This document shows positions 1 through 64,000 of a stretch of DNA of 64,000 bases, piece after piece. Location of the stretch: assembly GCA_963713975.1 (NCBI GenBank), contig OY970218.1, positions 640,001 to 704,000 on the forward strand, written 5' to 3'. The number at the start of each line of letters is the position of its first letter. Positions within the stretch are counted from its first letter, which is position 1. The notes beneath the pieces were generated by a model. The model made no database searches. It saw only the letters and a program-made list of their open reading frames with translations, and was not told the DNA's origin. Made by a program: the position numbers and the translations under genes. The DNA is from an uncultured Chloroflexia bacterium. Lineage in GTDB: Bacteria; Chloroflexota; Limnocylindria; Limnocylindrales; CSP1-4.

Positions 1-267
1 CCGGCGGCCATGCCCAGCTTCACGGCCGGGCTCAAGAACGGCTGGGCCTTCGCCTGGAGGAGCTTGATGGCCGGCGAGCTGATCGTCGTGATCGCCTACC
101 AGGCGTCGCTCGGCCAGTTGCTCCAGGTGAACCGTGAGCTCTCGGACGCGGCCGGGCTGCTGGCGACGATGATGGTGATCCTGATCATCGGGATTGTGCT
201 GGACTCGCTGGTCTTCGGGACCTTCGAGCGGCGGATCCGCGAGAAGCGGGGGCTCGTTACGGGCTGA
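1..267 (+). CDS. ABC transporter permease, SsuC/TauC/NrtB type (5' truncated by window)
   Basis: GLKNGWAFAWRSLMAGEL...SLGQLL C-terminal permease motif; hydrophobic helices; stop TGA at 265-267. Confidence 0.85.
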   Translation, partial: PAAMPSFTAGLKNGWAFAWRSLMAGELIVVIAYQASLGQLLQVNRELSDAAGLLATMMVILIIGIVLDSLVFGTFERRIREKRGLVTG

Positions 268-295
268 CGCCCCGTGCCCGATCGCGTTGGCCCGT

Positions 296-754
296 TCAGT
301 GCGGGATCAGGACCTCGGGGTCCTCGAGGAGCTCGCCCACGGCCGGCGGCAGCTCGCCGGCGACCACGTCGGCGATCGAAACACGCTCCAGGACGCGCCG
401 GAGGCCGACGCGGGTTGCCAGCCACACGTCCCGCAGCGCGGTCGCGGAACCCGTGAAGGCGAGCGACTCCGGGCGCATCCCGCGGACGTCGGCGAGCGGG
501 CCCTCGACGGCGCGGATCACGTCGGCGATCGTGATGTCCGAGGCGGGCTTCGCCATCCGGTAGCCGCCGACCTGGCCCCGCAGGGAGCGGACGAAGCCCG
601 CCCGACGCAGGTCGACCAGGATGTTCTCGAGGAAGGAAAGGGGGATCTCCTGCGCCGACGCGATCTGCTCCGCCTTGAGTGGCGCGTTCCCCGTGTGCGC
701 GGCGACCTCGCACAGCGCGCGCACCGCATAGTCGACCTTGGCCGAGATCCTCAC
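296..754 (-). CDS. Rrf2-family transcriptional regulator (CymR-like, no Fe-S Cys triad)
   Basis: VRISAKVDYAVRAL...S.RGQVGGYRMAKPASDITIADVIRAVEGPL; GTG start at 754. Confidence 0.9.
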   Translation of the reverse strand: MRISAKVDYAVRALCEVAAHTGNAPLKAEQIASAQEIPLSFLENILVDLRRAGFVRSLRGQVGGYRMAKPASDITIADVIRAVEGPLADVRGMRPESLAFTGSATALRDVWLATRVGLRRVLERVSIADVVAGELPPAVGELLEDPEVLIPH

Positions 755-821
755 CCGGGCATCGTACGGTGCGGGGCAACCAGCCGGTTGCCCGCCGTGT
801 CGCAGCCGGACACCACGGAGA

Positions 822-1667
822 TCAACCTCCAACCGACCCGGCGGTGATCAGCACGATCGACAAGCCCGTCAGGATGAAGCCGGCGACGTGGCTCCTCGTG
901 ACGCGCTCGCGCAGGACCGTGATCGCGAGCAGCACGGTCACCACCGGGTACAGGGAGGCGAGCACGACCGCGATCGCGAGCGCCCCGACCGCCGTCGCGA
1001 GGATGAATGCCGCGTTGCCGGTCATGTCCAGCAGGCCGATGACCACGAGCTTCGGCATGACCACCCGCGGTACCCGCCACGGCTGGCGCCAGGCAACGAT
1101 CAGGAGACCGATCAGCACCGTCTGCAGCAGCCGGATGATCACGAGCAGCCCGAATGCGCTCGTCCCCGAGAACTGGCCGATGCAGATGTTGAAGCCGCCG
1201 ATGGCGAGGCCTGCCAAGAGTGCGAAACGGATGCCCGACGGGCGGTCCGCACCGTGACCGGGCGCCCGCGTCACGAGCACGACGGCCAGCAGCGCCCCCA
1301 CGATCCCCACGATCGTGACCGGCTGCGGGGTGCCCTCGACCGCGAACCCGAACAGGACCGGGATCGTCGCGCCGAGCACGCCGGTGACGGGTGCCACGAC
1401 GCCCATCCGGCCCTCGGCCAGGCCGCGATAGAGGCTGGTGATACCCACCATGCCGAACACCCCGGCGCCCGCCGCCCAGGCGATGTCAGCCGGCTCCGGG
1501 AACGTCTCGTTGCGCAGGATCGCGATGGCCAGGGCCGCGATCATGCCCACGATCTGGGTCACCCCGACGACGCCGAACAGCGGGGCGCGCCGACTCATCA
1601 GGCCGCCGCCGAAGTCCCCGGATCCCCACGTGAGCGCGGAGGCGAGCCCGAGGGCGACGACCGCCAT
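822..1667 (-). CDS. DMT/EamA-family transporter
   Basis: About 10 TM helices; WGSGDFGGG, LYRGLA.G.MGVVAP and SLYPVVTVLLA..VLRE motifs. Confidence 0.85.
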   Translation of the reverse strand: MAVVALGLASALTWGSGDFGGGLMSRRAPLFGVVGVTQIVGMIAALAIAILRNETFPEPADIAWAAGAGVFGMVGITSLYRGLAEGRMGVVAPVTGVLGATIPVLFGFAVEGTPQPVTIVGIVGALLAVVLVTRAPGHGADRPSGIRFALLAGLAIGGFNICIGQFSGTSAFGLLVIIRLLQTVLIGLLIVAWRQPWRVPRVVMPKLVVIGLLDMTGNAAFILATAVGALAIAVVLASLYPVVTVLLAITVLRERVTRSHVAGFILTGLSIVLITAGSVGG

Positions 1668-1680
1668 CTCGGGGCCAAGC

Positions 1681-3867
1681 TCAGGCAGGCGCGGCCTCCT
1701 CGGCCTCCACGTGGTCATCGGCGGCGGTGGGCCCGTCCAGGGTCACCACGCGGTCCGCGAGCGAGTCGTAGCGGTCCGAGGTCGTGAGGTAGATGACCTG
1801 GAAGTCGGACGCGACCTCGCGCAGGATCGCGAGCGCTCGTGGCGCCCGGTCGTCGTCCAGGGTCACGAACGGGTCGTCCAGGATCAGCGGGGGCCGGCGG
1901 TCCCCGGTGACCAGCCGCACGAGCCCCAGGCGCGCGGCCAGATAGACGACGTCGAGCGTCCCCTGGCTCAGCTCCGTGACCGGCACCCAGTCGCCGCGCT
2001 CGGGCGAGAACACGTCGATGCCCAGGTTGCTGTCGTCAACGCGCACCCGGCGATAACGGCCGTCTGTCACGCGGGCGATGTGCTTGACCATCGTCCGCTC
2101 GAGGTAGCGGGTGGCGCGCTGCATCGTCATCTGCTCCGCCGCGTTGACCTCCTGCAGCGTCCGGGCATAGACCCGGTCGCGACGACGCAGCGCCTCGAGC
2201 CCCTCAGACCAGCCGGCGAGGCGCTCCGCGAGGGCTGCCACGTCCTCCGCATCGACCGGGTTCTGCTCGACCCGTGCCTTGGCTCCGGCCTCCTCGTCCC
2301 GGGCGCGCTCCAGCTGGTGCTCGGCGTCGGTGACCTCGACCTCGAGGCGCTCGCGCGCCCGGGGCTCCTTGGCGATGGGGCCCAGCGCCTCCAGCGCTGC
2401 CGTCTTCTGCTCGATCTCCAGTGCCGCAGCATCGCGCCGCTCGGGAAGGTGGGCCGGCGGCTCGTCGGCCACCAGGCCGCCGAGCCGGGCGCGCCGCTGG
2501 TCGATCTCCGCCACGTGGGTCTCTTCCGCCTGCAGCCGCTCGACGGCCTGGTCGGCCTGTTCCAGGCCGAGGGCCTCGAGCTCCGACGCCCGATCCGCCT
2601 CGGCCAGCTTGAGCTCCTGCTCGATGTCCGAGCGTCCGCGCAGGCGACGGGCAACCTCCACGTCGCGCAGCTCCTGCTCAGTGTGATCGCTGCGGCGGAG
2701 CCACCACCCGGCAATCCCGAACGCGACCCCGGCGATGACGAGCAGGCCCCCGATGATCGGCAGCACCGGCCCCAGCTCCAGGATCCCCGCCGTGTCGAGG
2801 GCGAAGCCGACCAGGGCTACCACCAGGCCGACGACCGCTAGCACGGCCGAGACCTGGGACAGCGGCCGCCATTGAACCTCCGGCTGGACCTCGAAGTTGA
2901 CCTGGACCTCACCCGCGAGCTGGCCGTTCAGGCTGGCGATCCTCGTCTCGAGCCCGCGGATGCGTTCCACGGCGGGCCGCAACACGGCGAGCGGCGTGGG
3001 CGACGGATGGGTGGCCTCGAGCTCCACGATCTCGTCCCGGACGACGACCGCCGCACGGAACCGCTCGTAACGCTCGCTTGCCGCGTCCCGCTCGGACGTC
3101 AGGCGCTCGGCCTGGCGGGCCTTCTCCAACAGAGACCGTCGCTCGCCAAGTGCCCGGTCGGCTTCCGAGCGACGCTCACGCGCCAGCGACATCGCCTCCC
3201 GGTCCTGCTCCAGGCGCTGCAGGGCGGATTCACCGTTGGCCAGGGCGGCGCTCACGTCGGCGACGGCATCCTCGGCGACCTTGACCCGACCGGGGTTCTT
3301 GGCCCCGCTCGCCCGCAGGCCCTGCAGCGCCCGTTCCAGCTGCCGGCGGGCCCGGCTGGTCCCCCGGTCGGCGCCGCTGATCGACGCCTGCAGCCGGTCC
3401 CGGAGTGCGGCCTCGTCACGCTGGAGCCCGGCCAGCTCGTGGTGGCGCACCGAGGCCGTGGACCGGAAGAAGCCCTCCGTCGGAACGCCGGACAGCGTCG
3501 CCAACTGCTCATCCGCGCGGGTGGGATCCGTCGTGGCCTCGCCGTCCAGCTCCAGGTGGACCTGCCCCTTGGCCCCGAGGAAGGCCTTCTCGAGGCGTCC
3601 CTCGTGGATCACGCCGTCCTCGTCATCCCAGGTGAAGTCCATGGCGATGCTGGTCCGCGCGTCGTCGCCGCCGTCCCAGGGAACGAGGGCATCGAGATCT
3701 CCTGCGGCGCTGGTCACCTTCCGCGTGAGGGCGAGCTCGAGGGCGCGCTGGAGCGTGGACTTGCCGGCCTCGTTGGGGCCGCGGACGACCGTCAGGCCCG
3801 GCGCCAGCTCGATGGTGGTGTCGCGGTACCGGCGGAGGTTCCGGATGGTGAGGGTCGAGATCCTCAC
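1681..3867 (-). CDS. SMC/SbcC-like (YhaN-type) ATPase with coiled coil and internal TM hairpin
   Basis: Walker A GPNEAGKST; signature LSQGT; Walker B LILDDPF; long coiled coil; two hydrophobic helices mid-protein. Confidence 0.9.
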   Translation of the reverse strand: MRISTLTIRNLRRYRDTTIELAPGLTVVRGPNEAGKSTLQRALELALTRKVTSAAGDLDALVPWDGGDDARTSIAMDFTWDDEDGVIHEGRLEKAFLGAKGQVHLELDGEATTDPTRADEQLATLSGVPTEGFFRSTASVRHHELAGLQRDEAALRDRLQASISGADRGTSRARRQLERALQGLRASGAKNPGRVKVAEDAVADVSAALANGESALQRLEQDREAMSLARERRSEADRALGERRSLLEKARQAERLTSERDAASERYERFRAAVVVRDEIVELEATHPSPTPLAVLRPAVERIRGLETRIASLNGQLAGEVQVNFEVQPEVQWRPLSQVSAVLAVVGLVVALVGFALDTAGILELGPVLPIIGGLLVIAGVAFGIAGWWLRRSDHTEQELRDVEVARRLRGRSDIEQELKLAEADRASELEALGLEQADQAVERLQAEETHVAEIDQRRARLGGLVADEPPAHLPERRDAAALEIEQKTAALEALGPIAKEPRARERLEVEVTDAEHQLERARDEEAGAKARVEQNPVDAEDVAALAERLAGWSEGLEALRRRDRVYARTLQEVNAAEQMTMQRATRYLERTMVKHIARVTDGRYRRVRVDDSNLGIDVFSPERGDWVPVTELSQGTLDVVYLAARLGLVRLVTGDRRPPLILDDPFVTLDDDRAPRALAILREVASDFQVIYLTTSDRYDSLADRVVTLDGPTAADDHVEAEEAAPA

Positions 3868-5039
3868 AGCGTCACCTCCTGACCGGCCAGCAGCAGCCGG
3901 CCGAGGCGCAGCACGTCCCGCAGCTCATCCGCCTCCCGGGTGGCGGCGGTGCCCGGATCGCGCTCGAGGGTCGCGATCTGCTCCTCCACCGTCCGGATGA
4001 AGGCGCCGGCGATGGTCTCGGGCGGTGGGAGGACGCTATCGGTCAGCGTTGGCTGGCTGTGGTCGCGCACCCGCACCTTGAGGTAGTCGCCATGCAACGC
4101 CGACTCGACCTCCGCGGGGTCGAGATCGAGGTCATCGGGGCGCACGCCGATCAGCCGTACGTCAAGCACGCGGTCCTTGTCCGCGGCGGCCCGAAGACGG
4201 GCGATGAGCGCCGGCTGGGATTCAACGGTCGCGGCGTCGACCTCGACCCGCTCGAACGTGGTTAGGCCGACCACGTGCTCCTTGACATCCACGACCTTGG
4301 TGCCGGCCCGCTGCTCGAGGGTCACGAGCAGGACCTTGCCGGCCTTGTCCTGGTCCAGCGCGACGGGCTCAGGAGCGCCGGCGTACGCATAGGTGACGCC
4401 TCGCGCCTTCGCGACCTGTGCCCCGTGCCAGTGACCGAGGGCGAGGTAGTCAAGGCCGCTGGCAGCGATCTCGTCCTGGGTGATGACGACCTCATCGTGA
4501 TCCGTCCGTCCCGGGATCGCGATCGCGGCATGCACGAGGCCGACACGCCAGGTGGCGTCCGGGGTGTGGACGTCCGCGAGATCGCGGAGCGGGCTGTGGG
4601 GGGCGCGCTTGGTGGCGAACACGGGCCCGTGGACGACGACGTCGCAGGCCCCGATGTGCACCCACGGCCGCTCCGGGGTCAGCACGGTGAGCAGGTCGCC
4701 GCCCGCCGGGGCTCCCGCGAGGGCGGCCAGGTCGTAGGCCCGGTACACGGAGGAGCGGTCGTAGACGTCGTGGGTCCCTGGGATGAGCACGCTGCGGATG
4801 CGCGCCCGGACGAGGCGTTCGAGCTCCGCGGCCACGCGCTCGACGGAACGGCGAGGCTGGACGTTGGAATCGAAGAGGTCACCGGCCACCAGGAACAGGT
4901 CGACCTTCTCCGAGAGCGCGAGATCCACGCTGGCCGAGAACGCGGCGAACTGGCGCTCGCGCTGGGCCGCCGCCGCGTCGCCGAGATCCGCGTGGCGCGC
5001 GCCGAGATGAACGTCAGCGGTGTGCAGGAGCCGGAGCAT
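3864..5039 (-). CDS. Mre11/SbcD-like (YhaO-type) metallophosphoesterase / DNA repair exonuclease
   Basis: HTADVHLG, AGDLFD, PGTHD, YLALGHWH motifs; ATG at 5039; 4-nt overlap with the ATPase. Confidence 0.9.
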   Translation of the reverse strand: MLRLLHTADVHLGARHADLGDAAAAQRERQFAAFSASVDLALSEKVDLFLVAGDLFDSNVQPRRSVERVAAELERLVRARIRSVLIPGTHDVYDRSSVYRAYDLAALAGAPAGGDLLTVLTPERPWVHIGACDVVVHGPVFATKRAPHSPLRDLADVHTPDATWRVGLVHAAIAIPGRTDHDEVVITQDEIAASGLDYLALGHWHGAQVAKARGVTYAYAGAPEPVALDQDKAGKVLLVTLEQRAGTKVVDVKEHVVGLTTFERVEVDAATVESQPALIARLRAAADKDRVLDVRLIGVRPDDLDLDPAEVESALHGDYLKVRVRDHSQPTLTDSVLPPPETIAGAFIRTVEEQIATLERDPGTAATREADELRDVLRLGRLLLAGQEVTL

Positions 5040-5344
5040 GCGGTGGGCTGCCTCCCTGTTCAGGCCGGCGGGCAGACCGACCGGGTCCCGCGAGCAGCCG
5101 CTCCTCGCCCCAGACGGCGTTCCCCGCGAGGGTCGCGCGCGTCGCTCAGGCGGGGCCGGTCGCTCCCGGGACCCGGTTGCGATCCGGGCGCCCCCATCGC
5201 TCCCGTCTCGCCACGCCGAGTCTCGGGGGTCATTGTGACAGGTTGGATGGCACGCCCGATGCACGCGCGGCGCCATGAATCGGCGCCGCGTGTAGGCTGG
5301 GGGAACCGGTCGCCAGCGAACGGGCGCCCGGAGGAGCTGACACA

Positions 5345-5683
5345 GTGACCTACTCGGACCGGATATTGACCTGCGTGGATTGTGGCGTGGAGTTCGTCCA
5401 CTCCGCGGCCGACCAGGAGTTCTACGTGCAGAAGGGGTTCTCGTCCGAGCCCAAGCGCTGCACGTCCTGCCGCGCCTATCGGCGGACTTCGCGCGACGGC
5501 GGCGGCGACACCCACTCGGCTGGGGCGCCGCGTGGCTACGAGCGGACCGACGACCGCTACCCGAGGGAGTACTTCGTCGCGATCTGCAGCTCGTGCGGGA
5601 ACCAGGCGCAGGTCCCGTTCAAGCCCCGCATGGACAAGCCCGTCTACTGCTCGGACTGCTACCGCGAGGTCAAGCCGGGCTGA
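5345..5683 (+). CDS. Zinc-ribbon CxxC-x17-CxxC domain protein
   Basis: CVDCG..F..S..DQEFY..KGF..EPKRC..CR and CSSCG...VPFKP....PVYCSDCY; GGAGGAG RBS. Confidence 0.9.
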   Translation: MTYSDRILTCVDCGVEFVHSAADQEFYVQKGFSSEPKRCTSCRAYRRTSRDGGGDTHSAGAPRGYERTDDRYPREYFVAICSSCGNQAQVPFKPRMDKPVYCSDCYREVKPG

Positions 5684-5727
5684 CGGTCGTCCGCCGGCGC
5701 GCCGGGCCCGGACGGTTCCGCTGGGGC

Positions 5728-6450
5728 TCAGAGACGGAACGCATCCCCAGCTCGGAAGCGCTCGCGGTGGCGACCCCGCCACACGGTGACGCGGCCCGCT
5801 CCGTGCACCTGCCACACGCCGTTCCGGATCACGGCCGCCGTGTCCTCATCGAGGCCCAGCACGATGCCGCCCCGGGGTGCCTGCAGGGCCACGAGTGCCG
5901 CGAGCGGCTCCGGCCACGCATCGTAGTGCGGCAGGACCGCGACCCCATCGACCAGGCCCAACCCAACGGGCCACCGGATCGGGAACGGCAGCGGGATGCG
6001 GATCTTCGGCAGCGTGCGGAAGTCCATCGTCCGGCCGGCGACCGCCATCGCCCCCGCGGAGCAACCGACAACGACCGTCCCGCGAGCGTGTGCCGCGGCA
6101 AGGGCTCCGCCCAGAGGCGACTCGCGGAGCACGCGGAGCAGGTGACGCGGGTGGCCGCCGGAGAGATAGATCAGATCCGCCTCGCCGATCGCCTGGAGCG
6201 ACGCCGCGTCATGGCCGTCGACGACGTTGCGCACGAGGACGGGCTCCACCTCCGCTCCTAGCGCGGTGAAGTGCTCCACTCCCATCTGGGCCCAGGTCCG
6301 AAACGTGGCCTCGCCGTCGGGGGCGGACGCTGTGGGCAGGATGGCGACCCGTGCACGGGGACGTCCGGTCGCCGCGAGCAGGCCGCGGTCGAACTCGGCC
6401 AACGGGGCGAGGAACTCACCAGCGCCAACGAGCGCCACGGGTCCGGGCAT
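5728..6450 (-). CDS. Peptidase S51 / cyanophycinase-like protein
   Basis: ILPTAS, IYLSGG, GCSAGAM nucleophile elbow, LPHYD, GLDEDTA. Confidence 0.85.
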   Translation of the reverse strand: MPGPVALVGAGEFLAPLAEFDRGLLAATGRPRARVAILPTASAPDGEATFRTWAQMGVEHFTALGAEVEPVLVRNVVDGHDAASLQAIGEADLIYLSGGHPRHLLRVLRESPLGGALAAAHARGTVVVGCSAGAMAVAGRTMDFRTLPKIRIPLPFPIRWPVGLGLVDGVAVLPHYDAWPEPLAALVALQAPRGGIVLGLDEDTAAVIRNGVWQVHGAGRVTVWRGRHRERFRAGDAFRL

Positions 6451-6537
6451 CGGCCGCAGCATAGAGCAGGCTCGGCAAGGGGGCTGGACTGGCACCGCCG
6501 GCCCTGCGACACTCCGCCCGCACGCACGGGAGATCCG

Positions 6538-8163
6538 GTGACCTCGTCCCAGCGCTGGACCATGCTCGCCGTCATCGTCGGCTCCGCGATGGTGTTCCTC
6601 GACGGGACCGTGATCAACCTCGCGCTGCCCAGGATCGGCAGGGAGCTGCCATCGTCGATGGTGTCCGTGCTCGAGGGCCAGACCTATGCCGTGTCCGGGT
6701 ACCTCGCGATCATCGCCGCGCTCCTGATCCTCGCCGGCGGCCTCGCCGACTACTACGGCCGACGCCGGATCTTCGGCATCGGGCTGGCCGGCTTCGGCGT
6801 GACGTCGGTCCTGTGTGGCCTGGCTCCCAGCCTCGAGCTGCTCGTTGTCTTCCGGCTCCTCCAGGGTGCGGCCGGGGCCCTCCTCATTCCCGGCTCTCTG
6901 GCGATCATCACCGCCTTGCTCGAAGGTGAGGCGCGGGCGCGTGCCTTCGGCATCTGGGCGGCCGCGACATCGGCGACGACGCTCATCGGGCCGGTGGTGG
7001 GCGGGTTCCTGGTGGACGCGGTGAGCTGGCGCGCCGCGTTCCTCGTCAACGTGCCGCTGGCGGTGATTGCACTGTGGGCCACGATCCGCCACATGCCGGA
7101 GAGTCGTTCCGAGGACGCGAGCGCCCGCTTCGACTGGCTCGGTGCAGGCGTGATCGTCCTCGCGGTGGGCGGCCTGACGTTCGGGGCAATCCGGGGCCAG
7201 GACCGGCAGTGGCAGGACCCGCTTGCCTGGGTGTCGCTGGCGGTGGGCATCGTGGCACTGGTCGCACTCCCCTTCGTGATGGCATACCGTCCGGACCCGC
7301 TGGTCCCGCTGGAGCTCTTCCGGCGACGGCGGTTCGCGACCATCAACCTGTCCACGCTCCTGATCTACGGCGCCCTGTACACGGTTCTCCTGTTCCAGGC
7401 GCTGTTCCTCCAGAGCTCCGTCGGATACTCAGCGACGGCCGCGGGCGTCATCGGCCTCCCGACGGCGATCATGCTCACCCTGCTCTCGACCAGGGTCGGG
7501 ATCCTCGCCGGGCGGTTCGGGGCCCGGCCGTTCCTCGTCGTGGGGCCGGCGCTCATGGCGGTCGGCCTGCTCTGGCTGGCGCGGGTGCCAGCGACGACCC
7601 AACCCTGGATGCTGGCGGCGGGCGACCCGACCAGCTACCTGCCTCCAGCCTCTGCCGTCATCGACATCTTCCCGTCCGTCCTCCTTTTCGGCCTCGGGAT
7701 CTCGCTGGTCGTGGCGCCGCTGACCACGACACTGATGGGCTCCGTACCCGTCTCGAACGCTGGGCTCGCATCGGCGATCAACAACGCGGTCAGCCGGGTT
7801 GGCCAACCACTGCTCGCGGCCCTGATCTTCGTGGTCGTGTCCGGAACCTTCTACGGGACGCTCTCACGTGCGGTGCCGGCCTTCGACGCCGGCGACCCAT
7901 CGCTGCGGGCGCTCGTGCAGCCACTCAACCCACCGGGCGCGGCCGCATCGCCGGAACTGCGGCAGGCGGCACTGGTCGCGTCCGTCGATGCCCTCCACCT
8001 TGCGGCCGCCATCTGCGCGATGCTGCTCCTCGGGGGATCACTGGCGAACTGGATCGGGCTCCGACCGGTGCAGGACGAGGACGGCGACGGAACCGGGGAT
8101 CAGGCGACCAACCCCGGGACGGCACCCGCATCTGGTCCCGTGGCGGAGGTCCGCGGTGGCTGA
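6538..8163 (+). CDS. MFS transporter, DHA2-like
   Basis: FLDGTVINLALPRI, GGLADYYGRRR, RLLQGAAGALLIP; GTG start after GGGAG. Confidence 0.9.
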   Translation: MTSSQRWTMLAVIVGSAMVFLDGTVINLALPRIGRELPSSMVSVLEGQTYAVSGYLAIIAALLILAGGLADYYGRRRIFGIGLAGFGVTSVLCGLAPSLELLVVFRLLQGAAGALLIPGSLAIITALLEGEARARAFGIWAAATSATTLIGPVVGGFLVDAVSWRAAFLVNVPLAVIALWATIRHMPESRSEDASARFDWLGAGVIVLAVGGLTFGAIRGQDRQWQDPLAWVSLAVGIVALVALPFVMAYRPDPLVPLELFRRRRFATINLSTLLIYGALYTVLLFQALFLQSSVGYSATAAGVIGLPTAIMLTLLSTRVGILAGRFGARPFLVVGPALMAVGLLWLARVPATTQPWMLAAGDPTSYLPPASAVIDIFPSVLLFGLGISLVVAPLTTTLMGSVPVSNAGLASAINNAVSRVGQPLLAALIFVVVSGTFYGTLSRAVPAFDAGDPSLRALVQPLNPPGAAASPELRQAALVASVDALHLAAAICAMLLLGGSLANWIGLRPVQDEDGDGTGDQATNPGTAPASGPVAEVRGG

Positions 8164-8914
8164 CCCGATGCCGCCCCGGGATTGGGACGGCGTCACCTAC
8201 GACCGCATCGCCGACCCCATGGCCCGCTGGGGCACGAGCGTCCTGGACCGCCTTCCGCTCACAGGCGACGAGACCGTGCTGGACGCGGGCTGCGGGTCCG
8301 GACGCGTGACCGAACGGCTGCTGGAGCGCCTGCCAGCAGGGCGCGTGGTCGCCGTGGATGGCTCGCCCTCGATGCTGGCCGCGGCGCGGGAGCGGCTTGC
8401 CCCGTTCGGCGATCGGGTCACGTACGTCCTGGCCGACCTCGGTTCACCGCTGCCGCTGACTACCGGATCGGTGGATGCGGTGCTGTCCACCGCGACCTTC
8501 CACTGGGTCGCCGACCATGACGCCCTGTTCGGCGGGCTCGCGGCGGTCCTGCGTCCCGGCGGCCGGCTCGTGGCGCAGTGCGGCGGGTCGGGCAACATCG
8601 CCGGCGTCCGGTCCGCCATCGCCGCAACCGGGGACACGTGGCCGGGCCCGTGGACGTTCGCCACGCCCGAGGAGACGCGCGAGCGACTGGCCGCCGCGGG
8701 CTTCCGGGACATCGAGGCCTGGCTCCACGAGGAGCCCACGCCGCTGGAACCCGGTGAGCCACTACGCGAGTACCTGCGGACGGTCGTGCTCGGGGCGCAC
8801 CTTGACCGCCTGCCGGCTGCCCGGCGCTACGCATTCGCGGAAGCGGTCGCTGCAGGGCTGGCGGAACCGGTGATCGACTACGTCCGCCTCAACGTCCTGG
8901 CGACACGGCGGTAG
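8156..8914 (+). CDS. Class I SAM methyltransferase (Tam-like)
   Basis: WD...YDR, VLDAGCGSG, DAVLSTATFHWV, LRPGG, DYVRLN; start could be ATG at 8168. Confidence 0.85.
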   Translation: MADPMPPRDWDGVTYDRIADPMARWGTSVLDRLPLTGDETVLDAGCGSGRVTERLLERLPAGRVVAVDGSPSMLAAARERLAPFGDRVTYVLADLGSPLPLTTGSVDAVLSTATFHWVADHDALFGGLAAVLRPGGRLVAQCGGSGNIAGVRSAIAATGDTWPGPWTFATPEETRERLAAAGFRDIEAWLHEEPTPLEPGEPLREYLRTVVLGAHLDRLPAARRYAFAEAVAAGLAEPVIDYVRLNVLATRR

Positions 8915-8932
8915 CCCGGAGTCGGCCGCTTC

Positions 8933-9610
8933 TCAACGCGCGAGGCGGTAGCCGACGCCTCGCACCGTCTCGACGTAGTCGCCTCCGTCCGGTCGAGCGC
9001 CGAGCTTGCGCCGCAGGTTCCGCACATGGCTGTCGATCGTGCGGTCGGACTCTCCGTACACACCGCCCAGGATCTGCTCGGCGAGCTGGGTCCGGGAGAG
9101 CACGTGTCCGGGGTGGAGGGCCAGGGCCCGCAGCAGGTCGAACTCCGTGCGGGTGAGGCTCAGGACCGCAGTGCCGCGCCGGACCTCGCGCGCCGCATCG
9201 TCGACCTCGAGGTCGTACGAGCGCAGGGGCTCGGTCTCCCGCTGCGATGGAACGCTCCGTCGGAGCACCGCCCCCACGCGAGCGACAAGCTCTCGCGGCT
9301 CGAACGGCTTGGTCACGTAGTCGTCGGCGCCGAGCTCCAGGCCAGCGACCCGGTCCACGAGATCCACGCGAGCGCTCACGATGATCACCGGCACGTGGAT
9401 GCCCTCACCGCGGAGGGTGCGCAGGACGTCGAACCCGGAACCGCCGCCGAGCATCACGTCCAGGAGCATGAGATCGGGGCGATCCCTGCCGAGCTCGACG
9501 GCGCCGTCGGCCGTCGCGGCGATGTCGACCTCGTGGCCGTCGCGCCGGAGATACGCAGCAATGCCTTCCGCGATCACGCGTTCGTCATCGACGACGGCAA
9601 TCCGTGCCAT
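8933..9610 (-). CDS. OmpR/PhoB-family response regulator
   Basis: VVDDE, LLDVML, GADDYVTKPF, RTIDSHVRNLRRKL, ETVRGVGY. Confidence 0.95.
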   Translation of the reverse strand: MARIAVVDDERVIAEGIAAYLRRDGHEVDIAATADGAVELGRDRPDLMLLDVMLGGGSGFDVLRTLRGEGIHVPVIIVSARVDLVDRVAGLELGADDYVTKPFEPRELVARVGAVLRRSVPSQRETEPLRSYDLEVDDAAREVRRGTAVLSLTRTEFDLLRALALHPGHVLSRTQLAEQILGGVYGESDRTIDSHVRNLRRKLGARPDGGDYVETVRGVGYRLAR

Positions 9611-9751
9611 GCGGTCAAGCCTGCGCCGGTACGGGAGTCTTCGCGATGTCCGGTCGGCCCGTAGTCGGCGCCATCCTGGGCCGGCGCACGACACCGGAGT
9701 CGAGCCCCCACGCTCGACGCCACGTGCGGGGGCGACCCGCCGGCAGCCACA

Positions 9752-11320
9752 TCATCGGTCGCCTGGACGCGCGGCCGGCAGCTCGACCCGGAACACGGCT
9801 CCACCCTCGGGCCGGCTGGCGGCGGAGACGCGGCCGTCGTGTGCCTCGACGAGGGCTCGCACGATGGCGAGACCCAGGCCCGAGTGACCGATCCCGCGAT
9901 CCTGCCTGGCATCGGCGCGGTAGAACCGGTCGAAGACGCGATCCGCGCTGTCGCCCAGGCCGGGTCCGTCGTCCTCGACATCGACGCGCACCCAGCCCGC
10001 CACGGTCGTCGTCCGGATCCGCACCTCCCCGCCCTCGGGAACGTGGCGGATCGCGTTATCGACGAGCGCGGCCAGGACCTGCCGGATCCGGTCCGGATCC
10101 CCGGTCACCACTGCGGGGCCCGTCGCTTCTGCGAGCAGCCGCTGTCCATTGAGCGCTGCACTCGCGGCGAGCGCGTCGACCGTGGATGCCGCGGCCTCCG
10201 CGACGTCGACATCGATCCGCTGGAGCGGCAGCTCTCGGACCTCGGCCAGGGCGATCGTGCGAAGGTCGTCGACGATGCGCGAGAGGAGGCGCGCCTCATC
10301 CTGGATCGTCTCGATGTGCCGTCGATCAAGCTCGTATGCCCCGTCGAGAATGGCGCTCGCCGTGGTGCGGATGGCGGTCACCGGTGTGCCGAGCTCGTGC
10401 GCGGCGTCCTGAAGGAACCCTCGGCGGGAAACGTCTGCCTGCTGCAGCGACTCCGCCATGGAGTCGAACGCCCGGGCGAGCTCGCCGATCTCGTCCCGCC
10501 GCGTGCCGATCCCGGTGCGACGCTCAAGGTCCCCGCCGGCGATCGCCGACGCTGTGCGCCCGAGATCACGCAGCGGCCGGATCAGCGCCTCCGCAAGGAC
10601 TAGCCCGATCGCGATCGCGAGGACCGCCGAGATCGCAGCCACGAGCACGAGGATCTCCGACGTCCTGCGCTCGACCTCCACCCACGCCGTGTCACCGATG
10701 GCCGGCGATGGGCTCGGAGCAGCAGGCGCAGCCGATGGCGCAGCCGTGATCGCTCCGGACATCGCCGGCGCCAGGGCCAGCCGCGCGATCGCCGGCTCAT
10801 CCCCACGGGACCCCTGGCCGGTCGATGGCTGGGACGAGCCGCCCGGCGCCGCGTCTCCCCCGGGCGACGCGCCCGGACCCGTGTTTCCGGAGGCGCGTGG
10901 GCCGTCAGACGGCCGCCCACTCCGGTTCGGTGACGGGGACGGCTTCGGGAACGGCTTGTTCGACGGTGTCGGTGAGACACCTGTGGTCGCCCGGGGCGTG
11001 GGACGGGGCGTCACGCCCGGGGAGGGAGCTCCCGGCGCAGCGGACTGCGTCGCCGGTCCCGGAGGCAACGTGCCACCCGGGGACGGAGGGCCAGGTGGAT
11101 GTGGTGATGTTCCGGGGGGAGCCTCGGTCGGCGAGCCGTCCTGGGCTCCGGGCCCTGCTGGCGAGGAGGAGGCAACCGGCAGGTCCGCCGTCGGCGCCGG
11201 CGTCGGCAGGACTGGCTCGAGCCCGTACCGGACGACCACCGGGGTGGCGAGCACGGTGACGAGGGCCGTCGTGATCGCCACCAGGGCGAACGACAGCCCG
11301 AGCCGAAGCCGAAGGCTCAT
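9752..11320 (-). CDS. HAMP-HisKA sensor histidine kinase (BaeS-like) with Pro-rich extracytoplasmic loop
   Basis: Two TMs flanking about 180 aa of Pro/Ser/Gly-rich sequence; DEIGELARAFD HAMP; AHELGTP H-box; NAIRH, DDGPG, GLGLAIV. Confidence 0.9.
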   Translation of the reverse strand: MSLRLRLGLSFALVAITTALVTVLATPVVVRYGLEPVLPTPAPTADLPVASSSPAGPGAQDGSPTEAPPGTSPHPPGPPSPGGTLPPGPATQSAAPGAPSPGVTPRPTPRATTGVSPTPSNKPFPKPSPSPNRSGRPSDGPRASGNTGPGASPGGDAAPGGSSQPSTGQGSRGDEPAIARLALAPAMSGAITAAPSAAPAAPSPSPAIGDTAWVEVERRTSEILVLVAAISAVLAIAIGLVLAEALIRPLRDLGRTASAIAGGDLERRTGIGTRRDEIGELARAFDSMAESLQQADVSRRGFLQDAAHELGTPVTAIRTTASAILDGAYELDRRHIETIQDEARLLSRIVDDLRTIALAEVRELPLQRIDVDVAEAAASTVDALAASAALNGQRLLAEATGPAVVTGDPDRIRQVLAALVDNAIRHVPEGGEVRIRTTTVAGWVRVDVEDDGPGLGDSADRVFDRFYRADARQDRGIGHSGLGLAIVRALVEAHDGRVSAASRPEGGAVFRVELPAARPGDR

Positions 11321-11410
11321 TGCCGGACGTGGGAGCAGCTAGGCATGACGTCCGGTCGATGATCGGGAGGAGCGCCGGACACCGTCGATCCCATGCGTGA
11401 ACGCTATCGC

Positions 11411-11443
11411 GGGACGGCCGGCCCCGAAAGGTCCGACCGTCCC
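11411..11443 (-). terminator. GC-rich hairpin (terminator-like) downstream of the 11482-12072 gene
   Basis: Minus strand GGGACGGTCGGACCT-TTCG-GGGCCGGCCGTCCC stem with UUCG-like loop; no U-tract. Confidence 0.45.
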
Positions 11444-11481
11444 GTTGGAGGATCCCGGAGCGGGCCGACTACCCCGATCCG

Positions 11482-12072
11482 TCAACCTCCCTGACGCCCG
11501 TGGCCGCCGGGCTCGGGGCCGGGTGTGGCGGTCGGTCCCGCGCCGGCCTGGGCCTGGTTCTGCTCCCCGGCCTGTTCCCGGGTCTGCGTCTGCTCGCGGG
11601 CCGGGGCCTGCTTCGGTGTCGTGGCCGGGTCTCCGGTCTTGACCTTGGCCTGCGTTCGCGTCCGGGCCTGCGTCTGCGTGCCGGCCGACGTGCCAGCTTG
11701 AGTGCCGGCGGCGTCGCCCGACCCGTCGCGGTCCCGCTGCTGATCGCGGTCCTGGTCGCCGTCACAATCACCGTCGCACGCCTGGTCGCAGTCCTGGTCC
11801 CGGGCTTGATCCGGGTCCGTCGCCTGAACGCGGTCCTGGTCCTGTGCCAGGTCCGGGACCGGGATGACCGTCACTGGCTCGACGACGAGCGTGGCCCCGT
11901 CGTGCAGCTGGTCCTTGTCCTGCAGGTGGTCCTTGTCCGGCGTGCCGTCGCAGGAGATATCGCACGCGGGGGCGGCGCCCGGGACCCCGGTGCCCGCAAC
12001 CGCCACGAGGGCGCTTGCGCCGAGTAGCATCGCGGCGGCCGTGCCGGCGATTGCGGCCCTGGCTCTCATCAT
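11482..12072 (-). CDS. Secreted low-complexity protein with D/Q/R and Cys-Asp repeats
   Basis: N-terminal signal peptide; DKDHLQDKDQLHDG, DQDCDQACDGDCDGDQDRDQQRDRDG; GAGGTG RBS. Confidence 0.7.
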   Translation of the reverse strand: MMRARAAIAGTAAAMLLGASALVAVAGTGVPGAAPACDISCDGTPDKDHLQDKDQLHDGATLVVEPVTVIPVPDLAQDQDRVQATDPDQARDQDCDQACDGDCDGDQDRDQQRDRDGSGDAAGTQAGTSAGTQTQARTRTQAKVKTGDPATTPKQAPAREQTQTREQAGEQNQAQAGAGPTATPGPEPGGHGRQGG

Positions 12073-12221
12073 CTGTCACCTCTGGACTTCATCGGCGACC
12101 CCGGTCTCCACCGTCGGAGGCGTGTCGTCGATTGGACGATCCTTGCAGCCGGGCGTGCAGGGACCGCGCACGCGGTGTCGAGGTTGTGTCGAGGAATCGG
12201 TGATCCGTGCGTCGCCGGAGG

Positions 12222-12770
12222 CTAGCGGTCCACTCGGAACGGGCCGCCGTGCCCGGGGATCACGATGTCGGCTGCCGCCAGGACGCGAGCGCGGTGGGTC
12301 TCGATCAGGGCCTGGTCCGCCCCGAGCGGGTCCACCTCAGGGGTCCGGTCCTCGCGCCACCAGAGGTGGGTCATGGCGTAGACGGCATCGTCCGCCTCCA
12401 CGACCAGCGTCGCGTCCTCCTCCGTGTGGCCCGGCGTCAGCCAGAGCTGGCTCCTCGGGGCCAGGCGGTAGCCATCGCCGTCGTGGTCAAGCCAGAGGTC
12501 GTCCTTGTAGCGGGCCCAGAAGTCCACGACCTCCGCGTTGGGGAAGAGGGCGATGTTGACGGTGTGGTCCGGGTGATGGTGCGAGAGGAAGACGTGAGTG
12601 ACGGCCTCCGGCGCGACGCCCAGCCCGACGAGGGGTTCAAGGATCAGCGACCGCCGGGCGACCATCCCCGGGTCGACGACGATGAGGGCATCCGCGTCGC
12701 GGACGAGGACGATGGATGAGCCCACGCGGTCGCCCGCGTAGCCGGCATGGAGCAGGTGCACGCTGGTCAT
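12222..12770 (-). CDS. MBL-fold metallo-hydrolase
   Basis: VVDPG, SHHHPDH, TPGHTEED, IPGHG. Confidence 0.9.
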   Translation of the reverse strand: MTSVHLLHAGYAGDRVGSSIVLVRDADALIVVDPGMVARRSLILEPLVGLGVAPEAVTHVFLSHHHPDHTVNIALFPNAEVVDFWARYKDDLWLDHDGDGYRLAPRSQLWLTPGHTEEDATLVVEADDAVYAMTHLWWREDRTPEVDPLGADQALIETHRARVLAAADIVIPGHGGPFRVDR

Positions 12771-12902
12771 GCGCGCAGGGTAAGGGCACGGGCGCCGAGC
12801 CGGCGATCGTCCCGCAGGCCGCGCCGACGCGGTCCACGAGACCCGGCGCAGCCCACGAAACCTGCCCCGCGGAACCGGCGACGGACTGTCATCCTGCGCG
12901 CC

Positions 12903-14552
12903 ATGCCGAACGATGCCCACGCCGACCTCGTGCTGACCGGGGGACGGATCTTCACCGCCGACGCCGCCAAGACCTGGGTGGAGGCCCTCGCCGTGCGGGG
13001 CAGCCGCATCGTCGCCCTCGGGGGCGACCGGGACGTGCGCCCGCTGACGGGCCCCGGGACGCGTGTCATCGAGCTGCGGGGCCGGACGGTGACCCCCGGC
13101 TTCGGCGACGCCCACGTGCACCCGCCGATGGCCGGCCTCGCCCGAATCCGCTGCGAGCTGCACGACAGGCGCGGCCTGGATCAGTACCTCGAGACGGTCG
13201 CGGCCTACGTCCGCAGCAACCCGGACGAGCCGTGGATCCTGGGCGGCGGCTGGACCCTGTCCGACTTCCCCGGCGGCCTGCCGCGCCGCGAGGACCTGGA
13301 CCGCGTCTGCCCGGATCGTCCCGTGTTCATGCCCAACCGCGACGGACACGACGCGTGGGTGAACTCGAAGGCGCTCGAGATCGCCGGGATCACCGCCGAC
13401 ACTCCGGACCCCGACGACGGCCGGATCGCCCGGGACCCCGACGGAGCGCCGCTGGGCACGCTCCACGAGGGTGCGATGAGCCTGGTGGATCGCCTCGTGC
13501 CGTCGGCCACGGCCGCCGACCTGCGGCGGGCGACCCTCGAGAGCCAGCGGTACCTGCACTCCCTGGGGATCACCAACTGGCAGGACGCGTGGGTCACCCC
13601 CGTCGAGGAGGAGGCCTACCGGGCCCTCGGCGACTCGGGCGAGCTGACTGCGCGCGTGGTCGGCGGCCTGTGGTGGGAACGCGAGCGGGGCATGGAGCAG
13701 ATCGAGGAGCTGGTCGAGCGCCGCGGGCGCGGACCGGCGGGCCGCTTCCGCCCGACCAGCGTGAAGCTGATGGTCGACGGGATCATCGAGAACCAGACGG
13801 CGTCGATGACCGAGCCGTACTTCGATATCCACGGCCACGCCACCGACAACCGTGGCATCGACTTCATCGATCCCGAGCTGCTCAAGGATGTTGTGGTCCG
13901 CCTGGACGCCCTCGGGTTCCAGCCGCACTTCCACGCCCTGGGCGACCGCGCGGTCCGGCAGGCGCTGGACGCCGTGGAGGCCGCCAGGATCGCCAACGGC
14001 TGGTCCGACACTCGGCCGCACCTCGCCCACCTCCAGGTGGTCCACCCGGACGACCTGCCCCGGTTCCGGAAGCTCGGCGCGCTCGCCAATGCGCAGCCCT
14101 ACTGGGCCGTGCTCGAGGACCAGATGGAGGAGCTGACCCTGCCGGTCCTGGGGCCGGTCGTCTCGGCGCGCCAGTACCCGTTCCGCTCGCTCCGGGCGAA
14201 CGGCGCCACGCTGGTCATGGGCTCCGACTGGAGCGTCTCCACGCCGGACCCGTTCCTGCAGATGGAGGTGGCGGTGAACCGGGTCTCCGATGAGGGCCGG
14301 GGGACCGCCGCGCCGTTCCTCCCCGAAGAGCGGCTGGAGCTCGTCGACATCCTCACCGCGGCCACCGCCGGCTCCGCCTATGCGAGCCACCTGGACGAGG
14401 CGGGCGTGCTGGCGGTGGGGCGCCTCGCCGACATCGCCATCCTGGACCGGGACCTGTTCGACTCGGCCGAGGGACCCATCGGCGAGACCCACGTGCTGGC
14501 GACCTTCGTCGAGGGCGTGGCCGTCCACGAGGCAGCGGGACTGGGGGCCTGA
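12903..14552 (+). CDS. Amidohydrolase 3 family protein (YtcJ/NfdA-like)
   Basis: PGFGDAHVH, DGHDAWVNS, KLMVDG, HALGDRA, GSDWSV, G.LAVGRLAD. Confidence 0.9.
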   Translation: MPNDAHADLVLTGGRIFTADAAKTWVEALAVRGSRIVALGGDRDVRPLTGPGTRVIELRGRTVTPGFGDAHVHPPMAGLARIRCELHDRRGLDQYLETVAAYVRSNPDEPWILGGGWTLSDFPGGLPRREDLDRVCPDRPVFMPNRDGHDAWVNSKALEIAGITADTPDPDDGRIARDPDGAPLGTLHEGAMSLVDRLVPSATAADLRRATLESQRYLHSLGITNWQDAWVTPVEEEAYRALGDSGELTARVVGGLWWERERGMEQIEELVERRGRGPAGRFRPTSVKLMVDGIIENQTASMTEPYFDIHGHATDNRGIDFIDPELLKDVVVRLDALGFQPHFHALGDRAVRQALDAVEAARIANGWSDTRPHLAHLQVVHPDDLPRFRKLGALANAQPYWAVLEDQMEELTLPVLGPVVSARQYPFRSLRANGATLVMGSDWSVSTPDPFLQMEVAVNRVSDEGRGTAAPFLPEERLELVDILTAATAGSAYASHLDEAGVLAVGRLADIAILDRDLFDSAEGPIGETHVLATFVEGVAVHEAAGLGA

Positions 14553-14565
14553 GCCCTCCCGACAC

Positions 14566-16131
14566 TCAGCCCCCGCAGCAGGGCACGTCCGGGAAGGCGA
14601 AGACCTGCGCCCAGGTGCTGCCGTCATCGGCTCGATAGAGGGTCTGCGTCTCGTCCATGATGTCGCGGACGATCACCATGCCGCCGCCGTGGCCCGTGGC
14701 GTCGGCAGCCACCAGCTGGCGATCGCTCCCATCGACGACATCGAGGGACGTCCACGTCAGGCCCCCATCCTCGGTGGCCAGCAACGGGGACTCGACGCCC
14801 CACAGCCAGCCGGTGCCGTCGGCGCTGATGTCGAGGTGCATGCCCGTGCCCTCGTAGGGAGCGTAGCTGGGCTTCGCCCAGGTCCGTCCGCCGTCGGTCG
14901 ACCGATGCAGCTCCTTGAGCGCGATCCCGTCGGCCGCATCCCCCTCACACAGGACGACGACCGTGTCGCGATCGAGCCGGGCGACGTCCGTCGTGTTGAG
15001 CAGACCGCACGGGTGGCGGATCGTGCGCCACGTCTCGCCCCCGTCATCGGTCAGGGCGAGGTCTGGCTGCACGAACCCGGGCCTGGTCTCGGGCAACTCG
15101 GCCGACACCATCAGCGCCGCACCGAAGTCGCCCGAGAACGAGAGCGCCACTGGCCAGGCAACATCGACGTGCGCCCAGAGCCGCGAGTCGGCGTCGAAAC
15201 CGTAGAGGCCCGCGCGACAACCGTCGTGACCACCGTCGGGGCACGTGACCCCTGCCCAGGCCCCGCCGTTGCCGGTGACGGCCAGCGCCGTGATCGTCCC
15301 GAGACCCAGGCTCTCGGTCCGCCACGTCGCGCCGCTATCGGTGGTCTCCAGGATCACTGCATCGAACGGCTCCGTGCGCCAGGCGGTGAAGCCGTGCTGC
15401 GCATCGGAGAAGGCCGCACCCAAGGGGATCGCGACATCGGCTGGGGTCACCAGGTCGTCCGAGATGCTCCCGGCGAAGGTCGCCGGATCCACCGGTTCCG
15501 TGAACTGCAGCTCGACGGCGTAGATGAAGCCGATCGCATCGCAGGCCGGAGTGGGCGGAAGGTGCAGGCTCATGGTCCGGCCGTCGCCCGTCACGTCCAG
15601 CCGGCCCCGGTAGTCGCAGGCGCTGCCCACCCATGACGCCACGACCGACTGGTCGTCACTGCCAGGGCCGAACGCGAGCACGGACCCGCGTGGCAGGTCT
15701 CCGGACACGGGTCCTCCGGACCAGCTGCCGGCGCCGGTCAGGGTGTCCGACGATTCCGAGACGACCAGGTCCATGCCCGGCAGCCCGATCCCGGGCGCAT
15801 CGAGGTGGACGTCGAAGTACACCTGGGGCACGGCCGGCTGGGTGGTCGGCTCCGGCGTTTCGGAGGCGGCCGACGCGGGACTCGGTGGTGCTGATGCCAT
15901 CGGCGACGGCGACGGCCCTGGGCTTGCCACGATCCAGGCGAAGGCCGTCAACGCCAGCACGGCCGTTGCCAGCACCGCGGCGGCCGCCAGCCAGGGCGAC
16001 ACCCGCGGGGCCCGCGGCGGGCGCTCGTCCCGGATCGTGCGCATAGCGTTCGCCGCCAGCCCGGCGGGCGCGTCCGCCTCCCCCAGGTCCTCCAGGAAGG
16101 CATCGACCCTGTCCCTGTTCCGGGCGGTCAC
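14566..16131 (-). CDS. Putative transmembrane anti-sigma factor with extracellular BNR/Asp-box repeats
   Basis: GTG start overlaps sigma stop; short cytoplasmic N-terminus, one TM, Pro linker; TxDGGxTW repeats (TTDSGATW, TDDGGETW, STDGGRTW, TEDGGLTW, ADDGSTW). Confidence 0.7.
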   Translation of the reverse strand: MTARNRDRVDAFLEDLGEADAPAGLAANAMRTIRDERPPRAPRVSPWLAAAAVLATAVLALTAFAWIVASPGPSPSPMASAPPSPASAASETPEPTTQPAVPQVYFDVHLDAPGIGLPGMDLVVSESSDTLTGAGSWSGGPVSGDLPRGSVLAFGPGSDDQSVVASWVGSACDYRGRLDVTGDGRTMSLHLPPTPACDAIGFIYAVELQFTEPVDPATFAGSISDDLVTPADVAIPLGAAFSDAQHGFTAWRTEPFDAVILETTDSGATWRTESLGLGTITALAVTGNGGAWAGVTCPDGGHDGCRAGLYGFDADSRLWAHVDVAWPVALSFSGDFGAALMVSAELPETRPGFVQPDLALTDDGGETWRTIRHPCGLLNTTDVARLDRDTVVVLCEGDAADGIALKELHRSTDGGRTWAKPSYAPYEGTGMHLDISADGTGWLWGVESPLLATEDGGLTWTSLDVVDGSDRQLVAADATGHGGGMVIVRDIMDETQTLYRADDGSTWAQVFAFPDVPCCGG

Positions 16132-16664
16132 GGCCGAATCCTCCCCACGTCCCGCCGCAGTGCCTCGAGCGCGGTGTTCAGGCGCGACTTCGCCGTCCCC
16201 TCCGGGATACCCAGCACCTCGCCGCATTCCCGGATCGAGAGCCCGGCCGCGTAGTGGAGGGCGATCACCTCGCGCTGCTCCTCGCCGAGTCGCCGGAATG
16301 GCGGGCCGACCACTGCACGCGCCTCGACCACTCCAAAGCCGTCCGCGGGATCGGCAACGTGATCGACCGTCATCGCGTCCATCGGGATCTCGCGTACCCG
16401 GCCGGATCCACGGACCGCCGACCGGCAGCGGTTGATCGCGATCCGGTGCAGCCAGGGCCCGAACGACCCCGGGTCCCTCAGCTTCGGCATTCCCCGCCAT
16501 GCGGCGACGAAGACCTCCTGGGCCAGATCCGGCGCGCCCGCGTCGCCGACGTAGGCCCGAGCGAGCCGGTAGACAGATGTCTGCTGCGCGGTCATTAGCG
16601 CCTCGAACGCGTCCATGTCGCCGAGCTGTGCCTGCCTGACGAGATCGGTCAACCTGCCCTCCAC
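16128..16664 (-). CDS. ECF (sigma-70 group 4) sigma factor
   Basis: AQLGDMDAF, DLAQEVFVAAWR, F.PWLHRIAIN, LGIPEGTAKSRL; exact start uncertain. Confidence 0.9.
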   Translation of the reverse strand: MEGRLTDLVRQAQLGDMDAFEALMTAQQTSVYRLARAYVGDAGAPDLAQEVFVAAWRGMPKLRDPGSFGPWLHRIAINRCRSAVRGSGRVREIPMDAMTVDHVADPADGFGVVEARAVVGPPFRRLGEEQREVIALHYAAGLSIRECGEVLGIPEGTAKSRLNTALEALRRDVGRIRP

Positions 16665-16711
16665 AGGACCAGACGCGCGCGATCCCCGAACTGTTCGCTC
16701 TCGGGGGTGAT

Positions 16712-17329
16712 CTATCGTCGGCCAAGGTCCTCCGGTGTGTCCACGTCGCGGAGCGTGTCCGCCCGGGGATCCACGGCGCGCCAGGCGGCAGACGGGACCA
16801 CGGCCGATCGCACCACCCCGAGGAGGCCCCGCAGGCTCCGTCGGTCATCCACGAGGAGAGCCGCGGCGGCCGGAGCCAAGAGCGCGGGGCGCACGGCTGC
16901 GGGCAGCATGGAGATCGGGTCAGTCTCCAGCCTGGCGACCCCCAGGGACCGGTCCGCGGCGAGGGTCGCCGCCAGCAGGCGGAGGACGTCCGGCACGAGG
17001 GCCGGCATGTCCCCGGCGATCACGAGCGCGACCTCGACGGGGGGCGCGTCTCCGGGCTGCGCGAGGGCGGCCAGCCCTGTGGCCAGCCCGGCGAGCGGGC
17101 CCTGGTGGGCCACGGCGTCGCGCGCGACCCGGACCTCGACGCCCGGGCCCTGGGTGGTCGGCGGCACTGGGTCCTCGGGCCCGATCACGACCACGACCAG
17201 GTCCGCGACACTCACCGCCGCCGCAAGCGCGTGGTCCAGCAACGGACGCCCGCCGAGGGGTGCTGCGAGCTTGTCGCTGCCGAAGCGCGACGACGCGCCA
17301 CCGGCGAGCACGATGGCCGCGGTCCTCAT
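16712..17329 (-). CDS. mobA: Molybdenum cofactor guanylyltransferase
   Basis: IVLAGGASSRFGSDK, QGPLAGL, AGDMP, DVDTPEDL; translationally coupled to selB. Confidence 0.85.
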   Translation of the reverse strand: MRTAAIVLAGGASSRFGSDKLAAPLGGRPLLDHALAAAVSVADLVVVVIGPEDPVPPTTQGPGVEVRVARDAVAHQGPLAGLATGLAALAQPGDAPPVEVALVIAGDMPALVPDVLRLLAATLAADRSLGVARLETDPISMLPAAVRPALLAPAAAALLVDDRRSLRGLLGVVRSAVVPSAAWRAVDPRADTLRDVDTPEDLGRR

Positions 17330-19245
17330 GACGGACCCGTCCCCATGGTCGCGTCGGGGGCGGCCGCCCGGACGCGCATCCGCGCGGTCGCCTTCGGGCC
17401 AAGCACGTGGCCGGCGTCGGTCCGTCGCAGCAGTCCCCGCCGGTCCAGGTCCTCGAGGATCACGAGCACGAACCGGCGGCTGGTCCCGGTCGCGTCGCGG
17501 AACGCCGCCGGGGTCAGCGGCGACGCGGCAGCCATCACCAGTGCCTGCCTGACCAGCCCCCGATAGGTGTCTGCAGCCCAGGCCAGATCGTCCTCGAGCC
17601 GCACGATCCGGCCCGATGCCTCGAGCGCCTGGACGCCGGCGGGCGGGCACCCGGCCACGCGCGCCGCGTCTGCGAGGGACGGTGGCGCGGCGACGGACAG
17701 CGCGAGCTCCACGCGGTCCATGGCCGCAAGCGTCGCCGGCGGCAGACCGGCGGCGTGATTGGCATCGCGCACCAGGTCCCCGTCACGGGCCAGGGCTCCG
17801 CTGGTCACGAGATCGCCGAGGACCTGGCGGGCGATCTCGTCGGCGCCGACGCGGCTCAGCGTCACCAGGCGCCGCACCGCGAGGGCGAGCCCCTGGCGGA
17901 AGATGGCCGCGCCGATCCCGGGAGCGTCCGGGGCGCTCGCGTGGTGGTCCCCGACCGTGGCCATCGCCCAGGCCTCGAGCGCAGCCGCCACGTCCGGGGC
18001 AAGACTCCAGCGCGGACCCGACCGGATCGCGCCGTGCAGGTCCCGGCGGGCGTCCACATCGCCGATCGCCTCGGCCATCGCCGCGGTGCGCGCGGCCGTC
18101 ATCCGGCGGCGGGAGACGCCGCGCGGGGGCAAGGGGTCCAGGACGATCCCGCCACCTGCCGTCGAACCCGGTGACGGTCTCCGCAGCGCAAGCCGGTCGC
18201 CCGCGGCGGCCGCGATCGGCGTGTCCAGGCGCAGGATGCCCAGGCGCGAACCGTCCGGCAGGTCGATCGCCTCGCGTGGGCCACGCACGACGAGCGCCGC
18301 GGCCTGCTCCGTTCCCAGGTGCAGGCGGAGCCGATCCCGGTCAGCGGGACCTCCCGCCGTTCCCGCCTTACCGCCCGCCACGCCCGCCGGTCCTCGCAGG
18401 CCCGCCGGCGGTCGCATCGCCACCAGCAACCGCGACGTCGCCACGACCGACGGGTCGGCGGTCAGGACCTGGCCACGTCGCAGGACCCCGGGCTCGACGC
18501 CGCCGACGAGGAGCGCCGTCCGACCGCCATCGGCGCCTTCGAGGGTCACGCCCCGTTCCTGCACCTCCCGGACGCGGACCTCGTGGCCCTCCGGGAGCAG
18601 CCGGAGCACATCGCCGGCCGCGACGCTGCCACCGCGCAGGCTGCCGGTGACGACGGTCCCCCGTCCCTTGACCGCGAACACCCGGTCGATCGCCAGCCGT
18701 GCCATGCCGCCGCCGGCACCAGCCCCCCTTGCGGACGCGGAGCCACCCAGCGCCGCCAGCGCGGCGCGCAGCGCATCGATCCCGAGGCCCGATCGCGCGC
18801 TCACGGCCACGACCGGGGACCCGCCAAGGCTGGTCCGGCCCAGGAGGACGCAGACCAGGGCCGCGACCTCATCGACACGCGCCTCGTCGACCAGATCCGC
18901 CTTCGTGACCGCGGCGATCCCGAGCTCGATCCCGAGCGCGTCCAGCAGCTCGAGATGCTCCAGCGTCTGGGCATTCGGCCCATCGTCGGCGGCCACGACC
19001 AGCAGCGCAGCATCGATCTCGCCCGCGCCGACCAGCATGTTGCCCACCAGCCGGTCGTGCCCGGGCACGTCCACGAAGTCCAGGACGGACCCGTCGGGCA
19101 GCGTGAGGTGGGCATACCCGACGTCGATCGTCATGCCCCGGCGCTTCTCCTCGGGGAGACGGTCCGCGTCGATCCCAGTCAGCGCGCGCAGGAGCGTGGT
19201 CTTGCCGTGGTCGATGTGGCCGGCCGTGCCGACGACGACGCTCAT
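17326..19245 (-). CDS. selB: Selenocysteine-specific elongation factor
   Basis: [47 protein letters not shown]; C-terminal winged helix [16 protein letters not shown]; ATG at 19245. Confidence 0.95.
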
Positions 19246-20630
19246 CCGCCCGCGGCCACGAGCAAGTGGATCGCCCGCACGATGTCGCCATCGCCATGGC
19301 GCGGAACCGTCCGGAGATCGAACAGCACCTCCCCGCCCTCGGTGCGCGCGAGGATCCGTGGCTCGCCCTGCCGGAGCGCCGCCGCAGCGCGCGCCGCCGA
19401 CCGTACCGGCACCGCCACCCCGAACGACGGGAGCGTCTGTCCCGGCAGGGAGCCCCCACCCACGGGCGATTGCAGCGCCACGACCCGCAGGTCCGGCTCC
19501 TCGCCCCCGACCCGACACAGGCCGCGGATCCACTCGGCGCGGACGCGCAGCTCCTCGGCGTCCAACCCGATGGTCCGCCAGACGGGGATGTCCATCGCCG
19601 CCCGCCCGACGACGTAGATCCCGAGCGTGGTCGCGACCGCGGCAAGGATGGCCTTGTCCGGGCGGACGGCCCTCGCGAATGGATCGCGGCGCATCCTCGC
19701 GACGAGGTCGCGCCGTCCCACGATCAGCCCGGCCTGCGGCCCACCGACCAGCTTGTCGCCACTGAACAGGACGACGTCGGCGCCCGCGGCCAGCCGCTCG
19801 GCGGGCGTGGGCTCGTGGGCCAGCCCGAACGTGGCCGTGTCCAGGAGCGCGCCGGACCCGAGGTCGTCGATGACGATGGCGCCATTGCGGTGGGCAATCT
19901 CGGCGACCTCGGCGAGGTCCGCGGCCTCGGTGAAGCCCTCCATCGCGAAGTTGGATGGGTGGACGCGCAGGACGACGCTCGCCCGTCCCTCGGCCAGCGG
20001 CGCCTCGAAGTCCGCGGCGCGCGTCCGGTTGGTCGTCCCGACCTCGACCAGGCGGGCACCGGCCCGGGCCACGATCTCCGGGATCCGCACCCCGCCCCCG
20101 ATCTCCACGAGCTCGCCCCGCGAGACCACGACCGACCCGCGCCGGCCGGCCAGGCCCACCGCCAGCAGCAGGGCGGCGGCGTTGTTGGTCACGACCATCG
20201 CGTCCTCGGCACCGGTGAGAGCGACCAGGTGCTCCTCCGCGGCACGGAACCGCGGACCGCGACGGCCGGTCCCCTCGTCCAGCTCCAGGTAGCCGTAGAC
20301 GGACGCCCCCGCGATGGCCGCCAGCCGCGCGGCGCGGGGCCACGGCGCCCGGCCGAGGTTGGTGTGCAGGATCACGCCGGTCGCGTTGATGACGTGTGGC
20401 GGCATCGCCAGACCGGGCTCGTACGCGTCGTCGATCAGGGCGACGACCGCGTCGGCGAGCTCCTCCTCGCTGCTGGGCGGGGCGTCCGCCGCCAGCCGCG
20501 ACCGCTCCGCCTCGACGACGCGTCGGGCGAGCGCCGTCAGCCTGGCAGGCTCGGACACCTCGACCTCGAGCCGCACGATCGCCAGCAGGCGCTCCACGCT
20601 GGGCGGGACGGGGCGGTCCGGCACGCTCAC
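19242..20630 (-). CDS. selA: L-seryl-tRNA(Sec) selenium transferase
   Basis: [64 protein letters not shown]. Confidence 0.97.
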
Positions 20631-21271
20631 GCCGGGCGCCGCGCCACGATGTCGTACACGTGCCAGTGCGTCGGCCCGACGAACGAGCCCCCGTCCTCCT
20701 CCGTCTCGTCAAAGGCCAGGATCTCGAGGCCATCGAGCATGCGCTCAACCTCGGCACGCGGCAGGAACGTGGTCCCGGGCTCGCCGACCCACTCGTGGCG
20801 GTCGCCGAAGATGTTGACGATCACGAACCCGCCGGGGTTCAGGTGGTCGCGGATCCGCGCCCACAAGCGCGTGAACGCCTCCGGCGGCAGGTACGAGAGC
20901 ACGTAGGCCGAGTACACGAGGTCCAGGGCCGGCAGGTCCACGTCCTCGACCGGCGCGGTGACGATGGAGACACGCTCGAGGACATCGGCCGGGATGCGCG
21001 GCTCGAGCACCTCGGCCGCCGCCGGCGCCCCGTCGATCGCCGTGACCCGCCAGCCGTCGCCGAGGAGGCCGAGCGTCTCGGTCCCGTCACCGAATCCGAT
21101 GTCCAGGGCGTGGCCCGGAGCGGTCCCGGACGCCGCCACGTGGGTCATACCGAGCACGAACAGGGGACGCGGCTCGCGCCCCATCGTGTAGCGGTAGTAG
21201 GCGGCCCAGTCGGTCTCCTCGGGGTCGTCCTGCGCCACAGGCTCGTCCGGCACGCGGGGTTCCTCGTCCAT
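20627..21271 (-). CDS. Class I SAM methyltransferase (TehB-like)
   Basis: ALDIGFGDGTET..LL..GWRVTAID, LNPGG, HWHVYDIVAR; overlaps selA start. Confidence 0.8.
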   Translation of the reverse strand: MDEEPRVPDEPVAQDDPEETDWAAYYRYTMGREPRPLFVLGMTHVAASGTAPGHALDIGFGDGTETLGLLGDGWRVTAIDGAPAAAEVLEPRIPADVLERVSIVTAPVEDVDLPALDLVYSAYVLSYLPPEAFTRLWARIRDHLNPGGFVIVNIFGDRHEWVGEPGTTFLPRAEVERMLDGLEILAFDETEEDGGSFVGPTHWHVYDIVARRPA

Positions 21272-21503
21272 CCGCCGGAGCGTACCCCGCCTGACCGTGG
21301 CGGCGCACCGGACGGGACGGCACTTGCCCAACGGGTCGTCGCCCGGGGAGACTCGGCCCCGCGACCTCCAGACGTCCCGGGGGCCGGCGACCGTCCCCGC
21401 CGCCACACCCTCGGTGCCCGGAAGTTGCATCATCCGGTTCGTGGCGCGCGGCCTCGGGGTCTGCGCATCCCCGGCGACACGAGGACGGCCCGTGGCTTCA
21501 CCG

Positions 21504-22652
21504 ATGTCAGCGTCAGGCACACAGCCCGATCGCGGGACCGCAGCCGATGTCCGGCTGCTCGACGTGCGCAAGCAGTTCGGCGAGGTGGTCGCCGTCGATG
21601 GCGTGTCCCTCGAGATCCGGGCGGGTGAGTTCTTCTCCCTGCTCGGCCCGTCGGGCTGCGGCAAGACCACCACCCTGCGGATGATCGGCGGGTTTGAGCT
21701 GCCGACGAGCGGGAAGATCCTCCTCGGCGGCCGGGACATCACCGGCGAACCGCCGGAACGCCGTCCGGTGAACATGGTGTTCCAGAGCTACGCGCTCTTC
21801 CCGCACCTGTCGGTCGCCGAGAACGTGGCTTTCGGACTGCGCCGCCGCGGCGCGGAGAAGACGGAGATCACGCGCCGCGTGGGCGCCGCGCTCGATCTCG
21901 TCCACCTGCCCGACTTCGGCGGCCGGAAACCGGACCAACTCTCCGGCGGCCAGCAGCAACGCGTCGCCCTCGCCCGGGCGCTGGTGTGCGAGCCGACGGT
22001 GCTCCTGCTCGACGAGCCTTTGGGCGCCCTGGACCTCAAGCTCCGCCGCCAGCTCCAGGTCGAGCTGAAGCGTGTCCAGCTCGAGGTGGGGATCACGTTC
22101 ATCTACGTGACCCACGACCAGGAAGAGGCCCTTGCCCTGTCCGACCGGATCGCGGTCATGGACCACGGCCGTGTGGAGCAGCTGGGAACGCCCGAGGAGC
22201 TCTACGACACGCCGCGGACCCGGTTCGTCGCCGGGTTCATCGGCACCACCAACCTGCTCGCAGGCACGATCGAGTCCACCGCGCCCGGCGCCGCCGTGGT
22301 GCGCCTGGACGGCGGGGAGCGCTGCCTGGCCGCCGAGGGCATGGCCGTCGGCACGGCCGTCGACCTGGCCATCCGACCCGAGGCCATGACCCTGGCCACG
22401 GGTGATCCATCCATGGACACCGACGGACCCGTGTCGGAGCTCCGCGGCCGCGTGCTGCAGAGCGCCTACCTGGGGACGTCGGTGAGCCACCAGGTCCGGA
22501 CCGATGGCGGTCTCGTGCTGACCGTCGTCGTGCCACGATCGATCGAGCGGCCCTCCCAGGGTGACCGGGTGCGGCTCGGCTGGGATCCCTCGGACGTGCT
22601 CGTCCTCGAGCGCGTGACCGGGGTGCAGACGCAGGAGGAGAAGCGACCGTGA
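21504..22652 (+). CDS. potA: Polyamine-type ABC transporter ATP-binding protein
   Basis: [45 protein letters not shown]; TOBE C-terminus. Confidence 0.9.
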
Positions 22653-23848
22653 ACGAGCTGGATCGAATCCATCGGCCGCGGCGCCCGGTGAGCCGCCGCA
22701 GGATGCTGCAGGGGATGGCGGGGATCGGTGCCGTGGCGGCGTTCGGCCCGACGCTGGCCGCCTGCGGCACGGGGGCAGCGACGCCCAACCCGACCTCGGC
22801 CCCTGCGACGGCCGCGGGGACGGCGGCGCCCACGACCGGGGCCTCGACCGAGCCCACCAGCGAGCCGACCCCGGTTCCCGAGCCGGAGGGCGAGCTCTAC
22901 ATCTACAACTGGGCGGACTACATCGGCGAAGACACGATCGCCAGGTTCCAGGATCAGACCGGGATCAAGGTCACCTACGACTTCTTCGACAGCGCCGAGA
23001 CGCAGTCCGCGAAGATCGCGACCGGGAACAGCGGCTACGACGTGACCTTCCCCACCTCCACCTACATCAAGGGGTACGTGGAGCGGAACCTCATCCAGCC
23101 CCTCGACCTGGGCCAGCTGCCGAACGCCGTCAACCTCGCCACCGAGTGGCGGAACCCGGGCTACGACCCCGGCAACCAGCACTCCATGCCCTACATGTGG
23201 TGGACCACCGGGGTCGCCTACGACACCGCCAAGATCGAGGAGCAGCTGACCTCCTGGAACGCGATGTGGGACGAGCGGTGGTCGGGCAAGATGGCCATGC
23301 TCGACGACATGCGCGAGACCTTCGCGGCGGCGCTCATCGTCCTCGGCTACAGCGCCAACACCACCAGCGACGCGGAGCTCGACGCGGCGCTGGCGCTCCT
23401 CCAGAAGCAGCAGCCGCTGCTGCGCACGTACACGACCGACGACATCGGGGTGCTCTCGTCCGGCGATGTCTGGCTGATGCATGCCTGGGGGGCGGACGTG
23501 TACCAGGTCCAGGAGGAGCGCGACACCGTCACCTACTACATCCCGGAGGAAGGTGGCATCCGCGGGTCGGACACCATGGTCCTGCTGTCCGGCGCCCAGC
23601 ATCCCGTGGCGGCCCACACGTTCATCAACTACATGCTCGATGGCGAGGTCGCTGCCGGCAACACGAACTACATCGGGTACATGGGCCCCAACGCGGCCGC
23701 CAAGGCGTACATCGACCCGGCGATCCTCGAGGACCCGACGGTCAACCCCGATGCCGCCCTGGTCGCGAAGCTCCAGGAGATCCTCGATCTCGGGGCCGAC
23801 GAGCAGAAGTACTCGGATCGTTGGACGACGCTCCGGGCGGGCGCCTGA
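22649..23848 (+). CDS. potD: PotD/PotF-family substrate-binding lipoprotein (Tat signal)
   Basis: SRRRMLQ Tat motif, LAAC lipobox, LYIYNWADYI, PYMWWTTG. Confidence 0.9.
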   Translation: MNELDRIHRPRRPVSRRRMLQGMAGIGAVAAFGPTLAACGTGAATPNPTSAPATAAGTAAPTTGASTEPTSEPTPVPEPEGELYIYNWADYIGEDTIARFQDQTGIKVTYDFFDSAETQSAKIATGNSGYDVTFPTSTYIKGYVERNLIQPLDLGQLPNAVNLATEWRNPGYDPGNQHSMPYMWWTTGVAYDTAKIEEQLTSWNAMWDERWSGKMAMLDDMRETFAAALIVLGYSANTTSDAELDAALALLQKQQPLLRTYTTDDIGVLSSGDVWLMHAWGADVYQVQEERDTVTYYIPEEGGIRGSDTMVLLSGAQHPVAAHTFINYMLDGEVAAGNTNYIGYMGPNAAAKAYIDPAILEDPTVNPDAALVAKLQEILDLGADEQKYSDRWTTLRAGA

Positions 23849-23884
23849 GCGTCGGCAACCACGAGCCACCACGTCCCGACGGCC

Positions 23885-24730
23885 GTGCACCAGAACCGGT
23901 TCCGCGACGCGGCGCTGTTCGCGCCGGGCCTGTCGTGGCTGCTCGTCTTCTTCCTCGCGCCGCTGGCCGTCATCTTCGTGGTGAGCCTGGCGACGCGGGA
24001 CCAGTACGGCGGGGTGGTGTTCGAGGGCTTCGGCCTGCAGAACTACCAGCGTGCGCTGGAGCCCAACTTCCTGCCGACCGCGCTCAACTCGCTCAAGTAC
24101 GCGTTCGCGACGACGATCCTCGCGATCGCCATCGCCTACCCGGTCGCGTACTGGATCAGCCGCTACGGCGGCCGGCACAAGGCGCTGCTGATCGTGCTCG
24201 TGATGCTGCCGTTCTGGACGAGCTTCGTCATCCGGACCTACGCCTGGATGATCATCCTGCGCGACAACGGCGTCGTGAACAGCGTCCTCGCGGCGTTCGG
24301 GCTCGGGGAGCCGGTCCAGCTGCTGAACACGGACCTGGCCGTGATCCTGGGCATGACGTATGGCTTCCTGCCGTTCGCGATCCTGCCCCTCTATGTCTCC
24401 ATCGACCGGCTCGACCCGGCCCTCGTGCATGCCGCGAGGGACCTCTACGCCAGCGGCCGCGCGGCGTTCTTCCACGTGACGCTGCCGCTGACCATGCCCG
24501 GGATCATCGCCGCGGCGATCCTGACGTTCATTCCCGCCATCGGCGACTTCGTGACGCCGGACCTCCTGGGCGGTGCCCAGACCACGACCATCGCGAAGAT
24601 CGTGCAGGTCCTGTTCATGTCCGCCCGTGACTGGCCGTTCGGCGCGGCACTCGGGTTCCTGCTGATCGTGGTCACGATCGTGGGCACGCTGGCCGGCCTC
24701 CGCTTCCTGCGCAAGGAGGTCATCGGCTGA
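23885..24730 (+). CDS. potB: ABC permease, PotB-like
   Basis: LPFWTSFVIRTYAW, LPFAILPLY, AARDLYA, RDWPFGAA. Confidence 0.9.
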   Translation: MHQNRFRDAALFAPGLSWLLVFFLAPLAVIFVVSLATRDQYGGVVFEGFGLQNYQRALEPNFLPTALNSLKYAFATTILAIAIAYPVAYWISRYGGRHKALLIVLVMLPFWTSFVIRTYAWMIILRDNGVVNSVLAAFGLGEPVQLLNTDLAVILGMTYGFLPFAILPLYVSIDRLDPALVHAARDLYASGRAAFFHVTLPLTMPGIIAAAILTFIPAIGDFVTPDLLGGAQTTTIAKIVQVLFMSARDWPFGAALGFLLIVVTIVGTLAGLRFLRKEVIG

Positions 24731-25551
24731 TGCGGTCGCGCAACCCGCTCCTCACGGGCTTCGCGTACCTCGTCTACGGGTTCCTGTTCGCCCCGATCGT
24801 GATCCTCATCCTGTTCTCGTTCAACGACTCCAAGCGCAACTTCGCGTGGCGCGGCTTCACCCTCAAGTGGTACCCGGAGCTGTTCGGCAACGACGCGCTG
24901 CTGTCGGCCCTGGGGGTGACGCTCCAGGTCGCCCTCATCTCGGTGGTCGTCACGACCATCCTCGGGACGCTGCTGGGCCTGGGCCTGGCCCGCATCCGGT
25001 CCAGCCGCGCCTCCGGCGCCTCGGACGCCCTGATCCTGCTGCCGATGGTCACGCCGGAGGTCGTCATCGGCATCAGCCTGCTGCTGTTCTTCGCCGTCCT
25101 GTTCGGCGCCAACGGGTCGATCCTCCAGATCGCGGTCGCCCACATCGCCTTCTCGATCAGCTACGTCGCGATCATCGTCCGGTCCAGGGCCGTCTCGCTC
25201 GACCCCCGGATGGAGGAGGCCGCCCGCGACCTCGGGGCGACGCCGCGCGCCGCGTTCCTGCACGTGACCCTGCCGTTGATCATGCCGGCCGTGCTGGCGG
25301 GCGCCCTGATCGCATTCGCGCTCTCGTTCGACGACCTGATCATCACCTCGTTCAACGCGGGTGTCGGCTCCTCCACCCTGCCGCTCTACATCTACTCCCG
25401 GATCCGGTTCGGCGTGACCCCGGAGATCAACGCGATCTCGACGCTCGTGGTGGTGACCACCGCGGTCGTGATCCTGGCCACGACCCTGTACACATCGCGG
25501 CGGTCACGCCGACTTGCTGCGGCCCGCGACATGGAGGCGACACCGTCATGA
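24730..25551 (+). CDS. potC: ABC permease, PotC-like
   Basis: FSFN, GFTLKWY, EEAARDLGA, FALSFDD, TPEINA. Confidence 0.9.
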   Translation: MRSRNPLLTGFAYLVYGFLFAPIVILILFSFNDSKRNFAWRGFTLKWYPELFGNDALLSALGVTLQVALISVVVTTILGTLLGLGLARIRSSRASGASDALILLPMVTPEVVIGISLLLFFAVLFGANGSILQIAVAHIAFSISYVAIIVRSRAVSLDPRMEEAARDLGATPRAAFLHVTLPLIMPAVLAGALIAFALSFDDLIITSFNAGVGSSTLPLYIYSRIRFGVTPEINAISTLVVVTTAVVILATTLYTSRRSRRLAAARDMEATPS

Positions 25552-27026
25552 CCGGCACGATCGAGAGCACCGCGGCGACGTTCAGCGTCACCCCGCCGCT
25601 GGAGCCGATCCGCACGAACCGCCGGGTGCAGTTCCTCGATGACGAGCAGCTGGACCGGATGCAGGACGCGACGCTCAAGGTGCTCGAGGCGGTCGGCGTC
25701 CGCTTCCCCAACGAGCGGTCGCTGGAGATCCTGGGCGACCACGGCTGCGACGTGGACGTGGCCACGCAGGTCGTGCGGTTCCCGCGCGAGCTCGTGCTGC
25801 GCGCCATGGCGAAGGCTCCGCGCACGTTCACCATGGCTGCCCGCAACCCGGAGTTCGACCTCCACCTCGAGGAGGGCACCTCCTACTTCACCCTCGACGG
25901 CTGCGGCGTCGCCGTCATCGACCCGGACACGGGCCTCGAGCGTCCGTCGCGCAAGGAGGACCTCGCCCGCCAGGCGCGGGTCGCCGACTACCTGCCGTCG
26001 ATCGGCTTCGTGTGGGCCACCGTCAGCGCCCAGGACCACGGCCTGACGTCACAGCTCCACGAGATCGACGCCGCCTATAACAACTCGGTCAAGCACTTCC
26101 AGGGCATGGTCATGGGCGACGAGGCCGCCCGGTTCGCGGTGGAGATGGCGTCCGTTGTGGCCGGCGGCCGCGAGGCCCTGCGCGAGCGGCCGGTGTTCTC
26201 GAACCTGATCTGCTCGATCGCGCCGCTGGCGCAGGATCATGCCGGCCTCGAATCCGCGCTGGTCATGGCCGAGGCAGGGATCCCGGTGGGGTTCCTCTCG
26301 ATGCCGACGCTGGGCACGACCGCGCCGTCGACCTCGGCCGGCGCCTTCATCGTCGGTGACGCCGAGGTCATCTCGGGCATCGTCCTGCTCCAGCTCGCCT
26401 GCCCGGGCGCGCCGGTGTTCCATTCGATCATGAAGGCGCACGCAGACCCGCGGACCGGGTCGTACGTCGGCTACTCGCTCGACAGCGGCGTCGCCCGCTA
26501 TGCGCCGGTCGAGATGGCGCACCATTGGGGCGTGCCGTCGATGGGCGCCTGCTTCGGGACCGACTCACCCTCCGCCGGCACCTGGCTCTCGGCCTCGGAC
26601 ATCGCCCTCGACCCCCTGCTGGGCGGCCTGTCCGGGTCCGAGCTGGTCACCGGGATGGGCTTGTCGCGGACCTACACGCTCATGTATCCCGAGGGCATCT
26701 TCCTCGACAACGAGCTCTACGAGCGGGCGCGCCAGTCGCTCGTCGCGCTGGACATCAGCGACGAGACGCTGGCCCTCGACGTCATCGCCGACGTTGGCCC
26801 GGGCGGCCACTACCTGGCCGAGGACCATACCCGCCGGCACATGCGGTACGCGCTCAAGCGGGGCCTCGAGCACGACCTGGTCAACGGCCGCTATCGCGAC
26901 CCGGTCGAGGTGGCCAGGGAGCGGGCGGCCTGGGTTCGGGCCAACCACCATCCGGAGCCCCTGGGCACGGCCGAGCAGGGCGAGCTCACCCGGATCCTCG
27001 TGGCCGCCGGCGCGGCGCTGGGGTAG
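25548..27026 (+). CDS. mttB: Trimethylamine methyltransferase MttB superfamily, non-pyrrolysine (copy 1)
   Basis: L...Q...M.DATL.VLE.VGV, AP.TFT..ARNP, G.TAP.T.AG...G.AE, PGAPV, VGPGGHYL...HT. Confidence 0.85.
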   Translation: MTGTIESTAATFSVTPPLEPIRTNRRVQFLDDEQLDRMQDATLKVLEAVGVRFPNERSLEILGDHGCDVDVATQVVRFPRELVLRAMAKAPRTFTMAARNPEFDLHLEEGTSYFTLDGCGVAVIDPDTGLERPSRKEDLARQARVADYLPSIGFVWATVSAQDHGLTSQLHEIDAAYNNSVKHFQGMVMGDEAARFAVEMASVVAGGREALRERPVFSNLICSIAPLAQDHAGLESALVMAEAGIPVGFLSMPTLGTTAPSTSAGAFIVGDAEVISGIVLLQLACPGAPVFHSIMKAHADPRTGSYVGYSLDSGVARYAPVEMAHHWGVPSMGACFGTDSPSAGTWLSASDIALDPLLGGLSGSELVTGMGLSRTYTLMYPEGIFLDNELYERARQSLVALDISDETLALDVIADVGPGGHYLAEDHTRRHMRYALKRGLEHDLVNGRYRDPVEVARERAAWVRANHHPEPLGTAEQGELTRILVAAGAALG

Positions 27027-27033
27027 GGGCGCG

Positions 27034-28491
27034 ATGCCTCCCGTCACGCCGCCGCTGGCGCCGATCCGCTCGGCCCGACGGCTCCGGCTGCTCGACGACG
27101 GCCAGCTGTCGGACCTGCGCACCGCAACGCTGGAGATCCTTGAGACCATCGGGGTCCACGTGCCCTCCGAGGACCTCCGGCGGCGGTACGAGGAGCACGG
27201 GGCGATGGTCGACCACGCGACAGGGATCGTGCGGCTCCCGCCCGACCTCGTCCGGGCGGCGATGGCCCGGGCACCGCGGTCCTACACCCTCGGCGGGCGC
27301 GGCTCCGACTTCGACCTGCTCCTGGACGGCTCCGCGTTCTACGTGGGCACCGACGGGTGCGGCATCCGGGTGATCGACGCCACCACGGGCACCGTTCGGT
27401 CCTCGACCGTGGCAGATGTCGCCGACATGGCCCGCGTGGCCGACGCCCTGCCGGCGCTCGGCTTCTACTGGCCGATCGTGAGCGCTTCCGATCACCCGGC
27501 CACGGCCCCGGTCCACGAGCTGCTCGCGTGCTTCTCCAACACGGTCAAGCACGTCCAGAGCGAGACGGTCGTGGACCCGCGGATGGCCCGCGCGGCCGTC
27601 GAGATGGCGCGGGTGATCGCCGGCTCGGACGTGGTCATGCGGACGCGCCCGCCGCTGTCGTCGCTGATCTGCGCAATCTCGCCGCTCGCCCAGGACGCGG
27701 AGGCGCTCGAGGCCGCGCTGGTGTTCGCGGAAGCCGGGGTGCCGGTGGGGATCATGTCCATGGCCAACTGCGGCACGACCGGCCCGGCGTCGATCGCGGG
27801 CAACCTCGCGCAGGGGGATGCCGAGATCATCGCCGCCCTCGTGCTCATCCAGCTCGTCCACCCGGGCGCGCCCGTGTTCCACTCGATGATGCCCGGCGTT
27901 ATGGATCCGCGGACCGGCGGCTACATCTCGACCTCGATGTCGGGCGAGATCGCCTATGCCGCCGGCGTCGAGATCGCCCATCACTGGGCCGTGCCGACCC
28001 TCGCGGGCGTCTTTGGCACCGATGCGCCGGAGCCCGGCTGGCAGGCGGCATCCGAGGCGGCCGTGAACCTCACCCTGTGCGGGCTCCTGGGCGCCGAGAC
28101 CGGGAGTGGGATGGGGCTGCTGGACGCGTGCACGCTCCTCTATCACGAGCAGATCGTGCTCGACGCGGACCTCCACGAACGGGTCCGGGTGAACCTCGCC
28201 GGGATCGACACCGGGCAGGAGGCGCTTGCCCTGGACGTGATCCGGGACGTCGGCCCGCGCGGCCACTTCCTGTACCAGCAGCACACGCGTACCGGGCTGC
28301 GGGGCATGCGGTTCTCGACCGTCTCGGGGCGGACAAGCCCCGACGGATCGGCGGTGGCTCCACGTCAGGTGGCCCGGGCAACGGTGGAGCGGCTGCTCCG
28401 CGAGCACCACCCGGAACCGCTCGATGACCGGCAGGCGGCCGAGCTGGAGCGGATCGTCGCCGCCACGGACCGGCAGCTGGCGGGCGCGTGA
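27034..28491 (+). CDS. mttB: MttB superfamily methyltransferase, non-pyrrolysine (copy 2)
   Basis: Same motifs: GTDGCG, ISPL, GTTGPASIAG, PGAPVFHS, VGPRGHFL...HT. Confidence 0.85.
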   Translation: MPPVTPPLAPIRSARRLRLLDDGQLSDLRTATLEILETIGVHVPSEDLRRRYEEHGAMVDHATGIVRLPPDLVRAAMARAPRSYTLGGRGSDFDLLLDGSAFYVGTDGCGIRVIDATTGTVRSSTVADVADMARVADALPALGFYWPIVSASDHPATAPVHELLACFSNTVKHVQSETVVDPRMARAAVEMARVIAGSDVVMRTRPPLSSLICAISPLAQDAEALEAALVFAEAGVPVGIMSMANCGTTGPASIAGNLAQGDAEIIAALVLIQLVHPGAPVFHSMMPGVMDPRTGGYISTSMSGEIAYAAGVEIAHHWAVPTLAGVFGTDAPEPGWQAASEAAVNLTLCGLLGAETGSGMGLLDACTLLYHEQIVLDADLHERVRVNLAGIDTGQEALALDVIRDVGPRGHFLYQQHTRTGLRGMRFSTVSGRTSPDGSAVAPRQVARATVERLLREHHPEPLDDRQAAELERIVAATDRQLAGA

Positions 28492-29696
28492 CCCCGGACG
28501 TGGCCGATGTCGTGGTGGTCGGCGGCGGCATCGCCGGCACGTCGGCAGCGGCGTTCCTGGCCGCGGCGGGAGCGAGCGTCGTCCTCGTCGAGCGTGACGG
28601 GCTCGCGTCCGGTGCGTCCGGGGCGAACTCGGGCGTCGTCCAGCACCCGTTCGATCCCGTTCTGGTGGCGCTGTACCGGGAGACGGTCACCCTCTACCGG
28701 GACCTGGCGGCCGAGTCCCGTGAGTTCCGCTTCGGCGGTCGTCCGGCCGGACTCCTGTACATCTCTGCTTCGGAGACTGCCGTCCGTGGCCAGGCGGCGG
28801 CGATCGAGGCGGCCTTCCCGGAGCTCGGGGCGGTGGTGCTGGCCGGAGAGGAGCTGAGGGCGGCGGAGCCGCTCACGGCCCCGGGCCTCTGGGCCTGCCG
28901 CGTCGACATCGGCTACCCGGTCGTGCCCAGCGCCTCAACCTATGCCTACGCCACCCTCGCCGAGCGACATGGCGCGGTCGTGCGGACGGGACGGGCCGCC
29001 ATGCTCGAGGTCGTCGGCGACGCGGTGACCGGTGTCCGGGTCGATGGCAGGCGGATCACGGCCGGTGCCGTGATCGCGGCCGCGGGCCCGTGGACCCCGT
29101 CGCTCCTCGATCCGACCGGGGGATGGACGCCGATCCGGCCACGCTGGGGCGTGGTGGTGGAGGTCAAGCTGCCGGTCCCCACCCGGCACGTGCTGGAGGA
29201 GGCGGGGATCGAGGCCGTGCTTGACGCCGCCACCGCGACGGGCGGCGCAGCATCGGCGGGTAGTGCGGACGCGATGCCGCCGGTCGTCGAGGAGCCGTCG
29301 CCCGACACCGTGGAGTTCAGCATCGTGCCCACGCCCGGGGCGTCGTCGGTCGGGTCCACGTTCCTCGCGCGAGAGCCGGACCCGGCCGCCTGGATCGAGC
29401 CGGTCCTCGTCCGAGCCGCGACGTTCATCCCGGCGATCTCGGACGCGCCGATCCGCGGCGTGCGCGCCTGCGCTCGGCCCGAGTGCGACGACGGCCGGCC
29501 GCTGGTGGGCGCCGTGCCGGGCCGGCGGAACCTGTACGTGTGTGCGGGCCATGGCCCGTGGGGGATCTCGACCGGGCCCGCATCGGCGCGCATGGTCGCG
29601 GACCTCGTTCTCGGACGGCCCGCCGGGATCCCCCCTGCGCTGGATCCGGCGCGTCTCGGCGGCCCCGGCCAGGCGCCGGCGGTGCCAAGGCCGTAG
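28488..29696 (+). CDS. FAD-dependent oxidoreductase, DAO/glycine-oxidase family
   Basis: VVVGGGIAG, ASGASGANSG, AAGPWT, RP...DGRPLVG, AGHGPWGI. Confidence 0.9.
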   Translation: MTPDVADVVVVGGGIAGTSAAAFLAAAGASVVLVERDGLASGASGANSGVVQHPFDPVLVALYRETVTLYRDLAAESREFRFGGRPAGLLYISASETAVRGQAAAIEAAFPELGAVVLAGEELRAAEPLTAPGLWACRVDIGYPVVPSASTYAYATLAERHGAVVRTGRAAMLEVVGDAVTGVRVDGRRITAGAVIAAAGPWTPSLLDPTGGWTPIRPRWGVVVEVKLPVPTRHVLEEAGIEAVLDAATATGGAASAGSADAMPPVVEEPSPDTVEFSIVPTPGASSVGSTFLAREPDPAAWIEPVLVRAATFIPAISDAPIRGVRACARPECDDGRPLVGAVPGRRNLYVCAGHGPWGISTGPASARMVADLVLGRPAGIPPALDPARLGGPGQAPAVPRP

Positions 29697-29707
29697 CATC
29701 GGCCTTC

Positions 29708-30115
29708 ATGCCTGTGCTCAACCAGCAGTCGCGAACCACCCTTGCCGCGATCCGCGGGGTCCACTCGGCCGTGTTCCTGGTGGAGCTCGCATCGATCCTG
29801 TGGCTGGTCGCCAGCGGCCTCATCGGGCGTCGCGACCGGAGCGTCGCGGTCGCCGCAGCGCTCGTCGCGGCCGAGGCGGCCGTGTTCGTCACCAACGACG
29901 GGGTGTGTCCGCTGACCCCGCTCGCGGAGCGCCATGGGGCACGGCGCGGCAGCGTGTCGGACATCTTCCTGCCCGACGCCATCGCGCGGACCATCCCGAT
30001 CTGGTCGAGCGCCCTCGTGACGCTGGGCGTCCTGCTCCACGTGCGGGGCTGGTGGCGGGAGCGCATGGGAGTCGAACCCACCGCGCGACGCCGGGCGCCG
30101 CGCCAACGGTGTTGA
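29708..30115 (+). CDS. Small membrane protein (CPLT motif)
   Basis: Three TMs; NDGVCPLTPLAER.G....SVSDIFLP. Confidence 0.7.
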   Translation: MPVLNQQSRTTLAAIRGVHSAVFLVELASILWLVASGLIGRRDRSVAVAAALVAAEAAVFVTNDGVCPLTPLAERHGARRGSVSDIFLPDAIARTIPIWSSALVTLGVLLHVRGWWRERMGVEPTARRRAPRQRC

Positions 30116-30211
30116 AGACCGCGCAGGCCACCGGGCCCACTCCGCTCCCGCGGATCCGCCAGCCCACGAACGGGCCGGCCCGGGCAGGGTAGCGCGTCTA
30201 TCATCGCGATC

Positions 30212-31276
30212 ATGAGCCAGCGTCCCGAGAGCGCCCCGATCCGCCTCACCGAGATGACCGAATGTGGCGGCTGTGCCGCGAAGCTCGGCGCGGACCTGCT
30301 GGCGGAGGCGCTCGCGGGGCTCGGAGCCGGCCCGTCCATGACCGATCCGGATCTCATCGCCGGTCTGGACCCGCCCGACGACGCGGCCGCGTACCGGCTC
30401 TCGGATGACCTGGCGGTCGTGGCCACGCTCGACTTCTTTCCGCCGCTCGTCGATGATCCAGCCACTTACGGCGAGATCGCGGCCGCCAATGCCCTCTCGG
30501 ACGTGTTCGCCATGGGCGGGCGGGTGCTGTTCGCGCTGTCGATCGCGGCCTTCCCGGAGGACTTTCCGAAACAGGCACTGGCCGCGATCCTCGAGGCCGC
30601 AGCGTCGAAGGTCCACGAGGCGGGTGGCGTGCTGGCGGGGGGCCACACGATCCGGGACCCGGAACCCAAGTACGGCCTGGCGGTCATCGGCGCCGCCCAC
30701 CCGGACCGCCTGTTCCGCAAGGGCGGCGCCAGGCCCGGCGACGCGCTCATCCTGACCAAGCGGCTGGGGACGGGCCTCCTGGTCAGCGGCCGGCGGTCCG
30801 GACAGACCTCGGACGCGGATCTCGAGGCCGCGATCATGCAGATGCGGACCCTCAATCGCGCCGCGTCGGAAGTCCTGGCGCGGCACGCGATCCGCGGCGC
30901 GACCGACGTGACGGGGTTCGGGCTGCTGGGACACGGCCTCGAGATGGCACGGGCGTCCGAGGCCCGGCTCGTGTTCGAGGCGGGCGCCCTGCCGACCCTC
31001 GATGGGGCGCTGCACCTGGCCCGTGCGGGCGCGGAGACCGACGGGGCTGGGCACAACCGGCGCTTCACAGGTTCGTCACTGACCGTCGGGGAGGGCGTGG
31101 GGCCGGAGGTCGTTGCCCTGGCCCACGATCCGCAGACCTCCGGCGGCCTCCTGGCCGCGGTCCCGCCGAAGGACCTGGTGCGGGTGATGGACGACCTCGC
31201 CGCGGCCGGCGTGACCGCGTGGCGCATCGGCGAGGTGGAGGCCGGCGCACCGGCGGTAGAGCTGCGGTCGAGCTGA
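30212..31276 (+). CDS. selD: Selenide, water dikinase (Cys form)
   Basis: RLTEMTECGGCAAK, DDAAAY, TLDFF.P.VDDP, AANALSDVFAMGG, GGHT, TDVTGFGLLGH, DPQTSGGLL. Confidence 0.97.
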   Translation: MSQRPESAPIRLTEMTECGGCAAKLGADLLAEALAGLGAGPSMTDPDLIAGLDPPDDAAAYRLSDDLAVVATLDFFPPLVDDPATYGEIAAANALSDVFAMGGRVLFALSIAAFPEDFPKQALAAILEAAASKVHEAGGVLAGGHTIRDPEPKYGLAVIGAAHPDRLFRKGGARPGDALILTKRLGTGLLVSGRRSGQTSDADLEAAIMQMRTLNRAASEVLARHAIRGATDVTGFGLLGHGLEMARASEARLVFEAGALPTLDGALHLARAGAETDGAGHNRRFTGSSLTVGEGVGPEVVALAHDPQTSGGLLAAVPPKDLVRVMDDLAAAGVTAWRIGEVEAGAPAVELRSS

Positions 31277-31303
31277 TCCGCCACCGGAACGAACCCGGCC
31301 TGG

Positions 31304-32743
31304 CTATTCCTCGTGCAGCTCCGCGTCGGCCGCCGCGAGGATCCGCTCCACCTCCGCGAGGGTCGCCTCGGGCACCGGGTCCACCAACGGCCCGTCCAGG
31401 ATCTCCCGCACCCGCTCCCGGGCCCGGTCGTACATCGTGGGCTTGCCCATGGCGTGCCACGCGTCGTAGCTCGCCCGGCTGATCAGCGCCGGCTCGTAGA
31501 ACTCCCCGCTGCGGGCCGCCTTGCGGGTGGCCTGCATGGCCAGGAAGTTGCCACCCGGCCCGACCTCCGCGATGTCCTCGTACAGCTCGGCGCCATCCCG
31601 CCCGTCCACGCCCTCGTGCAGGCGAAGGGCGAGATGGGCAAGCTCGTTGTCCACGAGGATCTGCTCCAGGACCAGCGTCTGGTCGCCGTCGAGCTCCCCG
31701 TAGCCGACCACGATGTCGGCACCCGCCGAGAGCGAGGGCAGCATCGTGATGAACTTCTCGATGCAGGCCTCGGGCCCGATGTCGTGGGCATCCGTGGCGC
31801 AGCCGGCGCCCATCGTGGGAAGCCCGTAGAAGCGGCCCATCGTGGTGAGGGCGGCGGACTGGATCCCCATCTCGGGCGTGCCCGCCAGGAACGCGCCGCT
31901 CCGGAAGTCCATCGAGCCCACGGCGCTGCCGTAGATCAGCGGCCGTCCGGGGTTCGCCACCTCGAAGATGACGATGGACGAGAGGGCCTCGGCATTCGCG
32001 AGGGCGATGTTGCCCAGCACCGATCCCGGCCCGGTGGTCCCGGGCACGGGCATGGGCAGGACGCAGACCGGGACGTCCCACGCACCGAGATCCAGGTACG
32101 CATCGAGCATCTCGCCGTCGTGGACGAGGGGCGCGACCGGGCAGTACACGACCGATGCCTCGTGGCGTTCCCGCGCACGGTCCTCGCCGCCCGCCAGCGC
32201 GGAGATGATCGCCCCGAGATAGCGGGCCTGGCCCCGCCGGTGGAGCTCGTGCTGGCCGTGCTTCGAGGTAGTGGTGAGCATCGCCGCGAACTCGTGGAGC
32301 GGGCGACTGGCCACGGGCCGGTCGTTCGCGGCGACCGGGGGCCAGCCCATCACCGACAGGTCGCAGGAGTGGAAGACCCGCATGGCGTCCACGATGTCCT
32401 GCCTCGTGCCATAGCGTCGCTCGCCGGTCACGAAGTCCCGGGCGAAGGCGGCCGTGCCGTCCATCGCGAAGCGGGTCGCGGACGAGGGCATCGGGAAGTC
32501 GTGGGCAGGGTTCCGTGCCCCCAGGGCCCACGTTCGCGGCGCCATCGCGAGCGCCTCGTCCACCAGCCGGGGCGGGATCCTGACCAGCCGCGCGTCGGCG
32601 TCCACCTCGGCGCCCGCATCCTCGAGCAGCGGCAGGGCGACATCCCCGTGGACCCGGATCCCGACGTCCGAGAGAATCCGCAGCGATTCCTCGTGCACCC
32701 GCGCCAGCTCGTCCGGGCTCAGGAACGCGGACTCGTACCTCAT
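31304..32743 (-). CDS. mttB: MttB superfamily methyltransferase, non-pyrrolysine (copy 3)
   Basis: L...E...VHEESLRIL..VG, ARNP, PGTTGP, NAE.L, MD.RSG...GTPE, VGPGGNFL; ATG at 32743. Confidence 0.85.
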   Translation of the reverse strand: MRYESAFLSPDELARVHEESLRILSDVGIRVHGDVALPLLEDAGAEVDADARLVRIPPRLVDEALAMAPRTWALGARNPAHDFPMPSSATRFAMDGTAAFARDFVTGERRYGTRQDIVDAMRVFHSCDLSVMGWPPVAANDRPVASRPLHEFAAMLTTTSKHGQHELHRRGQARYLGAIISALAGGEDRARERHEASVVYCPVAPLVHDGEMLDAYLDLGAWDVPVCVLPMPVPGTTGPGSVLGNIALANAEALSSIVIFEVANPGRPLIYGSAVGSMDFRSGAFLAGTPEMGIQSAALTTMGRFYGLPTMGAGCATDAHDIGPEACIEKFITMLPSLSAGADIVVGYGELDGDQTLVLEQILVDNELAHLALRLHEGVDGRDGAELYEDIAEVGPGGNFLAMQATRKAARSGEFYEPALISRASYDAWHAMGKPTMYDRARERVREILDGPLVDPVPEATLAEVERILAAADAELHEE

Positions 32744-32750
32744 GCTCGTC

Positions 32751-34208
32751 TCACCCCCGTGCCGGAGCGGGTTCGCCCGCCCGTGCCGCCTGCTCCAGCC
32801 GCGCCAGGTCTGCGGCCACGTGATCCGGGAAGGGCAGGGCCCGGTGGCCCGCGATGGCGGCCATCGCCACGTCCCGGGCCTGGCCGATGACGTCGGGGCG
32901 GCCCGATGCCTCCCACCTGTCAAACGTGCCGTGGTGTCCGATCCGGGGCAGGAACCACTCCCCGCCGCGAACCGCATCCCGGGTCTGCGTCCGGCTCAGG
33001 AAGTCCCCGATGGGCCCCACCTCGTCGAGTGCCTCAACCACGTCGGTCTCGCCGACGCCGAGCCCGATGCCCGCCCGCAGTCGCCGGCACATCCGGTAGA
33101 CCTCCACGTCGATCACCATCTGCTCGAGGCACAGCGTGGACGCGCCGCCCAGCGACCCCGGTCCGATCATGATGTCGGGCCATGACAGCACCGGCAGCGT
33201 CCAGTTGAGCGTCCGCTCGTAGGCCGCCTGGACCCCCGTGACGTAGTGGTCCGTGCCCCCGTTCGATGCCACTGCCGGCAGATCGTAGAAGCGGGCCATC
33301 TCGGTGGTCGCGGCACCCAAGAGCGAGTGCTCCGGGCCTCCTCCGCCCCAGCGCCCCGATCGTGGCTCCATCGCCGCGAGGGCCGGGGCGTAGATCACCG
33401 GCGTGCCGGGCGACATCGCCTGGACCAGGCAGATCGCACCCAGCACCTCCGCGTTGCCAGACACGATCGTGGACCGCAGGCCCGTCGGGGCGGACGTGCC
33501 CATCATCGGCATCGGCATGATCGCGATCGGGATGTCCCAGCCGGCCGTGGCCAACCAGGCATCCGTGTGCTCGGCCTCCATGGCCAGCGGGGAGACCGGG
33601 CAGAACAGCACCGAGAACGGGTGGTCCCGCTGGACGGCCTCCTTCGACCCGAAGACCGTCACCAGCAGCTCCAGCAGCCAGGCGGCGTCCTCCTCGGTCG
33701 CGATCTCGTCCTGGACGTGCTTGCCGAACAGCTCGAACGTCTGGCGCCAGTGGGCGACGGCTGGGCCGGGTCCGCCCGAGCTCTCGATCCCGGACGTGAC
33801 CATGCGCCAGTAGGCGCCGACCTCGTCCATGGTGTCCACGAGCTTCGTGGCGTTCGCCCAGTCATCCCAGGTCGGGGCGCGGCGGACACCATCGGCGGGG
33901 TCGTAGAAGGTCGTCGACTCGCCGTCGGGCATGAGGGTGCACTCGCCGGCATTCATGGGCAGCTCGAACCCCGGCCGCCGGCCGCCGAGGGAGAACCGCT
34001 TGGGGGCCGAGGCCAGCGCCGCCTCCACCAGCGTTCGCGGGAAGCGAACCCGGCGCTCTACCTCGTCCACCTGCGCCCCGGCCTCGCCGAGGATCCGCCG
34101 CGCCTTCGCCGAGTCGACACGCATCCCCGTCCGGGCAAGCGCCGCCAGCGACTGCTCGTGGATCCCGGTGATCTCGTCGTCGGTCAGGACCCGCAGGACG
34201 GTGGACAT
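32751..34208 (-). CDS. mttB: MttB superfamily methyltransferase, non-pyrrolysine (copy 4)
   Basis: LT..E...IHEQSL..L..TG, VSPL, GTSAP, NAEVL, PGTPVIY, VGPIGDFL. Confidence 0.85.
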   Translation of the reverse strand: MSTVLRVLTDDEITGIHEQSLAALARTGMRVDSAKARRILGEAGAQVDEVERRVRFPRTLVEAALASAPKRFSLGGRRPGFELPMNAGECTLMPDGESTTFYDPADGVRRAPTWDDWANATKLVDTMDEVGAYWRMVTSGIESSGGPGPAVAHWRQTFELFGKHVQDEIATEEDAAWLLELLVTVFGSKEAVQRDHPFSVLFCPVSPLAMEAEHTDAWLATAGWDIPIAIMPMPMMGTSAPTGLRSTIVSGNAEVLGAICLVQAMSPGTPVIYAPALAAMEPRSGRWGGGGPEHSLLGAATTEMARFYDLPAVASNGGTDHYVTGVQAAYERTLNWTLPVLSWPDIMIGPGSLGGASTLCLEQMVIDVEVYRMCRRLRAGIGLGVGETDVVEALDEVGPIGDFLSRTQTRDAVRGGEWFLPRIGHHGTFDRWEASGRPDVIGQARDVAMAAIAGHRALPFPDHVAADLARLEQAARAGEPAPARG

Positions 34209-34466
34209 GCTGCTCGCTCCGGCTTGGGGTGCCCGGACCCGGGCGCGAATGGGGGCGACGGAGAACCGGGATGCGGGCGGAGGCTAGCACCGGGGCGGGG
34301 CCGGGGAATGGACCGGTGCGCGGGACGGTCCGGGATCCGCGCTCACGGGCCCGGCCGGAGGGGCGGACACAGGCCTGAACTTGGTTCCGCGTCCGCTGGT
34401 CCGGCCGGAACCTTGCCCCGCCGTCTACACTCGGCCGATCGGATCACTCTCCAGAGAGGTACGCCA

Positions 34467-36398
34467 GTGCCGAAGGAGTACGTCCGCCTGACCACGCCGC
34501 TCGTGCGCGACGGCGACCGCCGCTCCGGGGCTCCCCTCCGCCCAGCCAGCTGGGACGAGGCTCTGGACCGGGTGGTCGCGGGACTGCGGGCTGCGGGTGA
34601 GGCGCACGGCTCTGGGACGTACGGGGTCTTCAGCTGCAGCAAGTCGACCAACGAGGTCAACTACGCGGCCCAGAAGCTCTCCCGCTCCGTCCTGGGCAGC
34701 AACAACATCGACAGCTGCAACCGCACCTGACACGCCCCCTCTGTCGCCGGTCTGGCGACCGTGTTCGGCGCTGGTGGCGGTACCAGCTCATATCGTGAGA
34801 TCGAGGAGACGGACGTCGTCCTCCTGTGGGGCAGCAATGCCCGGGAGACCCATCCGATCTTCTTCCACCACCTCCTCAAGGGGGTGCGTAACGGTGCCCG
34901 GCTGTACGCCATCGACCCCCGACGTACCACGTCCGCGCAGTGGGCCGACCTGTGGCTAGGCCTGGACGTGGGCACGGACATCGCGCTGGCGAATGCGATG
35001 GGCCGAGAGATCATCGTCGCGGGCCTCGCGAACGACGAGTTCATCGGACGCGCGACCAGCGGGTTCGAGGCGTACCGGGCCGCCGTGGAGCCGTGGACGC
35101 TGGAGCGCGCAGAGGCGATTACCGGCGTCCCGGCGGCCGCGATCCGCGAGACCGCCCACGCCTATGCGACCGCCGGCAAGGCGATGCTGTGCTGGACCCT
35201 GGGCATCACCGAGCACCACAACGCCGTGGACGGCGTTCTCGCGCTCATCAACCTCGCGCTGCTGTGCGGGCACGTGGGCCGGTGGGGCAGTGGCATCTGC
35301 CCCCTCCGTGGCCAGAACAACGTCCAGGGCGGCGGCGACATGGGCGCCCTCCCGGACCGGCTGCCGGGCTTCCAGCACATCGAGAACGACCAGCTGCGGG
35401 CTCCGTTCGACGAGGCCTGGGGCGTGACGGTCCCGCCGACACGCGGCCTGCACCTCACGGCGATGTACGACGCGATGGAGCGAGAGGACCTCACGGCCGT
35501 CTACTGCATCGGCGAGAACCCGGCCCAGTCCGAAGCCGACACGCATCGGGTCCGGCGCCTCCTCGAGGGCCTCGAGTTCATGGTCGTCCAGGACATCTTC
35601 CTGACCAGGACCGCCGAGCTCGCGGACGTGGTGCTCCCGGCCGCGGCGGCCTGGGCCGAGACCGAGGGCACCGTCACCAACTCCGAGCGCCGGGTGCAGC
35701 GGGTACGGAAGGCGCTCGACCCGCCCGGTGAAGCACGCGACGACCTGTGGATCATCTTCGAGATCGCCCGTCGCATGGGTCATGACTGGGGACAGGCCAG
35801 CGCCGAAGCGGTATGGGACGAGGTCAGGACGCTGGCGGGGGCATTCGCGGGCATGAGCTACGCCCGTCTCGAGGTCGGGGACGGGCTCCAGTGGCCGTGC
35901 TACGACGAGACCCATCCCGGTGAGCCGTTCCTCCACTCGCGCCTGTGGGCAGACCCGGTTCCCGGCAACCGCGCCCCGTTCGTACCGGTCGAGCACGAGG
36001 GGCCTGTCGACCTGCTGGACGAGGACTTCCCGGTGCGGCTCACGACCGGCCGCCATCTCGATTCGTACAACACCGGCGTCCAGTCGGGCGGCGTGCGCAC
36101 GCCCCGGCGGCGCGGCGAGACCCTGGACCTGTGTCCCGAAGACGTCGAGCGGTTCGGGCTGGCCGAGGGGGAGCTCGTGCGCGTCGTCTCGCGGCGCGGC
36201 TCCGTGGAGGCCCCGGTCCGGGCCGACCCGTCGCTGCGACCCGGCCTCGCCTTCATGACGCTGCACTTCCAGGACCAGGTCCCCGTCAACGAGCTGACGA
36301 TCGATGCCGTGGACCCGAAGTCCGGCACGGCCGAGTTCAAGGCGACGGCGATCCGCATCGAGAAGCTCGGGGTTGTGACGTCCGCTCTCGCCACGTAG
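34467..36398 (+). CDS. Selenocysteine-containing formate dehydrogenase catalytic (Mo/W-bisPGD) subunit, Sec at codon 88
   Basis: GTG after GAGAGGT; one frame through TGA 34728-34730 giving NNIDSCNRT-U-HAPSVAGL; PLRGQNNVQG; MopB C-terminal domain; ORF track splits it in two. Confidence 0.93.
34728..34760 (+). other. Sec UGA codon plus bacterial SECIS hairpin
   Basis: GTCGCC-GGTCT-GGCGAC hairpin at 34743-34759, 12 nt after UGA; loop resembles the GGUCU apical region of the E. coli fdhF SECIS. Confidence 0.85.
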
Positions 36399-36639
36399 TC
36401 AAAGGACGACTGCTCGTCGCCTCGAAGCCGGCACGTCCCACGCCTCGTGACTACCTGACAGCGATTCGGGTTCCTGGACGGCCTCCTGGCCCGTTTGTGG
36501 CCGATGGGGCTGACCAGCAGTCGTCCAATGACTCATTGGCAGGAACCGGATGCAGGAACCCGGTGCGGGGCCACGTGCGCGGCCTCGAGCCGATCAAGGC
36601 TCGGTCCCTTCGAGCCTGCGGGTTCTCGGAGGTGGCGCC

Positions 36640-36834
36640 ATGCCGCACTACATGTTCGGTGAGGACGACTACATCGTGATCGCGGAGCTCCCGGACAACG
36701 CGGCCGCCATGGCGATTGCGGCGACCGTCGGAGCGACCGGCACGTCGAGTGTCACCACGACGGTGCTGCTGGAGGCCGCGGAGGTTGACGAGGCGCTCGC
36801 CCGCAGGACCATCTACCGGGCGCCGGGAGCCTGA
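36640..36834 (+). pseudogene. GYD-domain protein, short or internally deleted (64 aa)
   Basis: GGAGGT RBS; MPHYMF joined directly to GEDDY.VIAELPDN...TTVLL..EVDEA....YRAPGA. Confidence 0.6.
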
Positions 36835-36865
36835 AACCCGCGGCGGAGCGCGACGGGCCCGTGCG

Positions 36866-37258
36866 TCAGGCGGGTCGGACCACCGGCAGCCCGATCGCGC
36901 GCGCCGCCTCGGCGAGGCGATCGTCGTAGGTCACGAACGCGTCCAGCTCCGGGAGCAGGGCCATCGCCGTGGCGAGGTGGATGGCGTCCAGAGTCCGGAG
37001 CTGTGGGGGTCGGAGCGCAGCCGCGACGCCCGCGATCGCGTCATCGAGCTCGTAGACCTCGACGTCGGTGATGACACGTGCCCGTCGAACCGGGTCATGC
37101 TCCCGACGGGATGACGCCCGAATCGTTTCCACGACCCCGATGCGGCTGGTGATGAGCCGTTCGGCCTCGACGTACCAACGCAGCATGGCCGGCGAATCGG
37201 TTTCATCGACGACGAGCTTCACCAGCGCCGAGGCGTCCACGTAGGCAAGGTTCGTCAT
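36866..37258 (-). CDS. vapC: VapC-family PIN toxin
   Basis: YVDASALVKL..E, LRTLDAIHLATA, FVTYDDRLAEAA...GL.V..P. Confidence 0.92.
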   Translation of the reverse strand: MTNLAYVDASALVKLVVDETDSPAMLRWYVEAERLITSRIGVVETIRASSRREHDPVRRARVITDVEVYELDDAIAGVAAALRPPQLRTLDAIHLATAMALLPELDAFVTYDDRLAEAARAIGLPVVRPA

Positions 37259-37551
37259 CGATCGTCCTCGTCGCGCATCTCCTGGAGGATCTCGCTCAAC
37301 GGTCGCCCGGGGATCTTCGGGGGCGGGGGCAACGTCCGGTGATCCGTCGATGCCGGCGTAATCCTTCCCTCGGCGATCAGGCGGTCCACGATCGACATCT
37401 TGACCGGCGGATTCGGGCCCAGCCGCGCGACGGGATGCCCGTGCTCCGTGACCTCCAGTGTCTCGCCGGCCTTCACGCGGTCCAGGTAGACGGACAGGTT
37501 CTGGCGCAGCTCCCGCACGCCGACGCGGGCCGGCCGATCGCTTTCGCTCAT
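37255..37551 (-). CDS. Phd/YefM-family antitoxin (VapB)
   Basis: VGVRELRQNLS.YL.RV.AGE...VT.HG.PVARL; 4-nt overlap with vapC. Confidence 0.92.
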   Translation of the reverse strand: MSESDRPARVGVRELRQNLSVYLDRVKAGETLEVTEHGHPVARLGPNPPVKMSIVDRLIAEGRITPASTDHRTLPPPPKIPGRPLSEILQEMRDEDDR

Positions 37552-37569
37552 GTAGCACACGGTAGCACA
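37552..37569 (-). promoter_or_regulatory. Tandem TGTGCTAC operator repeats abutting the antitoxin start
   Basis: GTAGCACA at 37552-37559 and 37562-37569 (10-bp period); no RBS before the ATG. Confidence 0.6.
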
Positions 37570-37620
37570 ATCGCCTCTGGGCACACCCGGCCTCGCCTCG
37601 GCCAGGGGACCAGTGGCCGA

Positions 37621-38361
37621 TCAGCGGAGCCGGGTGACGAACACCCCCCACCCCAGGTAGCGGCGCCCCCAGCGCAGGTAGGTCCGGCGGTTGTCGTCCA
37701 GGAACCGGCGCATCGCCTCGTGCTCGGGGTCATCCGGGTTGGCCACCAGCCAGTCCGCGATCGTCCGCCACTGCGACGCCTCGTAGCGGTCCCAGCTGTC
37801 GCCGTCGGCCAGCACCATCTCCAGAAGGTCGAACCCGGCCGCGTCGATGCGCTCCGCCGTACCCGCCAGCGACGCGTAGTCGTCGCGCCCAAAGCCCCAT
37901 GCCTCCATCGCCTCCGCCGGCGGCTCCTCGATCAAGTACGGCTCGCCCACGATCACGAGTCCGCCATCGCGCACGGCCGGCCGCATGAGCGCCATCGTCC
38001 CCGCAAGCCCGCCACCGATCCACGTGGCGCCGAGACAACTGGCGATGTCGAAGTCGGCCGACTCCGCCCCGTAGACCGCGGCGTCACCCTGGACGAAGGC
38101 GACCCGGTCCGACACCCCCAGCTCCGTGGCCCGCTCGCGCGCCGCGGCCAGGAACACGTGCGACAGGTCCACGCCCAGCCCGCCGCTCCCGAACCACTCG
38201 GCCCACCGGCACAGCATCTCTCCCTTGCCGCACGCCAGGTCCAGGATCCGCGTCCCGTGCCCCACCCGGGCGACCTCGCCGAGGAGGCGCAGCTTCTTCT
38301 CCGTGTACGGGTTGAGGATCCGGTGGCCGGTCTCGGCGATCTCGTGGTGACGGAGTGACAT
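37621..38361 (-). CDS. SAM methyltransferase (YjhP-like)
   Basis: HRILNP.T..KL, ILDLACGKGEMLC.WA, CLGATWIGGG, SWDRY.A.QW, YLGWGVF. Confidence 0.85.
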   Translation of the reverse strand: MSLRHHEIAETGHRILNPYTEKKLRLLGEVARVGHGTRILDLACGKGEMLCRWAEWFGSGGLGVDLSHVFLAAARERATELGVSDRVAFVQGDAAVYGAESADFDIASCLGATWIGGGLAGTMALMRPAVRDGGLVIVGEPYLIEEPPAEAMEAWGFGRDDYASLAGTAERIDAAGFDLLEMVLADGDSWDRYEASQWRTIADWLVANPDDPEHEAMRRFLDDNRRTYLRWGRRYLGWGVFVTRLR

Positions 38362-38451
38362 GGTGAGCCTCGATGTGGCGGAGGACATCGACGGTGATCA
38401 TGCTCCCCTCGACGCCGATGGTGCTTCGCGGACGTCGTACACTCGGCCGCC

Positions 38452-40365
38452 ATGGATCTCCACTTCGTCGGACCCGCTGCGACGACCGAGGAACGCGCGG
38501 CCGTAGATGGCTGCCTGGACCCCTTGATCGGGCCTCCCCGCGGGGGCTGGGACGGCGGCGAGCGCGACGCCGAGGTGGACGGCCGCGCGGCCCGTGGCGG
38601 GCACGAGGCCCGGTCGCGCCGGGACCTGCTGCTGCCCACCCTGCACGCGATCCAGGACCGGATCGGCTGGATCAGCCAGGGTGCCCTCAACCACGCCTGC
38701 CGCCGGCTCAGCGTGCCGCCCGCGGATGCCTACGGGGTAGCGAGCTTCTACGCGCTGCTGTCCACCGTCCCGCTGCCCGCAAGGGTCGTCCATGTCTGCG
38801 ACGACATGTCCTGCCGCGTGGCGGGTGCCGAGCAGACGTGCGCGGACCTGGAGCGCTCCCTGGGGCCCGCCGGCCACGCGCGCGAGGGCAGCGAGGCCAC
38901 CTGGCTGCGCAGTCCTTGCCTTGGCCAGTGCGAACGGGCGCCGGCCGCCCTGTTCACGATCGCCGGCGACCCGCCCGTCCGATTCGCGACCGGCCCGCTG
39001 GACGCCGCCGGGATCCTCGGCCGCCTCGAGGCACCACGGGACTCCGGCCAGGCGGGCTTCGATGCCGACCCGGACACGAGGCCCAGCCCCGAGCGCATGG
39101 CCGCCGTGCGCGGGTTGGTGCCCCAAGCCGGCGACGCGAGCATGCGCCTCCTCACCCGGATCGGGCGGGTGGACCCGATGAGCCTCACGGACTTCCTGGC
39201 CAACGGCGGATACCGGGCGCTCAGGATGGCGATCGAGCTCGGCCCCGACCGGGTGATCGAGGAGGTCACCGCCGCGGGGATCCTGGGACGGGGCGGCGCC
39301 GCGTTCCCCGCCGGCCGGAAGTGGGCCGCCGCGGCGGCAGCCGCCGGCCAGCCGAAGTACGTGGTGTGCAACGCGGACGAGGCCGAGCCTGGCACCTTCA
39401 AGGACCGGGTCGTGCTGGAGGAGGACCCGTTCGCCCTGGTCGAGGCGATGACCATCGCCGGGTACGCCATCGGCGCCACCCGGGGCTTCCTGTACGTCCG
39501 CGGTGAGTACCCGCTGGGCGAGGCGCGGATGAACGGCGCCATCGTCCAGGCCCGCGAGCGCGGGCTCCTCGGCGAGGACGTGCTGGGGGCCGGCTTCGCC
39601 TTCGACATCGAGGTCCGTCGTGGTGCAGGGGCCTATGTCGCCGGCGAGGAGATGGCCCAGCTCGAGTCGATCGAGGGGTATCGGGCGGAGCCGCGCAACA
39701 AGCCGCCGTTCCCGGTCGAGGCCGGGCTGTTCGGCCGGCCGACCGTGATCAACAACGTCGAGACGCTGCTCAACGTCCCAGGGATCATCGTGGACGGCGG
39801 AGCCGTGCATGCGGGCCACGGCACGGCTGCATCCACGGGCCACAAGCTGTTCAGCATCTCCGGTCACATCGCCCGTCCCGGGGTATACGAGGTGGAGTTC
39901 GGCGCCACGCTCCGGGACCTCATCACGGCCGCGGGCGGGGTCCCGGGGGGCCGGGCGGTCAAGGCGATCAACCTCGGTGGCGCGGCGGGCGCATTCGTCG
40001 GCCCCGAGGCCATCGACATGCCCCTCACGCTCGAGCACGCCAGGGAGGCGGGCGCGACCCTGGGGGCCGGCGCCATCGTCGTGTTCGACGAGACCACCGA
40101 CATCGCCGACATCCTGCTCCGGATCGCCCGGTTCTTCCGCGACGAGTCCTGCGGCCAGTGCGTGCCGTGCCGCGTGGGAACCGTCCGCCAGGAGGAGCTG
40201 CTCGGCCGGCTGGCAGCGCGACGGCTCAACGGCACGATGTCGGACGAGCTCGCGCTCCTTGACGATCTCGGGCAGGTGCTGCGGGACGCGTCGATCTGCG
40301 GCCTCGGGCAGCTGGCCAACGGCGCGGTGAAGTCCGGGTTGCGCTTCACGCAGGTGCCCGCGTGA
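38452..40365 (+). CDS. NuoE-NuoF fusion (NAD/FMN diaphorase subunit of NAD-dependent FDH)
   Basis: CDDMSC...CLGQC [2Fe-2S]; GRGGAAFP, NADEAEPGTFKDR; ESCGQCVPCRVG...SICGLG. Confidence 0.92.
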   Translation: MDLHFVGPAATTEERAAVDGCLDPLIGPPRGGWDGGERDAEVDGRAARGGHEARSRRDLLLPTLHAIQDRIGWISQGALNHACRRLSVPPADAYGVASFYALLSTVPLPARVVHVCDDMSCRVAGAEQTCADLERSLGPAGHAREGSEATWLRSPCLGQCERAPAALFTIAGDPPVRFATGPLDAAGILGRLEAPRDSGQAGFDADPDTRPSPERMAAVRGLVPQAGDASMRLLTRIGRVDPMSLTDFLANGGYRALRMAIELGPDRVIEEVTAAGILGRGGAAFPAGRKWAAAAAAAGQPKYVVCNADEAEPGTFKDRVVLEEDPFALVEAMTIAGYAIGATRGFLYVRGEYPLGEARMNGAIVQARERGLLGEDVLGAGFAFDIEVRRGAGAYVAGEEMAQLESIEGYRAEPRNKPPFPVEAGLFGRPTVINNVETLLNVPGIIVDGGAVHAGHGTAASTGHKLFSISGHIARPGVYEVEFGATLRDLITAAGGVPGGRAVKAINLGGAAGAFVGPEAIDMPLTLEHAREAGATLGAGAIVVFDETTDIADILLRIARFFRDESCGQCVPCRVGTVRQEELLGRLAARRLNGTMSDELALLDDLGQVLRDASICGLGQLANGAVKSGLRFTQVPA

Positions 40366-41432
40366 CCGAGGCGCCCGAGGCCCCGTACACGGGCGTCGAC
40401 CCGGTGATCTTCACGAGCGCGCCGGCCCGGTCGCCGGTCGTGCCCGCGGCTCCGCCCGCCACCGAGGCACCGGTCGTCGAGCTGACGATCGACGGCGCGT
40501 CCGTGGTCGCCGCCCAGGGCTCGACGCTCCTCGAGGCCTGCCGGACCCAGGGCATCGACATCCCCACCCTGTGCTACGGCCAGACCCTCGCCCCCGAGGG
40601 CGTCTGCCGGATGTGCGTCGTGGACACCGGCGGACGTGTGCTGACCCCATCCTGCTCCGCGAAGGTGGCCGACGGCATGAGCGTGGAGACGGACAATGCC
40701 AGGGTCCGCCACTCGCGCAAGCTGGTCCTGGAGCTGCTGGGCTCGTCCGTGGACGTGGACCTCGCGGGCCCCACGCTGCCCGACGGGTCGATCGCCGACT
40801 ACATGACCCGCTACGGTGCCGATCCCGCCCGGTTCGGCCCGGCCGCGCCGCCGGCCGAGGCGGGTGACCGCGACCGCCGCCGGGCCGGCCACCACCACGA
40901 TCCGGATCCATCCGTCGCGGAGACCGTGGCGCAGCCGGTCAAGGTCGACAACGAGCTCTTCGTCCGCGACTACGCGCGCTGTATCCTCTGCTACAAGTGC
41001 GTCGAGGCGTGCGGGACCGATGCCCAGAACACGTTCGCGATCTCGGTCGCCGGTCGCGGCTTCGACGCCCGCATCTCCACCGAGTACGCGACACCGCTCG
41101 ATACGTCTGCCTGCGTCTTCTGCGGCAATTGCATCAACGTCTGCCCCACGGGCGCCCTGATGTTCCGCTCCGAGTACGAGATGCGCCTGGCCGCCACCTG
41201 GGACGAGGCTGCGCAGACGGTCGTCGACACGATCTGCCCCTACTGCGGCGTGGGCTGCACGCTCTCGCTCCACGTGCAGGACAACCGGATCGTGAAGGTC
41301 CTGTCGCCTCTCGACTCCGGCGTCACAGAGGGGAACCTGTGCGTGAAGGGCCGCTTCGGGTTCGACTTCGTCCAGGTCCGCCCCAAGGGCGTGCGGGAGG
41401 ACCGGCCGCGGGAGGACCGGCCGCGGGCTTGA
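40362..41432 (+). CDS. Fe-S subunit ([2Fe-2S], two [4Fe-4S]) ending in the molybdopterin-oxidoreductase Fe4S4 domain
   Basis: IPTLC..GVCRMCVV..PSC; CILCYKCVEAC; CVFCGNCINVCP; C-terminal CPYCGVGC...GNLCVKGRFG. Confidence 0.92.
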   Translation: MTEAPEAPYTGVDPVIFTSAPARSPVVPAAPPATEAPVVELTIDGASVVAAQGSTLLEACRTQGIDIPTLCYGQTLAPEGVCRMCVVDTGGRVLTPSCSAKVADGMSVETDNARVRHSRKLVLELLGSSVDVDLAGPTLPDGSIADYMTRYGADPARFGPAAPPAEAGDRDRRRAGHHHDPDPSVAETVAQPVKVDNELFVRDYARCILCYKCVEACGTDAQNTFAISVAGRGFDARISTEYATPLDTSACVFCGNCINVCPTGALMFRSEYEMRLAATWDEAAQTVVDTICPYCGVGCTLSLHVQDNRIVKVLSPLDSGVTEGNLCVKGRFGFDFVQVRPKGVREDRPREDRPRA

Positions 41433-41484
41433 TCCAGACCGTCGCGGCGTCACACCGGGCAGCTGCCGGCCGTTGGGTCCCGTG

Positions 41485-42540
41485 ATGCACCGCCTCGCAC
41501 CGGTCCTCGCGGCGATCGCCGTCCTGCTGACCGTGGTCGTCCTCGTGCAGCTCGTGGTCCGGTCCCAGACCGGGCCCCTGGCGCTGGTCAGCGTCGTCGA
41601 GGTCCACCTCCTGACCGTCGCCGCGATTGCGGCGGTCCTCGCCCTCCTCGGCACGCTGGGCGGTGATGCGGACCGGCGACGGACCAGGCTCGCCCTGCTC
41701 GCCGTCGTCGTGATCGCGTTCGTCCGTCTCGGTGGCGAGCTGTGGTCCCCGGCCGTGGAGGCGTCGGCAGCCACCCGGGGCGAGGCCACCGGCAGCGAGG
41801 CCTCCGAAGACCGGGGCGCCCCGTTCAAGCTCGATGTCCTGACCTGGAACCTGGAGCTGGGCTCAAAGTCGGACGCGGTGACCGTCGAGGGAATCACCTC
41901 GTCGGACCCGGACCTCGTCGTGCTCCAGGAACTGACGCCGGGCGCGGCCGCCGCCATCGAGGCCGACGACACGCTCCGGAGCCGCTACCCCTACCGCATT
42001 CTCGAACCACGGGACGGGGTCGACGGCATGGGCGTCCTCGCCCGGCTGCCGCTCCTCGTGCGCCAGTCGACGGCGAACCCCCTGATCCTGCGGGCCGGGC
42101 TGCTCCTGCCGGACGGGCGAGTGGTCGAGATCCTGGACGTGCATCCCTACCCGCCCGGGATCGAACGCACGCTCGGTGTGCCCACCGGCCTCGACACGCG
42201 CGGGCGAGAGACGGACCTCATGGCGATCCGGGCGGCAATCGACGACCTCGAGCTTCCCGGCTCGGCCCTCGTGGCGGGCGACTTCAACGCCGTCACGACG
42301 GAGCCCGGCATGGGGGTCTTCGACGATGGGTTGGCCGACGCCCACGCGACCGCCGGCAGCGGTCCCGGCTTCACCTGGCGGCCGAGCCGCCTCGAGGAGA
42401 CCGGCCTCGCTCTCCTGCGCATCGACCACGTCCTCGCGGGGGACTGGCTGCAGCCGGTGGCGGCGGCGACGGAGTGCTCGCTACCGGGCGATCACTGCCG
42501 CCTCCTGGTCACCCTGCGGGTGGAGTCCGTCGCGCCCTGA
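41485..42540 (+). CDS. Membrane-anchored endonuclease/exonuclease/phosphatase family protein
   Basis: Three N-terminal TMs; TWN, LQE, AGDFN, RIDHV, GDH. Confidence 0.85.
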   Translation: MHRLAPVLAAIAVLLTVVVLVQLVVRSQTGPLALVSVVEVHLLTVAAIAAVLALLGTLGGDADRRRTRLALLAVVVIAFVRLGGELWSPAVEASAATRGEATGSEASEDRGAPFKLDVLTWNLELGSKSDAVTVEGITSSDPDLVVLQELTPGAAAAIEADDTLRSRYPYRILEPRDGVDGMGVLARLPLLVRQSTANPLILRAGLLLPDGRVVEILDVHPYPPGIERTLGVPTGLDTRGRETDLMAIRAAIDDLELPGSALVAGDFNAVTTEPGMGVFDDGLADAHATAGSGPGFTWRPSRLEETGLALLRIDHVLAGDWLQPVAAATECSLPGDHCRLLVTLRVESVAP

Positions 42541-42584
42541 CGGCCGTGCGTCCTGGCGCCAGCTCATCGCCACGGGCCGGAGTT

Positions 42585-42600
42585 CCCATCGACGGATGGG
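42585..42600 (+). promoter_or_regulatory. CGACGGATGGG box, copy 1 (palindromic CCCATC-GACG-GATGGG)
   Basis: Upstream of the histidine kinase; the same 11-mer recurs at 46559 and 52717. Confidence 0.6.
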
Positions 42601-42693
42601 CCACACGGCCCTGACGCGATATCTATATCGTTCGGCACATTCGAGCCATGCACCACGAGGCGTCCCACCTGTTGAATACGGCTGCGTGATCCC

Positions 42694-44508
42694 ATGAGCG
42701 AGCCCCGCGGCCTGCGCGATCTCAACCGCCTCAAGTGGGTGACGATCGTGCTGCCCATCGTCTTCGTCTGGGGCTTCGAGCTCGTCCGCTTCTTCGTGCT
42801 CGACCGGCAGTTCACGTCGGACGAGTCCCACGTCGCCGCCGCGCTCGTGCTCGGTGCGGCCATCGTCTTCTTCGCGATGCTCGTCTCGGTCTACCTGGAC
42901 CGCGCCCAGCGACATCTCGTATCCCAGAACAGGGACCTCACGGCGACCCATGCCGTCAGCTCCGCGGTCCGCGGGGGCCTCGCGCTGGATGACCTCCTGG
43001 AGCAGTCCCTGGAACAGGTGATCACGCAGACCGGCGCCCTCGCAGGGATTGTCACGGTCGCGGCCACGGACGGCCAGCCGATCGTCCACCGCAGGCCGGC
43101 GATGCCCGCGCCGGGCCTCTCGTGGCTCAGCCCGGTCCTCGATGAGGCACCGGATCCGGTCGTGCAGGCGCCGCGCTACTCGCGCCGGACCGGGATCGAC
43201 ACCGGCATCCTCGACCTGCCACTGGTCCGCGGCAGCCGGAGGATCGGCCACCTTCGACTGGTCTTCCACCCGCCCGTCGAGCCCGACATCTCGGACGCCG
43301 CCCTGGCCGACATCGCGGGCGAGATCGCCGGCGCCGCGCAGTTGGGCGTGACGGTCGCAGACCTCCACCGGCGAGAGCAGGAGCGCGAGGCGCTGTACGC
43401 CGTCGCCCTCCAGCTGACCGGGCGCACGGACCTGCCCGACGTGCTCGACTCGATCACGCAGCACGCCCGAGACCTGCTGGGAGCCGAGCGGGCCGTCGCG
43501 TGCCTGAGCGACCGTCGCGACGCAGCCGCCTCGAGGCCGGGCGCGATGCGGGAGCGCCTGGCCATGGCCGACGACGGCAGCGTGTGCCTGGTGGCCCACG
43601 AGAACGCGGGCGCCAACCATCCGCACAACCCCCTGTGCCCGCTGATCAACCTCGTGCCGGATTCGGCCTGGGCCGCCCGCCCCATGCGCGGGCCGGACGG
43701 GATCCTGGGCGAGCTGTGCGTCGTGCGTGCCGGTCGCCCGTTCACGCCAGCCGAGAGAACCCTGCTGGGAGCCCTCGCCGACATGGCGACGATTGCCGTC
43801 CGCCAGGCCCGACTTCACGAGGCCGAGGAGCAGTGGACAATTCACGCCGAGCGCGATCGGATCGCTCGCGAGCTCCATGACAGCCTGGCGCAGGTGCTGG
43901 GTGTCATCCACCTCCAGCTCCGGTCCCTGGAGGCGCGGGCCAAGGACGAGGCCAGCCTGGGCATCGCGGACGAGCTGTCCGCCCTGGCCGAGACGGCCGA
44001 CGAGGCTTACAGCGACGTCCGCGAGGCGATTCTGGGCCTGCGCGAGACCGTCCGCGAGGACGACGGCCTCGAAGGGTCGCTGCGGGAATACCTGCGCAAG
44101 TACAGCCGCCAGACCGGGATCGCAGCCGGCCTGACCTGCAACGGCGACACGCGGCGGGCGCTGAGCCCGCGCTCTGAGGTGCAGCTGCTGCGTGTCGTCC
44201 AGGAGGCCCTGACCAACACCCGCAAGCATGCCGGCGCGGGCCGGGTCGCCGTGACGATCGACTGCCGCGGGCCCGGGGTCACGCTCACGATCGAGGACGA
44301 TGGCGTAGGCTTCGATCCTTCGATCGTCGCCGGCTCCATGGAGGGAGGCTTTGGCCTTGCCTCGATGCGCGAACGCGTGGAGGCGATCGGCGGCAGCCTC
44401 GACGTGCAGACTGCCGCGAACCAGGGAACGACGATCATCGTCCGACTCGCCGTTGAGGACACCGTTGGGACACCTTCCGCCGAAGCTCCGGGTGCTGCTC
44501 GTCGATGA
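42694..44508 (+). CDS. GAF-domain sensor histidine kinase, HisKA_3 (NarX/DesK-like)
   Basis: Two TMs; GAF-like regions; ERDRIARELHDSLAQ; QEALTN.RKH, DDGVGF, GFGL.SMRER. Confidence 0.92.
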   Translation: MSEPRGLRDLNRLKWVTIVLPIVFVWGFELVRFFVLDRQFTSDESHVAAALVLGAAIVFFAMLVSVYLDRAQRHLVSQNRDLTATHAVSSAVRGGLALDDLLEQSLEQVITQTGALAGIVTVAATDGQPIVHRRPAMPAPGLSWLSPVLDEAPDPVVQAPRYSRRTGIDTGILDLPLVRGSRRIGHLRLVFHPPVEPDISDAALADIAGEIAGAAQLGVTVADLHRREQEREALYAVALQLTGRTDLPDVLDSITQHARDLLGAERAVACLSDRRDAAASRPGAMRERLAMADDGSVCLVAHENAGANHPHNPLCPLINLVPDSAWAARPMRGPDGILGELCVVRAGRPFTPAERTLLGALADMATIAVRQARLHEAEEQWTIHAERDRIARELHDSLAQVLGVIHLQLRSLEARAKDEASLGIADELSALAETADEAYSDVREAILGLRETVREDDGLEGSLREYLRKYSRQTGIAAGLTCNGDTRRALSPRSEVQLLRVVQEALTNTRKHAGAGRVAVTIDCRGPGVTLTIEDDGVGFDPSIVAGSMEGGFGLASMRERVEAIGGSLDVQTAANQGTTIIVRLAVEDTVGTPSAEAPGAARR

Positions 44509-45160
44509 CCAGCCGCTGTTCCGCAGGGCCCTCGCGACGCTGATCAGCGCCCAGTTCGACATGACGGTCGTCGGCGAGGGCGAGAACGGCTGCGACGCGC
44601 TCGAGAAGGTACGCGCCCTCCGGCCGGACCTCGTCGTCATGGACGTCAACATGCCGGTCGCCTCCGGGCCTGACGGCGTGCATGCCATCCGGTCGGCCGG
44701 CTTCACCACCCCGATCGTGATGCTCACGGTGTCCGAGGACGACGACGACCTGTTCGAGTCGATCAAGGCCGGCGCCAACGGCTACCTGCTCAAGAACGTG
44801 CGCCCCGAGCAGCTGTTCGAGGACATGCGCGGCGTCATGCGCGGCGAGGCCCCCATCGCCCCTGCCGTTGCCAGCAAGCTCCTCGAGGCACTGCGGACCG
44901 GCGGCATCCCCCCGCGGGGACAGGCCCAGGCGCCTGCGCCCGAGGACTCCGTGCTCACCCGGCGCGAGTCCGAGGTCCTCCAGCTCGTGGCCAGCGGGAT
45001 GTCCAACAAGGAGATCGCAAACGAGCTCACGATCACCGAGGGCACCGTCAAGAACCACGTCCACAACGCCCTCGAGAAGCTCCACCTGACCAACCGTGTG
45101 CAGGCCGCGGCCTACGCGGTCCGCCAGGGCTACGCGACCCCGGAGCCTCCTCGGGACTGA
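44465..45160 (+). CDS. NarL/LuxR-family response regulator
   Basis: VLLVDDQ, VVMDVNMP, AGANGYLLK, LTRRE.EVL.LVA.GMSNKEIA..L.ITEGTVKNH; TTG start after GAGG. Confidence 0.93.
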   Translation: MGHLPPKLRVLLVDDQPLFRRALATLISAQFDMTVVGEGENGCDALEKVRALRPDLVVMDVNMPVASGPDGVHAIRSAGFTTPIVMLTVSEDDDDLFESIKAGANGYLLKNVRPEQLFEDMRGVMRGEAPIAPAVASKLLEALRTGGIPPRGQAQAPAPEDSVLTRRESEVLQLVASGMSNKEIANELTITEGTVKNHVHNALEKLHLTNRVQAAAYAVRQGYATPEPPRD

Positions 45161-45457
45161 GGTCGGCTGGCTGGCTGGCGGCGGGTGCGTCCCTGATCCC
45201 TACGTGGTTCAGCCCACGCTCCCAGCCGTCGCAGCGATGCGGCTATGGATCGGATCGGCGGTCGGCGAGCGTGGCGGCGTGCGCCAACGTTCACATCCGG
45301 CTCTCCGCCACGCTGCGAGGTCCCGCCGCTGATGCCCACGCGACTCGTCGACAGGTTCGCTGGCCGGTCCCGGGGCCGAAGCGGCCACGCGAGCGCCGCG
45401 CCGGCCGCCGCCACCCCCCCTTCGGATACAGGCCCGCCTCGGCGAATGTGTGCCGGG

Positions 45458-45493
45458 CGACGGATTGGACCCCGGCCCGCTGGCGCCTAGCAT
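45458..45493 (+). promoter_or_regulatory. Box copy 2 (CGACGGATTGG) plus -10-like TAGCAT
   Basis: One mismatch from the 11-mer; TAGCAT starts after a 19-nt gap. Confidence 0.55.
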
Positions 45494-45539
45494 CAAGGCA
45501 CGGGTCGTGCCATGCAATTCGCGGAGAGGTGGGAGACCG

Positions 45540-45929
45540 TTGTCACCTGAACCCGTCAGGGTCCTCGTGCTCTACAGCCATCCCCTCATGGGGGCGGGCC
45601 TGCAGGGGATGCTCGCGGACGAGCCCGGCGTGATCGTCGAGGCCGTGGACGTCTCCGAGGAGGCCGCCGTCGCCATCGCCCTCGCGACCGAGCCCAACGT
45701 GATCGTGCTCGAGGAGGGCGGAGCAGTCGACGCCGCCGAGGTCGTCCGCCGGTCCCGCTGCCCGCTCGTGCTGGACGTGGACATCACCACCACCAGCGCC
45801 TGGACGCTCCGGCGGGAGGCCCTGTCCACCCGTCCGGACGATTTCCTGGCCGCCATCCGCCAGGCCGTGGCGCGACCGGCGCGACACGAGGAGGACCCAT
45901 CCCTGCAGGTGGCCCCGGTTCCGGGTTAG
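45540..45929 (+). CDS. Stand-alone degenerate receiver-like domain protein
   Basis: VRVLVLYSHPLMGAGL..ML...PNVIVLE resembles a NarL-type receiver N-terminus; TTG start after GGAG. Confidence 0.65.
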   Translation: MSPEPVRVLVLYSHPLMGAGLQGMLADEPGVIVEAVDVSEEAAVAIALATEPNVIVLEEGGAVDAAEVVRRSRCPLVLDVDITTTSAWTLRREALSTRPDDFLAAIRQAVARPARHEEDPSLQVAPVPG

Positions 45930-45939
45930 CCTCCCCTGC

Positions 45940-46461
45940 ATGGGCAACCCTCCCCGCCGGCCCGATCCAGGCCAGGGATTTGATCCACGCGCCACGCCGC
46001 TTCCTCGTCGCCGCATGCTCGTGCTCATGGGCGTGGGGACGCTCGCTGCCTCGGGCGGCCTGGGTGCGCTCCTCGCCGGCTGCGCCGGGCCGCCCGTGAC
46101 GGTCACCCTCGATGTGGATCCGGAGTCCCTGACGGTGGGGCTCCCAACCGAGGTCCCGTTCACCCTGGCCCAGGGCGACTCGACCACGCCTGGTTCCACC
46201 TGGCTGGTCAGGAAGGCGAACGGGGACCTCATCTCGTACGACCCCCGTTGCACCCACGGCCTGTGCCGCTACAACTGGTACGAGACCGGGGCCCGCTTCA
46301 AGTGTCAATGCCACGAGGGCGAGTTCGCGCTGGACGGCGCCGTGTTGTCCGGTCCGCCACCGAGGCCCCTGGAGCGGTGGCCGGTGCGCGTGGTCGGCGA
46401 CACCATCGAGATCGACGTGCCCGGCGACTTCCGCACGCCCAAGGAGTCCCTCCCGGCCTGA
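45940..46461 (+). CDS. Rieske [2Fe-2S] protein with Tat/lipoprotein signal
   Basis: PRRRML, LAGC; CTHGLC and CQCHEG; GPPPRPL. Confidence 0.92.
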   Translation: MGNPPRRPDPGQGFDPRATPLPRRRMLVLMGVGTLAASGGLGALLAGCAGPPVTVTLDVDPESLTVGLPTEVPFTLAQGDSTTPGSTWLVRKANGDLISYDPRCTHGLCRYNWYETGARFKCQCHEGEFALDGAVLSGPPPRPLERWPVRVVGDTIEIDVPGDFRTPKESLPA

Positions 46462-46558
46462 GCGGGACCTCTGGCCCATCCATCCGGGCCCTCGACTGCC
46501 GCAGGATAGAGATCTTGCGGTGCGCACTGGCACCGCCCTGTATCCGACTTCTATCCCT

Positions 46559-46594
46559 CGACGGATGGGAACGAGCCCGCGCGCACGCGATCAT
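46559..46594 (+). promoter_or_regulatory. Box copy 3 (CGACGGATGGG) plus -10-like GATCAT
   Basis: Exact 11-mer at 46559-46569; hexamer at 46589-46594 (19-nt gap). Confidence 0.6.
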
Positions 46595-46648
46595 TGGCGA
46601 CAGGCCGGTCCGTCCGAATCCGCCGGCCGTGGAGTGAAGGTGCCAAGA

Positions 46649-47632
46649 ATGTCCCGGGTCACGTCCCTGACCAACATGCCGGAAGCGCAGCTGAACCGCT
46701 GGATCAGGCGGATCGCGCTCCTGTTCGTGGTCGTCCTCATCGCATTCGTCGCGTTCTACGCCATAGACCGCTTCCGTGCCCCAACCGCCCCGATCCTGGA
46801 TCGGGAGCTGGCCGCGCTCGAGGAGGCTGTCCGGACCGACCCCACCGACCTCGCATCGCGGGGCAGGCTCGCAGACCTCTACCTGGCGTCGAGCCGCTAC
46901 GACGAGGCCATCGCCCAGTACACCGAGATCATCGGGACCGGGAAGCAGGACGAGGCCGGATACGTGAGCCGCGGACGGGCCTACGAGATCAAGGGAGACC
47001 TGGACGCGGCCGCGGCCGACTACGCGAAGGTCGTCGAGATCGCATCGCCCAATGAGATGGCCAACGTGGACCCGATGCTGCAGACGTCGTACTACGGGCT
47101 CGGCGCCATCGCCCTGCAGCAGGAGAAGCCAACCGAGGCGATCGACAACCTGCTGAAGGCGCTGGCCATCAAGCGGACCGATGCCGACGCGATGAACCTG
47201 CTGGGCGCGGCCTACGTGAAGGCGGGCACGCCCGAGAAGGCGCTCCAGCCCCTCCGCCAGGCCGTCCTGTTCGTGCCGATCGGCTGGCCGGACCCGTACC
47301 AGTCGCTCGCCGCCGCGTATACGGCGACCGGCGACACCGACCTGGCCGAGTGGGCCAATGCGATGGTCGCCGGGCAGACGGGTGACGTCGCCGGTGCCGT
47401 CGAGCGCCTCGAGGCGATCGCGGACGGCGAGGCAGCGCTCGACGCGCGCATCGGCCTCGGGCTCCTTGCGGAGAGCGAGGGCGAGGGCACGACGGCCGCC
47501 ACCTGGTACCGCAAGGCTCTCGAGCTCGACGCCGAGAGCAAGCCCGCGCAGCTCGGCCTGAGCCGCGTATCCGACGGCACGCAGGCCCACCCCGACATCG
47601 CACCGTCGGCCAGCCCCGAAGGAAGCAACTGA
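46649..47632 (+). CDS. Membrane-anchored TPR protein
   Basis: One N-terminal TM; repeated LA..Y....YDEA...Y and A...LG..Y...G....A TPR patterns; start uncertain (46649 or 46676). Confidence 0.85.
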   Translation: MSRVTSLTNMPEAQLNRWIRRIALLFVVVLIAFVAFYAIDRFRAPTAPILDRELAALEEAVRTDPTDLASRGRLADLYLASSRYDEAIAQYTEIIGTGKQDEAGYVSRGRAYEIKGDLDAAAADYAKVVEIASPNEMANVDPMLQTSYYGLGAIALQQEKPTEAIDNLLKALAIKRTDADAMNLLGAAYVKAGTPEKALQPLRQAVLFVPIGWPDPYQSLAAAYTATGDTDLAEWANAMVAGQTGDVAGAVERLEAIADGEAALDARIGLGLLAESEGEGTTAATWYRKALELDAESKPAQLGLSRVSDGTQAHPDIAPSASPEGSN

Positions 47633-48714
47633 TGACCGCGTCCCCCTCCGCGGCCCAGCCAGTGGCGGGCTCGCAACCAATTCCTGAAGGTGACGGACTG
47701 CCGCCCAATGGCCTCACGCCAACGGACGCCGAGGAGGTCCCCCCGGAGAACCGGCGGCGGAAGCTGCTGCTGCTCCTGCTGCTGCTGGGGGCATTCATCG
47801 CCCTGCTCGGCCTGGCGATCTGGTACCTGCTGTTCCGCCAGCCCATCCCGGTCCCGATGATCCCCGGCCAGGCCGTCATGCCCAGCTACGTTACGTCGAT
47901 CTATGGCGCGTCTCGCCCGATGAGCGTCGCCACCACCGGCGCCGGCGAGCGCGTGTACATCGGCGAGACGTCCGGCGAGCAGACGGCCAAGCTGTTCGAT
48001 GCCCAGGGCAACCAGGTGGCGGCCCTGGTGCCGCCCCTGTCCACCGGCGCCGATCACGTGCCGGTCTACGTGGCGGTCAACCCGACCAACGGAGAGGTCT
48101 ACGTCTCCGACCGACCCACGGCCACCATCTACATCTACGATGCGGCGGGAACGTACCTGCGGGCGTTCCCGACGCCCTCCGGTACCGACGGCTGGCAGCC
48201 GTTGGGCGTGGGGTTCGACCCGGCCGGCAACATGTTCGTCACCGACATCGGCTCCACCCCGCAGGTCATCCGCGAGTTCGATCCGACCGGCCAGCAGATC
48301 CGGATCTTCGGTGAGGACGCCGGCCTAAGCTTTCCCAACGGGGTCGCCGTCGACGACGCCGGCTATGCGTACGTGACCGACAGCAACAACGGTCGCCTGC
48401 TCGTCTTCGCGCCGGACGGGAGCGTCGTCGCCACCGTCAGCCGCGGCAGCGGCTCGGGCAACCTCGGCCTGCCACGCGGGGTTGCCGTCGATGGCCAGGG
48501 TCGCGTGTACGTCGTGGACACGAGCGGCCAGGGGGTCTTCGTGTACGGACAGTACAAGGAAGGCGCGGACGGCCTCGAATTCCTGGGCTCCTTCGGATCA
48601 CAAGGTGTCTCCGACGGAGCGTTTTCCTACCCCAACGGCATCTCGGTGGACGACCGGGGGCGGCTCTACGTCGCCGACTCGGGCAACGACCGGGTGCAGT
48701 TGTGGAGCTACTGA
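47632..48714 (+). CDS. Membrane-anchored NHL-repeat beta-propeller protein
   Basis: One TM; FPNGVAVD..G.YVTDS.N.R, LPRGVAVD..GRVYVVD, YPNGISVD..GRLYVADSGN.RVQ. Confidence 0.9.
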   Translation: MTASPSAAQPVAGSQPIPEGDGLPPNGLTPTDAEEVPPENRRRKLLLLLLLLGAFIALLGLAIWYLLFRQPIPVPMIPGQAVMPSYVTSIYGASRPMSVATTGAGERVYIGETSGEQTAKLFDAQGNQVAALVPPLSTGADHVPVYVAVNPTNGEVYVSDRPTATIYIYDAAGTYLRAFPTPSGTDGWQPLGVGFDPAGNMFVTDIGSTPQVIREFDPTGQQIRIFGEDAGLSFPNGVAVDDAGYAYVTDSNNGRLLVFAPDGSVVATVSRGSGSGNLGLPRGVAVDGQGRVYVVDTSGQGVFVYGQYKEGADGLEFLGSFGSQGVSDGAFSYPNGISVDDRGRLYVADSGNDRVQLWSY

Positions 48715-48819
48715 TCTGAGGCCAACAAGGGAGGTGTGAACCGAGGCTCCTGCGTCGCCGCCCGGACAGGCGGCCCATGTCCAAGTCCACGTAGCACAGA
48801 GAAAGGAGGTGAGGACAGT

Positions 48820-50040
48820 TTGAAAAGACTCATGCTGCTGATCGCGGCTGGAAGTCTCTGGCTGTTCCTTGCCGCGGTCCCCGTCTTTGCCGACGGCGGC
48901 CCGCATGTTGCTGCGGTGAACAGCGGCGTCAACGGCGTGAATGCCGACAGTTGCGCCGGCTGCCACCAAGCCCACCGCGCGCAGGGCGAGTTCCTTCTCA
49001 TCGAGGAGTCGGGAACCGCACTGTGCCTCAGCTGCCACGGCGCCACGGGCCTCGGCGCGACAACAGATGTCGAGTCGGGCGTCCAGTACGCGCTGGGCAC
49101 CACCGACGTTCGCGGGGGAGCCGTCCTCGGCTATCTCCGTGGCGGCGGCTTCGTGAATGCCCGGATCGGCTCTGCCGAGACGGTCCGCATCGCGTACTAC
49201 CGGACAGCTACCGCCATCAGCCAGAACGCCAAGGTCCCGGTCCGAACGGCCGGTTCTCAGGCGGTCACCTCCGCCCACCTGCCGAACACCAACGGCGTGG
49301 TCGGAGCGGCCGACGGCGTTGCCTGGGGCAACGGCCCCAACTCCCTGACGGCGTACGCCGGGCCCGAGGTTGACCTCGAGTGCGGCACGTGCCACAACCC
49401 GCACGGCAACGGCCAGTATCGGATTCTCAATCCGATCCCGGCTCCGGCGGCAACGAGCACGGACGTCTTCGTTCCGGCGGCTGCCGGCGTTTCCGTCACC
49501 GACGCGGCGCTCCCGCCCGCCGGCGACACCCGCAACTACTCCATCATCCAGACCAACGGCGGCGCCGGCACGCTCCTCGCGAGCCAGGTGAGCGCTCTCG
49601 CCCTGCCGGCGACGGCAGGCGACTACTTCCGGCGCAAGGTTCCGTGGAACGGCACAGCCGGCACGTCCAACGACGCGCCGAACGGCATCTCCGCGTCCTT
49701 CGCCACGCAGATCTCGACCTGGTGCACCACGTGCCACAGCCGGTATCTGAGCCAGGGGTGGGACGTCGAGGAAGCGGACGCGATCTTCAAGTATCGCCAT
49801 ACTTCCATCAACGCGTCGCGGAACTGCATCACGTGCCACGTGTCGCATGGCTCCAACGCGCAGATGACGGGCACCTACTCCGCGAACATGGAGAACCCGG
49901 GCGGGGCCGTGGCCCCGGTCGGCGACAGCCGCCTCCTCAAGATCGACAACCGTGGCACCTGCCAGGCTTGTCACGATCCCACGGGGACGATCATCCCGCC
50001 GACGCAGGTCGGCCCGACGCCGAACCCGGTTCTTCCGTAA
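48820..50040 (+). CDS. Secreted hexaheme c-type cytochrome, OmcS-like
   Basis: TTG after AAAGGAGGTGA; signal peptide ending VFA; six CxxCH (CAGCH, CLSCH, CGTCH, CTTCH, CITCH, CQACH). Confidence 0.9.
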   Translation: MKRLMLLIAAGSLWLFLAAVPVFADGGPHVAAVNSGVNGVNADSCAGCHQAHRAQGEFLLIEESGTALCLSCHGATGLGATTDVESGVQYALGTTDVRGGAVLGYLRGGGFVNARIGSAETVRIAYYRTATAISQNAKVPVRTAGSQAVTSAHLPNTNGVVGAADGVAWGNGPNSLTAYAGPEVDLECGTCHNPHGNGQYRILNPIPAPAATSTDVFVPAAAGVSVTDAALPPAGDTRNYSIIQTNGGAGTLLASQVSALALPATAGDYFRRKVPWNGTAGTSNDAPNGISASFATQISTWCTTCHSRYLSQGWDVEEADAIFKYRHTSINASRNCITCHVSHGSNAQMTGTYSANMENPGGAVAPVGDSRLLKIDNRGTCQACHDPTGTIIPPTQVGPTPNPVLP

Positions 50041-50242
50041 CTGCACCAAAGCGCGTGGTGGCCGGCGACGAGCGTCCCGGCCACCCGCAACCTCCCAGGG
50101 GCGTGCGCTCCGCCGACGGGTCGTCAACGATCGCTTGACGCCTCCTCCGCGCAGCTCCCGCCACGTCACACTGCAGGATCGATCGGTCAGCCTCCGCCAC
50201 GGGTGAACGTCCAACACTCGCCATGACGAACAACGCGCCAGC

Positions 50243-52600
50243 ATGAACCACCAGCCGCGACCGGCAAGCCGAAGGGCCGGGCCCCTGTTCGGCGTGCTCC
50301 TCGTCATCGCGGGCGCGGTGGGAGCGCTGACCCCCGCCGTGCCGACCGCACGTGCCCAGGATCCCACGCCCGCGCCCGCGGTCGACCCGACGCCGGAGCC
50401 CACAGCTGAGCCCACGGCGGTGCCGACCCCCGAGCCCACCGCGGAACCGACGGCGGAACCGACACCCGAACCCACCGTGGGACCAACCGCCGAACCATCC
50501 GCGGGGCCGACGACCGAGCCATCCGGAGACCCCCAGCCGTCCGAGGAACCGTCAGGTGACCCCGTGCCGTCGGTTGAACCCTCGGTGGAGCCGTCCGTCG
50601 AGCCTTCGGTAGAGCCCTCCGCGGAACCGTCCGCGACTCCCGGGCCCGCTTCGCCGCGGGTTGAGCATGCCTGGGTCGATACCGTCGATCAGGCCGGCGC
50701 CGTGACCGATCCGGGCACGCTTGACACGCCACTTGAAGGCGCGCAGCGCTTCACCGTCTACTGGGTCCGGTTCCAGCTCGTGAACGACTCCGACACCGAC
50801 GCCACCATCAAAGCCGTCCTGGAGCTCTCCGGTGGCTCCGGCGCGTGGACGAACCTGCCGATGGTCGACCCGGATCCCGGCACGGCCTTCTATGGCGCCT
50901 CCGACGACGGCCGCGTCTACGATCCTCGCCGGGCGCCGATCAGCGTCACGGATCTTCGCCTGGACCAGACCGCAGACCCGCTTGCAGCTCCCGTGCAGGG
51001 CGAGTCAAGCGCCGGACGGGATCTCACGGCCATCGAGCTGCCGGCCCACAGCTTCACCGAGGTCGAGCTTGCCGTTCGGGCCACCGCGGACGCGGACTGG
51101 GGGACGGGGTACCGGTTCCGCCTCGCCGATGGCTCCGCGCCGCTTCCAGGGGTCAATGCCGAGCTCGTCATGGGCGCCAAGCCCGCCCTCGAGCTGTCAC
51201 CCGGCCAGCGCAAGGGCAAGCCCGTGGCTGATCCGGTCCCGCTCTACAAGCTCGACCCCACGATCGGCCTGACCGACATGCCCATCGCCACGGGCACGGG
51301 CACCGCCATCACGGCGACCTATGCCCTGCGCACGCCGGTGGCGGCCGTCGCCACCGAGGGCTCACCGCACGTCATCTCGGGGCTGGCGTCCGACACGTGC
51401 GCCTCCTGCCATGCGACCCACGATGCGCAGGGATCCATGCTGCTCCAGCAACCCGGCACGCAGTCATCGACGTGCTTCACCTGCCATGACGGCACGGGTG
51501 CACTGAGCGACGTCCAGAGCGAATGGTCCAGTTCGTCGCTGCCGGCGAACGACCCCACGACGTCGTCCTACTACTCCCATCCGGCTACGACACCCTCGGA
51601 CCACACGTCGGCCCAGGCCAACGAGTTCGAGGGCACCTTCAACCGGCACACCGCCTGTGCGGATTGCCACCAGCCGCATCTCGCCGACGCGGGACGGCCC
51701 GTGAACAGCGTCGGCGGCTGGTCGGCCTCGGGCTCCATCGCCGGCGCGTCCGGCGTCGCGGTGGTCAACGGCGCCGCCGGCGAGGCACCTGCCTACACGC
51801 TCCAGCAGACCTCGGACTTCGAGTACCAGCTCTGCTACAAGTGCCACTCGGGCTTCACGGAGCTGCCCGCACAGGACCCCGCCCACCCGAGCCGCTGGTC
51901 GCTCGACAAGGGCATCGAGCTGAACCCGGCCAACGTCTCGTATCACCCGATCGAGGCCGCGGGCAAGAACCAGACGAACGCGATGACCCTGAGCCTCGCC
52001 GGCACGTCCCCCTACAAGCTGTGGAACTTCGAGACCCAGGACACGGTCCGCTGCCAGAACTGCCACGGTGATCCCTCGGCGACAACCCAGGTCCCCAAGC
52101 CGGCCGCGAACGCGAGCCTGGACAATCACGCTTCCGAGAACCGCGGAATCCTGATCGCCCCGTACAAGGACCGGACCCTCAATGCTCGGGGGCTGTACCA
52201 GGCCCAGAACTTTGCCCTCTGCTACGTCTGCCATGCCGAGGCGGCGATGGTGGACGACAGCGCCGATCCGCGTGCCGACTCGAACTTCAACTGGCACGGC
52301 TACCACATGAACAACATCTCCGGCAACGGGCTCGGCGGCCTGGACATCGACGTCCCCGGCGCCGGACCCGGCAATGCCACCTGTGCCGAGTGCCACTTCC
52401 GGACCCACAGCTCCGCGCTCGCAGTCAACGGCCAGACGCCACAGCCGGGACTGGTCAACTTCGCGCCAAACGTCCAGAAGCTGGGCGGCGTCCTGGAGTT
52501 CGTGCCGGCCACGCCGACCACCCTCGGGTCCTGCACGATGGTCTGCCACGGCAAGGCCCACAACAACTACGGCTACGGGAACGACGACCTGGTGCCCTGA
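50243..52600 (+). CDS. Secreted multiheme cytochrome c (7 CxxCH + 1 CxxxCH) with Pro/Thr/Glu linker
   Basis: Signal peptide ending ARA; PT/EP repeats; CASCH, CFTCH, CADCH, CYKCH, CQNCH, CYVCH, CAECH, CTMVCH. Confidence 0.92.
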   Translation: MNHQPRPASRRAGPLFGVLLVIAGAVGALTPAVPTARAQDPTPAPAVDPTPEPTAEPTAVPTPEPTAEPTAEPTPEPTVGPTAEPSAGPTTEPSGDPQPSEEPSGDPVPSVEPSVEPSVEPSVEPSAEPSATPGPASPRVEHAWVDTVDQAGAVTDPGTLDTPLEGAQRFTVYWVRFQLVNDSDTDATIKAVLELSGGSGAWTNLPMVDPDPGTAFYGASDDGRVYDPRRAPISVTDLRLDQTADPLAAPVQGESSAGRDLTAIELPAHSFTEVELAVRATADADWGTGYRFRLADGSAPLPGVNAELVMGAKPALELSPGQRKGKPVADPVPLYKLDPTIGLTDMPIATGTGTAITATYALRTPVAAVATEGSPHVISGLASDTCASCHATHDAQGSMLLQQPGTQSSTCFTCHDGTGALSDVQSEWSSSSLPANDPTTSSYYSHPATTPSDHTSAQANEFEGTFNRHTACADCHQPHLADAGRPVNSVGGWSASGSIAGASGVAVVNGAAGEAPAYTLQQTSDFEYQLCYKCHSGFTELPAQDPAHPSRWSLDKGIELNPANVSYHPIEAAGKNQTNAMTLSLAGTSPYKLWNFETQDTVRCQNCHGDPSATTQVPKPAANASLDNHASENRGILIAPYKDRTLNARGLYQAQNFALCYVCHAEAAMVDDSADPRADSNFNWHGYHMNNISGNGLGGLDIDVPGAGPGNATCAECHFRTHSSALAVNGQTPQPGLVNFAPNVQKLGGVLEFVPATPTTLGSCTMVCHGKAHNNYGYGNDDLVP
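50385..50640 (+). repeat. Degenerate 12-nt tandem repeats encoding (EPTA/EPTP/EPSV)n linker
   Basis: PTPEPTAEPTAVPTPEPTAEPTAEPTPEP...EPSVEPSVEPSVEPSAEPS; boundaries approximate. Confidence 0.8.
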
Positions 52601-52635
52601 GCCCCTGACGGCATCGCGCAGCCCTCGGACGCCAG

Positions 52636-52663
52636 ACCCCCTGTATCGAGCGATACAGGGGGT
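52636..52663. terminator. Perfect 13-2-13 palindrome (terminator or operator)
   Basis: ACCCCCTGTATCG-AG-CGATACAGGGGGT, 35 nt after the cytochrome stop. Confidence 0.6.
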
Positions 52664-52716
52664 GTCTCGTATCTCCCCCCTCTGGCCCTGCCCGGTCCCG
52701 GCGGAAATGTGCGTCC

Positions 52717-52752
52717 CGACGGATGGGCGGATGGGGGTCCCACCCGGACAAT
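52717..52752 (+). promoter_or_regulatory. Box copy 4 (CGACGGATGGG) plus -10-like GACAAT
   Basis: Exact 11-mer at 52717-52727; hexamer at 52747-52752 (19-nt gap). Confidence 0.6.
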
Positions 52753-52860
52753 TCCCTCAGGTGTCAAGCCGCGACCCCTGCGGCTCCAAGATGAGGGATC
52801 CACGATGGTTCGCACCCCTGCGCGCAACGAGGGTTGTGCGCGTCCCCGGGGAGGGCTCGC

Positions 52861-54345
52861 ATGAGCACCCGGACGCCCCGGCCCAAGGGTCAGGCGGCCG
52901 CGGAGACGGAGCTGCTGGCCCAGCTCGGCCTCCCGGCAAGCGCCTCACCCGAGGACGTCGACCAGCTCCACCAGGCCGTGAGCGACTACCTCTCCAGTGC
53001 GCCCCCCGAGATCCGCGGCTGGGCTCGTGCCCAGGTCGCGGCGATCGACGCGGCGTACATCCATTTGACCGACCCGGCTGGACTCGAGGGCTCGGCCCTC
53101 AGGAGTCCGGCGAGTCCGCCCGTGGTCGTACCCGGCGGGCCGGCGACACCTCCGGCCCGTCGGGGCCCCGACTCGGAGGCCACACCTGTGGCCTCCGAGG
53201 AGGCGGTCCGCGCGGACACGGGCGCCGACCCCGGCGCGACCGACCCCCAGGGCGAGCCGGACGCGGAGGACCTCGCGGCCCTCTACGCGATGGTGACGCC
53301 CAGCGCGCATGACGACATGAAGCCCGATGTCAAGCGGGCCAAGGCCGCGCCTGCGCCGCCCCCAGGCCTGGCCACGGATGCCGCCCCGTCCGCCGTGACG
53401 CCGGCCCAGACCGGGCCCAACATGTGGAAGCGGATCGTGATCGGCGGCGTGGGGATCGCAGCGGTGGTCGCCATCGCCTTCGGCGCCAACGCCATCGTCA
53501 ACGGCACGCCGGCGGACGCCAACCCGGGCACCGAAGGCGCAGCCCAGGCATCGCCGACGCCCCCGGCAATCGACGAGGCCAAGGTCGCGGACCTGATGGC
53601 CAAGTTCCAGGCCGATCCGAACGACGCCGTGACGCTCCTCGCCCTCGCCGACGAGTTCTATGCGGGCGGGGAGTACGAGACGTCCGGGACGTGGCTGGAC
53701 AGGCTCCTGGCCCTCAAGCCGGACGACATCCAGGGCCTGCTCGCACGCGGCGCCGTGTACTTCAACCTCAACGACCTGCCCAACGCCGAGGCGACGTGGA
53801 AGAAGGTCGCCGTCCTGGAGCCCGACAACGTCGAGGTCCACTACGACCTGGGCTTCCTCTACCTGAACCAGGCCGAGCCCGACTGGACCGGTGTCCAGGC
53901 AGAGTGGCTCCAGGTCATCGAGCTCGACCCGGGCTCGCAGCTGGCCCAGACCGTGCGATCGCATCTGGACTCGCTGGCCCAGAACTCCCTGGTACCGGAC
54001 CTGCCCGACGCCAGCGGCACCGCGCCGTCGGCCGCCCCGGCAGCCTCGCCCTCCGCGTCACCTGCGGCGAACGTGCTCAACCAGACGGCGCTCAACCTCG
54101 CCTACGGCACGCCACAGCTGTCCGCTCCGGCTGACACGCCGCTGACCATCCGCTTCGACAACCAGGACAGCCTCCCGCACGACATCGTGATCAAGGACGC
54201 ATCCGGCGCCGAGGTCTTCACGGGCGTCCTGATCACGGGCCCCAAGGCCATCGACTACGCGGTCCCGGCGCTGAAGGCCGGTGCCTACACGTTCCTCTGC
54301 TCGATCCACCCGAACATGACGGGCACCCTGACGGTGGGTGGCTGA
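52861..54345 (+). CDS. J-domain-like / TM / TPR / cupredoxin fusion protein
   Basis: LGLPASASPEDV...IDAAY..LTDP; one TM; three TPR-like repeats; PHDIV...YTFLCSIHPNMTGTLTV type-1 Cu motif. Confidence 0.8.
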   Translation: MSTRTPRPKGQAAAETELLAQLGLPASASPEDVDQLHQAVSDYLSSAPPEIRGWARAQVAAIDAAYIHLTDPAGLEGSALRSPASPPVVVPGGPATPPARRGPDSEATPVASEEAVRADTGADPGATDPQGEPDAEDLAALYAMVTPSAHDDMKPDVKRAKAAPAPPPGLATDAAPSAVTPAQTGPNMWKRIVIGGVGIAAVVAIAFGANAIVNGTPADANPGTEGAAQASPTPPAIDEAKVADLMAKFQADPNDAVTLLALADEFYAGGEYETSGTWLDRLLALKPDDIQGLLARGAVYFNLNDLPNAEATWKKVAVLEPDNVEVHYDLGFLYLNQAEPDWTGVQAEWLQVIELDPGSQLAQTVRSHLDSLAQNSLVPDLPDASGTAPSAAPAASPSASPAANVLNQTALNLAYGTPQLSAPADTPLTIRFDNQDSLPHDIVIKDASGAEVFTGVLITGPKAIDYAVPALKAGAYTFLCSIHPNMTGTLTVGG

Positions 54346-55117
54346 CGCCATGATCGAGCTCGGAAGCGCGCTCGGCATCGGGATCGCCTTCATGGGCGGC
54401 CTGCTGTCGTTCGCCTCCCCCTGCTGCCTGCCGCTGGTGCCGGCATACATCTCCTACATGGTGGGCGCGACCGGTGAGGGCACCGCCGGTCGTCGCCCGG
54501 CCTTCCTGCACGGGCTCGCCTTCGTCGCCGGCTTCTCGCTCGTGTTCGTGGCCTTCTACGCCGCGATCGGCGTGCTGGGCACGTTCATCGATCGCCGGGT
54601 GATGACCATGCTCGGCGGTGCGCTGCTGGTCTTCATGGGCCTCCAGGTCGCCGGCGTCATCAACATCCGGGCGCTGTGGCGGGACACCCGCTCGATGCCG
54701 ACCATCGGCGGCGGCCTGGTCATGGCCGGCGGCACGGGCCCGATGGGCTCCCTCGCCGGGAGCGCGGGATCCGATACCCCCCGCTACCCGCGCTCGTTCA
54801 TCTTCGGCCTGCTGTTCGCCGCGGGCTGGAGCCCGTGCATCGGTCCGATTCTCGGCGGCATCCTGGGCCTGGCCACCGTGACCTCGAGCGTCGCGCAGGG
54901 CACGGTCCTGCTGATCGCCTACGCGGCCGGGCTCGCCATCCCCTTCCTCGCGGTGGCGCTCGGCGCCTCGTGGGTGTCCCAGCGGCTGACCTGGGTTGGC
55001 CGCCACCACCACGCCATCTCCCTGGTCACGGGCGGGTTGCTCGTGCTCCTGGGCGTGCTGATGCTCACCAACACACTCGGACGGCTGGCCGCGCTCGGCA
55101 CGCCGTTCGGGATCTGA
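54338..55117 (+). CDS. ccdA: Cytochrome c biogenesis thiol-disulfide transporter
   Basis: GGLLSFASPCCLPLVPAY, FAAGWSPCIGPILG, YAAGLAIPF. Confidence 0.93.
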   Translation: MADAMIELGSALGIGIAFMGGLLSFASPCCLPLVPAYISYMVGATGEGTAGRRPAFLHGLAFVAGFSLVFVAFYAAIGVLGTFIDRRVMTMLGGALLVFMGLQVAGVINIRALWRDTRSMPTIGGGLVMAGGTGPMGSLAGSAGSDTPRYPRSFIFGLLFAAGWSPCIGPILGGILGLATVTSSVAQGTVLLIAYAAGLAIPFLAVALGASWVSQRLTWVGRHHHAISLVTGGLLVLLGVLMLTNTLGRLAALGTPFGI

Positions 55118-55131
55118 GGAGGTCGCCTGAC

Positions 55132-56604
55132 ATGACCCACGAGGTCAACAGCCGGCCGCTCCCCCCGGCTGGCGCCAATGCCCCGGGCACGGCGGCCCAC
55201 CCTTCCGCCATGGATCGGGTCGACGGCGGACTGGAAGGGCTCTGGCACTTCCTGACGTCCATGCGCGTGGCGATGATCCTGATGCTCGCCATCGCCGCCC
55301 TGGGCGTGTTCGGATCCCTGTTGATCCAGGCTCCGTCGGCCGTCCTGACCGATGCCGCGGCCAAGGCCGAGTGGATTGACAGCGTCCGGCCCCGCTACGG
55401 CGGCTGGACCAACATCCTGGACACCCTCCAGCTGTTCGAGGTCTTCAACTCGATCCTGTTCCGGATCCTGGTCGCGGCACTGACGATCAGCCTGATCGCC
55501 TGCTCCATCCACCGGATCCCGGGGATCGTGCGCACGACCAGGAAGCCCCGTGTGGACGTGGGGCCGGCGTTCTTCGAGCACGCGCCACAGCACGAGGCCA
55601 TCGTGGTCCGGCGCTCCGCCGCCGAGACCCGGTCCATCGTGGAGGGCGTGCTGAAGGCTCACCGCTACCGGACGCTGATGGTCGATGACGGGACGGTCCA
55701 CCTGTACGCGGACCGCTTCCGCTGGGCGCCCGTCGCGGGTCTCGTGGGCCACCTCTCGCTGGTGGTGATCCTGGCCGGCGCGATCATCGGCGGGATGTTC
55801 GGCTATCGCGACTCCGAGTTCACGCTGGCCGAGGGGCAAACGCTGCCGGTCGCTGCCGACCCGGGCCTCACGATCGAGCTCATCGATTTCACCGACAAGT
55901 ACGACACCACCAGCGGCGCTCCCATCGACTACGCCAGCCAGGTGATCCTGTTCAAGGACGGCCAGGAGATCGACCGCCACACGATCCGGGTCAATGACCC
56001 GCTGCGCTACAACGGGACGACCTTCTACCAGGCCTTCTTCGGTGCCGCCGTGACGATGACCGTCGCGGACGCCGCGGGCAACGTGCTGGTGCAGTCCGAG
56101 GGCGTCCCGCTCTCCTGGCGCACCAACGATGAGAACCGGCCGATCGGCTCGTTCGCCATCCCGGGCACCACCTACGTAGGCTGGGTGAGCGGAACCATGG
56201 GCGGTGGCGACACCACGGTCAAGCCCGGCCAGGCGGCCGTCGCCCTGTACACGTCCGGCGAGGGCACGCTCGTGGCCGACACGGTCCTCGACCAGGGCAA
56301 GCCCGCCACCGTCGGCGACCTCACGGTCACCTTCGAGCGCGAAAGCCAGTTCACCGGCCTGAACGTCGCTCGGGACCCGGGCGTCATGATCGTCTGGGTC
56401 GGCGCCATCATGCTGTTCTTCGGCTTCCTGATCCGGTTCACCGTCCCGCACAAGCGGATCTGGGGCCGCATCGTCGCCCGACCCAACGGCGGCACGGTGC
56501 TGGGCATGGCGACGCTCACCCAGAAGGACGTCACCAAGGGAACCGATTTCGAGAACCTTGTCAACGACATCCGCACGGCGCTCCAGGCGCCTGCGCAGGC
56601 CTGA
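55132..56604 (+). CDS. resB: Cytochrome c biogenesis protein ResB (System II)
   Basis: FLTSMR.A..L, GSLLIQ, SLIACS, GHLSL, IRVNDPLRY.G..FYQ, RDPG; GAGGAGG RBS. Confidence 0.9.
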   Translation: MTHEVNSRPLPPAGANAPGTAAHPSAMDRVDGGLEGLWHFLTSMRVAMILMLAIAALGVFGSLLIQAPSAVLTDAAAKAEWIDSVRPRYGGWTNILDTLQLFEVFNSILFRILVAALTISLIACSIHRIPGIVRTTRKPRVDVGPAFFEHAPQHEAIVVRRSAAETRSIVEGVLKAHRYRTLMVDDGTVHLYADRFRWAPVAGLVGHLSLVVILAGAIIGGMFGYRDSEFTLAEGQTLPVAADPGLTIELIDFTDKYDTTSGAPIDYASQVILFKDGQEIDRHTIRVNDPLRYNGTTFYQAFFGAAVTMTVADAAGNVLVQSEGVPLSWRTNDENRPIGSFAIPGTTYVGWVSGTMGGGDTTVKPGQAAVALYTSGEGTLVADTVLDQGKPATVGDLTVTFERESQFTGLNVARDPGVMIVWVGAIMLFFGFLIRFTVPHKRIWGRIVARPNGGTVLGMATLTQKDVTKGTDFENLVNDIRTALQAPAQA

Positions 56605-56617
56605 GGGAGGTCCCACC

Positions 56618-57499
56618 ATGGGCAAGCTTTCGGAGTACATGTTCGTCGCGTCGATCCTGGCCACCGCGCTGGCCATCCTGTTCTACGTGCTGTATGCCCT
56701 CTCGGGGCTCCGCGCCGCACGGATGCAGACGGCGGGCATGCCGGCCACGAGCAGCGTGGGCATGATCTCCGGCCCGCGCACCGCCGCCATGGGCCGCTAC
56801 GCCACGATGCTCACGTGGCTGGCAACCCTGGCCCTGCTCGCGAGCCTGGTGCTGCGCACCATCGTGACCGGCCACGGTCCGTTCGCCAACATGTACGAGT
56901 TCTCGATGGCGTTCGCCTTCGGGATCCTGGTCGCCTACCTCTACTTCGAGCGGAAGTACCACCAGCGCGTCCTGGCGCTTGTCGCCCTGCCGGTCGCCCT
57001 CGGCATGCTGCTGTACGCCTCCACCATCCCGTCCGACATCGAGCCTCTGGTCCCGGCGCTCCAGAACAACCTCCTGCTCACCGTCCACGTCGCCACCGCG
57101 ATCGTCGCCTACGGCTCGTTCGCGATCGCATTCGCTGCCTCGGTGCTCTACCTGGCCCAGCCCGAGGGCGGCCGCTGGGGCCTGCCCAAGCCGCAGGTGC
57201 TCGACGAGATCGGGTATCGCGCGGTGGTCGTGGGCTTCCCCTTCCTGACCCTCACGATCATCCTGGGCGCCGTCTGGGCCGAGACCGCGTGGGGCCGGTA
57301 CTGGAGCTGGGACCCCAAGGAGACTGCCTCCCTCGTGACCTGGCTGATCTACGGGGCCTACCTCCACGCCCGCGTGATGCGCGGCTGGCGCGGCCGGCGC
57401 GCTGCGGTCCTTCTCGTGGTGGGCTTCGGGGCCACGCTGTTCACCTACTTCGGCAACCTCATCTTCGGCGGGCTCCACAGCTACTCCGGCCTGGGCTGA
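56618..57499 (+). CDS. ccsA: Cytochrome c synthase CcsA/ResC
   Basis: GHGPFANMYEF, PLVPALQ, HV, GAVWA..AWGRYWSWDPKET, YLH, GLHSY. Confidence 0.95.
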   Translation: MGKLSEYMFVASILATALAILFYVLYALSGLRAARMQTAGMPATSSVGMISGPRTAAMGRYATMLTWLATLALLASLVLRTIVTGHGPFANMYEFSMAFAFGILVAYLYFERKYHQRVLALVALPVALGMLLYASTIPSDIEPLVPALQNNLLLTVHVATAIVAYGSFAIAFAASVLYLAQPEGGRWGLPKPQVLDEIGYRAVVVGFPFLTLTIILGAVWAETAWGRYWSWDPKETASLVTWLIYGAYLHARVMRGWRGRRAAVLLVVGFGATLFTYFGNLIFGGLHSYSGLG

Positions 57500-57526
57500 G
57501 CCGGACCTGCGAAGGGGATTGACCGC

Positions 57527-58114
57527 ATGAGCGCAGCAGGCTCCGCCGGCCGCATCGCCGGCCGCCTCCAGACGATCCTCGTGATCGCCGTGGCGGCGGT
57601 GGTGATCGGCATCCTGGCCTTCTCGGCAAGCGGCGCCGGGATCTCCGACGGCGTCACGAAGGTGGAGCTCCCTGCCAACGCGGCCGCGTCGGCCCCGGTG
57701 GTCGGCTCCGTCCCGCCAAGCTTCAGCGGGGTCACGTCGGACGGATCGCCCGTGTCGCTCGCCGACTATGCGGGCAAGCCGGTCTGGCTGACCTTCGGCG
57801 CGTCGTGGTGCCCGGACTGCCGGACCGAGGCACCCGACATCGAGGCCGTCTACCAGGCCAACAAGGACCAGGGCCTGGCGGTTCTCGGGGTGTTCATCAG
57901 CGAGCCCGCCTCGGACATCGCCGGGTACGCGCAGCGGGCCGGGCTCACGTTCCCCATCACGGTTGACGAGAATGAGGCCATCGCGGCGGCTTACCGGACG
58001 ATGGGCGTCCCGACCCACTTCTTCATCGCCGCCGACGGGACGATCCGCGAGGTGCGGATCGGAGCGCTGTCCAAGGACGACATGGCGCGCTCCGTCGCAG
58101 CCATCATGAACTGA
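57527..58114 (+). CDS. resA: ResA/TlpA thiol-disulfide oxidoreductase
   Basis: N-terminal TM; GKPVWLTFGASWCPDCR.E.P; GVPTHFFI..DG. Confidence 0.9.
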   Translation: MSAAGSAGRIAGRLQTILVIAVAAVVIGILAFSASGAGISDGVTKVELPANAAASAPVVGSVPPSFSGVTSDGSPVSLADYAGKPVWLTFGASWCPDCRTEAPDIEAVYQANKDQGLAVLGVFISEPASDIAGYAQRAGLTFPITVDENEAIAAAYRTMGVPTHFFIAADGTIREVRIGALSKDDMARSVAAIMN

Positions 58115-58121
58115 GGGATCG

Positions 58122-59828
58122 ATGAGCGACCTCGAGGACACCCGCACCGGGCCGGCCGACAGGCCGGCGGTGGAGGCTGGGTCGGAGGTCGCGGCGGACG
58201 AGGTCGCAGAGAGCGTCGCAGGGACGGCAGAGGCCGTGGCGGACGAGGAGCCTCCGGCCCCACGCCACCGCCATCCGTTCTACCTGCGTGGCCGCCACAT
58301 CCGCCTGCCGCGCTCGCGCACCGGGGTGCTCGCGCTGATCCTGGTGCTCGTGGCTGGCGGCAGCGTGGCGGCCTTCACGGGCGTGTCGATGATCACGTGG
58401 ACGGAGACCGCCGACTTCTGCGGCCGGTGTCACACCATGGCCCCGGAGCTCGAGGCCTACCATGCCGGCTCCCACCGCGACGTCTCCTGCGGCGAGTGCC
58501 ACGTGGAGCCGGGCATCGCGGGCTGGGTCAAGGCCAAGCTGGCCGGGACGCGGCAGCTGGTGGGCGTGGTCACCGGGAACTACCCGACGCCGATCCATCC
58601 CCCTGACCACGCCGAGCTCCCGAAGGCCGCCGACACCTGCCAGAAATGCCACTCGCTCAACGACCGGTCGTTCGCGGCCGTGCGCACCCAGCAGCAGTTC
58701 GCGGAGGACGAGGCCAATACGCGGGAGGCGGTCGGCCTCATGATCCGGCCGGGAGGCGGCGACCCCTTCGCCGTGGACCGGAGCGTGCACTGGCACGTCC
58801 TCTCTGACTTCGACTACCTCTCGCCGGACACGAACTCGGCGGTCATCGACTACGTGACGGCCACCCGCGAGGACGGCACGGTCGTGGAGTACATCGCCAG
58901 CGACAAGATCACGATCTCCGACAACGTCCAGCCGGACATCGACGCGATCAAGGCCACGGAGCGGGACGTCAAGCTCACCTGCTACGACTGCCACAACCGC
59001 GTGGGCCACGACATCGCCAACCCGCGGACGCAACTGGACTACAACCTGTCCACCGGCGTCATCGATCCCTCGCTGCCGTACATCAAGCGCGAGGGCATGC
59101 GGATCCTCTGGGACAGCTTCCCGGACGAGGCCGCCGCGGACGCCGCCGCGGACGAGCTGGATGGCTTCTACAAGCTCAACTTCCCCGAGGTGCATGCGAC
59201 GAAGGGCGCCCAGATCGCCGGCGCGATCGACGAGATCAAGCTGCTCTACCGCCACTCGGCCACGCCCGAGATGAACGTGACGGCGGGGACCTATCCCAAC
59301 CATATCGGGCACCTGGATTCGCCGGGCTGCTTCCGCTGCCACGACGGCGGTCACTACAAGGTCGAGGATGGCGTTGCCACGACGGAGGTCATCCCGTCCA
59401 CCTGCAACACCTGCCACACGTTCCCGCAGATCGGACCGGCGGTCGCCACCGTGCCGCTGGGCGAGCCGCCGAGCACGCACACGAATGACTCGCTGTGGGT
59501 GTTCAACCACAAGGACGTCGCCACGAGCCGGGATCCCGGCGAGCAGTCCTGCGGCGAGTGCCACGCACGCGACTACTGCGTGAACTGCCACGCCACGGGC
59601 GCAGTGAACGTGGAGCACGATGCGATGGCGACGAACCATGCACAGGTCGTTCGCGATGCGGGCATCCAGTCCTGCGCGTACTGCCACCAGCCGGTGTCCT
59701 GCGCCCGGTGCCATGCCGAACCCGTCCTCCCCGTGACCACGCCCAACTCCCACGGGACGGCCACCGAGGGGTATACGGTCCCGGGCCGGTCTCTGGGCCT
59801 TTCCTGGCCCCTGTCGCCGGGCGGCTGA
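58122..59828 (+). CDS. Membrane-anchored NapC/NirT-type (ImcH-like) decaheme cytochrome c
   Basis: TM followed by FCGRCH.M......SH..VSCGECH; ten CxxCH in total. Confidence 0.9.
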   Translation: MSDLEDTRTGPADRPAVEAGSEVAADEVAESVAGTAEAVADEEPPAPRHRHPFYLRGRHIRLPRSRTGVLALILVLVAGGSVAAFTGVSMITWTETADFCGRCHTMAPELEAYHAGSHRDVSCGECHVEPGIAGWVKAKLAGTRQLVGVVTGNYPTPIHPPDHAELPKAADTCQKCHSLNDRSFAAVRTQQQFAEDEANTREAVGLMIRPGGGDPFAVDRSVHWHVLSDFDYLSPDTNSAVIDYVTATREDGTVVEYIASDKITISDNVQPDIDAIKATERDVKLTCYDCHNRVGHDIANPRTQLDYNLSTGVIDPSLPYIKREGMRILWDSFPDEAAADAAADELDGFYKLNFPEVHATKGAQIAGAIDEIKLLYRHSATPEMNVTAGTYPNHIGHLDSPGCFRCHDGGHYKVEDGVATTEVIPSTCNTCHTFPQIGPAVATVPLGEPPSTHTNDSLWVFNHKDVATSRDPGEQSCGECHARDYCVNCHATGAVNVEHDAMATNHAQVVRDAGIQSCAYCHQPVSCARCHAEPVLPVTTPNSHGTATEGYTVPGRSLGLSWPLSPGG

Positions 59829-59861
59829 GCCGCTCCACCCCGGGCGGCTGAGCCGCTCCAC
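59817..59861. repeat. Exact 22-nt tandem duplication (23-nt period) spanning the stop codon
   Basis: CCGGGCGGCTGAGCCGCTCCAC at 59817-59838 and 59840-59861. Confidence 0.9.
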
Positions 59862-59892
59862 TCACGGCGCACCCTGGGCGGTGTCCGGGGCG

Positions 59893-60750
59893 CTACTGGA
59901 ACTCGGTGACCACCCGGTCGGTGCGGGAGTAGACGTTGAAGGAGTCTGCGCGCAGGAATCCGATCAGGGTCACGCCCAGCCGCTCGGCGGCATCCACGGC
60001 CAGATCGCTCGGAGCGGACACGGCAGCGAGGATCGGGATGCCCGCCACCGCGGCCTTCTGCACCAGCTCGAAGCTGGCGCGGCCGGAGACCAGCAGGACC
60101 CGGTCGTGCAGCGGCAGCTCCCCGGCAAGCAGGCGGCTCCCGATCAGCTTGTCGAGGGCGTTGTGGCGTCCGACGTCCTCGCGCAGCGCCAGCAGGGACC
60201 CGGCGGCGTCGAACAGCCCGGCTGCGTGCAGGCCGCCCGTCGCACCGAATACCGCCTGGCCCTCGCGGAGGCGGGCCGGCAGGGCGAGCAGCGTCTCCGG
60301 CGTCACGGCCGGCCCGTCGGGGATGGGTGCGCAGCGGACCTGCACCCGGTCGAGGGACGCCTTGCCGCAGATGCCGCACGACGCCGTGGCCACGAAGTTC
60401 CGAGTCGCGATGTCGGCCGTGTCCAAGGCCCGGGTCAGCCGGACCATGACGTCGTCGTCGGGGTGGGCGTTGGTGCCCGGATCCGCGACGTCGATGGCGG
60501 CGATGTCCTCGCGGCCGTAGATCAGGCCCTCCGTGAGCAGGAACCCGGCCGCGAGGTCGGCCTCGTGACCCGGAGTGCGCATCGTGACGGCGATGTCCAG
60601 CGGCTCCTGTCCGGGCCCGCACGCGCGGATCGCCATCGGCTCCTCGCCGGCCAGGCGGTCATCTCGCGTCTGCAAGCTGCCGCCACGCCAGCTCAGGATG
60701 CTGGCGCGCGTCGCCTGGCGCTCGATGGACGGCTCACCCGGCGCAGGCAT
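59893..60750 (-). CDS. fdhD: Formate dehydrogenase accessory sulfurtransferase
   Basis: EEP, TMRTPGH..DLAAGFL.TEG, SCGICG, TGGLHAA, REDVGRHNALDK, SGRASFELVQKA. Confidence 0.96.
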   Translation of the reverse strand: MPAPGEPSIERQATRASILSWRGGSLQTRDDRLAGEEPMAIRACGPGQEPLDIAVTMRTPGHEADLAAGFLLTEGLIYGREDIAAIDVADPGTNAHPDDDVMVRLTRALDTADIATRNFVATASCGICGKASLDRVQVRCAPIPDGPAVTPETLLALPARLREGQAVFGATGGLHAAGLFDAAGSLLALREDVGRHNALDKLIGSRLLAGELPLHDRVLLVSGRASFELVQKAAVAGIPILAAVSAPSDLAVDAAERLGVTLIGFLRADSFNVYSRTDRVVTEFQ

Positions 60751-62017
60751 CGGTCCCCTGGCGCTCCAGGTACACGGCCGTGCCCGTGGGGCGCAGGCAG
60801 TGGGTCATCGCCATGGCCTGGAGGTAGCCGCCGGCGTTGAGCACCGCGACGACCTCGCCCTCGGCCACCTCGGGGAACGGGTAGTCCTCGGCGAACACGT
60901 CCCCGGCCTCGTTGATGTGGCCGGCGATGGTGACCAGCTGGGTCCGGTCTCGGAGCGGGTCCCGGACCGTGAGGATCTCCTGGGCATAGCGGTAGACGAA
61001 GTAGGCGCAGTTGACGTTCCAGCCGATGTCCAGGCCCACGAACGTGGTGCCGCCTCGGCGCTCCACGGTCACCACCTCGCCCAGCAACAGCCCCGCGTCC
61101 TTCAGCACGAAGTCGCCGGGCTCGAAGGCTGCCGTCACGCCGTACGGCGCGAGGTGACGTCCCACGACCTGCGCGTAGGCATCGACGTCGACGGGGACCT
61201 CGCCGTCGCGGGCGACCGTGCCCAGGCCGCCGCCCACGTTGACCTCGCGGATCCCGAAGCCGGCGTCGACCAGCCGGTCGAGGAAGTGCGTCGCGTTGCC
61301 GAGGGCCCGCTCGAACCCGTCGAGCTGGTCGCCCAGCCAGCCCGATCCCGCGTGGAAGTGGAGCGTGTCCACGACGAGTCCGTGGCGTCGGGTGGCCGCG
61401 ATGGCATCGTCGAGGCGGTCCATGGTCACGCCGAACTTCGTCGGCCGGTCGCCCGCGTAGGCGAGGTGCTCCGTATAGCCGGCACCCGCTCCGGGGTTGA
61501 TCCGCAGGCCGATCGTCCGGCCCGGCGCCCGGCGGCCCAGGCGCTCGACCTGGCTCACGCCGTCGAGGTTGATGCGGATGGGCTGTGCGAGGAGGACGTC
61601 GAGGTCGCGCTCGGAGACGTTGGTGCCGGTGTGGCTGATCTCGAACGGCTCCCAGCCATGCTCGAGTGCGTGGGCGACCTCTCCGGGCGAGCAGGCATCG
61701 ATGCCCACGCTGTCCGGCGTCCCGGGGGCGCCCATGCCTCGCAGCACGGCAAGGATCCGCGGATCCGGGTTGGCCTTGAGCGCGTAGCGGGTCACGTAGG
61801 AAACGCCGGCCCGCACAAGCGCCGCCTGGAAGGTACGCATGTTCTCCCTGGGTCGCGCCAGGTCGTACACGAACAGTGGGGTGCCGTGCTCCCGGACCAG
61901 CGCCTCGAGGTCCGCGCCGTTGAGCGTCAGGCGGCCATCGGCGACGTCGAACCCCGGCCGGCGCCACCAGGTGGGTGCGGGTTCGAGCGGGATGGCGGGC
62001 GCCGCGGTTTCGGTCAT
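60734..62017 (-). CDS. lysA: Diaminopimelate decarboxylase-family PLP enzyme
   Basis: HGTPLFVYD, YALKAN, DACSPGE, LRINPG, KFG, HFHAGS, NVGGG, EPG; catalytic region reads GHINEAGD rather than GPxCExGD. Confidence 0.75.
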   Translation of the reverse strand: MTETAAPAIPLEPAPTWWRRPGFDVADGRLTLNGADLEALVREHGTPLFVYDLARPRENMRTFQAALVRAGVSYVTRYALKANPDPRILAVLRGMGAPGTPDSVGIDACSPGEVAHALEHGWEPFEISHTGTNVSERDLDVLLAQPIRINLDGVSQVERLGRRAPGRTIGLRINPGAGAGYTEHLAYAGDRPTKFGVTMDRLDDAIAATRRHGLVVDTLHFHAGSGWLGDQLDGFERALGNATHFLDRLVDAGFGIREVNVGGGLGTVARDGEVPVDVDAYAQVVGRHLAPYGVTAAFEPGDFVLKDAGLLLGEVVTVERRGGTTFVGLDIGWNVNCAYFVYRYAQEILTVRDPLRDRTQLVTIAGHINEAGDVFAEDYPFPEVAEGEVVAVLNAGGYLQAMAMTHCLRPTGTAVYLERQGTDACAG

Positions 62018-62334
62018 GCGGGCTGCTTCGCGGCCCCGGTCCGCGCGGGCCGCTCGGCGCCCGTGGCCCGCGCCGCGATGATCGCCCGCCGGGTCACAGG
62101 GTCTGCGAAGGGGTCGGGTCCATCCGCCACGGGCGTGCCGACCGCCTGGAGGAGTCGCTCGGTGACGACGGCGATCTCGTCGACGGCGGCCTGGAACGCC
62201 GCGGCGTTTGCCGCCGACGGGTCCCGGTAGCCGCTGATCTTGCGCACGTACTGGAGGGCGGCGGCCTGCGCCTCGCCCGTGGTTGCCTCGCCCGCGCCAG
62301 GGCCGCGGCGGAGCTGGCGAATGCTGCGACACAT
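62014..62334 (-). CDS. DUF2277 family protein
   Basis: MCRSI..LR...AAALQYVRKISG...PS.AN..AF..AVDEI. Confidence 0.85.
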   Translation of the reverse strand: MCRSIRQLRRGPGAGEATTGEAQAAALQYVRKISGYRDPSAANAAAFQAAVDEIAVVTERLLQAVGTPVADGPDPFADPVTRRAIIAARATGAERPARTGAAKQPA

Positions 62335-62441
62335 GGCGCGCAGGGTACTGCCATGAGCCCCGGGCGGCCATCCTCCCGCTGGGCGAGAAGCGGGCGCAGC
62401 AGGAGCCCGGCAGCAGGATCCCGGCAGACGGTCGGGCACGC

Positions 62442-64000
62442 TCAATCCCCGGGCGGCGACCCCGGCGACGGTACGTGCGCGGGCTCCGGCACCGGGTCCC
62501 GGTCAGGCTCGTGGTGCGGCTTCGACTTCGGGAGCAGGAGGCTGAACACCACGCCCAGCAGCACGAACCCCGTGGCCACGATGCCGGTCAATCGGGTCGC
62601 GTCCACGAAGGCGGCCTCGACGCCGGACACCACCGGGGCATACGTGGGATCGACCCGGAAGGCCACCAGCGCCTGGCCCGCCGACCCCTCCATCGCCTGG
62701 GCGATCCCGTCCACGGCCGCCGGCGGCAGCCCGGGCACCGCGGCGAGGTTCTCGTGGACGCCGTTGTCCAGCGATACGAAGAGGACGGTTCCAAGGATCG
62801 CGATGCCCAACGCGGAGCCGATCTGGCGGACGGTGGAGTTCGCCCCGGACGCCAGCCCGGACCGCTGCGCCGGGATGTCCGACAGCACGATCGACGTCAA
62901 CTGGGCGGTCGCGAACCCGACGCCGACACCGTAGACGAACAGCGGCAGGGCAAGCTGCAGCCCGGTGACATCGACGGAGATCAGGAGGGTCGTGGCGATG
63001 ATGCCGATCGCCTCGAGCGACATGCCCAGCGTCACTGCATGTCGCGGGCCCCACCGATGGGCCACGCGCGCCGCCGTCGGTGCCGCGAAGAACGCCCCCA
63101 GGGCGAGCGACAGGAACACGAGTCCGGTCTCGAACGCCGAATAGCCCAGGACGGCCTGGAGGAACAGCGGCAGGGCGAACAGGAGCCCGAACTCGCCCAG
63201 GGCCACGATGCTGCCCGCGAGGTTGCCATAGCGGAACGCAGGGAAGCGCCACAGCTCGACATCGAACAGGAAGAACTTGCCCGCCCTGGATCGTCGGCCC
63301 TCCACGACGAAGAACAGGACCAGCGCCACGAGGCCGCCCGCGATCGCGACGGGGATGATGGAGACGTTCTCGAACGGCCATGTCCAGCCGAGCACCGTGA
63401 ATGGGGCGGTGGGCGCCCACCAGCCGTAGGTCCGGCCCTCGATCAAGCCGAACACGAATGCCCCCAGGCCCAAGGTGATCAGCAGGAAGCCGGCCGGATC
63501 GAGACCCGCCTTCGCGTGCTCGTCCCTGGACTCCCTGATGTACCGGAGCGTCCCGAAGAACGCGATCGCGGCGATCGGGATGTTGATGAAGAACGCCCAG
63601 CGCCACGTGAGGTACGTAGTGAGCCAGCCGCCGAGGAGCGGCCCGACGGCCGCCATGCCACCGATCGTGGCTCCCCAGATCCCGAACGCGATGGCCCGGT
63701 CCCGGCCCCTGAAGTTCGTGTTGAGGATCGACTGTGTCGAGGGCAGGATCATCGCCCCGCCCACACCCTGCAGCACGCGCGCCGCGATCAGCAGCTCGCC
63801 CGTGGGAGCCGCGCCCGCGAGGACTGAGGCCATCGCGAAGACCAGGAGGCCGGCGAGATACAGCGCCCGGCGTCCCAGGAGGTCGCCGACGCGACCGAGT
63901 GTCACGAGGAGCGCCGCGAACACCAGCGCGTAGACCGTGTTGATCCACTCGGCGGTGGAGGAGTCGATCTTGAGGTCGCGGATGATCGAGGGGACGGCAA
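62442..64000 (-). CDS. DHA2 (EmrB/QacA) MFS efflux permease (5' truncated by window)
   Basis: GRVGDLLGRR, ARVLQGVGGAMILP, GPLLGGWLT, WRWAFFINIP; frame open to the window edge. Confidence 0.9.
   Translation of the reverse strand, partial: AVPSIIRDLKIDSSTAEWINTVYALVFAALLVTLGRVGDLLGRRALYLAGLLVFAMASVLAGAAPTGELLIAARVLQGVGGAMILPSTQSILNTNFRGRDRAIAFGIWGATIGGMAAVGPLLGGWLTTYLTWRWAFFINIPIAAIAFFGTLRYIRESRDEHAKAGLDPAGFLLITLGLGAFVFGLIEGRTYGWWAPTAPFTVLGWTWPFENVSIIPVAIAGGLVALVLFFVVEGRRSRAGKFFLFDVELWRFPAFRYGNLAGSIVALGEFGLLFALPLFLQAVLGYSAFETGLVFLSLALGAFFAAPTAARVAHRWGPRHAVTLGMSLEAIGIIATTLLISVDVTGLQLALPLFVYGVGVGFATAQLTSIVLSDIPAQRSGLASGANSTVRQIGSALGIAILGTVLFVSLDNGVHENLAAVPGLPPAAVDGIAQAMEGSAGQALVAFRVDPTYAPVVSGVEAAFVDATRLTGIVATGFVLLGVVFSLLLPKSKPHHEPDRDPVPEPAHVPSPGSPPGD

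Follow-up and report, generated by a model that had tools for sequence, protein, structure and literature searches.

A secreted hexahaem cytochrome with distant similarity to OmcS in a conserved, probably cell-envelope, electron-transfer gene cluster of Limnocylindria-type Chloroflexota

Introduction

To the best of our knowledge, solved structures of cytochrome nanowires are limited to those of Geobacter with its relatives and of a few archaea, and for bacteria without an outer membrane we know of only a homology model of such a wire, that of CwcA. According to the published structural account of OmcS of Geobacter sulfurreducens, 11 axial haem ligands are supplied within a subunit and a further one, to haem 5, by its neighbour. 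GSU2505, an NHL protein whose gene adjoins omcS, has been suggested to aid OmcS assembly or expression, and an osc (omcS-companion) cluster is described as supplying secretion (porin-like OscEFG) and folding (OscH) genes. OmcS has paralogues, OmcT, OmcJ and GSU2501, for which wire formation is not known. CwcA of Thermincola is described as a hexahaem protein with 18% identity to OmcS that was insoluble on expression and was modelled as a wall-spanning polymer.

Here we describe a hexahaem c-type cytochrome gene, named MHC6, from an uncultured Chloroflexia bacterium of the Limnocylindria. It lies in a 64,000-nucleotide stretch of DNA (contig OY970218.1, positions 640,001 to 704,000) that we refer to as the window; all coordinates are those of the window, and every feature given lies on its forward (+) strand. 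A first-pass annotation had read the product as a divergent OmcS-family protein and a possible polymerising nanowire subunit. On balance we favour the reading that MHC6 is a secreted hexahaem protein, distantly related to OmcS, that serves as an OmcS/CwcA-like electron relay within an envelope pathway of a bacterium presumed to have a single membrane. A literature search of partial paper coverage, with supplements outside its reach, found no paper on the MHC6 family or on its cluster in Limnocylindria.

Results

The MHC6 gene (48820..50040) runs from a TTG codon at 48820 to a stop codon at 50038-50040 and encodes 406 aa with six CxxCH motifs, 12 Cys and 12 His. The TTG start is supported by close homologues, which begin M(K/R)(K/R)L(M/A/T)LL. 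The near-perfect ribosome-binding site claimed by the first-pass annotation was read directly as the Shine-Dalgarno-like AAAGGAGGTGA at 48802..48812, 7 nt upstream of the TTG, and its description of a secreted protein of about 406 aa with six CxxCH agrees with the reading frame and with a signal-peptide-like N-terminus (aa 1-24, MKRLMLLIAAGSLWLFLAAVPVFA; 48820..48891), of which residues 2-18 are helical in the structure model. Directly after the ...VPVFA that ends this segment comes DGGPH (aa 25-29; 48892..48906), and A24-D25-G26-G27-P28-H29 is invariant in an alignment of close homologues. We infer signal cleavage before D25, which would leave the conserved H29, a candidate distal haem ligand from the alignments, at the predicted mature N-terminus. 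On the other side of the gene, 13 nt past the stop codon, lies a G+C-rich hairpin without a U tract (50053..50088). The 80-nt fold here has an energy of -38.7 kcal/mol (z -1.92, with 6 of 200 shuffles equally stable), a consensus terminator scan found none at the hairpin, and a promoter and terminator scan around the gene gave nothing useful; the fold faintly hints at a possible mRNA-end or stabiliser element.

The first residues of the six CxxCH motifs are 45, 69, 188, 302, 336 and 381. Motif 1 with its trailing histidine, CAGCHQAH (aa 45-52; 48952..48975), places H52 in line with the histidine of OmcS CEGCHTMH, which we take to be the inter-subunit ligand His16, and motif 2, CLSCH (aa 69-73; 49024..49038), was read from the sequence. 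Motif 3, CGTCHNPH (aa 188-195; 49381..49404), is followed by YRIL and aligns with OmcS HCSSCHDPHG; motif 4, CTTCH (aa 302-306; 49723..49737), is preceded by W301 and aligns with WCANCH; and motif 5, CITCHVSH (aa 336-343; 49825..49848), aligns with NCLSCHRAH. The landmarks listed in the first-pass annotation are all present in MHC6: DGGPH, CAGCHQAH, LL, CLSCH, GGGF, LECGTCHNPHG..YRIL, ISTWCTTCH..YRH, NCITCHVSHGS and RGTCQACH. Its placement of the last motif at the C-terminus has to be corrected, in that CQACH (aa 381-385; 49960..49974) is followed by 21 further residues, a Pro-rich tail ending in ...GPTPNPVLP with Pro as the last residue.

All 12 cysteines fall within CxxCH, and the 12 histidines comprise the six of the motifs together with H29, H52, H153, H195, H327 and H343, each of these being invariant or conserved at 90% or more in three alignments (37, 24 and 101 sequences). 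A total of exactly 12 Cys and 12 His for six CxxCH fits six bis-His haems, and from this composition all six haems of MHC6 are probably bis-His ligated.

The MHC6 pattern is more than chance, being conserved in 1384 proteins at E<=1e-3. At 50% identity the family falls into 1622 clusters, whose members come from Chloroflexota (Limnocylindria) and Actinomycetota, and its Actinomycetota-type branch alone holds at least 2483 proteins; databases that name these proteins do so generically, as 'cytochrome c3 family protein' or 'predicted CXXCH cytochrome family protein'. Exactly six CxxCH were found in 109 of the 149 family representatives listed and more than six in none, and the 109 carry the [AG][DN]xG..H plus CxxCHxxH head in 103 cases. 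None of these 109 has fewer than 12 His, and among the representatives listed many homologues hold 13-19. Open reading frames at the loci related to this one gave a similar picture: of 95 with six CxxCH, 93 have AD[GNA]GxH plus CxxCHxxH and 80 the terminal Pro, the same head module stands at the start of 46 of 51 with seven CxxCH, and at 27 of 67 loci the hexahaem copies are in tandem, two or three together. In a language-model atlas the nearest neighbours of MHC6 include a Bacillota cluster of 339 aa (score 0.94), which we record only as an indirect lead towards CwcA.

Pfam Paired_CXXCH_1 matched MHC6 at 5.2e-20 (71.3 bits against a curated cut-off of 20.6) and NCBIfam paired-CXXCH (TIGR01905) at 54.6 bits (cut-off 25.2), with further Pfam matches to Cytochrome_C7, Cytochrom_c3_2 and MtrC/MtrF II-IV. 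The DmsE/MtrA-family decahaem model (TIGR03508) reached 41.7 bits against a cut-off of 192.2, on residues 42-80 only, and NCBIfam NrfB matched partially on the same residues 42-80. As a control of specificity, the MHC6 family HMMs were run at E<=1000 against all 32,064 six-frame ORFs of the bacterium's own genome, where they matched only MHC6 and its neighbour MHC785 (51.3 bits), and found nothing in the five other frames with 5-27 CxxCH.

The gene is present in 18 of 24 further congeneric genomes and was found in none of 16 genomes of about 1.1 Mb from a sister family, a distribution that fits an accessory, habitat-linked function. On the same counts (the gene was not found in the 6 other congeneric or in any of the 16 small sister-family genomes, several of these being incomplete) we rejected a role for MHC6 as a core respiratory-complex subunit.

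Similarity to OmcS was sought with profiles of increasing size. With the single MHC6 sequence no OmcS was returned from the PDB at E<=10, nor was it found with a 37-sequence profile. A 24-sequence profile gave OmcS as the second-best PDB match (E 9.5e-5), a 44-sequence profile gave it as second-best again (E 1.7e-6) in one stretch (profile 54-312 against OmcS 8-337), and a 101-sequence profile gave OmcS (6ef8) as the top match at E 1.4e-6 and 30.9 bits, colinear over haems 1-5. The last alignment pairs profile 54-87 with OmcS 8-56 and profile 186-326 with OmcS 133-339, with the CxxCHxxH histidines in line. The OmcS landmarks given in the first-pass annotation (LL..CLNCH, GGDF, LHCSSCHDPHG, YRIL, MSEWCANCH, LRH, NCLSCHRAHAS and RALCNKCH) are indeed present in the 6ef8_A stretches printed by HMMER. 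MtrA (6r2q_A) was the top or a near-top PDB match with all four profiles of 37, 24, 101 and 44 sequences, at E 1.7e-5, 2.2e-6 and 4.4e-8 for the last three, and since it scores about equal to OmcS or better, much of the OmcS profile signal is that of a generic paired-CXXCH module. The MtrA matches, however, are repeated local matches of one such module of 35-45 residues and are not colinear over MHC6, whereas an in-order alignment over five haem sites and some 330 residues was obtained with OmcS only (101- and 44-sequence profiles). Aligned identities between MHC6 and OmcS sit mainly in the extended neighbourhoods of the haem motifs; HMMER did not align haem 6 or the N-terminal histidine colinearly, and the haem 4-5 and 5-6 spacings are 34 and 45 residues in MHC6 versus about 88 and 72, as read from the alignment, in OmcS. 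OmcE and an OmcE-like chain were matched through the head module at E 1.1e-4 to 1.2e-3 with the 24-, 101- and 44-sequence profiles.

An AlphaFold model of MHC6 has a pLDDT of 89.1, with values of 42-68 at residues 21-50 against 90 or more elsewhere; an AlphaFold2 model built with the shallow 37-sequence alignment (pLDDT 43.9) was set aside. Regular secondary structure covers about 79 of the 382 mature residues of the model, and for OmcS the published text gives about 100 of 407 residues. A Foldseek comparison of the model with the PDB, one of the checks proposed by the first-pass annotation, returned 0 matches at E<=0.001 (best E 3.2), with OmcS and any other cytochrome absent from the 60 PDB matches listed. 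Foldseek looks insensitive for coil-rich proteins modelled without haem, since MtrA, found by sequence profile, was also missed. Co-folding of two mature copies with four haems (four of the twelve) gave a score of 0.14 (mark 0.42), which we count neither for nor against binding. The first-pass reading of MHC6 as a divergent OmcS-family protein is partly supported, as far as distant profile similarity and gene context go: the deep-profile match, the colinearity of haems 1-5 and an upstream NHL gene argue for it, and the searches with single sequence and shallow profile, the equal or better scores of MtrA, the gathering of identities near the haem motifs and the Foldseek result argue against it.

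MHC6 lies within a block of genes conserved in 77 loci and composed of a TPR protein, an NHL propeller, the hexahaem, an octahaem paralogue, a TPR-cupredoxin protein and System II; the same block occurs at two loci labelled Actinomycetota. Upstream are a sensor kinase and LuxR-type response regulator pair (42694..45160), named from translations only and syntenic in 53/77 loci, and a small Rieske [2Fe-2S] protein (45940..46461; Pfam Rieske 1.7e-8; 48/77 loci) whose sequence shows a twin-arginine-like signal as well as a lipobox-like ..LLAGC. These are followed by a membrane-anchored TPR protein (46520..47632, likely start ATG 46649; Pfam TPR families; 66/77 loci), whose stop is overlapped by the start of a membrane-anchored NHL-repeat beta-propeller protein (47632..48714; Pfam NHL 7.8e-26), the gene directly upstream of MHC6 and found in the same position in 71/77 loci.

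Downstream of MHC6 lies the gene for MHC785 (50243..52600; 76/77 loci), a 785-aa cytochrome recognised by Pfam, BLASTP and the family HMM. Its layout is a signal, a PT-rich linker, a domain of about 230 aa for which no Pfam family match was found, and a cytochrome domain with seven CxxCH and one CxxxCH that opens with an MHC6-type head module (EGSPH..CASCHATH..LL..CFTCHDGTGA..DV). It matches MHC6 by BLASTP at 3e-8 in colinear segments and, as judged from these alignments, is a divergent octahaem paralogue of it. Then come a membrane-anchored TPR plus cupredoxin protein with a type-1 copper-like C..H....M site (52834..54345; Pfam TPR_11 and Cupredoxin_1 9.6e-10; 64/77 loci) and the System II cytochrome c maturation genes identified by Pfam (54338..57499), namely CcdA (54338-55117; DsbD_TM; 51/77 loci), ResB (about 55132-56604; ResB 1.6e-72; 54/77 loci) and ResC/CcsA (56558-57499; Cytochrom_C_asm 5.8e-48). 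Further downstream is a 568-aa membrane-anchored decahaem with ten CxxCH and a NapC/NirT-type N-terminal region (58122..59828; Pfam Cytochrom_NNT 1.6e-10); ORFs with 10 CxxCH occur at 13 of the 77 related loci, and the flanks of the 77 often end before the decahaem position. A Pfam scan of 17 window ORFs revealed nothing resembling a porin and no peptidyl-prolyl isomerase domain, so that the gene content here does not match the Geobacter osc cluster; a porin is unexpected in a bacterium without an outer membrane.

Discussion

These data lead us to view MHC6 as the conserved centre of a set of electron-transfer genes in Limnocylindria-type Chloroflexota whose products would act outside the cytoplasmic membrane. 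In the route that we propose, the membrane-anchored NapC/NirT-like decahaem, a candidate link, would exchange electrons with the quinol pool, MHC6 would move them through the cell envelope along a linear chain of haems, and MHC785, held out on its Pro/Thr-rich linker, may serve as the outer partner. The TPR and NHL-propeller proteins, both membrane-anchored, are candidates for a role in assembly or scaffolding, and the products of the adjacent System II genes would attach the haems.

An alternative view is that MHC6 is a generic paired-CXXCH multihaem cytochrome, a soluble or tethered shuttle outside the membrane that resembles OmcS through its motifs or by convergence and is no closer to it than to cytochromes of the MtrA, DmsE or NrfB type. 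The rank of MtrA in the four profile searches would suit such a protein, as would the partial DmsE-family and NrfB matches on residues 42-80, the matching of OmcE and the OmcE-like chain through the same head module, and the failure of both the Foldseek comparison and the single sequence to recover OmcS. We nevertheless regard it as unlikely, given that OmcS alone aligns in order over five haem sites, that the hexahaem count, similar length, low regular secondary structure and NHL neighbour match OmcS and not MtrA, and that the NCBIfam decahaem score falls far below its cut-off. MHC6 may also polymerise head to tail, a head histidine (H52 or H29) completing a haem of the next subunit, to give a wire through the wall and beyond on one end of which MHC785 would dock by its own head module. 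MHC6, like OmcS, has exactly 2n histidines for n haems; a role of H52 as inter-subunit ligand is consistent with its alignment; and AD(G/N)GPH, at the mature N-terminus, hardly varies (93/95 ORFs) yet is the least confident part of the monomer model. The head shared by MHC785 and the seven-CxxCH ORFs fits the 'anchor cytochrome' idea discussed for OmcE; NHL propeller genes are found with omcS and beta-propeller lipoproteins with omcE clusters, and a polymer has been proposed for CwcA. Weighing against a wire, the paired-CXXCH modules of MtrA hold equivalent histidines (NGSHH..CASCHQVH in the alignment), and we know of no filaments formed by MtrA; many homologues exceed 12 histidines; and OmcS was missing from the Foldseek matches. 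Nor does resemblance to the OmcS family predict polymerisation, since OmcT, OmcJ and GSU2501 are not known as wires. We hold polymerisation of MHC6 into wires to be possible but doubtful.

Electrons might also travel the other way, with the cluster oxidising Fe(II), Mn(II) or reduced humics outside the cell and the cytochromes handing the electrons inward, first to the cupredoxin or Rieske protein and from there to an oxidase. The membrane-anchored cupredoxin and the Rieske lipoprotein are conserved in the block, and as high-potential carriers they make electron uptake or an aerobic chain fit as well as export; record titles moreover place aerobic soil and water MAGs within the lineage and label the source of one related locus a manganese-related sample. 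Bis-His haems are usually of low potential, which counts against uptake, as do the NapC/NirT-type quinol dehydrogenase, of a kind that typically serves export to acceptors in the periplasm or outside the cell, and the absence of a Cyc2-type or other known oxidase component among the window ORFs scanned. The direction of electron flow is not readable from sequence, and we consider uptake improbable. Far more remote is a catalytic multihaem enzyme of the nitrite, hydroxylamine, sulfite or tetrathionate reductase/oxidase type, which we rejected. Multihaem enzymes of similar size do exist, and there is weak partial similarity to NrfH/NrfB; however, no open coordination site is expected in MHC6, since a conserved His stands as candidate distal ligand for each haem, and spare or variant motifs are lacking. 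CxxCK, Tyr-crosslink and Lys-ligand signatures are absent from MHC6, and NrfA, HAO and octahaem enzymes gave no PDB match at E<=1 with the 101- and 44-sequence profiles.

The relay reading, if true, has consequences beyond this genome. The MHC6 family sits in abundant, mostly uncultured lineages of soil, aquifer and sediment, and extracellular electron transfer may be far commoner in soil Chloroflexota and Actinomycetota than marker sets suggest, which would hold for MHC6 monomers and even more for wires. The conserved cluster of TPR protein, NHL propeller, hexahaem, octahaem, cupredoxin, System II and decahaem forms a compact, testable module, and alignment together with the confident model singles out H29, H52 and the C-terminal Pro tail as residues for mutation. 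Although speculative, and in our estimate more doubtful again than polymerisation as such, a wider proposal can be put forward in which Limnocylindria of soil and sediment, and perhaps many Actinomycetota, build OmcS-type wires without an outer membrane: H52 or H29 would complete haem 5 of the neighbour in the chain, assembly of the polymer would fall to the TPR and NHL proteins, the NapC/NirT-like decahaem would feed it, and MHC785 would cap or terminate it with the same head module on its Pro/Thr-rich stalk. The MHC6 profile also reaches OmcE-type filament cytochromes, and a head module of common ancestry could therefore underlie both OmcS-like and OmcE-like wires.

Among known systems, OmcS (GSU2504; 6EF8/6NEF) resembles MHC6 in being secreted, about 400 aa long and endowed with six CxxCH, in having 2n histidines for all-His ligation (predicted from sequence for MHC6), and in the motif order CxxCHxxH; LL..CLxCH; [L]xCxSCHxPHG..YRIL; WCxxCH; NCxxCHxAHxS; R..CxxCH. 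MHC6 differs in its 21-aa Pro-rich C-terminal tail, its conserved AD(G/N)GPH N-terminus and its haem 4-5 and 5-6 spacings, and its cluster adds cupredoxin, Rieske protein and System II genes while no outer-membrane porin gene was seen in it. Chloroflexota, the host phylum, are usually described as single-membrane, unlike the host of OmcS. Both proteins are of mostly irregular structure (for MHC6, in the model), an NHL-repeat gene adjoins both genes, and paralogues stand in tandem in both settings (omcS-omcT-GSU2501 in Geobacter, hexahaem copies at MHC6 loci). MtrA/DmsE-type decahaems and NrfB share with MHC6 the module xH..CxxCHxxH..(20-25 aa)..CxxCH (PF09699/TIGR01905); they carry ten or five haems to the six of MHC6, in whose cluster no porin partner was seen. 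OmcE (7TFS) and the OmcE-like chain share the head module, a His close to the mature N-terminus and then CxxCHxxH; OmcE, like OmcS, is described as having one haem ligated from the neighbouring subunit and a gene cluster with beta-propeller genes. It is a tetrahaem protein of about 230 aa, and its likeness to MHC6 is limited to the head and tail modules.

CwcA (Tfer_0075 / TherJR_1122), a comparison we draw from its published description, is by that account hexahaem, bis-His, distantly OmcS-like and hosted by a bacterium without an outer membrane. The partners and phyla differ, the nonahaem OcwA accompanying CwcA and an octahaem paralogue with a PT linker accompanying MHC6. CwcA has been proposed, in the same source, to carry electrons through the wall, possibly as a polymer, linking a decahaem of the membrane or periplasm with a cytochrome at the surface, and it is this pathway logic that MHC6 would follow in Limnocylindria.

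The hexahaem gene and its product

The hexahaem gene occupies window positions 48820-50040 (+), where a TTG start, with AAAGGAGGTGA 7 nt 5' of it (48802-48812), opens a reading frame for a product of 406 aa. The N-terminus of this protein is the signal-peptide-like stretch MKRLMLLIAAGSLWLFLAAVPVFA, followed directly by DGGPH, and six CxxCH motifs begin at residues 45, 69, 188, 302, 336 and 381. We found exactly 12 Cys, every one within a CxxCH, and exactly 12 His, namely the six motif His plus H29, H52, H153, H195, H327 and H343, the latter all being invariant or at least 90% conserved in family alignments of 37, 24 and 101 sequences. The first-pass annotation had described the protein as a divergent OmcS-family member and possible polymerising nanowire subunit, and all of the landmarks it listed are present in the 406-aa sequence; only its placement of the last CxxCH at the C-terminus needs amending, in that 21 residues come after this motif. 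Pfam and NCBIfam assigned the paired-CXXCH domain family above curated cut-offs, and there were local matches to cytochrome c7, c3 and MtrC/MtrF-domain families and a partial DmsE-type decahaem match far under its cut-off. A G+C-rich hairpin without a U tract lies 13 nt past the stop codon (50053-50088; z -1.92, with 6 of 200 shuffles equally stable), and could allow the mRNA of the hexahaem gene and that of the octahaem gene following it to differ in level.

Similarity to OmcS in sequence and predicted structure

Neither the single hexahaem sequence (at E<=10) nor the shallow family profile A1 (37 sequences) matched OmcS in the PDB. OmcS appeared, with improving E values, with broader profiles: at 9.5e-5 with A2 (24 sequences), at 1.4e-6 (30.9 bits) with A3 (101 sequences), where it was the best match of 177,635 distinct sequences, and at 1.7e-6 with A4 (44 sequences). 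A3 positions 54-87 were aligned with OmcS 8-56 (haems 1 and 2, including CxxCHxxH and LL..CLxCH) and 186-326 with OmcS 133-339 (haems 3, 4 and 5), while A4 aligned as a single stretch (54-312 with OmcS 8-337). The OmcS stretches in these HMMER alignments also bear out the OmcS landmarks that the first-pass annotation had quoted. In the complete set of 32,064 six-frame ORFs of the host genome, searched at E<=1000, the A3 and A4 HMMs matched only the hexahaem and its 785-aa neighbour. The five other frames that contain between 5 and 27 CxxCH gave no match, indicating that the family profile is not a general detector of multihaem cytochromes. The same genome encodes, outside the window, a very haem-dense 679-aa frame with 27 CxxCH (C1:2126027-2128063, +), which gave no match to the family HMM; further frames at C1:1992846-1993583, 1995839-1996942 and 2708740-2709765 have 5, 6 and 7 CxxCH, respectively.

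Three observations count against a simple OmcS reading. MtrA (6r2q_A) equalled or beat the OmcS score (1.7e-5, 2.2e-6 and 4.4e-8 with A2, A3 and A4), through one module of 35-45 residues repeated locally in a non-colinear manner; the N-terminal head module (xH..CxxCHxxH..CxxCH) was also matched in OmcE (7tfs) and the OmcE-like 16-chain entry 9yuq_N by A2-A4; and identities with OmcS are largely confined to extended haem-motif neighbourhoods. One hexahaem family profile reaches OmcS, OmcE, 9yuq_N and MtrA, always via the head module; in the literature, OmcS and OmcE are described as having no recognisable sequence similarity. The family might form a bridge between OmcS and OmcE, or the head module may simply be generic.

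A confident AlphaFold2 model built from the 101-sequence alignment (mean pLDDT 89.1, pTM 0.85) is largely irregular: the helices and strands listed for it take up about 79 of the 382 residues of the mature protein. For OmcS, roughly 100 of 407 residues are described in the literature as regular secondary structure. Model confidence is lowest in the strictly conserved head (residues 21-50, pLDDT 42-68). A Foldseek search of the PDB with this model returned nothing at E<=0.001 and no cytochrome among 60 listed entries, so that this structural test of OmcS membership failed. This negative is weak evidence, since MtrA, which is detected by the sequence profile, escaped Foldseek as well. The proposed OmcS-family assignment is supported at the level of deep-profile similarity (A2-A4) and gene context; the single sequence, A1 and Foldseek lend it no support.

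Family size, branches and distribution

Of 8000 candidates scored in a protein search, 1384 were relatives at E<=1e-3. The top 120 of these are 57-100% identical to the hexahaem and, where named, are a 'cytochrome c3 family protein' or 'predicted CXXCH cytochrome family protein' of Limnocylindrales or Chloroflexota MAGs. Searching 1.84 billion cluster representatives with a profile produced 1622 matches at E<=1e-3 (849 at E<=1e-10, 362 at E<=1e-30). Among 149 listed representatives, 109 contain exactly six CxxCH and none contains more, the remainder being mostly fragment-like; all 109 possess at least 12 His, and 103 carry a head of the form [AG][DN]xG..H followed by CxxCHxxH. The haem 3-to-4 segment ranges from 61 to 458 residues across the listed representatives, and many hexahaem paralogues have 13-19 His instead of 12. 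A Limnocylindria-type branch is marked by ADGGPH and a Pro-rich tail with a terminal Pro. In a second branch of at least 2483 proteins (E<=1e-5) the head reads ADNGPH and the chain stops 2-3 residues past the last CxxCH; only three organism labels occur among the 120 listed, all of them Actinobacteria or Actinomycetes MAGs.

Of 24 further genomes in this genus, 18 have the gene and in six it was not found, and no family match (E<=1e-10) was obtained in 16 sister-family genomes of the same order (G025-G040, about 1.1 Mb; 1.0-1.4 Mb), several genomes in this survey being incomplete. Such patchy presence fits an accessory, habitat-linked role better than one in core respiration.

A conserved gene cluster

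The host genome is a 3.62-Mb single contig of 70.8% G+C, of which the window covers bases 640001-704000. On the same (+) strand, 5' of the hexahaem gene, lie genes for a sensor kinase and response regulator, a small Rieske lipoprotein, a membrane-anchored TPR protein and an NHL propeller that is likewise anchored in the membrane, the start of the NHL gene overlapping the stop of the TPR gene. On the 3' side follow the 785-aa octahaem (50243-52600), a membrane-anchored TPR-cupredoxin, the System II proteins CcdA, ResB and ResC, and a NapC/NirT-like decahaem of 568 aa that has a single membrane anchor, all (+). A 159-aa ORF without a Pfam match (45450-45929, +) sits between the regulator and Rieske genes and is syntenic in 56 of 77 related loci. 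Further 5', ahead of the two-component system, 38452-41432 (+) holds a NuoF-like gene (Complex1_51K, 2Fe-2S thioredoxin-like) and a NuoG/formate-dehydrogenase-like iron-sulfur gene (Fer2_4, Molybdop_Fe4S4), after which comes an endonuclease/exonuclease/phosphatase family gene (41473-42540).

The octahaem consists of a signal peptide, a long Pro/Thr/Glu-rich linker (Pfam PT repeat, aa 40-130), a domain of about 230 aa that matched no Pfam family, and a cytochrome domain, its haem motifs being seven CxxCH and one CxxxCH (CTMVCH, aa 764-769). This last domain opens with the hexahaem's head module and aligns with the hexahaem in colinear segments (BLASTP 3e-8; family HMM 51.3 bits), which identifies it by sequence as a divergent paralogue.

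Gene order is conserved across these 77 loci (labelled as MAGs of Chloroflexota type in 75 cases and as Actinomycetota in 2), with the octahaem in 76, NHL in 71, TPR in 66, TPR-cupredoxin in 64, ResB in 54, kinase and regulator in 53 each, CcdA in 51 and Rieske in 48, counts that are minima because contig ends truncate many loci. The head was found as AD[GNA]GxH plus CxxCHxxH in 93 of 95 six-CxxCH ORFs, and as xH plus CxxCHxxH in 46 of 51 seven-CxxCH ORFs. Two to three tandem hexahaem copies occur in 27 of the 67 loci having a complete six-CxxCH ORF (L020, L024-L026, L031-L035, L039, L043, L044, L046, L048-L050, L054, L058-L060, L063, L064 and others). Counting the window together with L001-L077, a terminal Pro, usually preceded by a hydrophobic residue, ends 80 of 95 six-CxxCH and 19 of 51 seven-CxxCH ORFs (..VLP in the window's hexahaem, ..LVP in its octahaem), and 24 of the 51 end in Tyr; the Pro ending is not a sorting signal of the sortase or hydrophobic type.

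Proposed role and comparison with known systems

We consider it reasonably probable that the hexahaem is a distant OmcS/CwcA-like, all-bis-His cytochrome that relays electrons through the cell envelope, within a conserved module outside the cytoplasmic membrane. This route would have the NapC/NirT-like decahaem at one end and the octahaem paralogue at the other, and the TPR and NHL proteins probably help in assembly or serve as scaffolds. Given the cluster's cupredoxin and Rieske proteins, electron uptake stays alive as an alternative to export, albeit an unlikely one.

That the hexahaem polymerises into a wire seems doubtful, if somewhat less so than uptake. The idea draws on its exactly 2n histidines, on the alignment of H52 with the His of OmcS CEGCHTMH, on a head that is invariant yet poorly modelled, and on an octahaem paralogue that shares this head and could cap a polymer. 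Against it stand the Foldseek result and the presence of the same module in MtrA, which is not known to form filaments. OmcS paralogues without known polymerisation also argue against a wire: within the omcS/omcT/GSU2501 group it is known for OmcS only, according to published accounts. These also describe 12 axial ligands in OmcS, all His, 11 from within the subunit and one (haem 5) donated by its neighbour, an inter-subunit arrangement used by OmcS and OmcE but not by OmcZ.

A search of openly accessible literature, including passages on multihaem cytochromes in a Chloroflexi genomics preprint, returned no account of either the family or the cluster from Limnocylindria. The system here is an OmcS/CwcA-like hexahaem accompanied by a conserved gene set of its own, with no porin seen among the 17 window ORFs scanned with Pfam, and it belongs to abundant, uncultured lineages of soil and sediment. 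[quoted passage not shown] The Gram-positive Thermincola encodes the hexahaem CwcA (18% identity to OmcS, insoluble on expression), modelled in the same accounts as a peptidoglycan-spanning polymer that links a decahaem to the surface cytochrome OcwA. A Bacillota cluster among the hexahaem's nearest neighbours in a language-model atlas is the sole hint of homology to CwcA. Compared by description, the CwcA pathway and the window cluster share a membrane decahaem, an OmcS-like hexahaem and a larger outer cytochrome, whereas the latter has different partners and also includes a cupredoxin and a Rieske protein.
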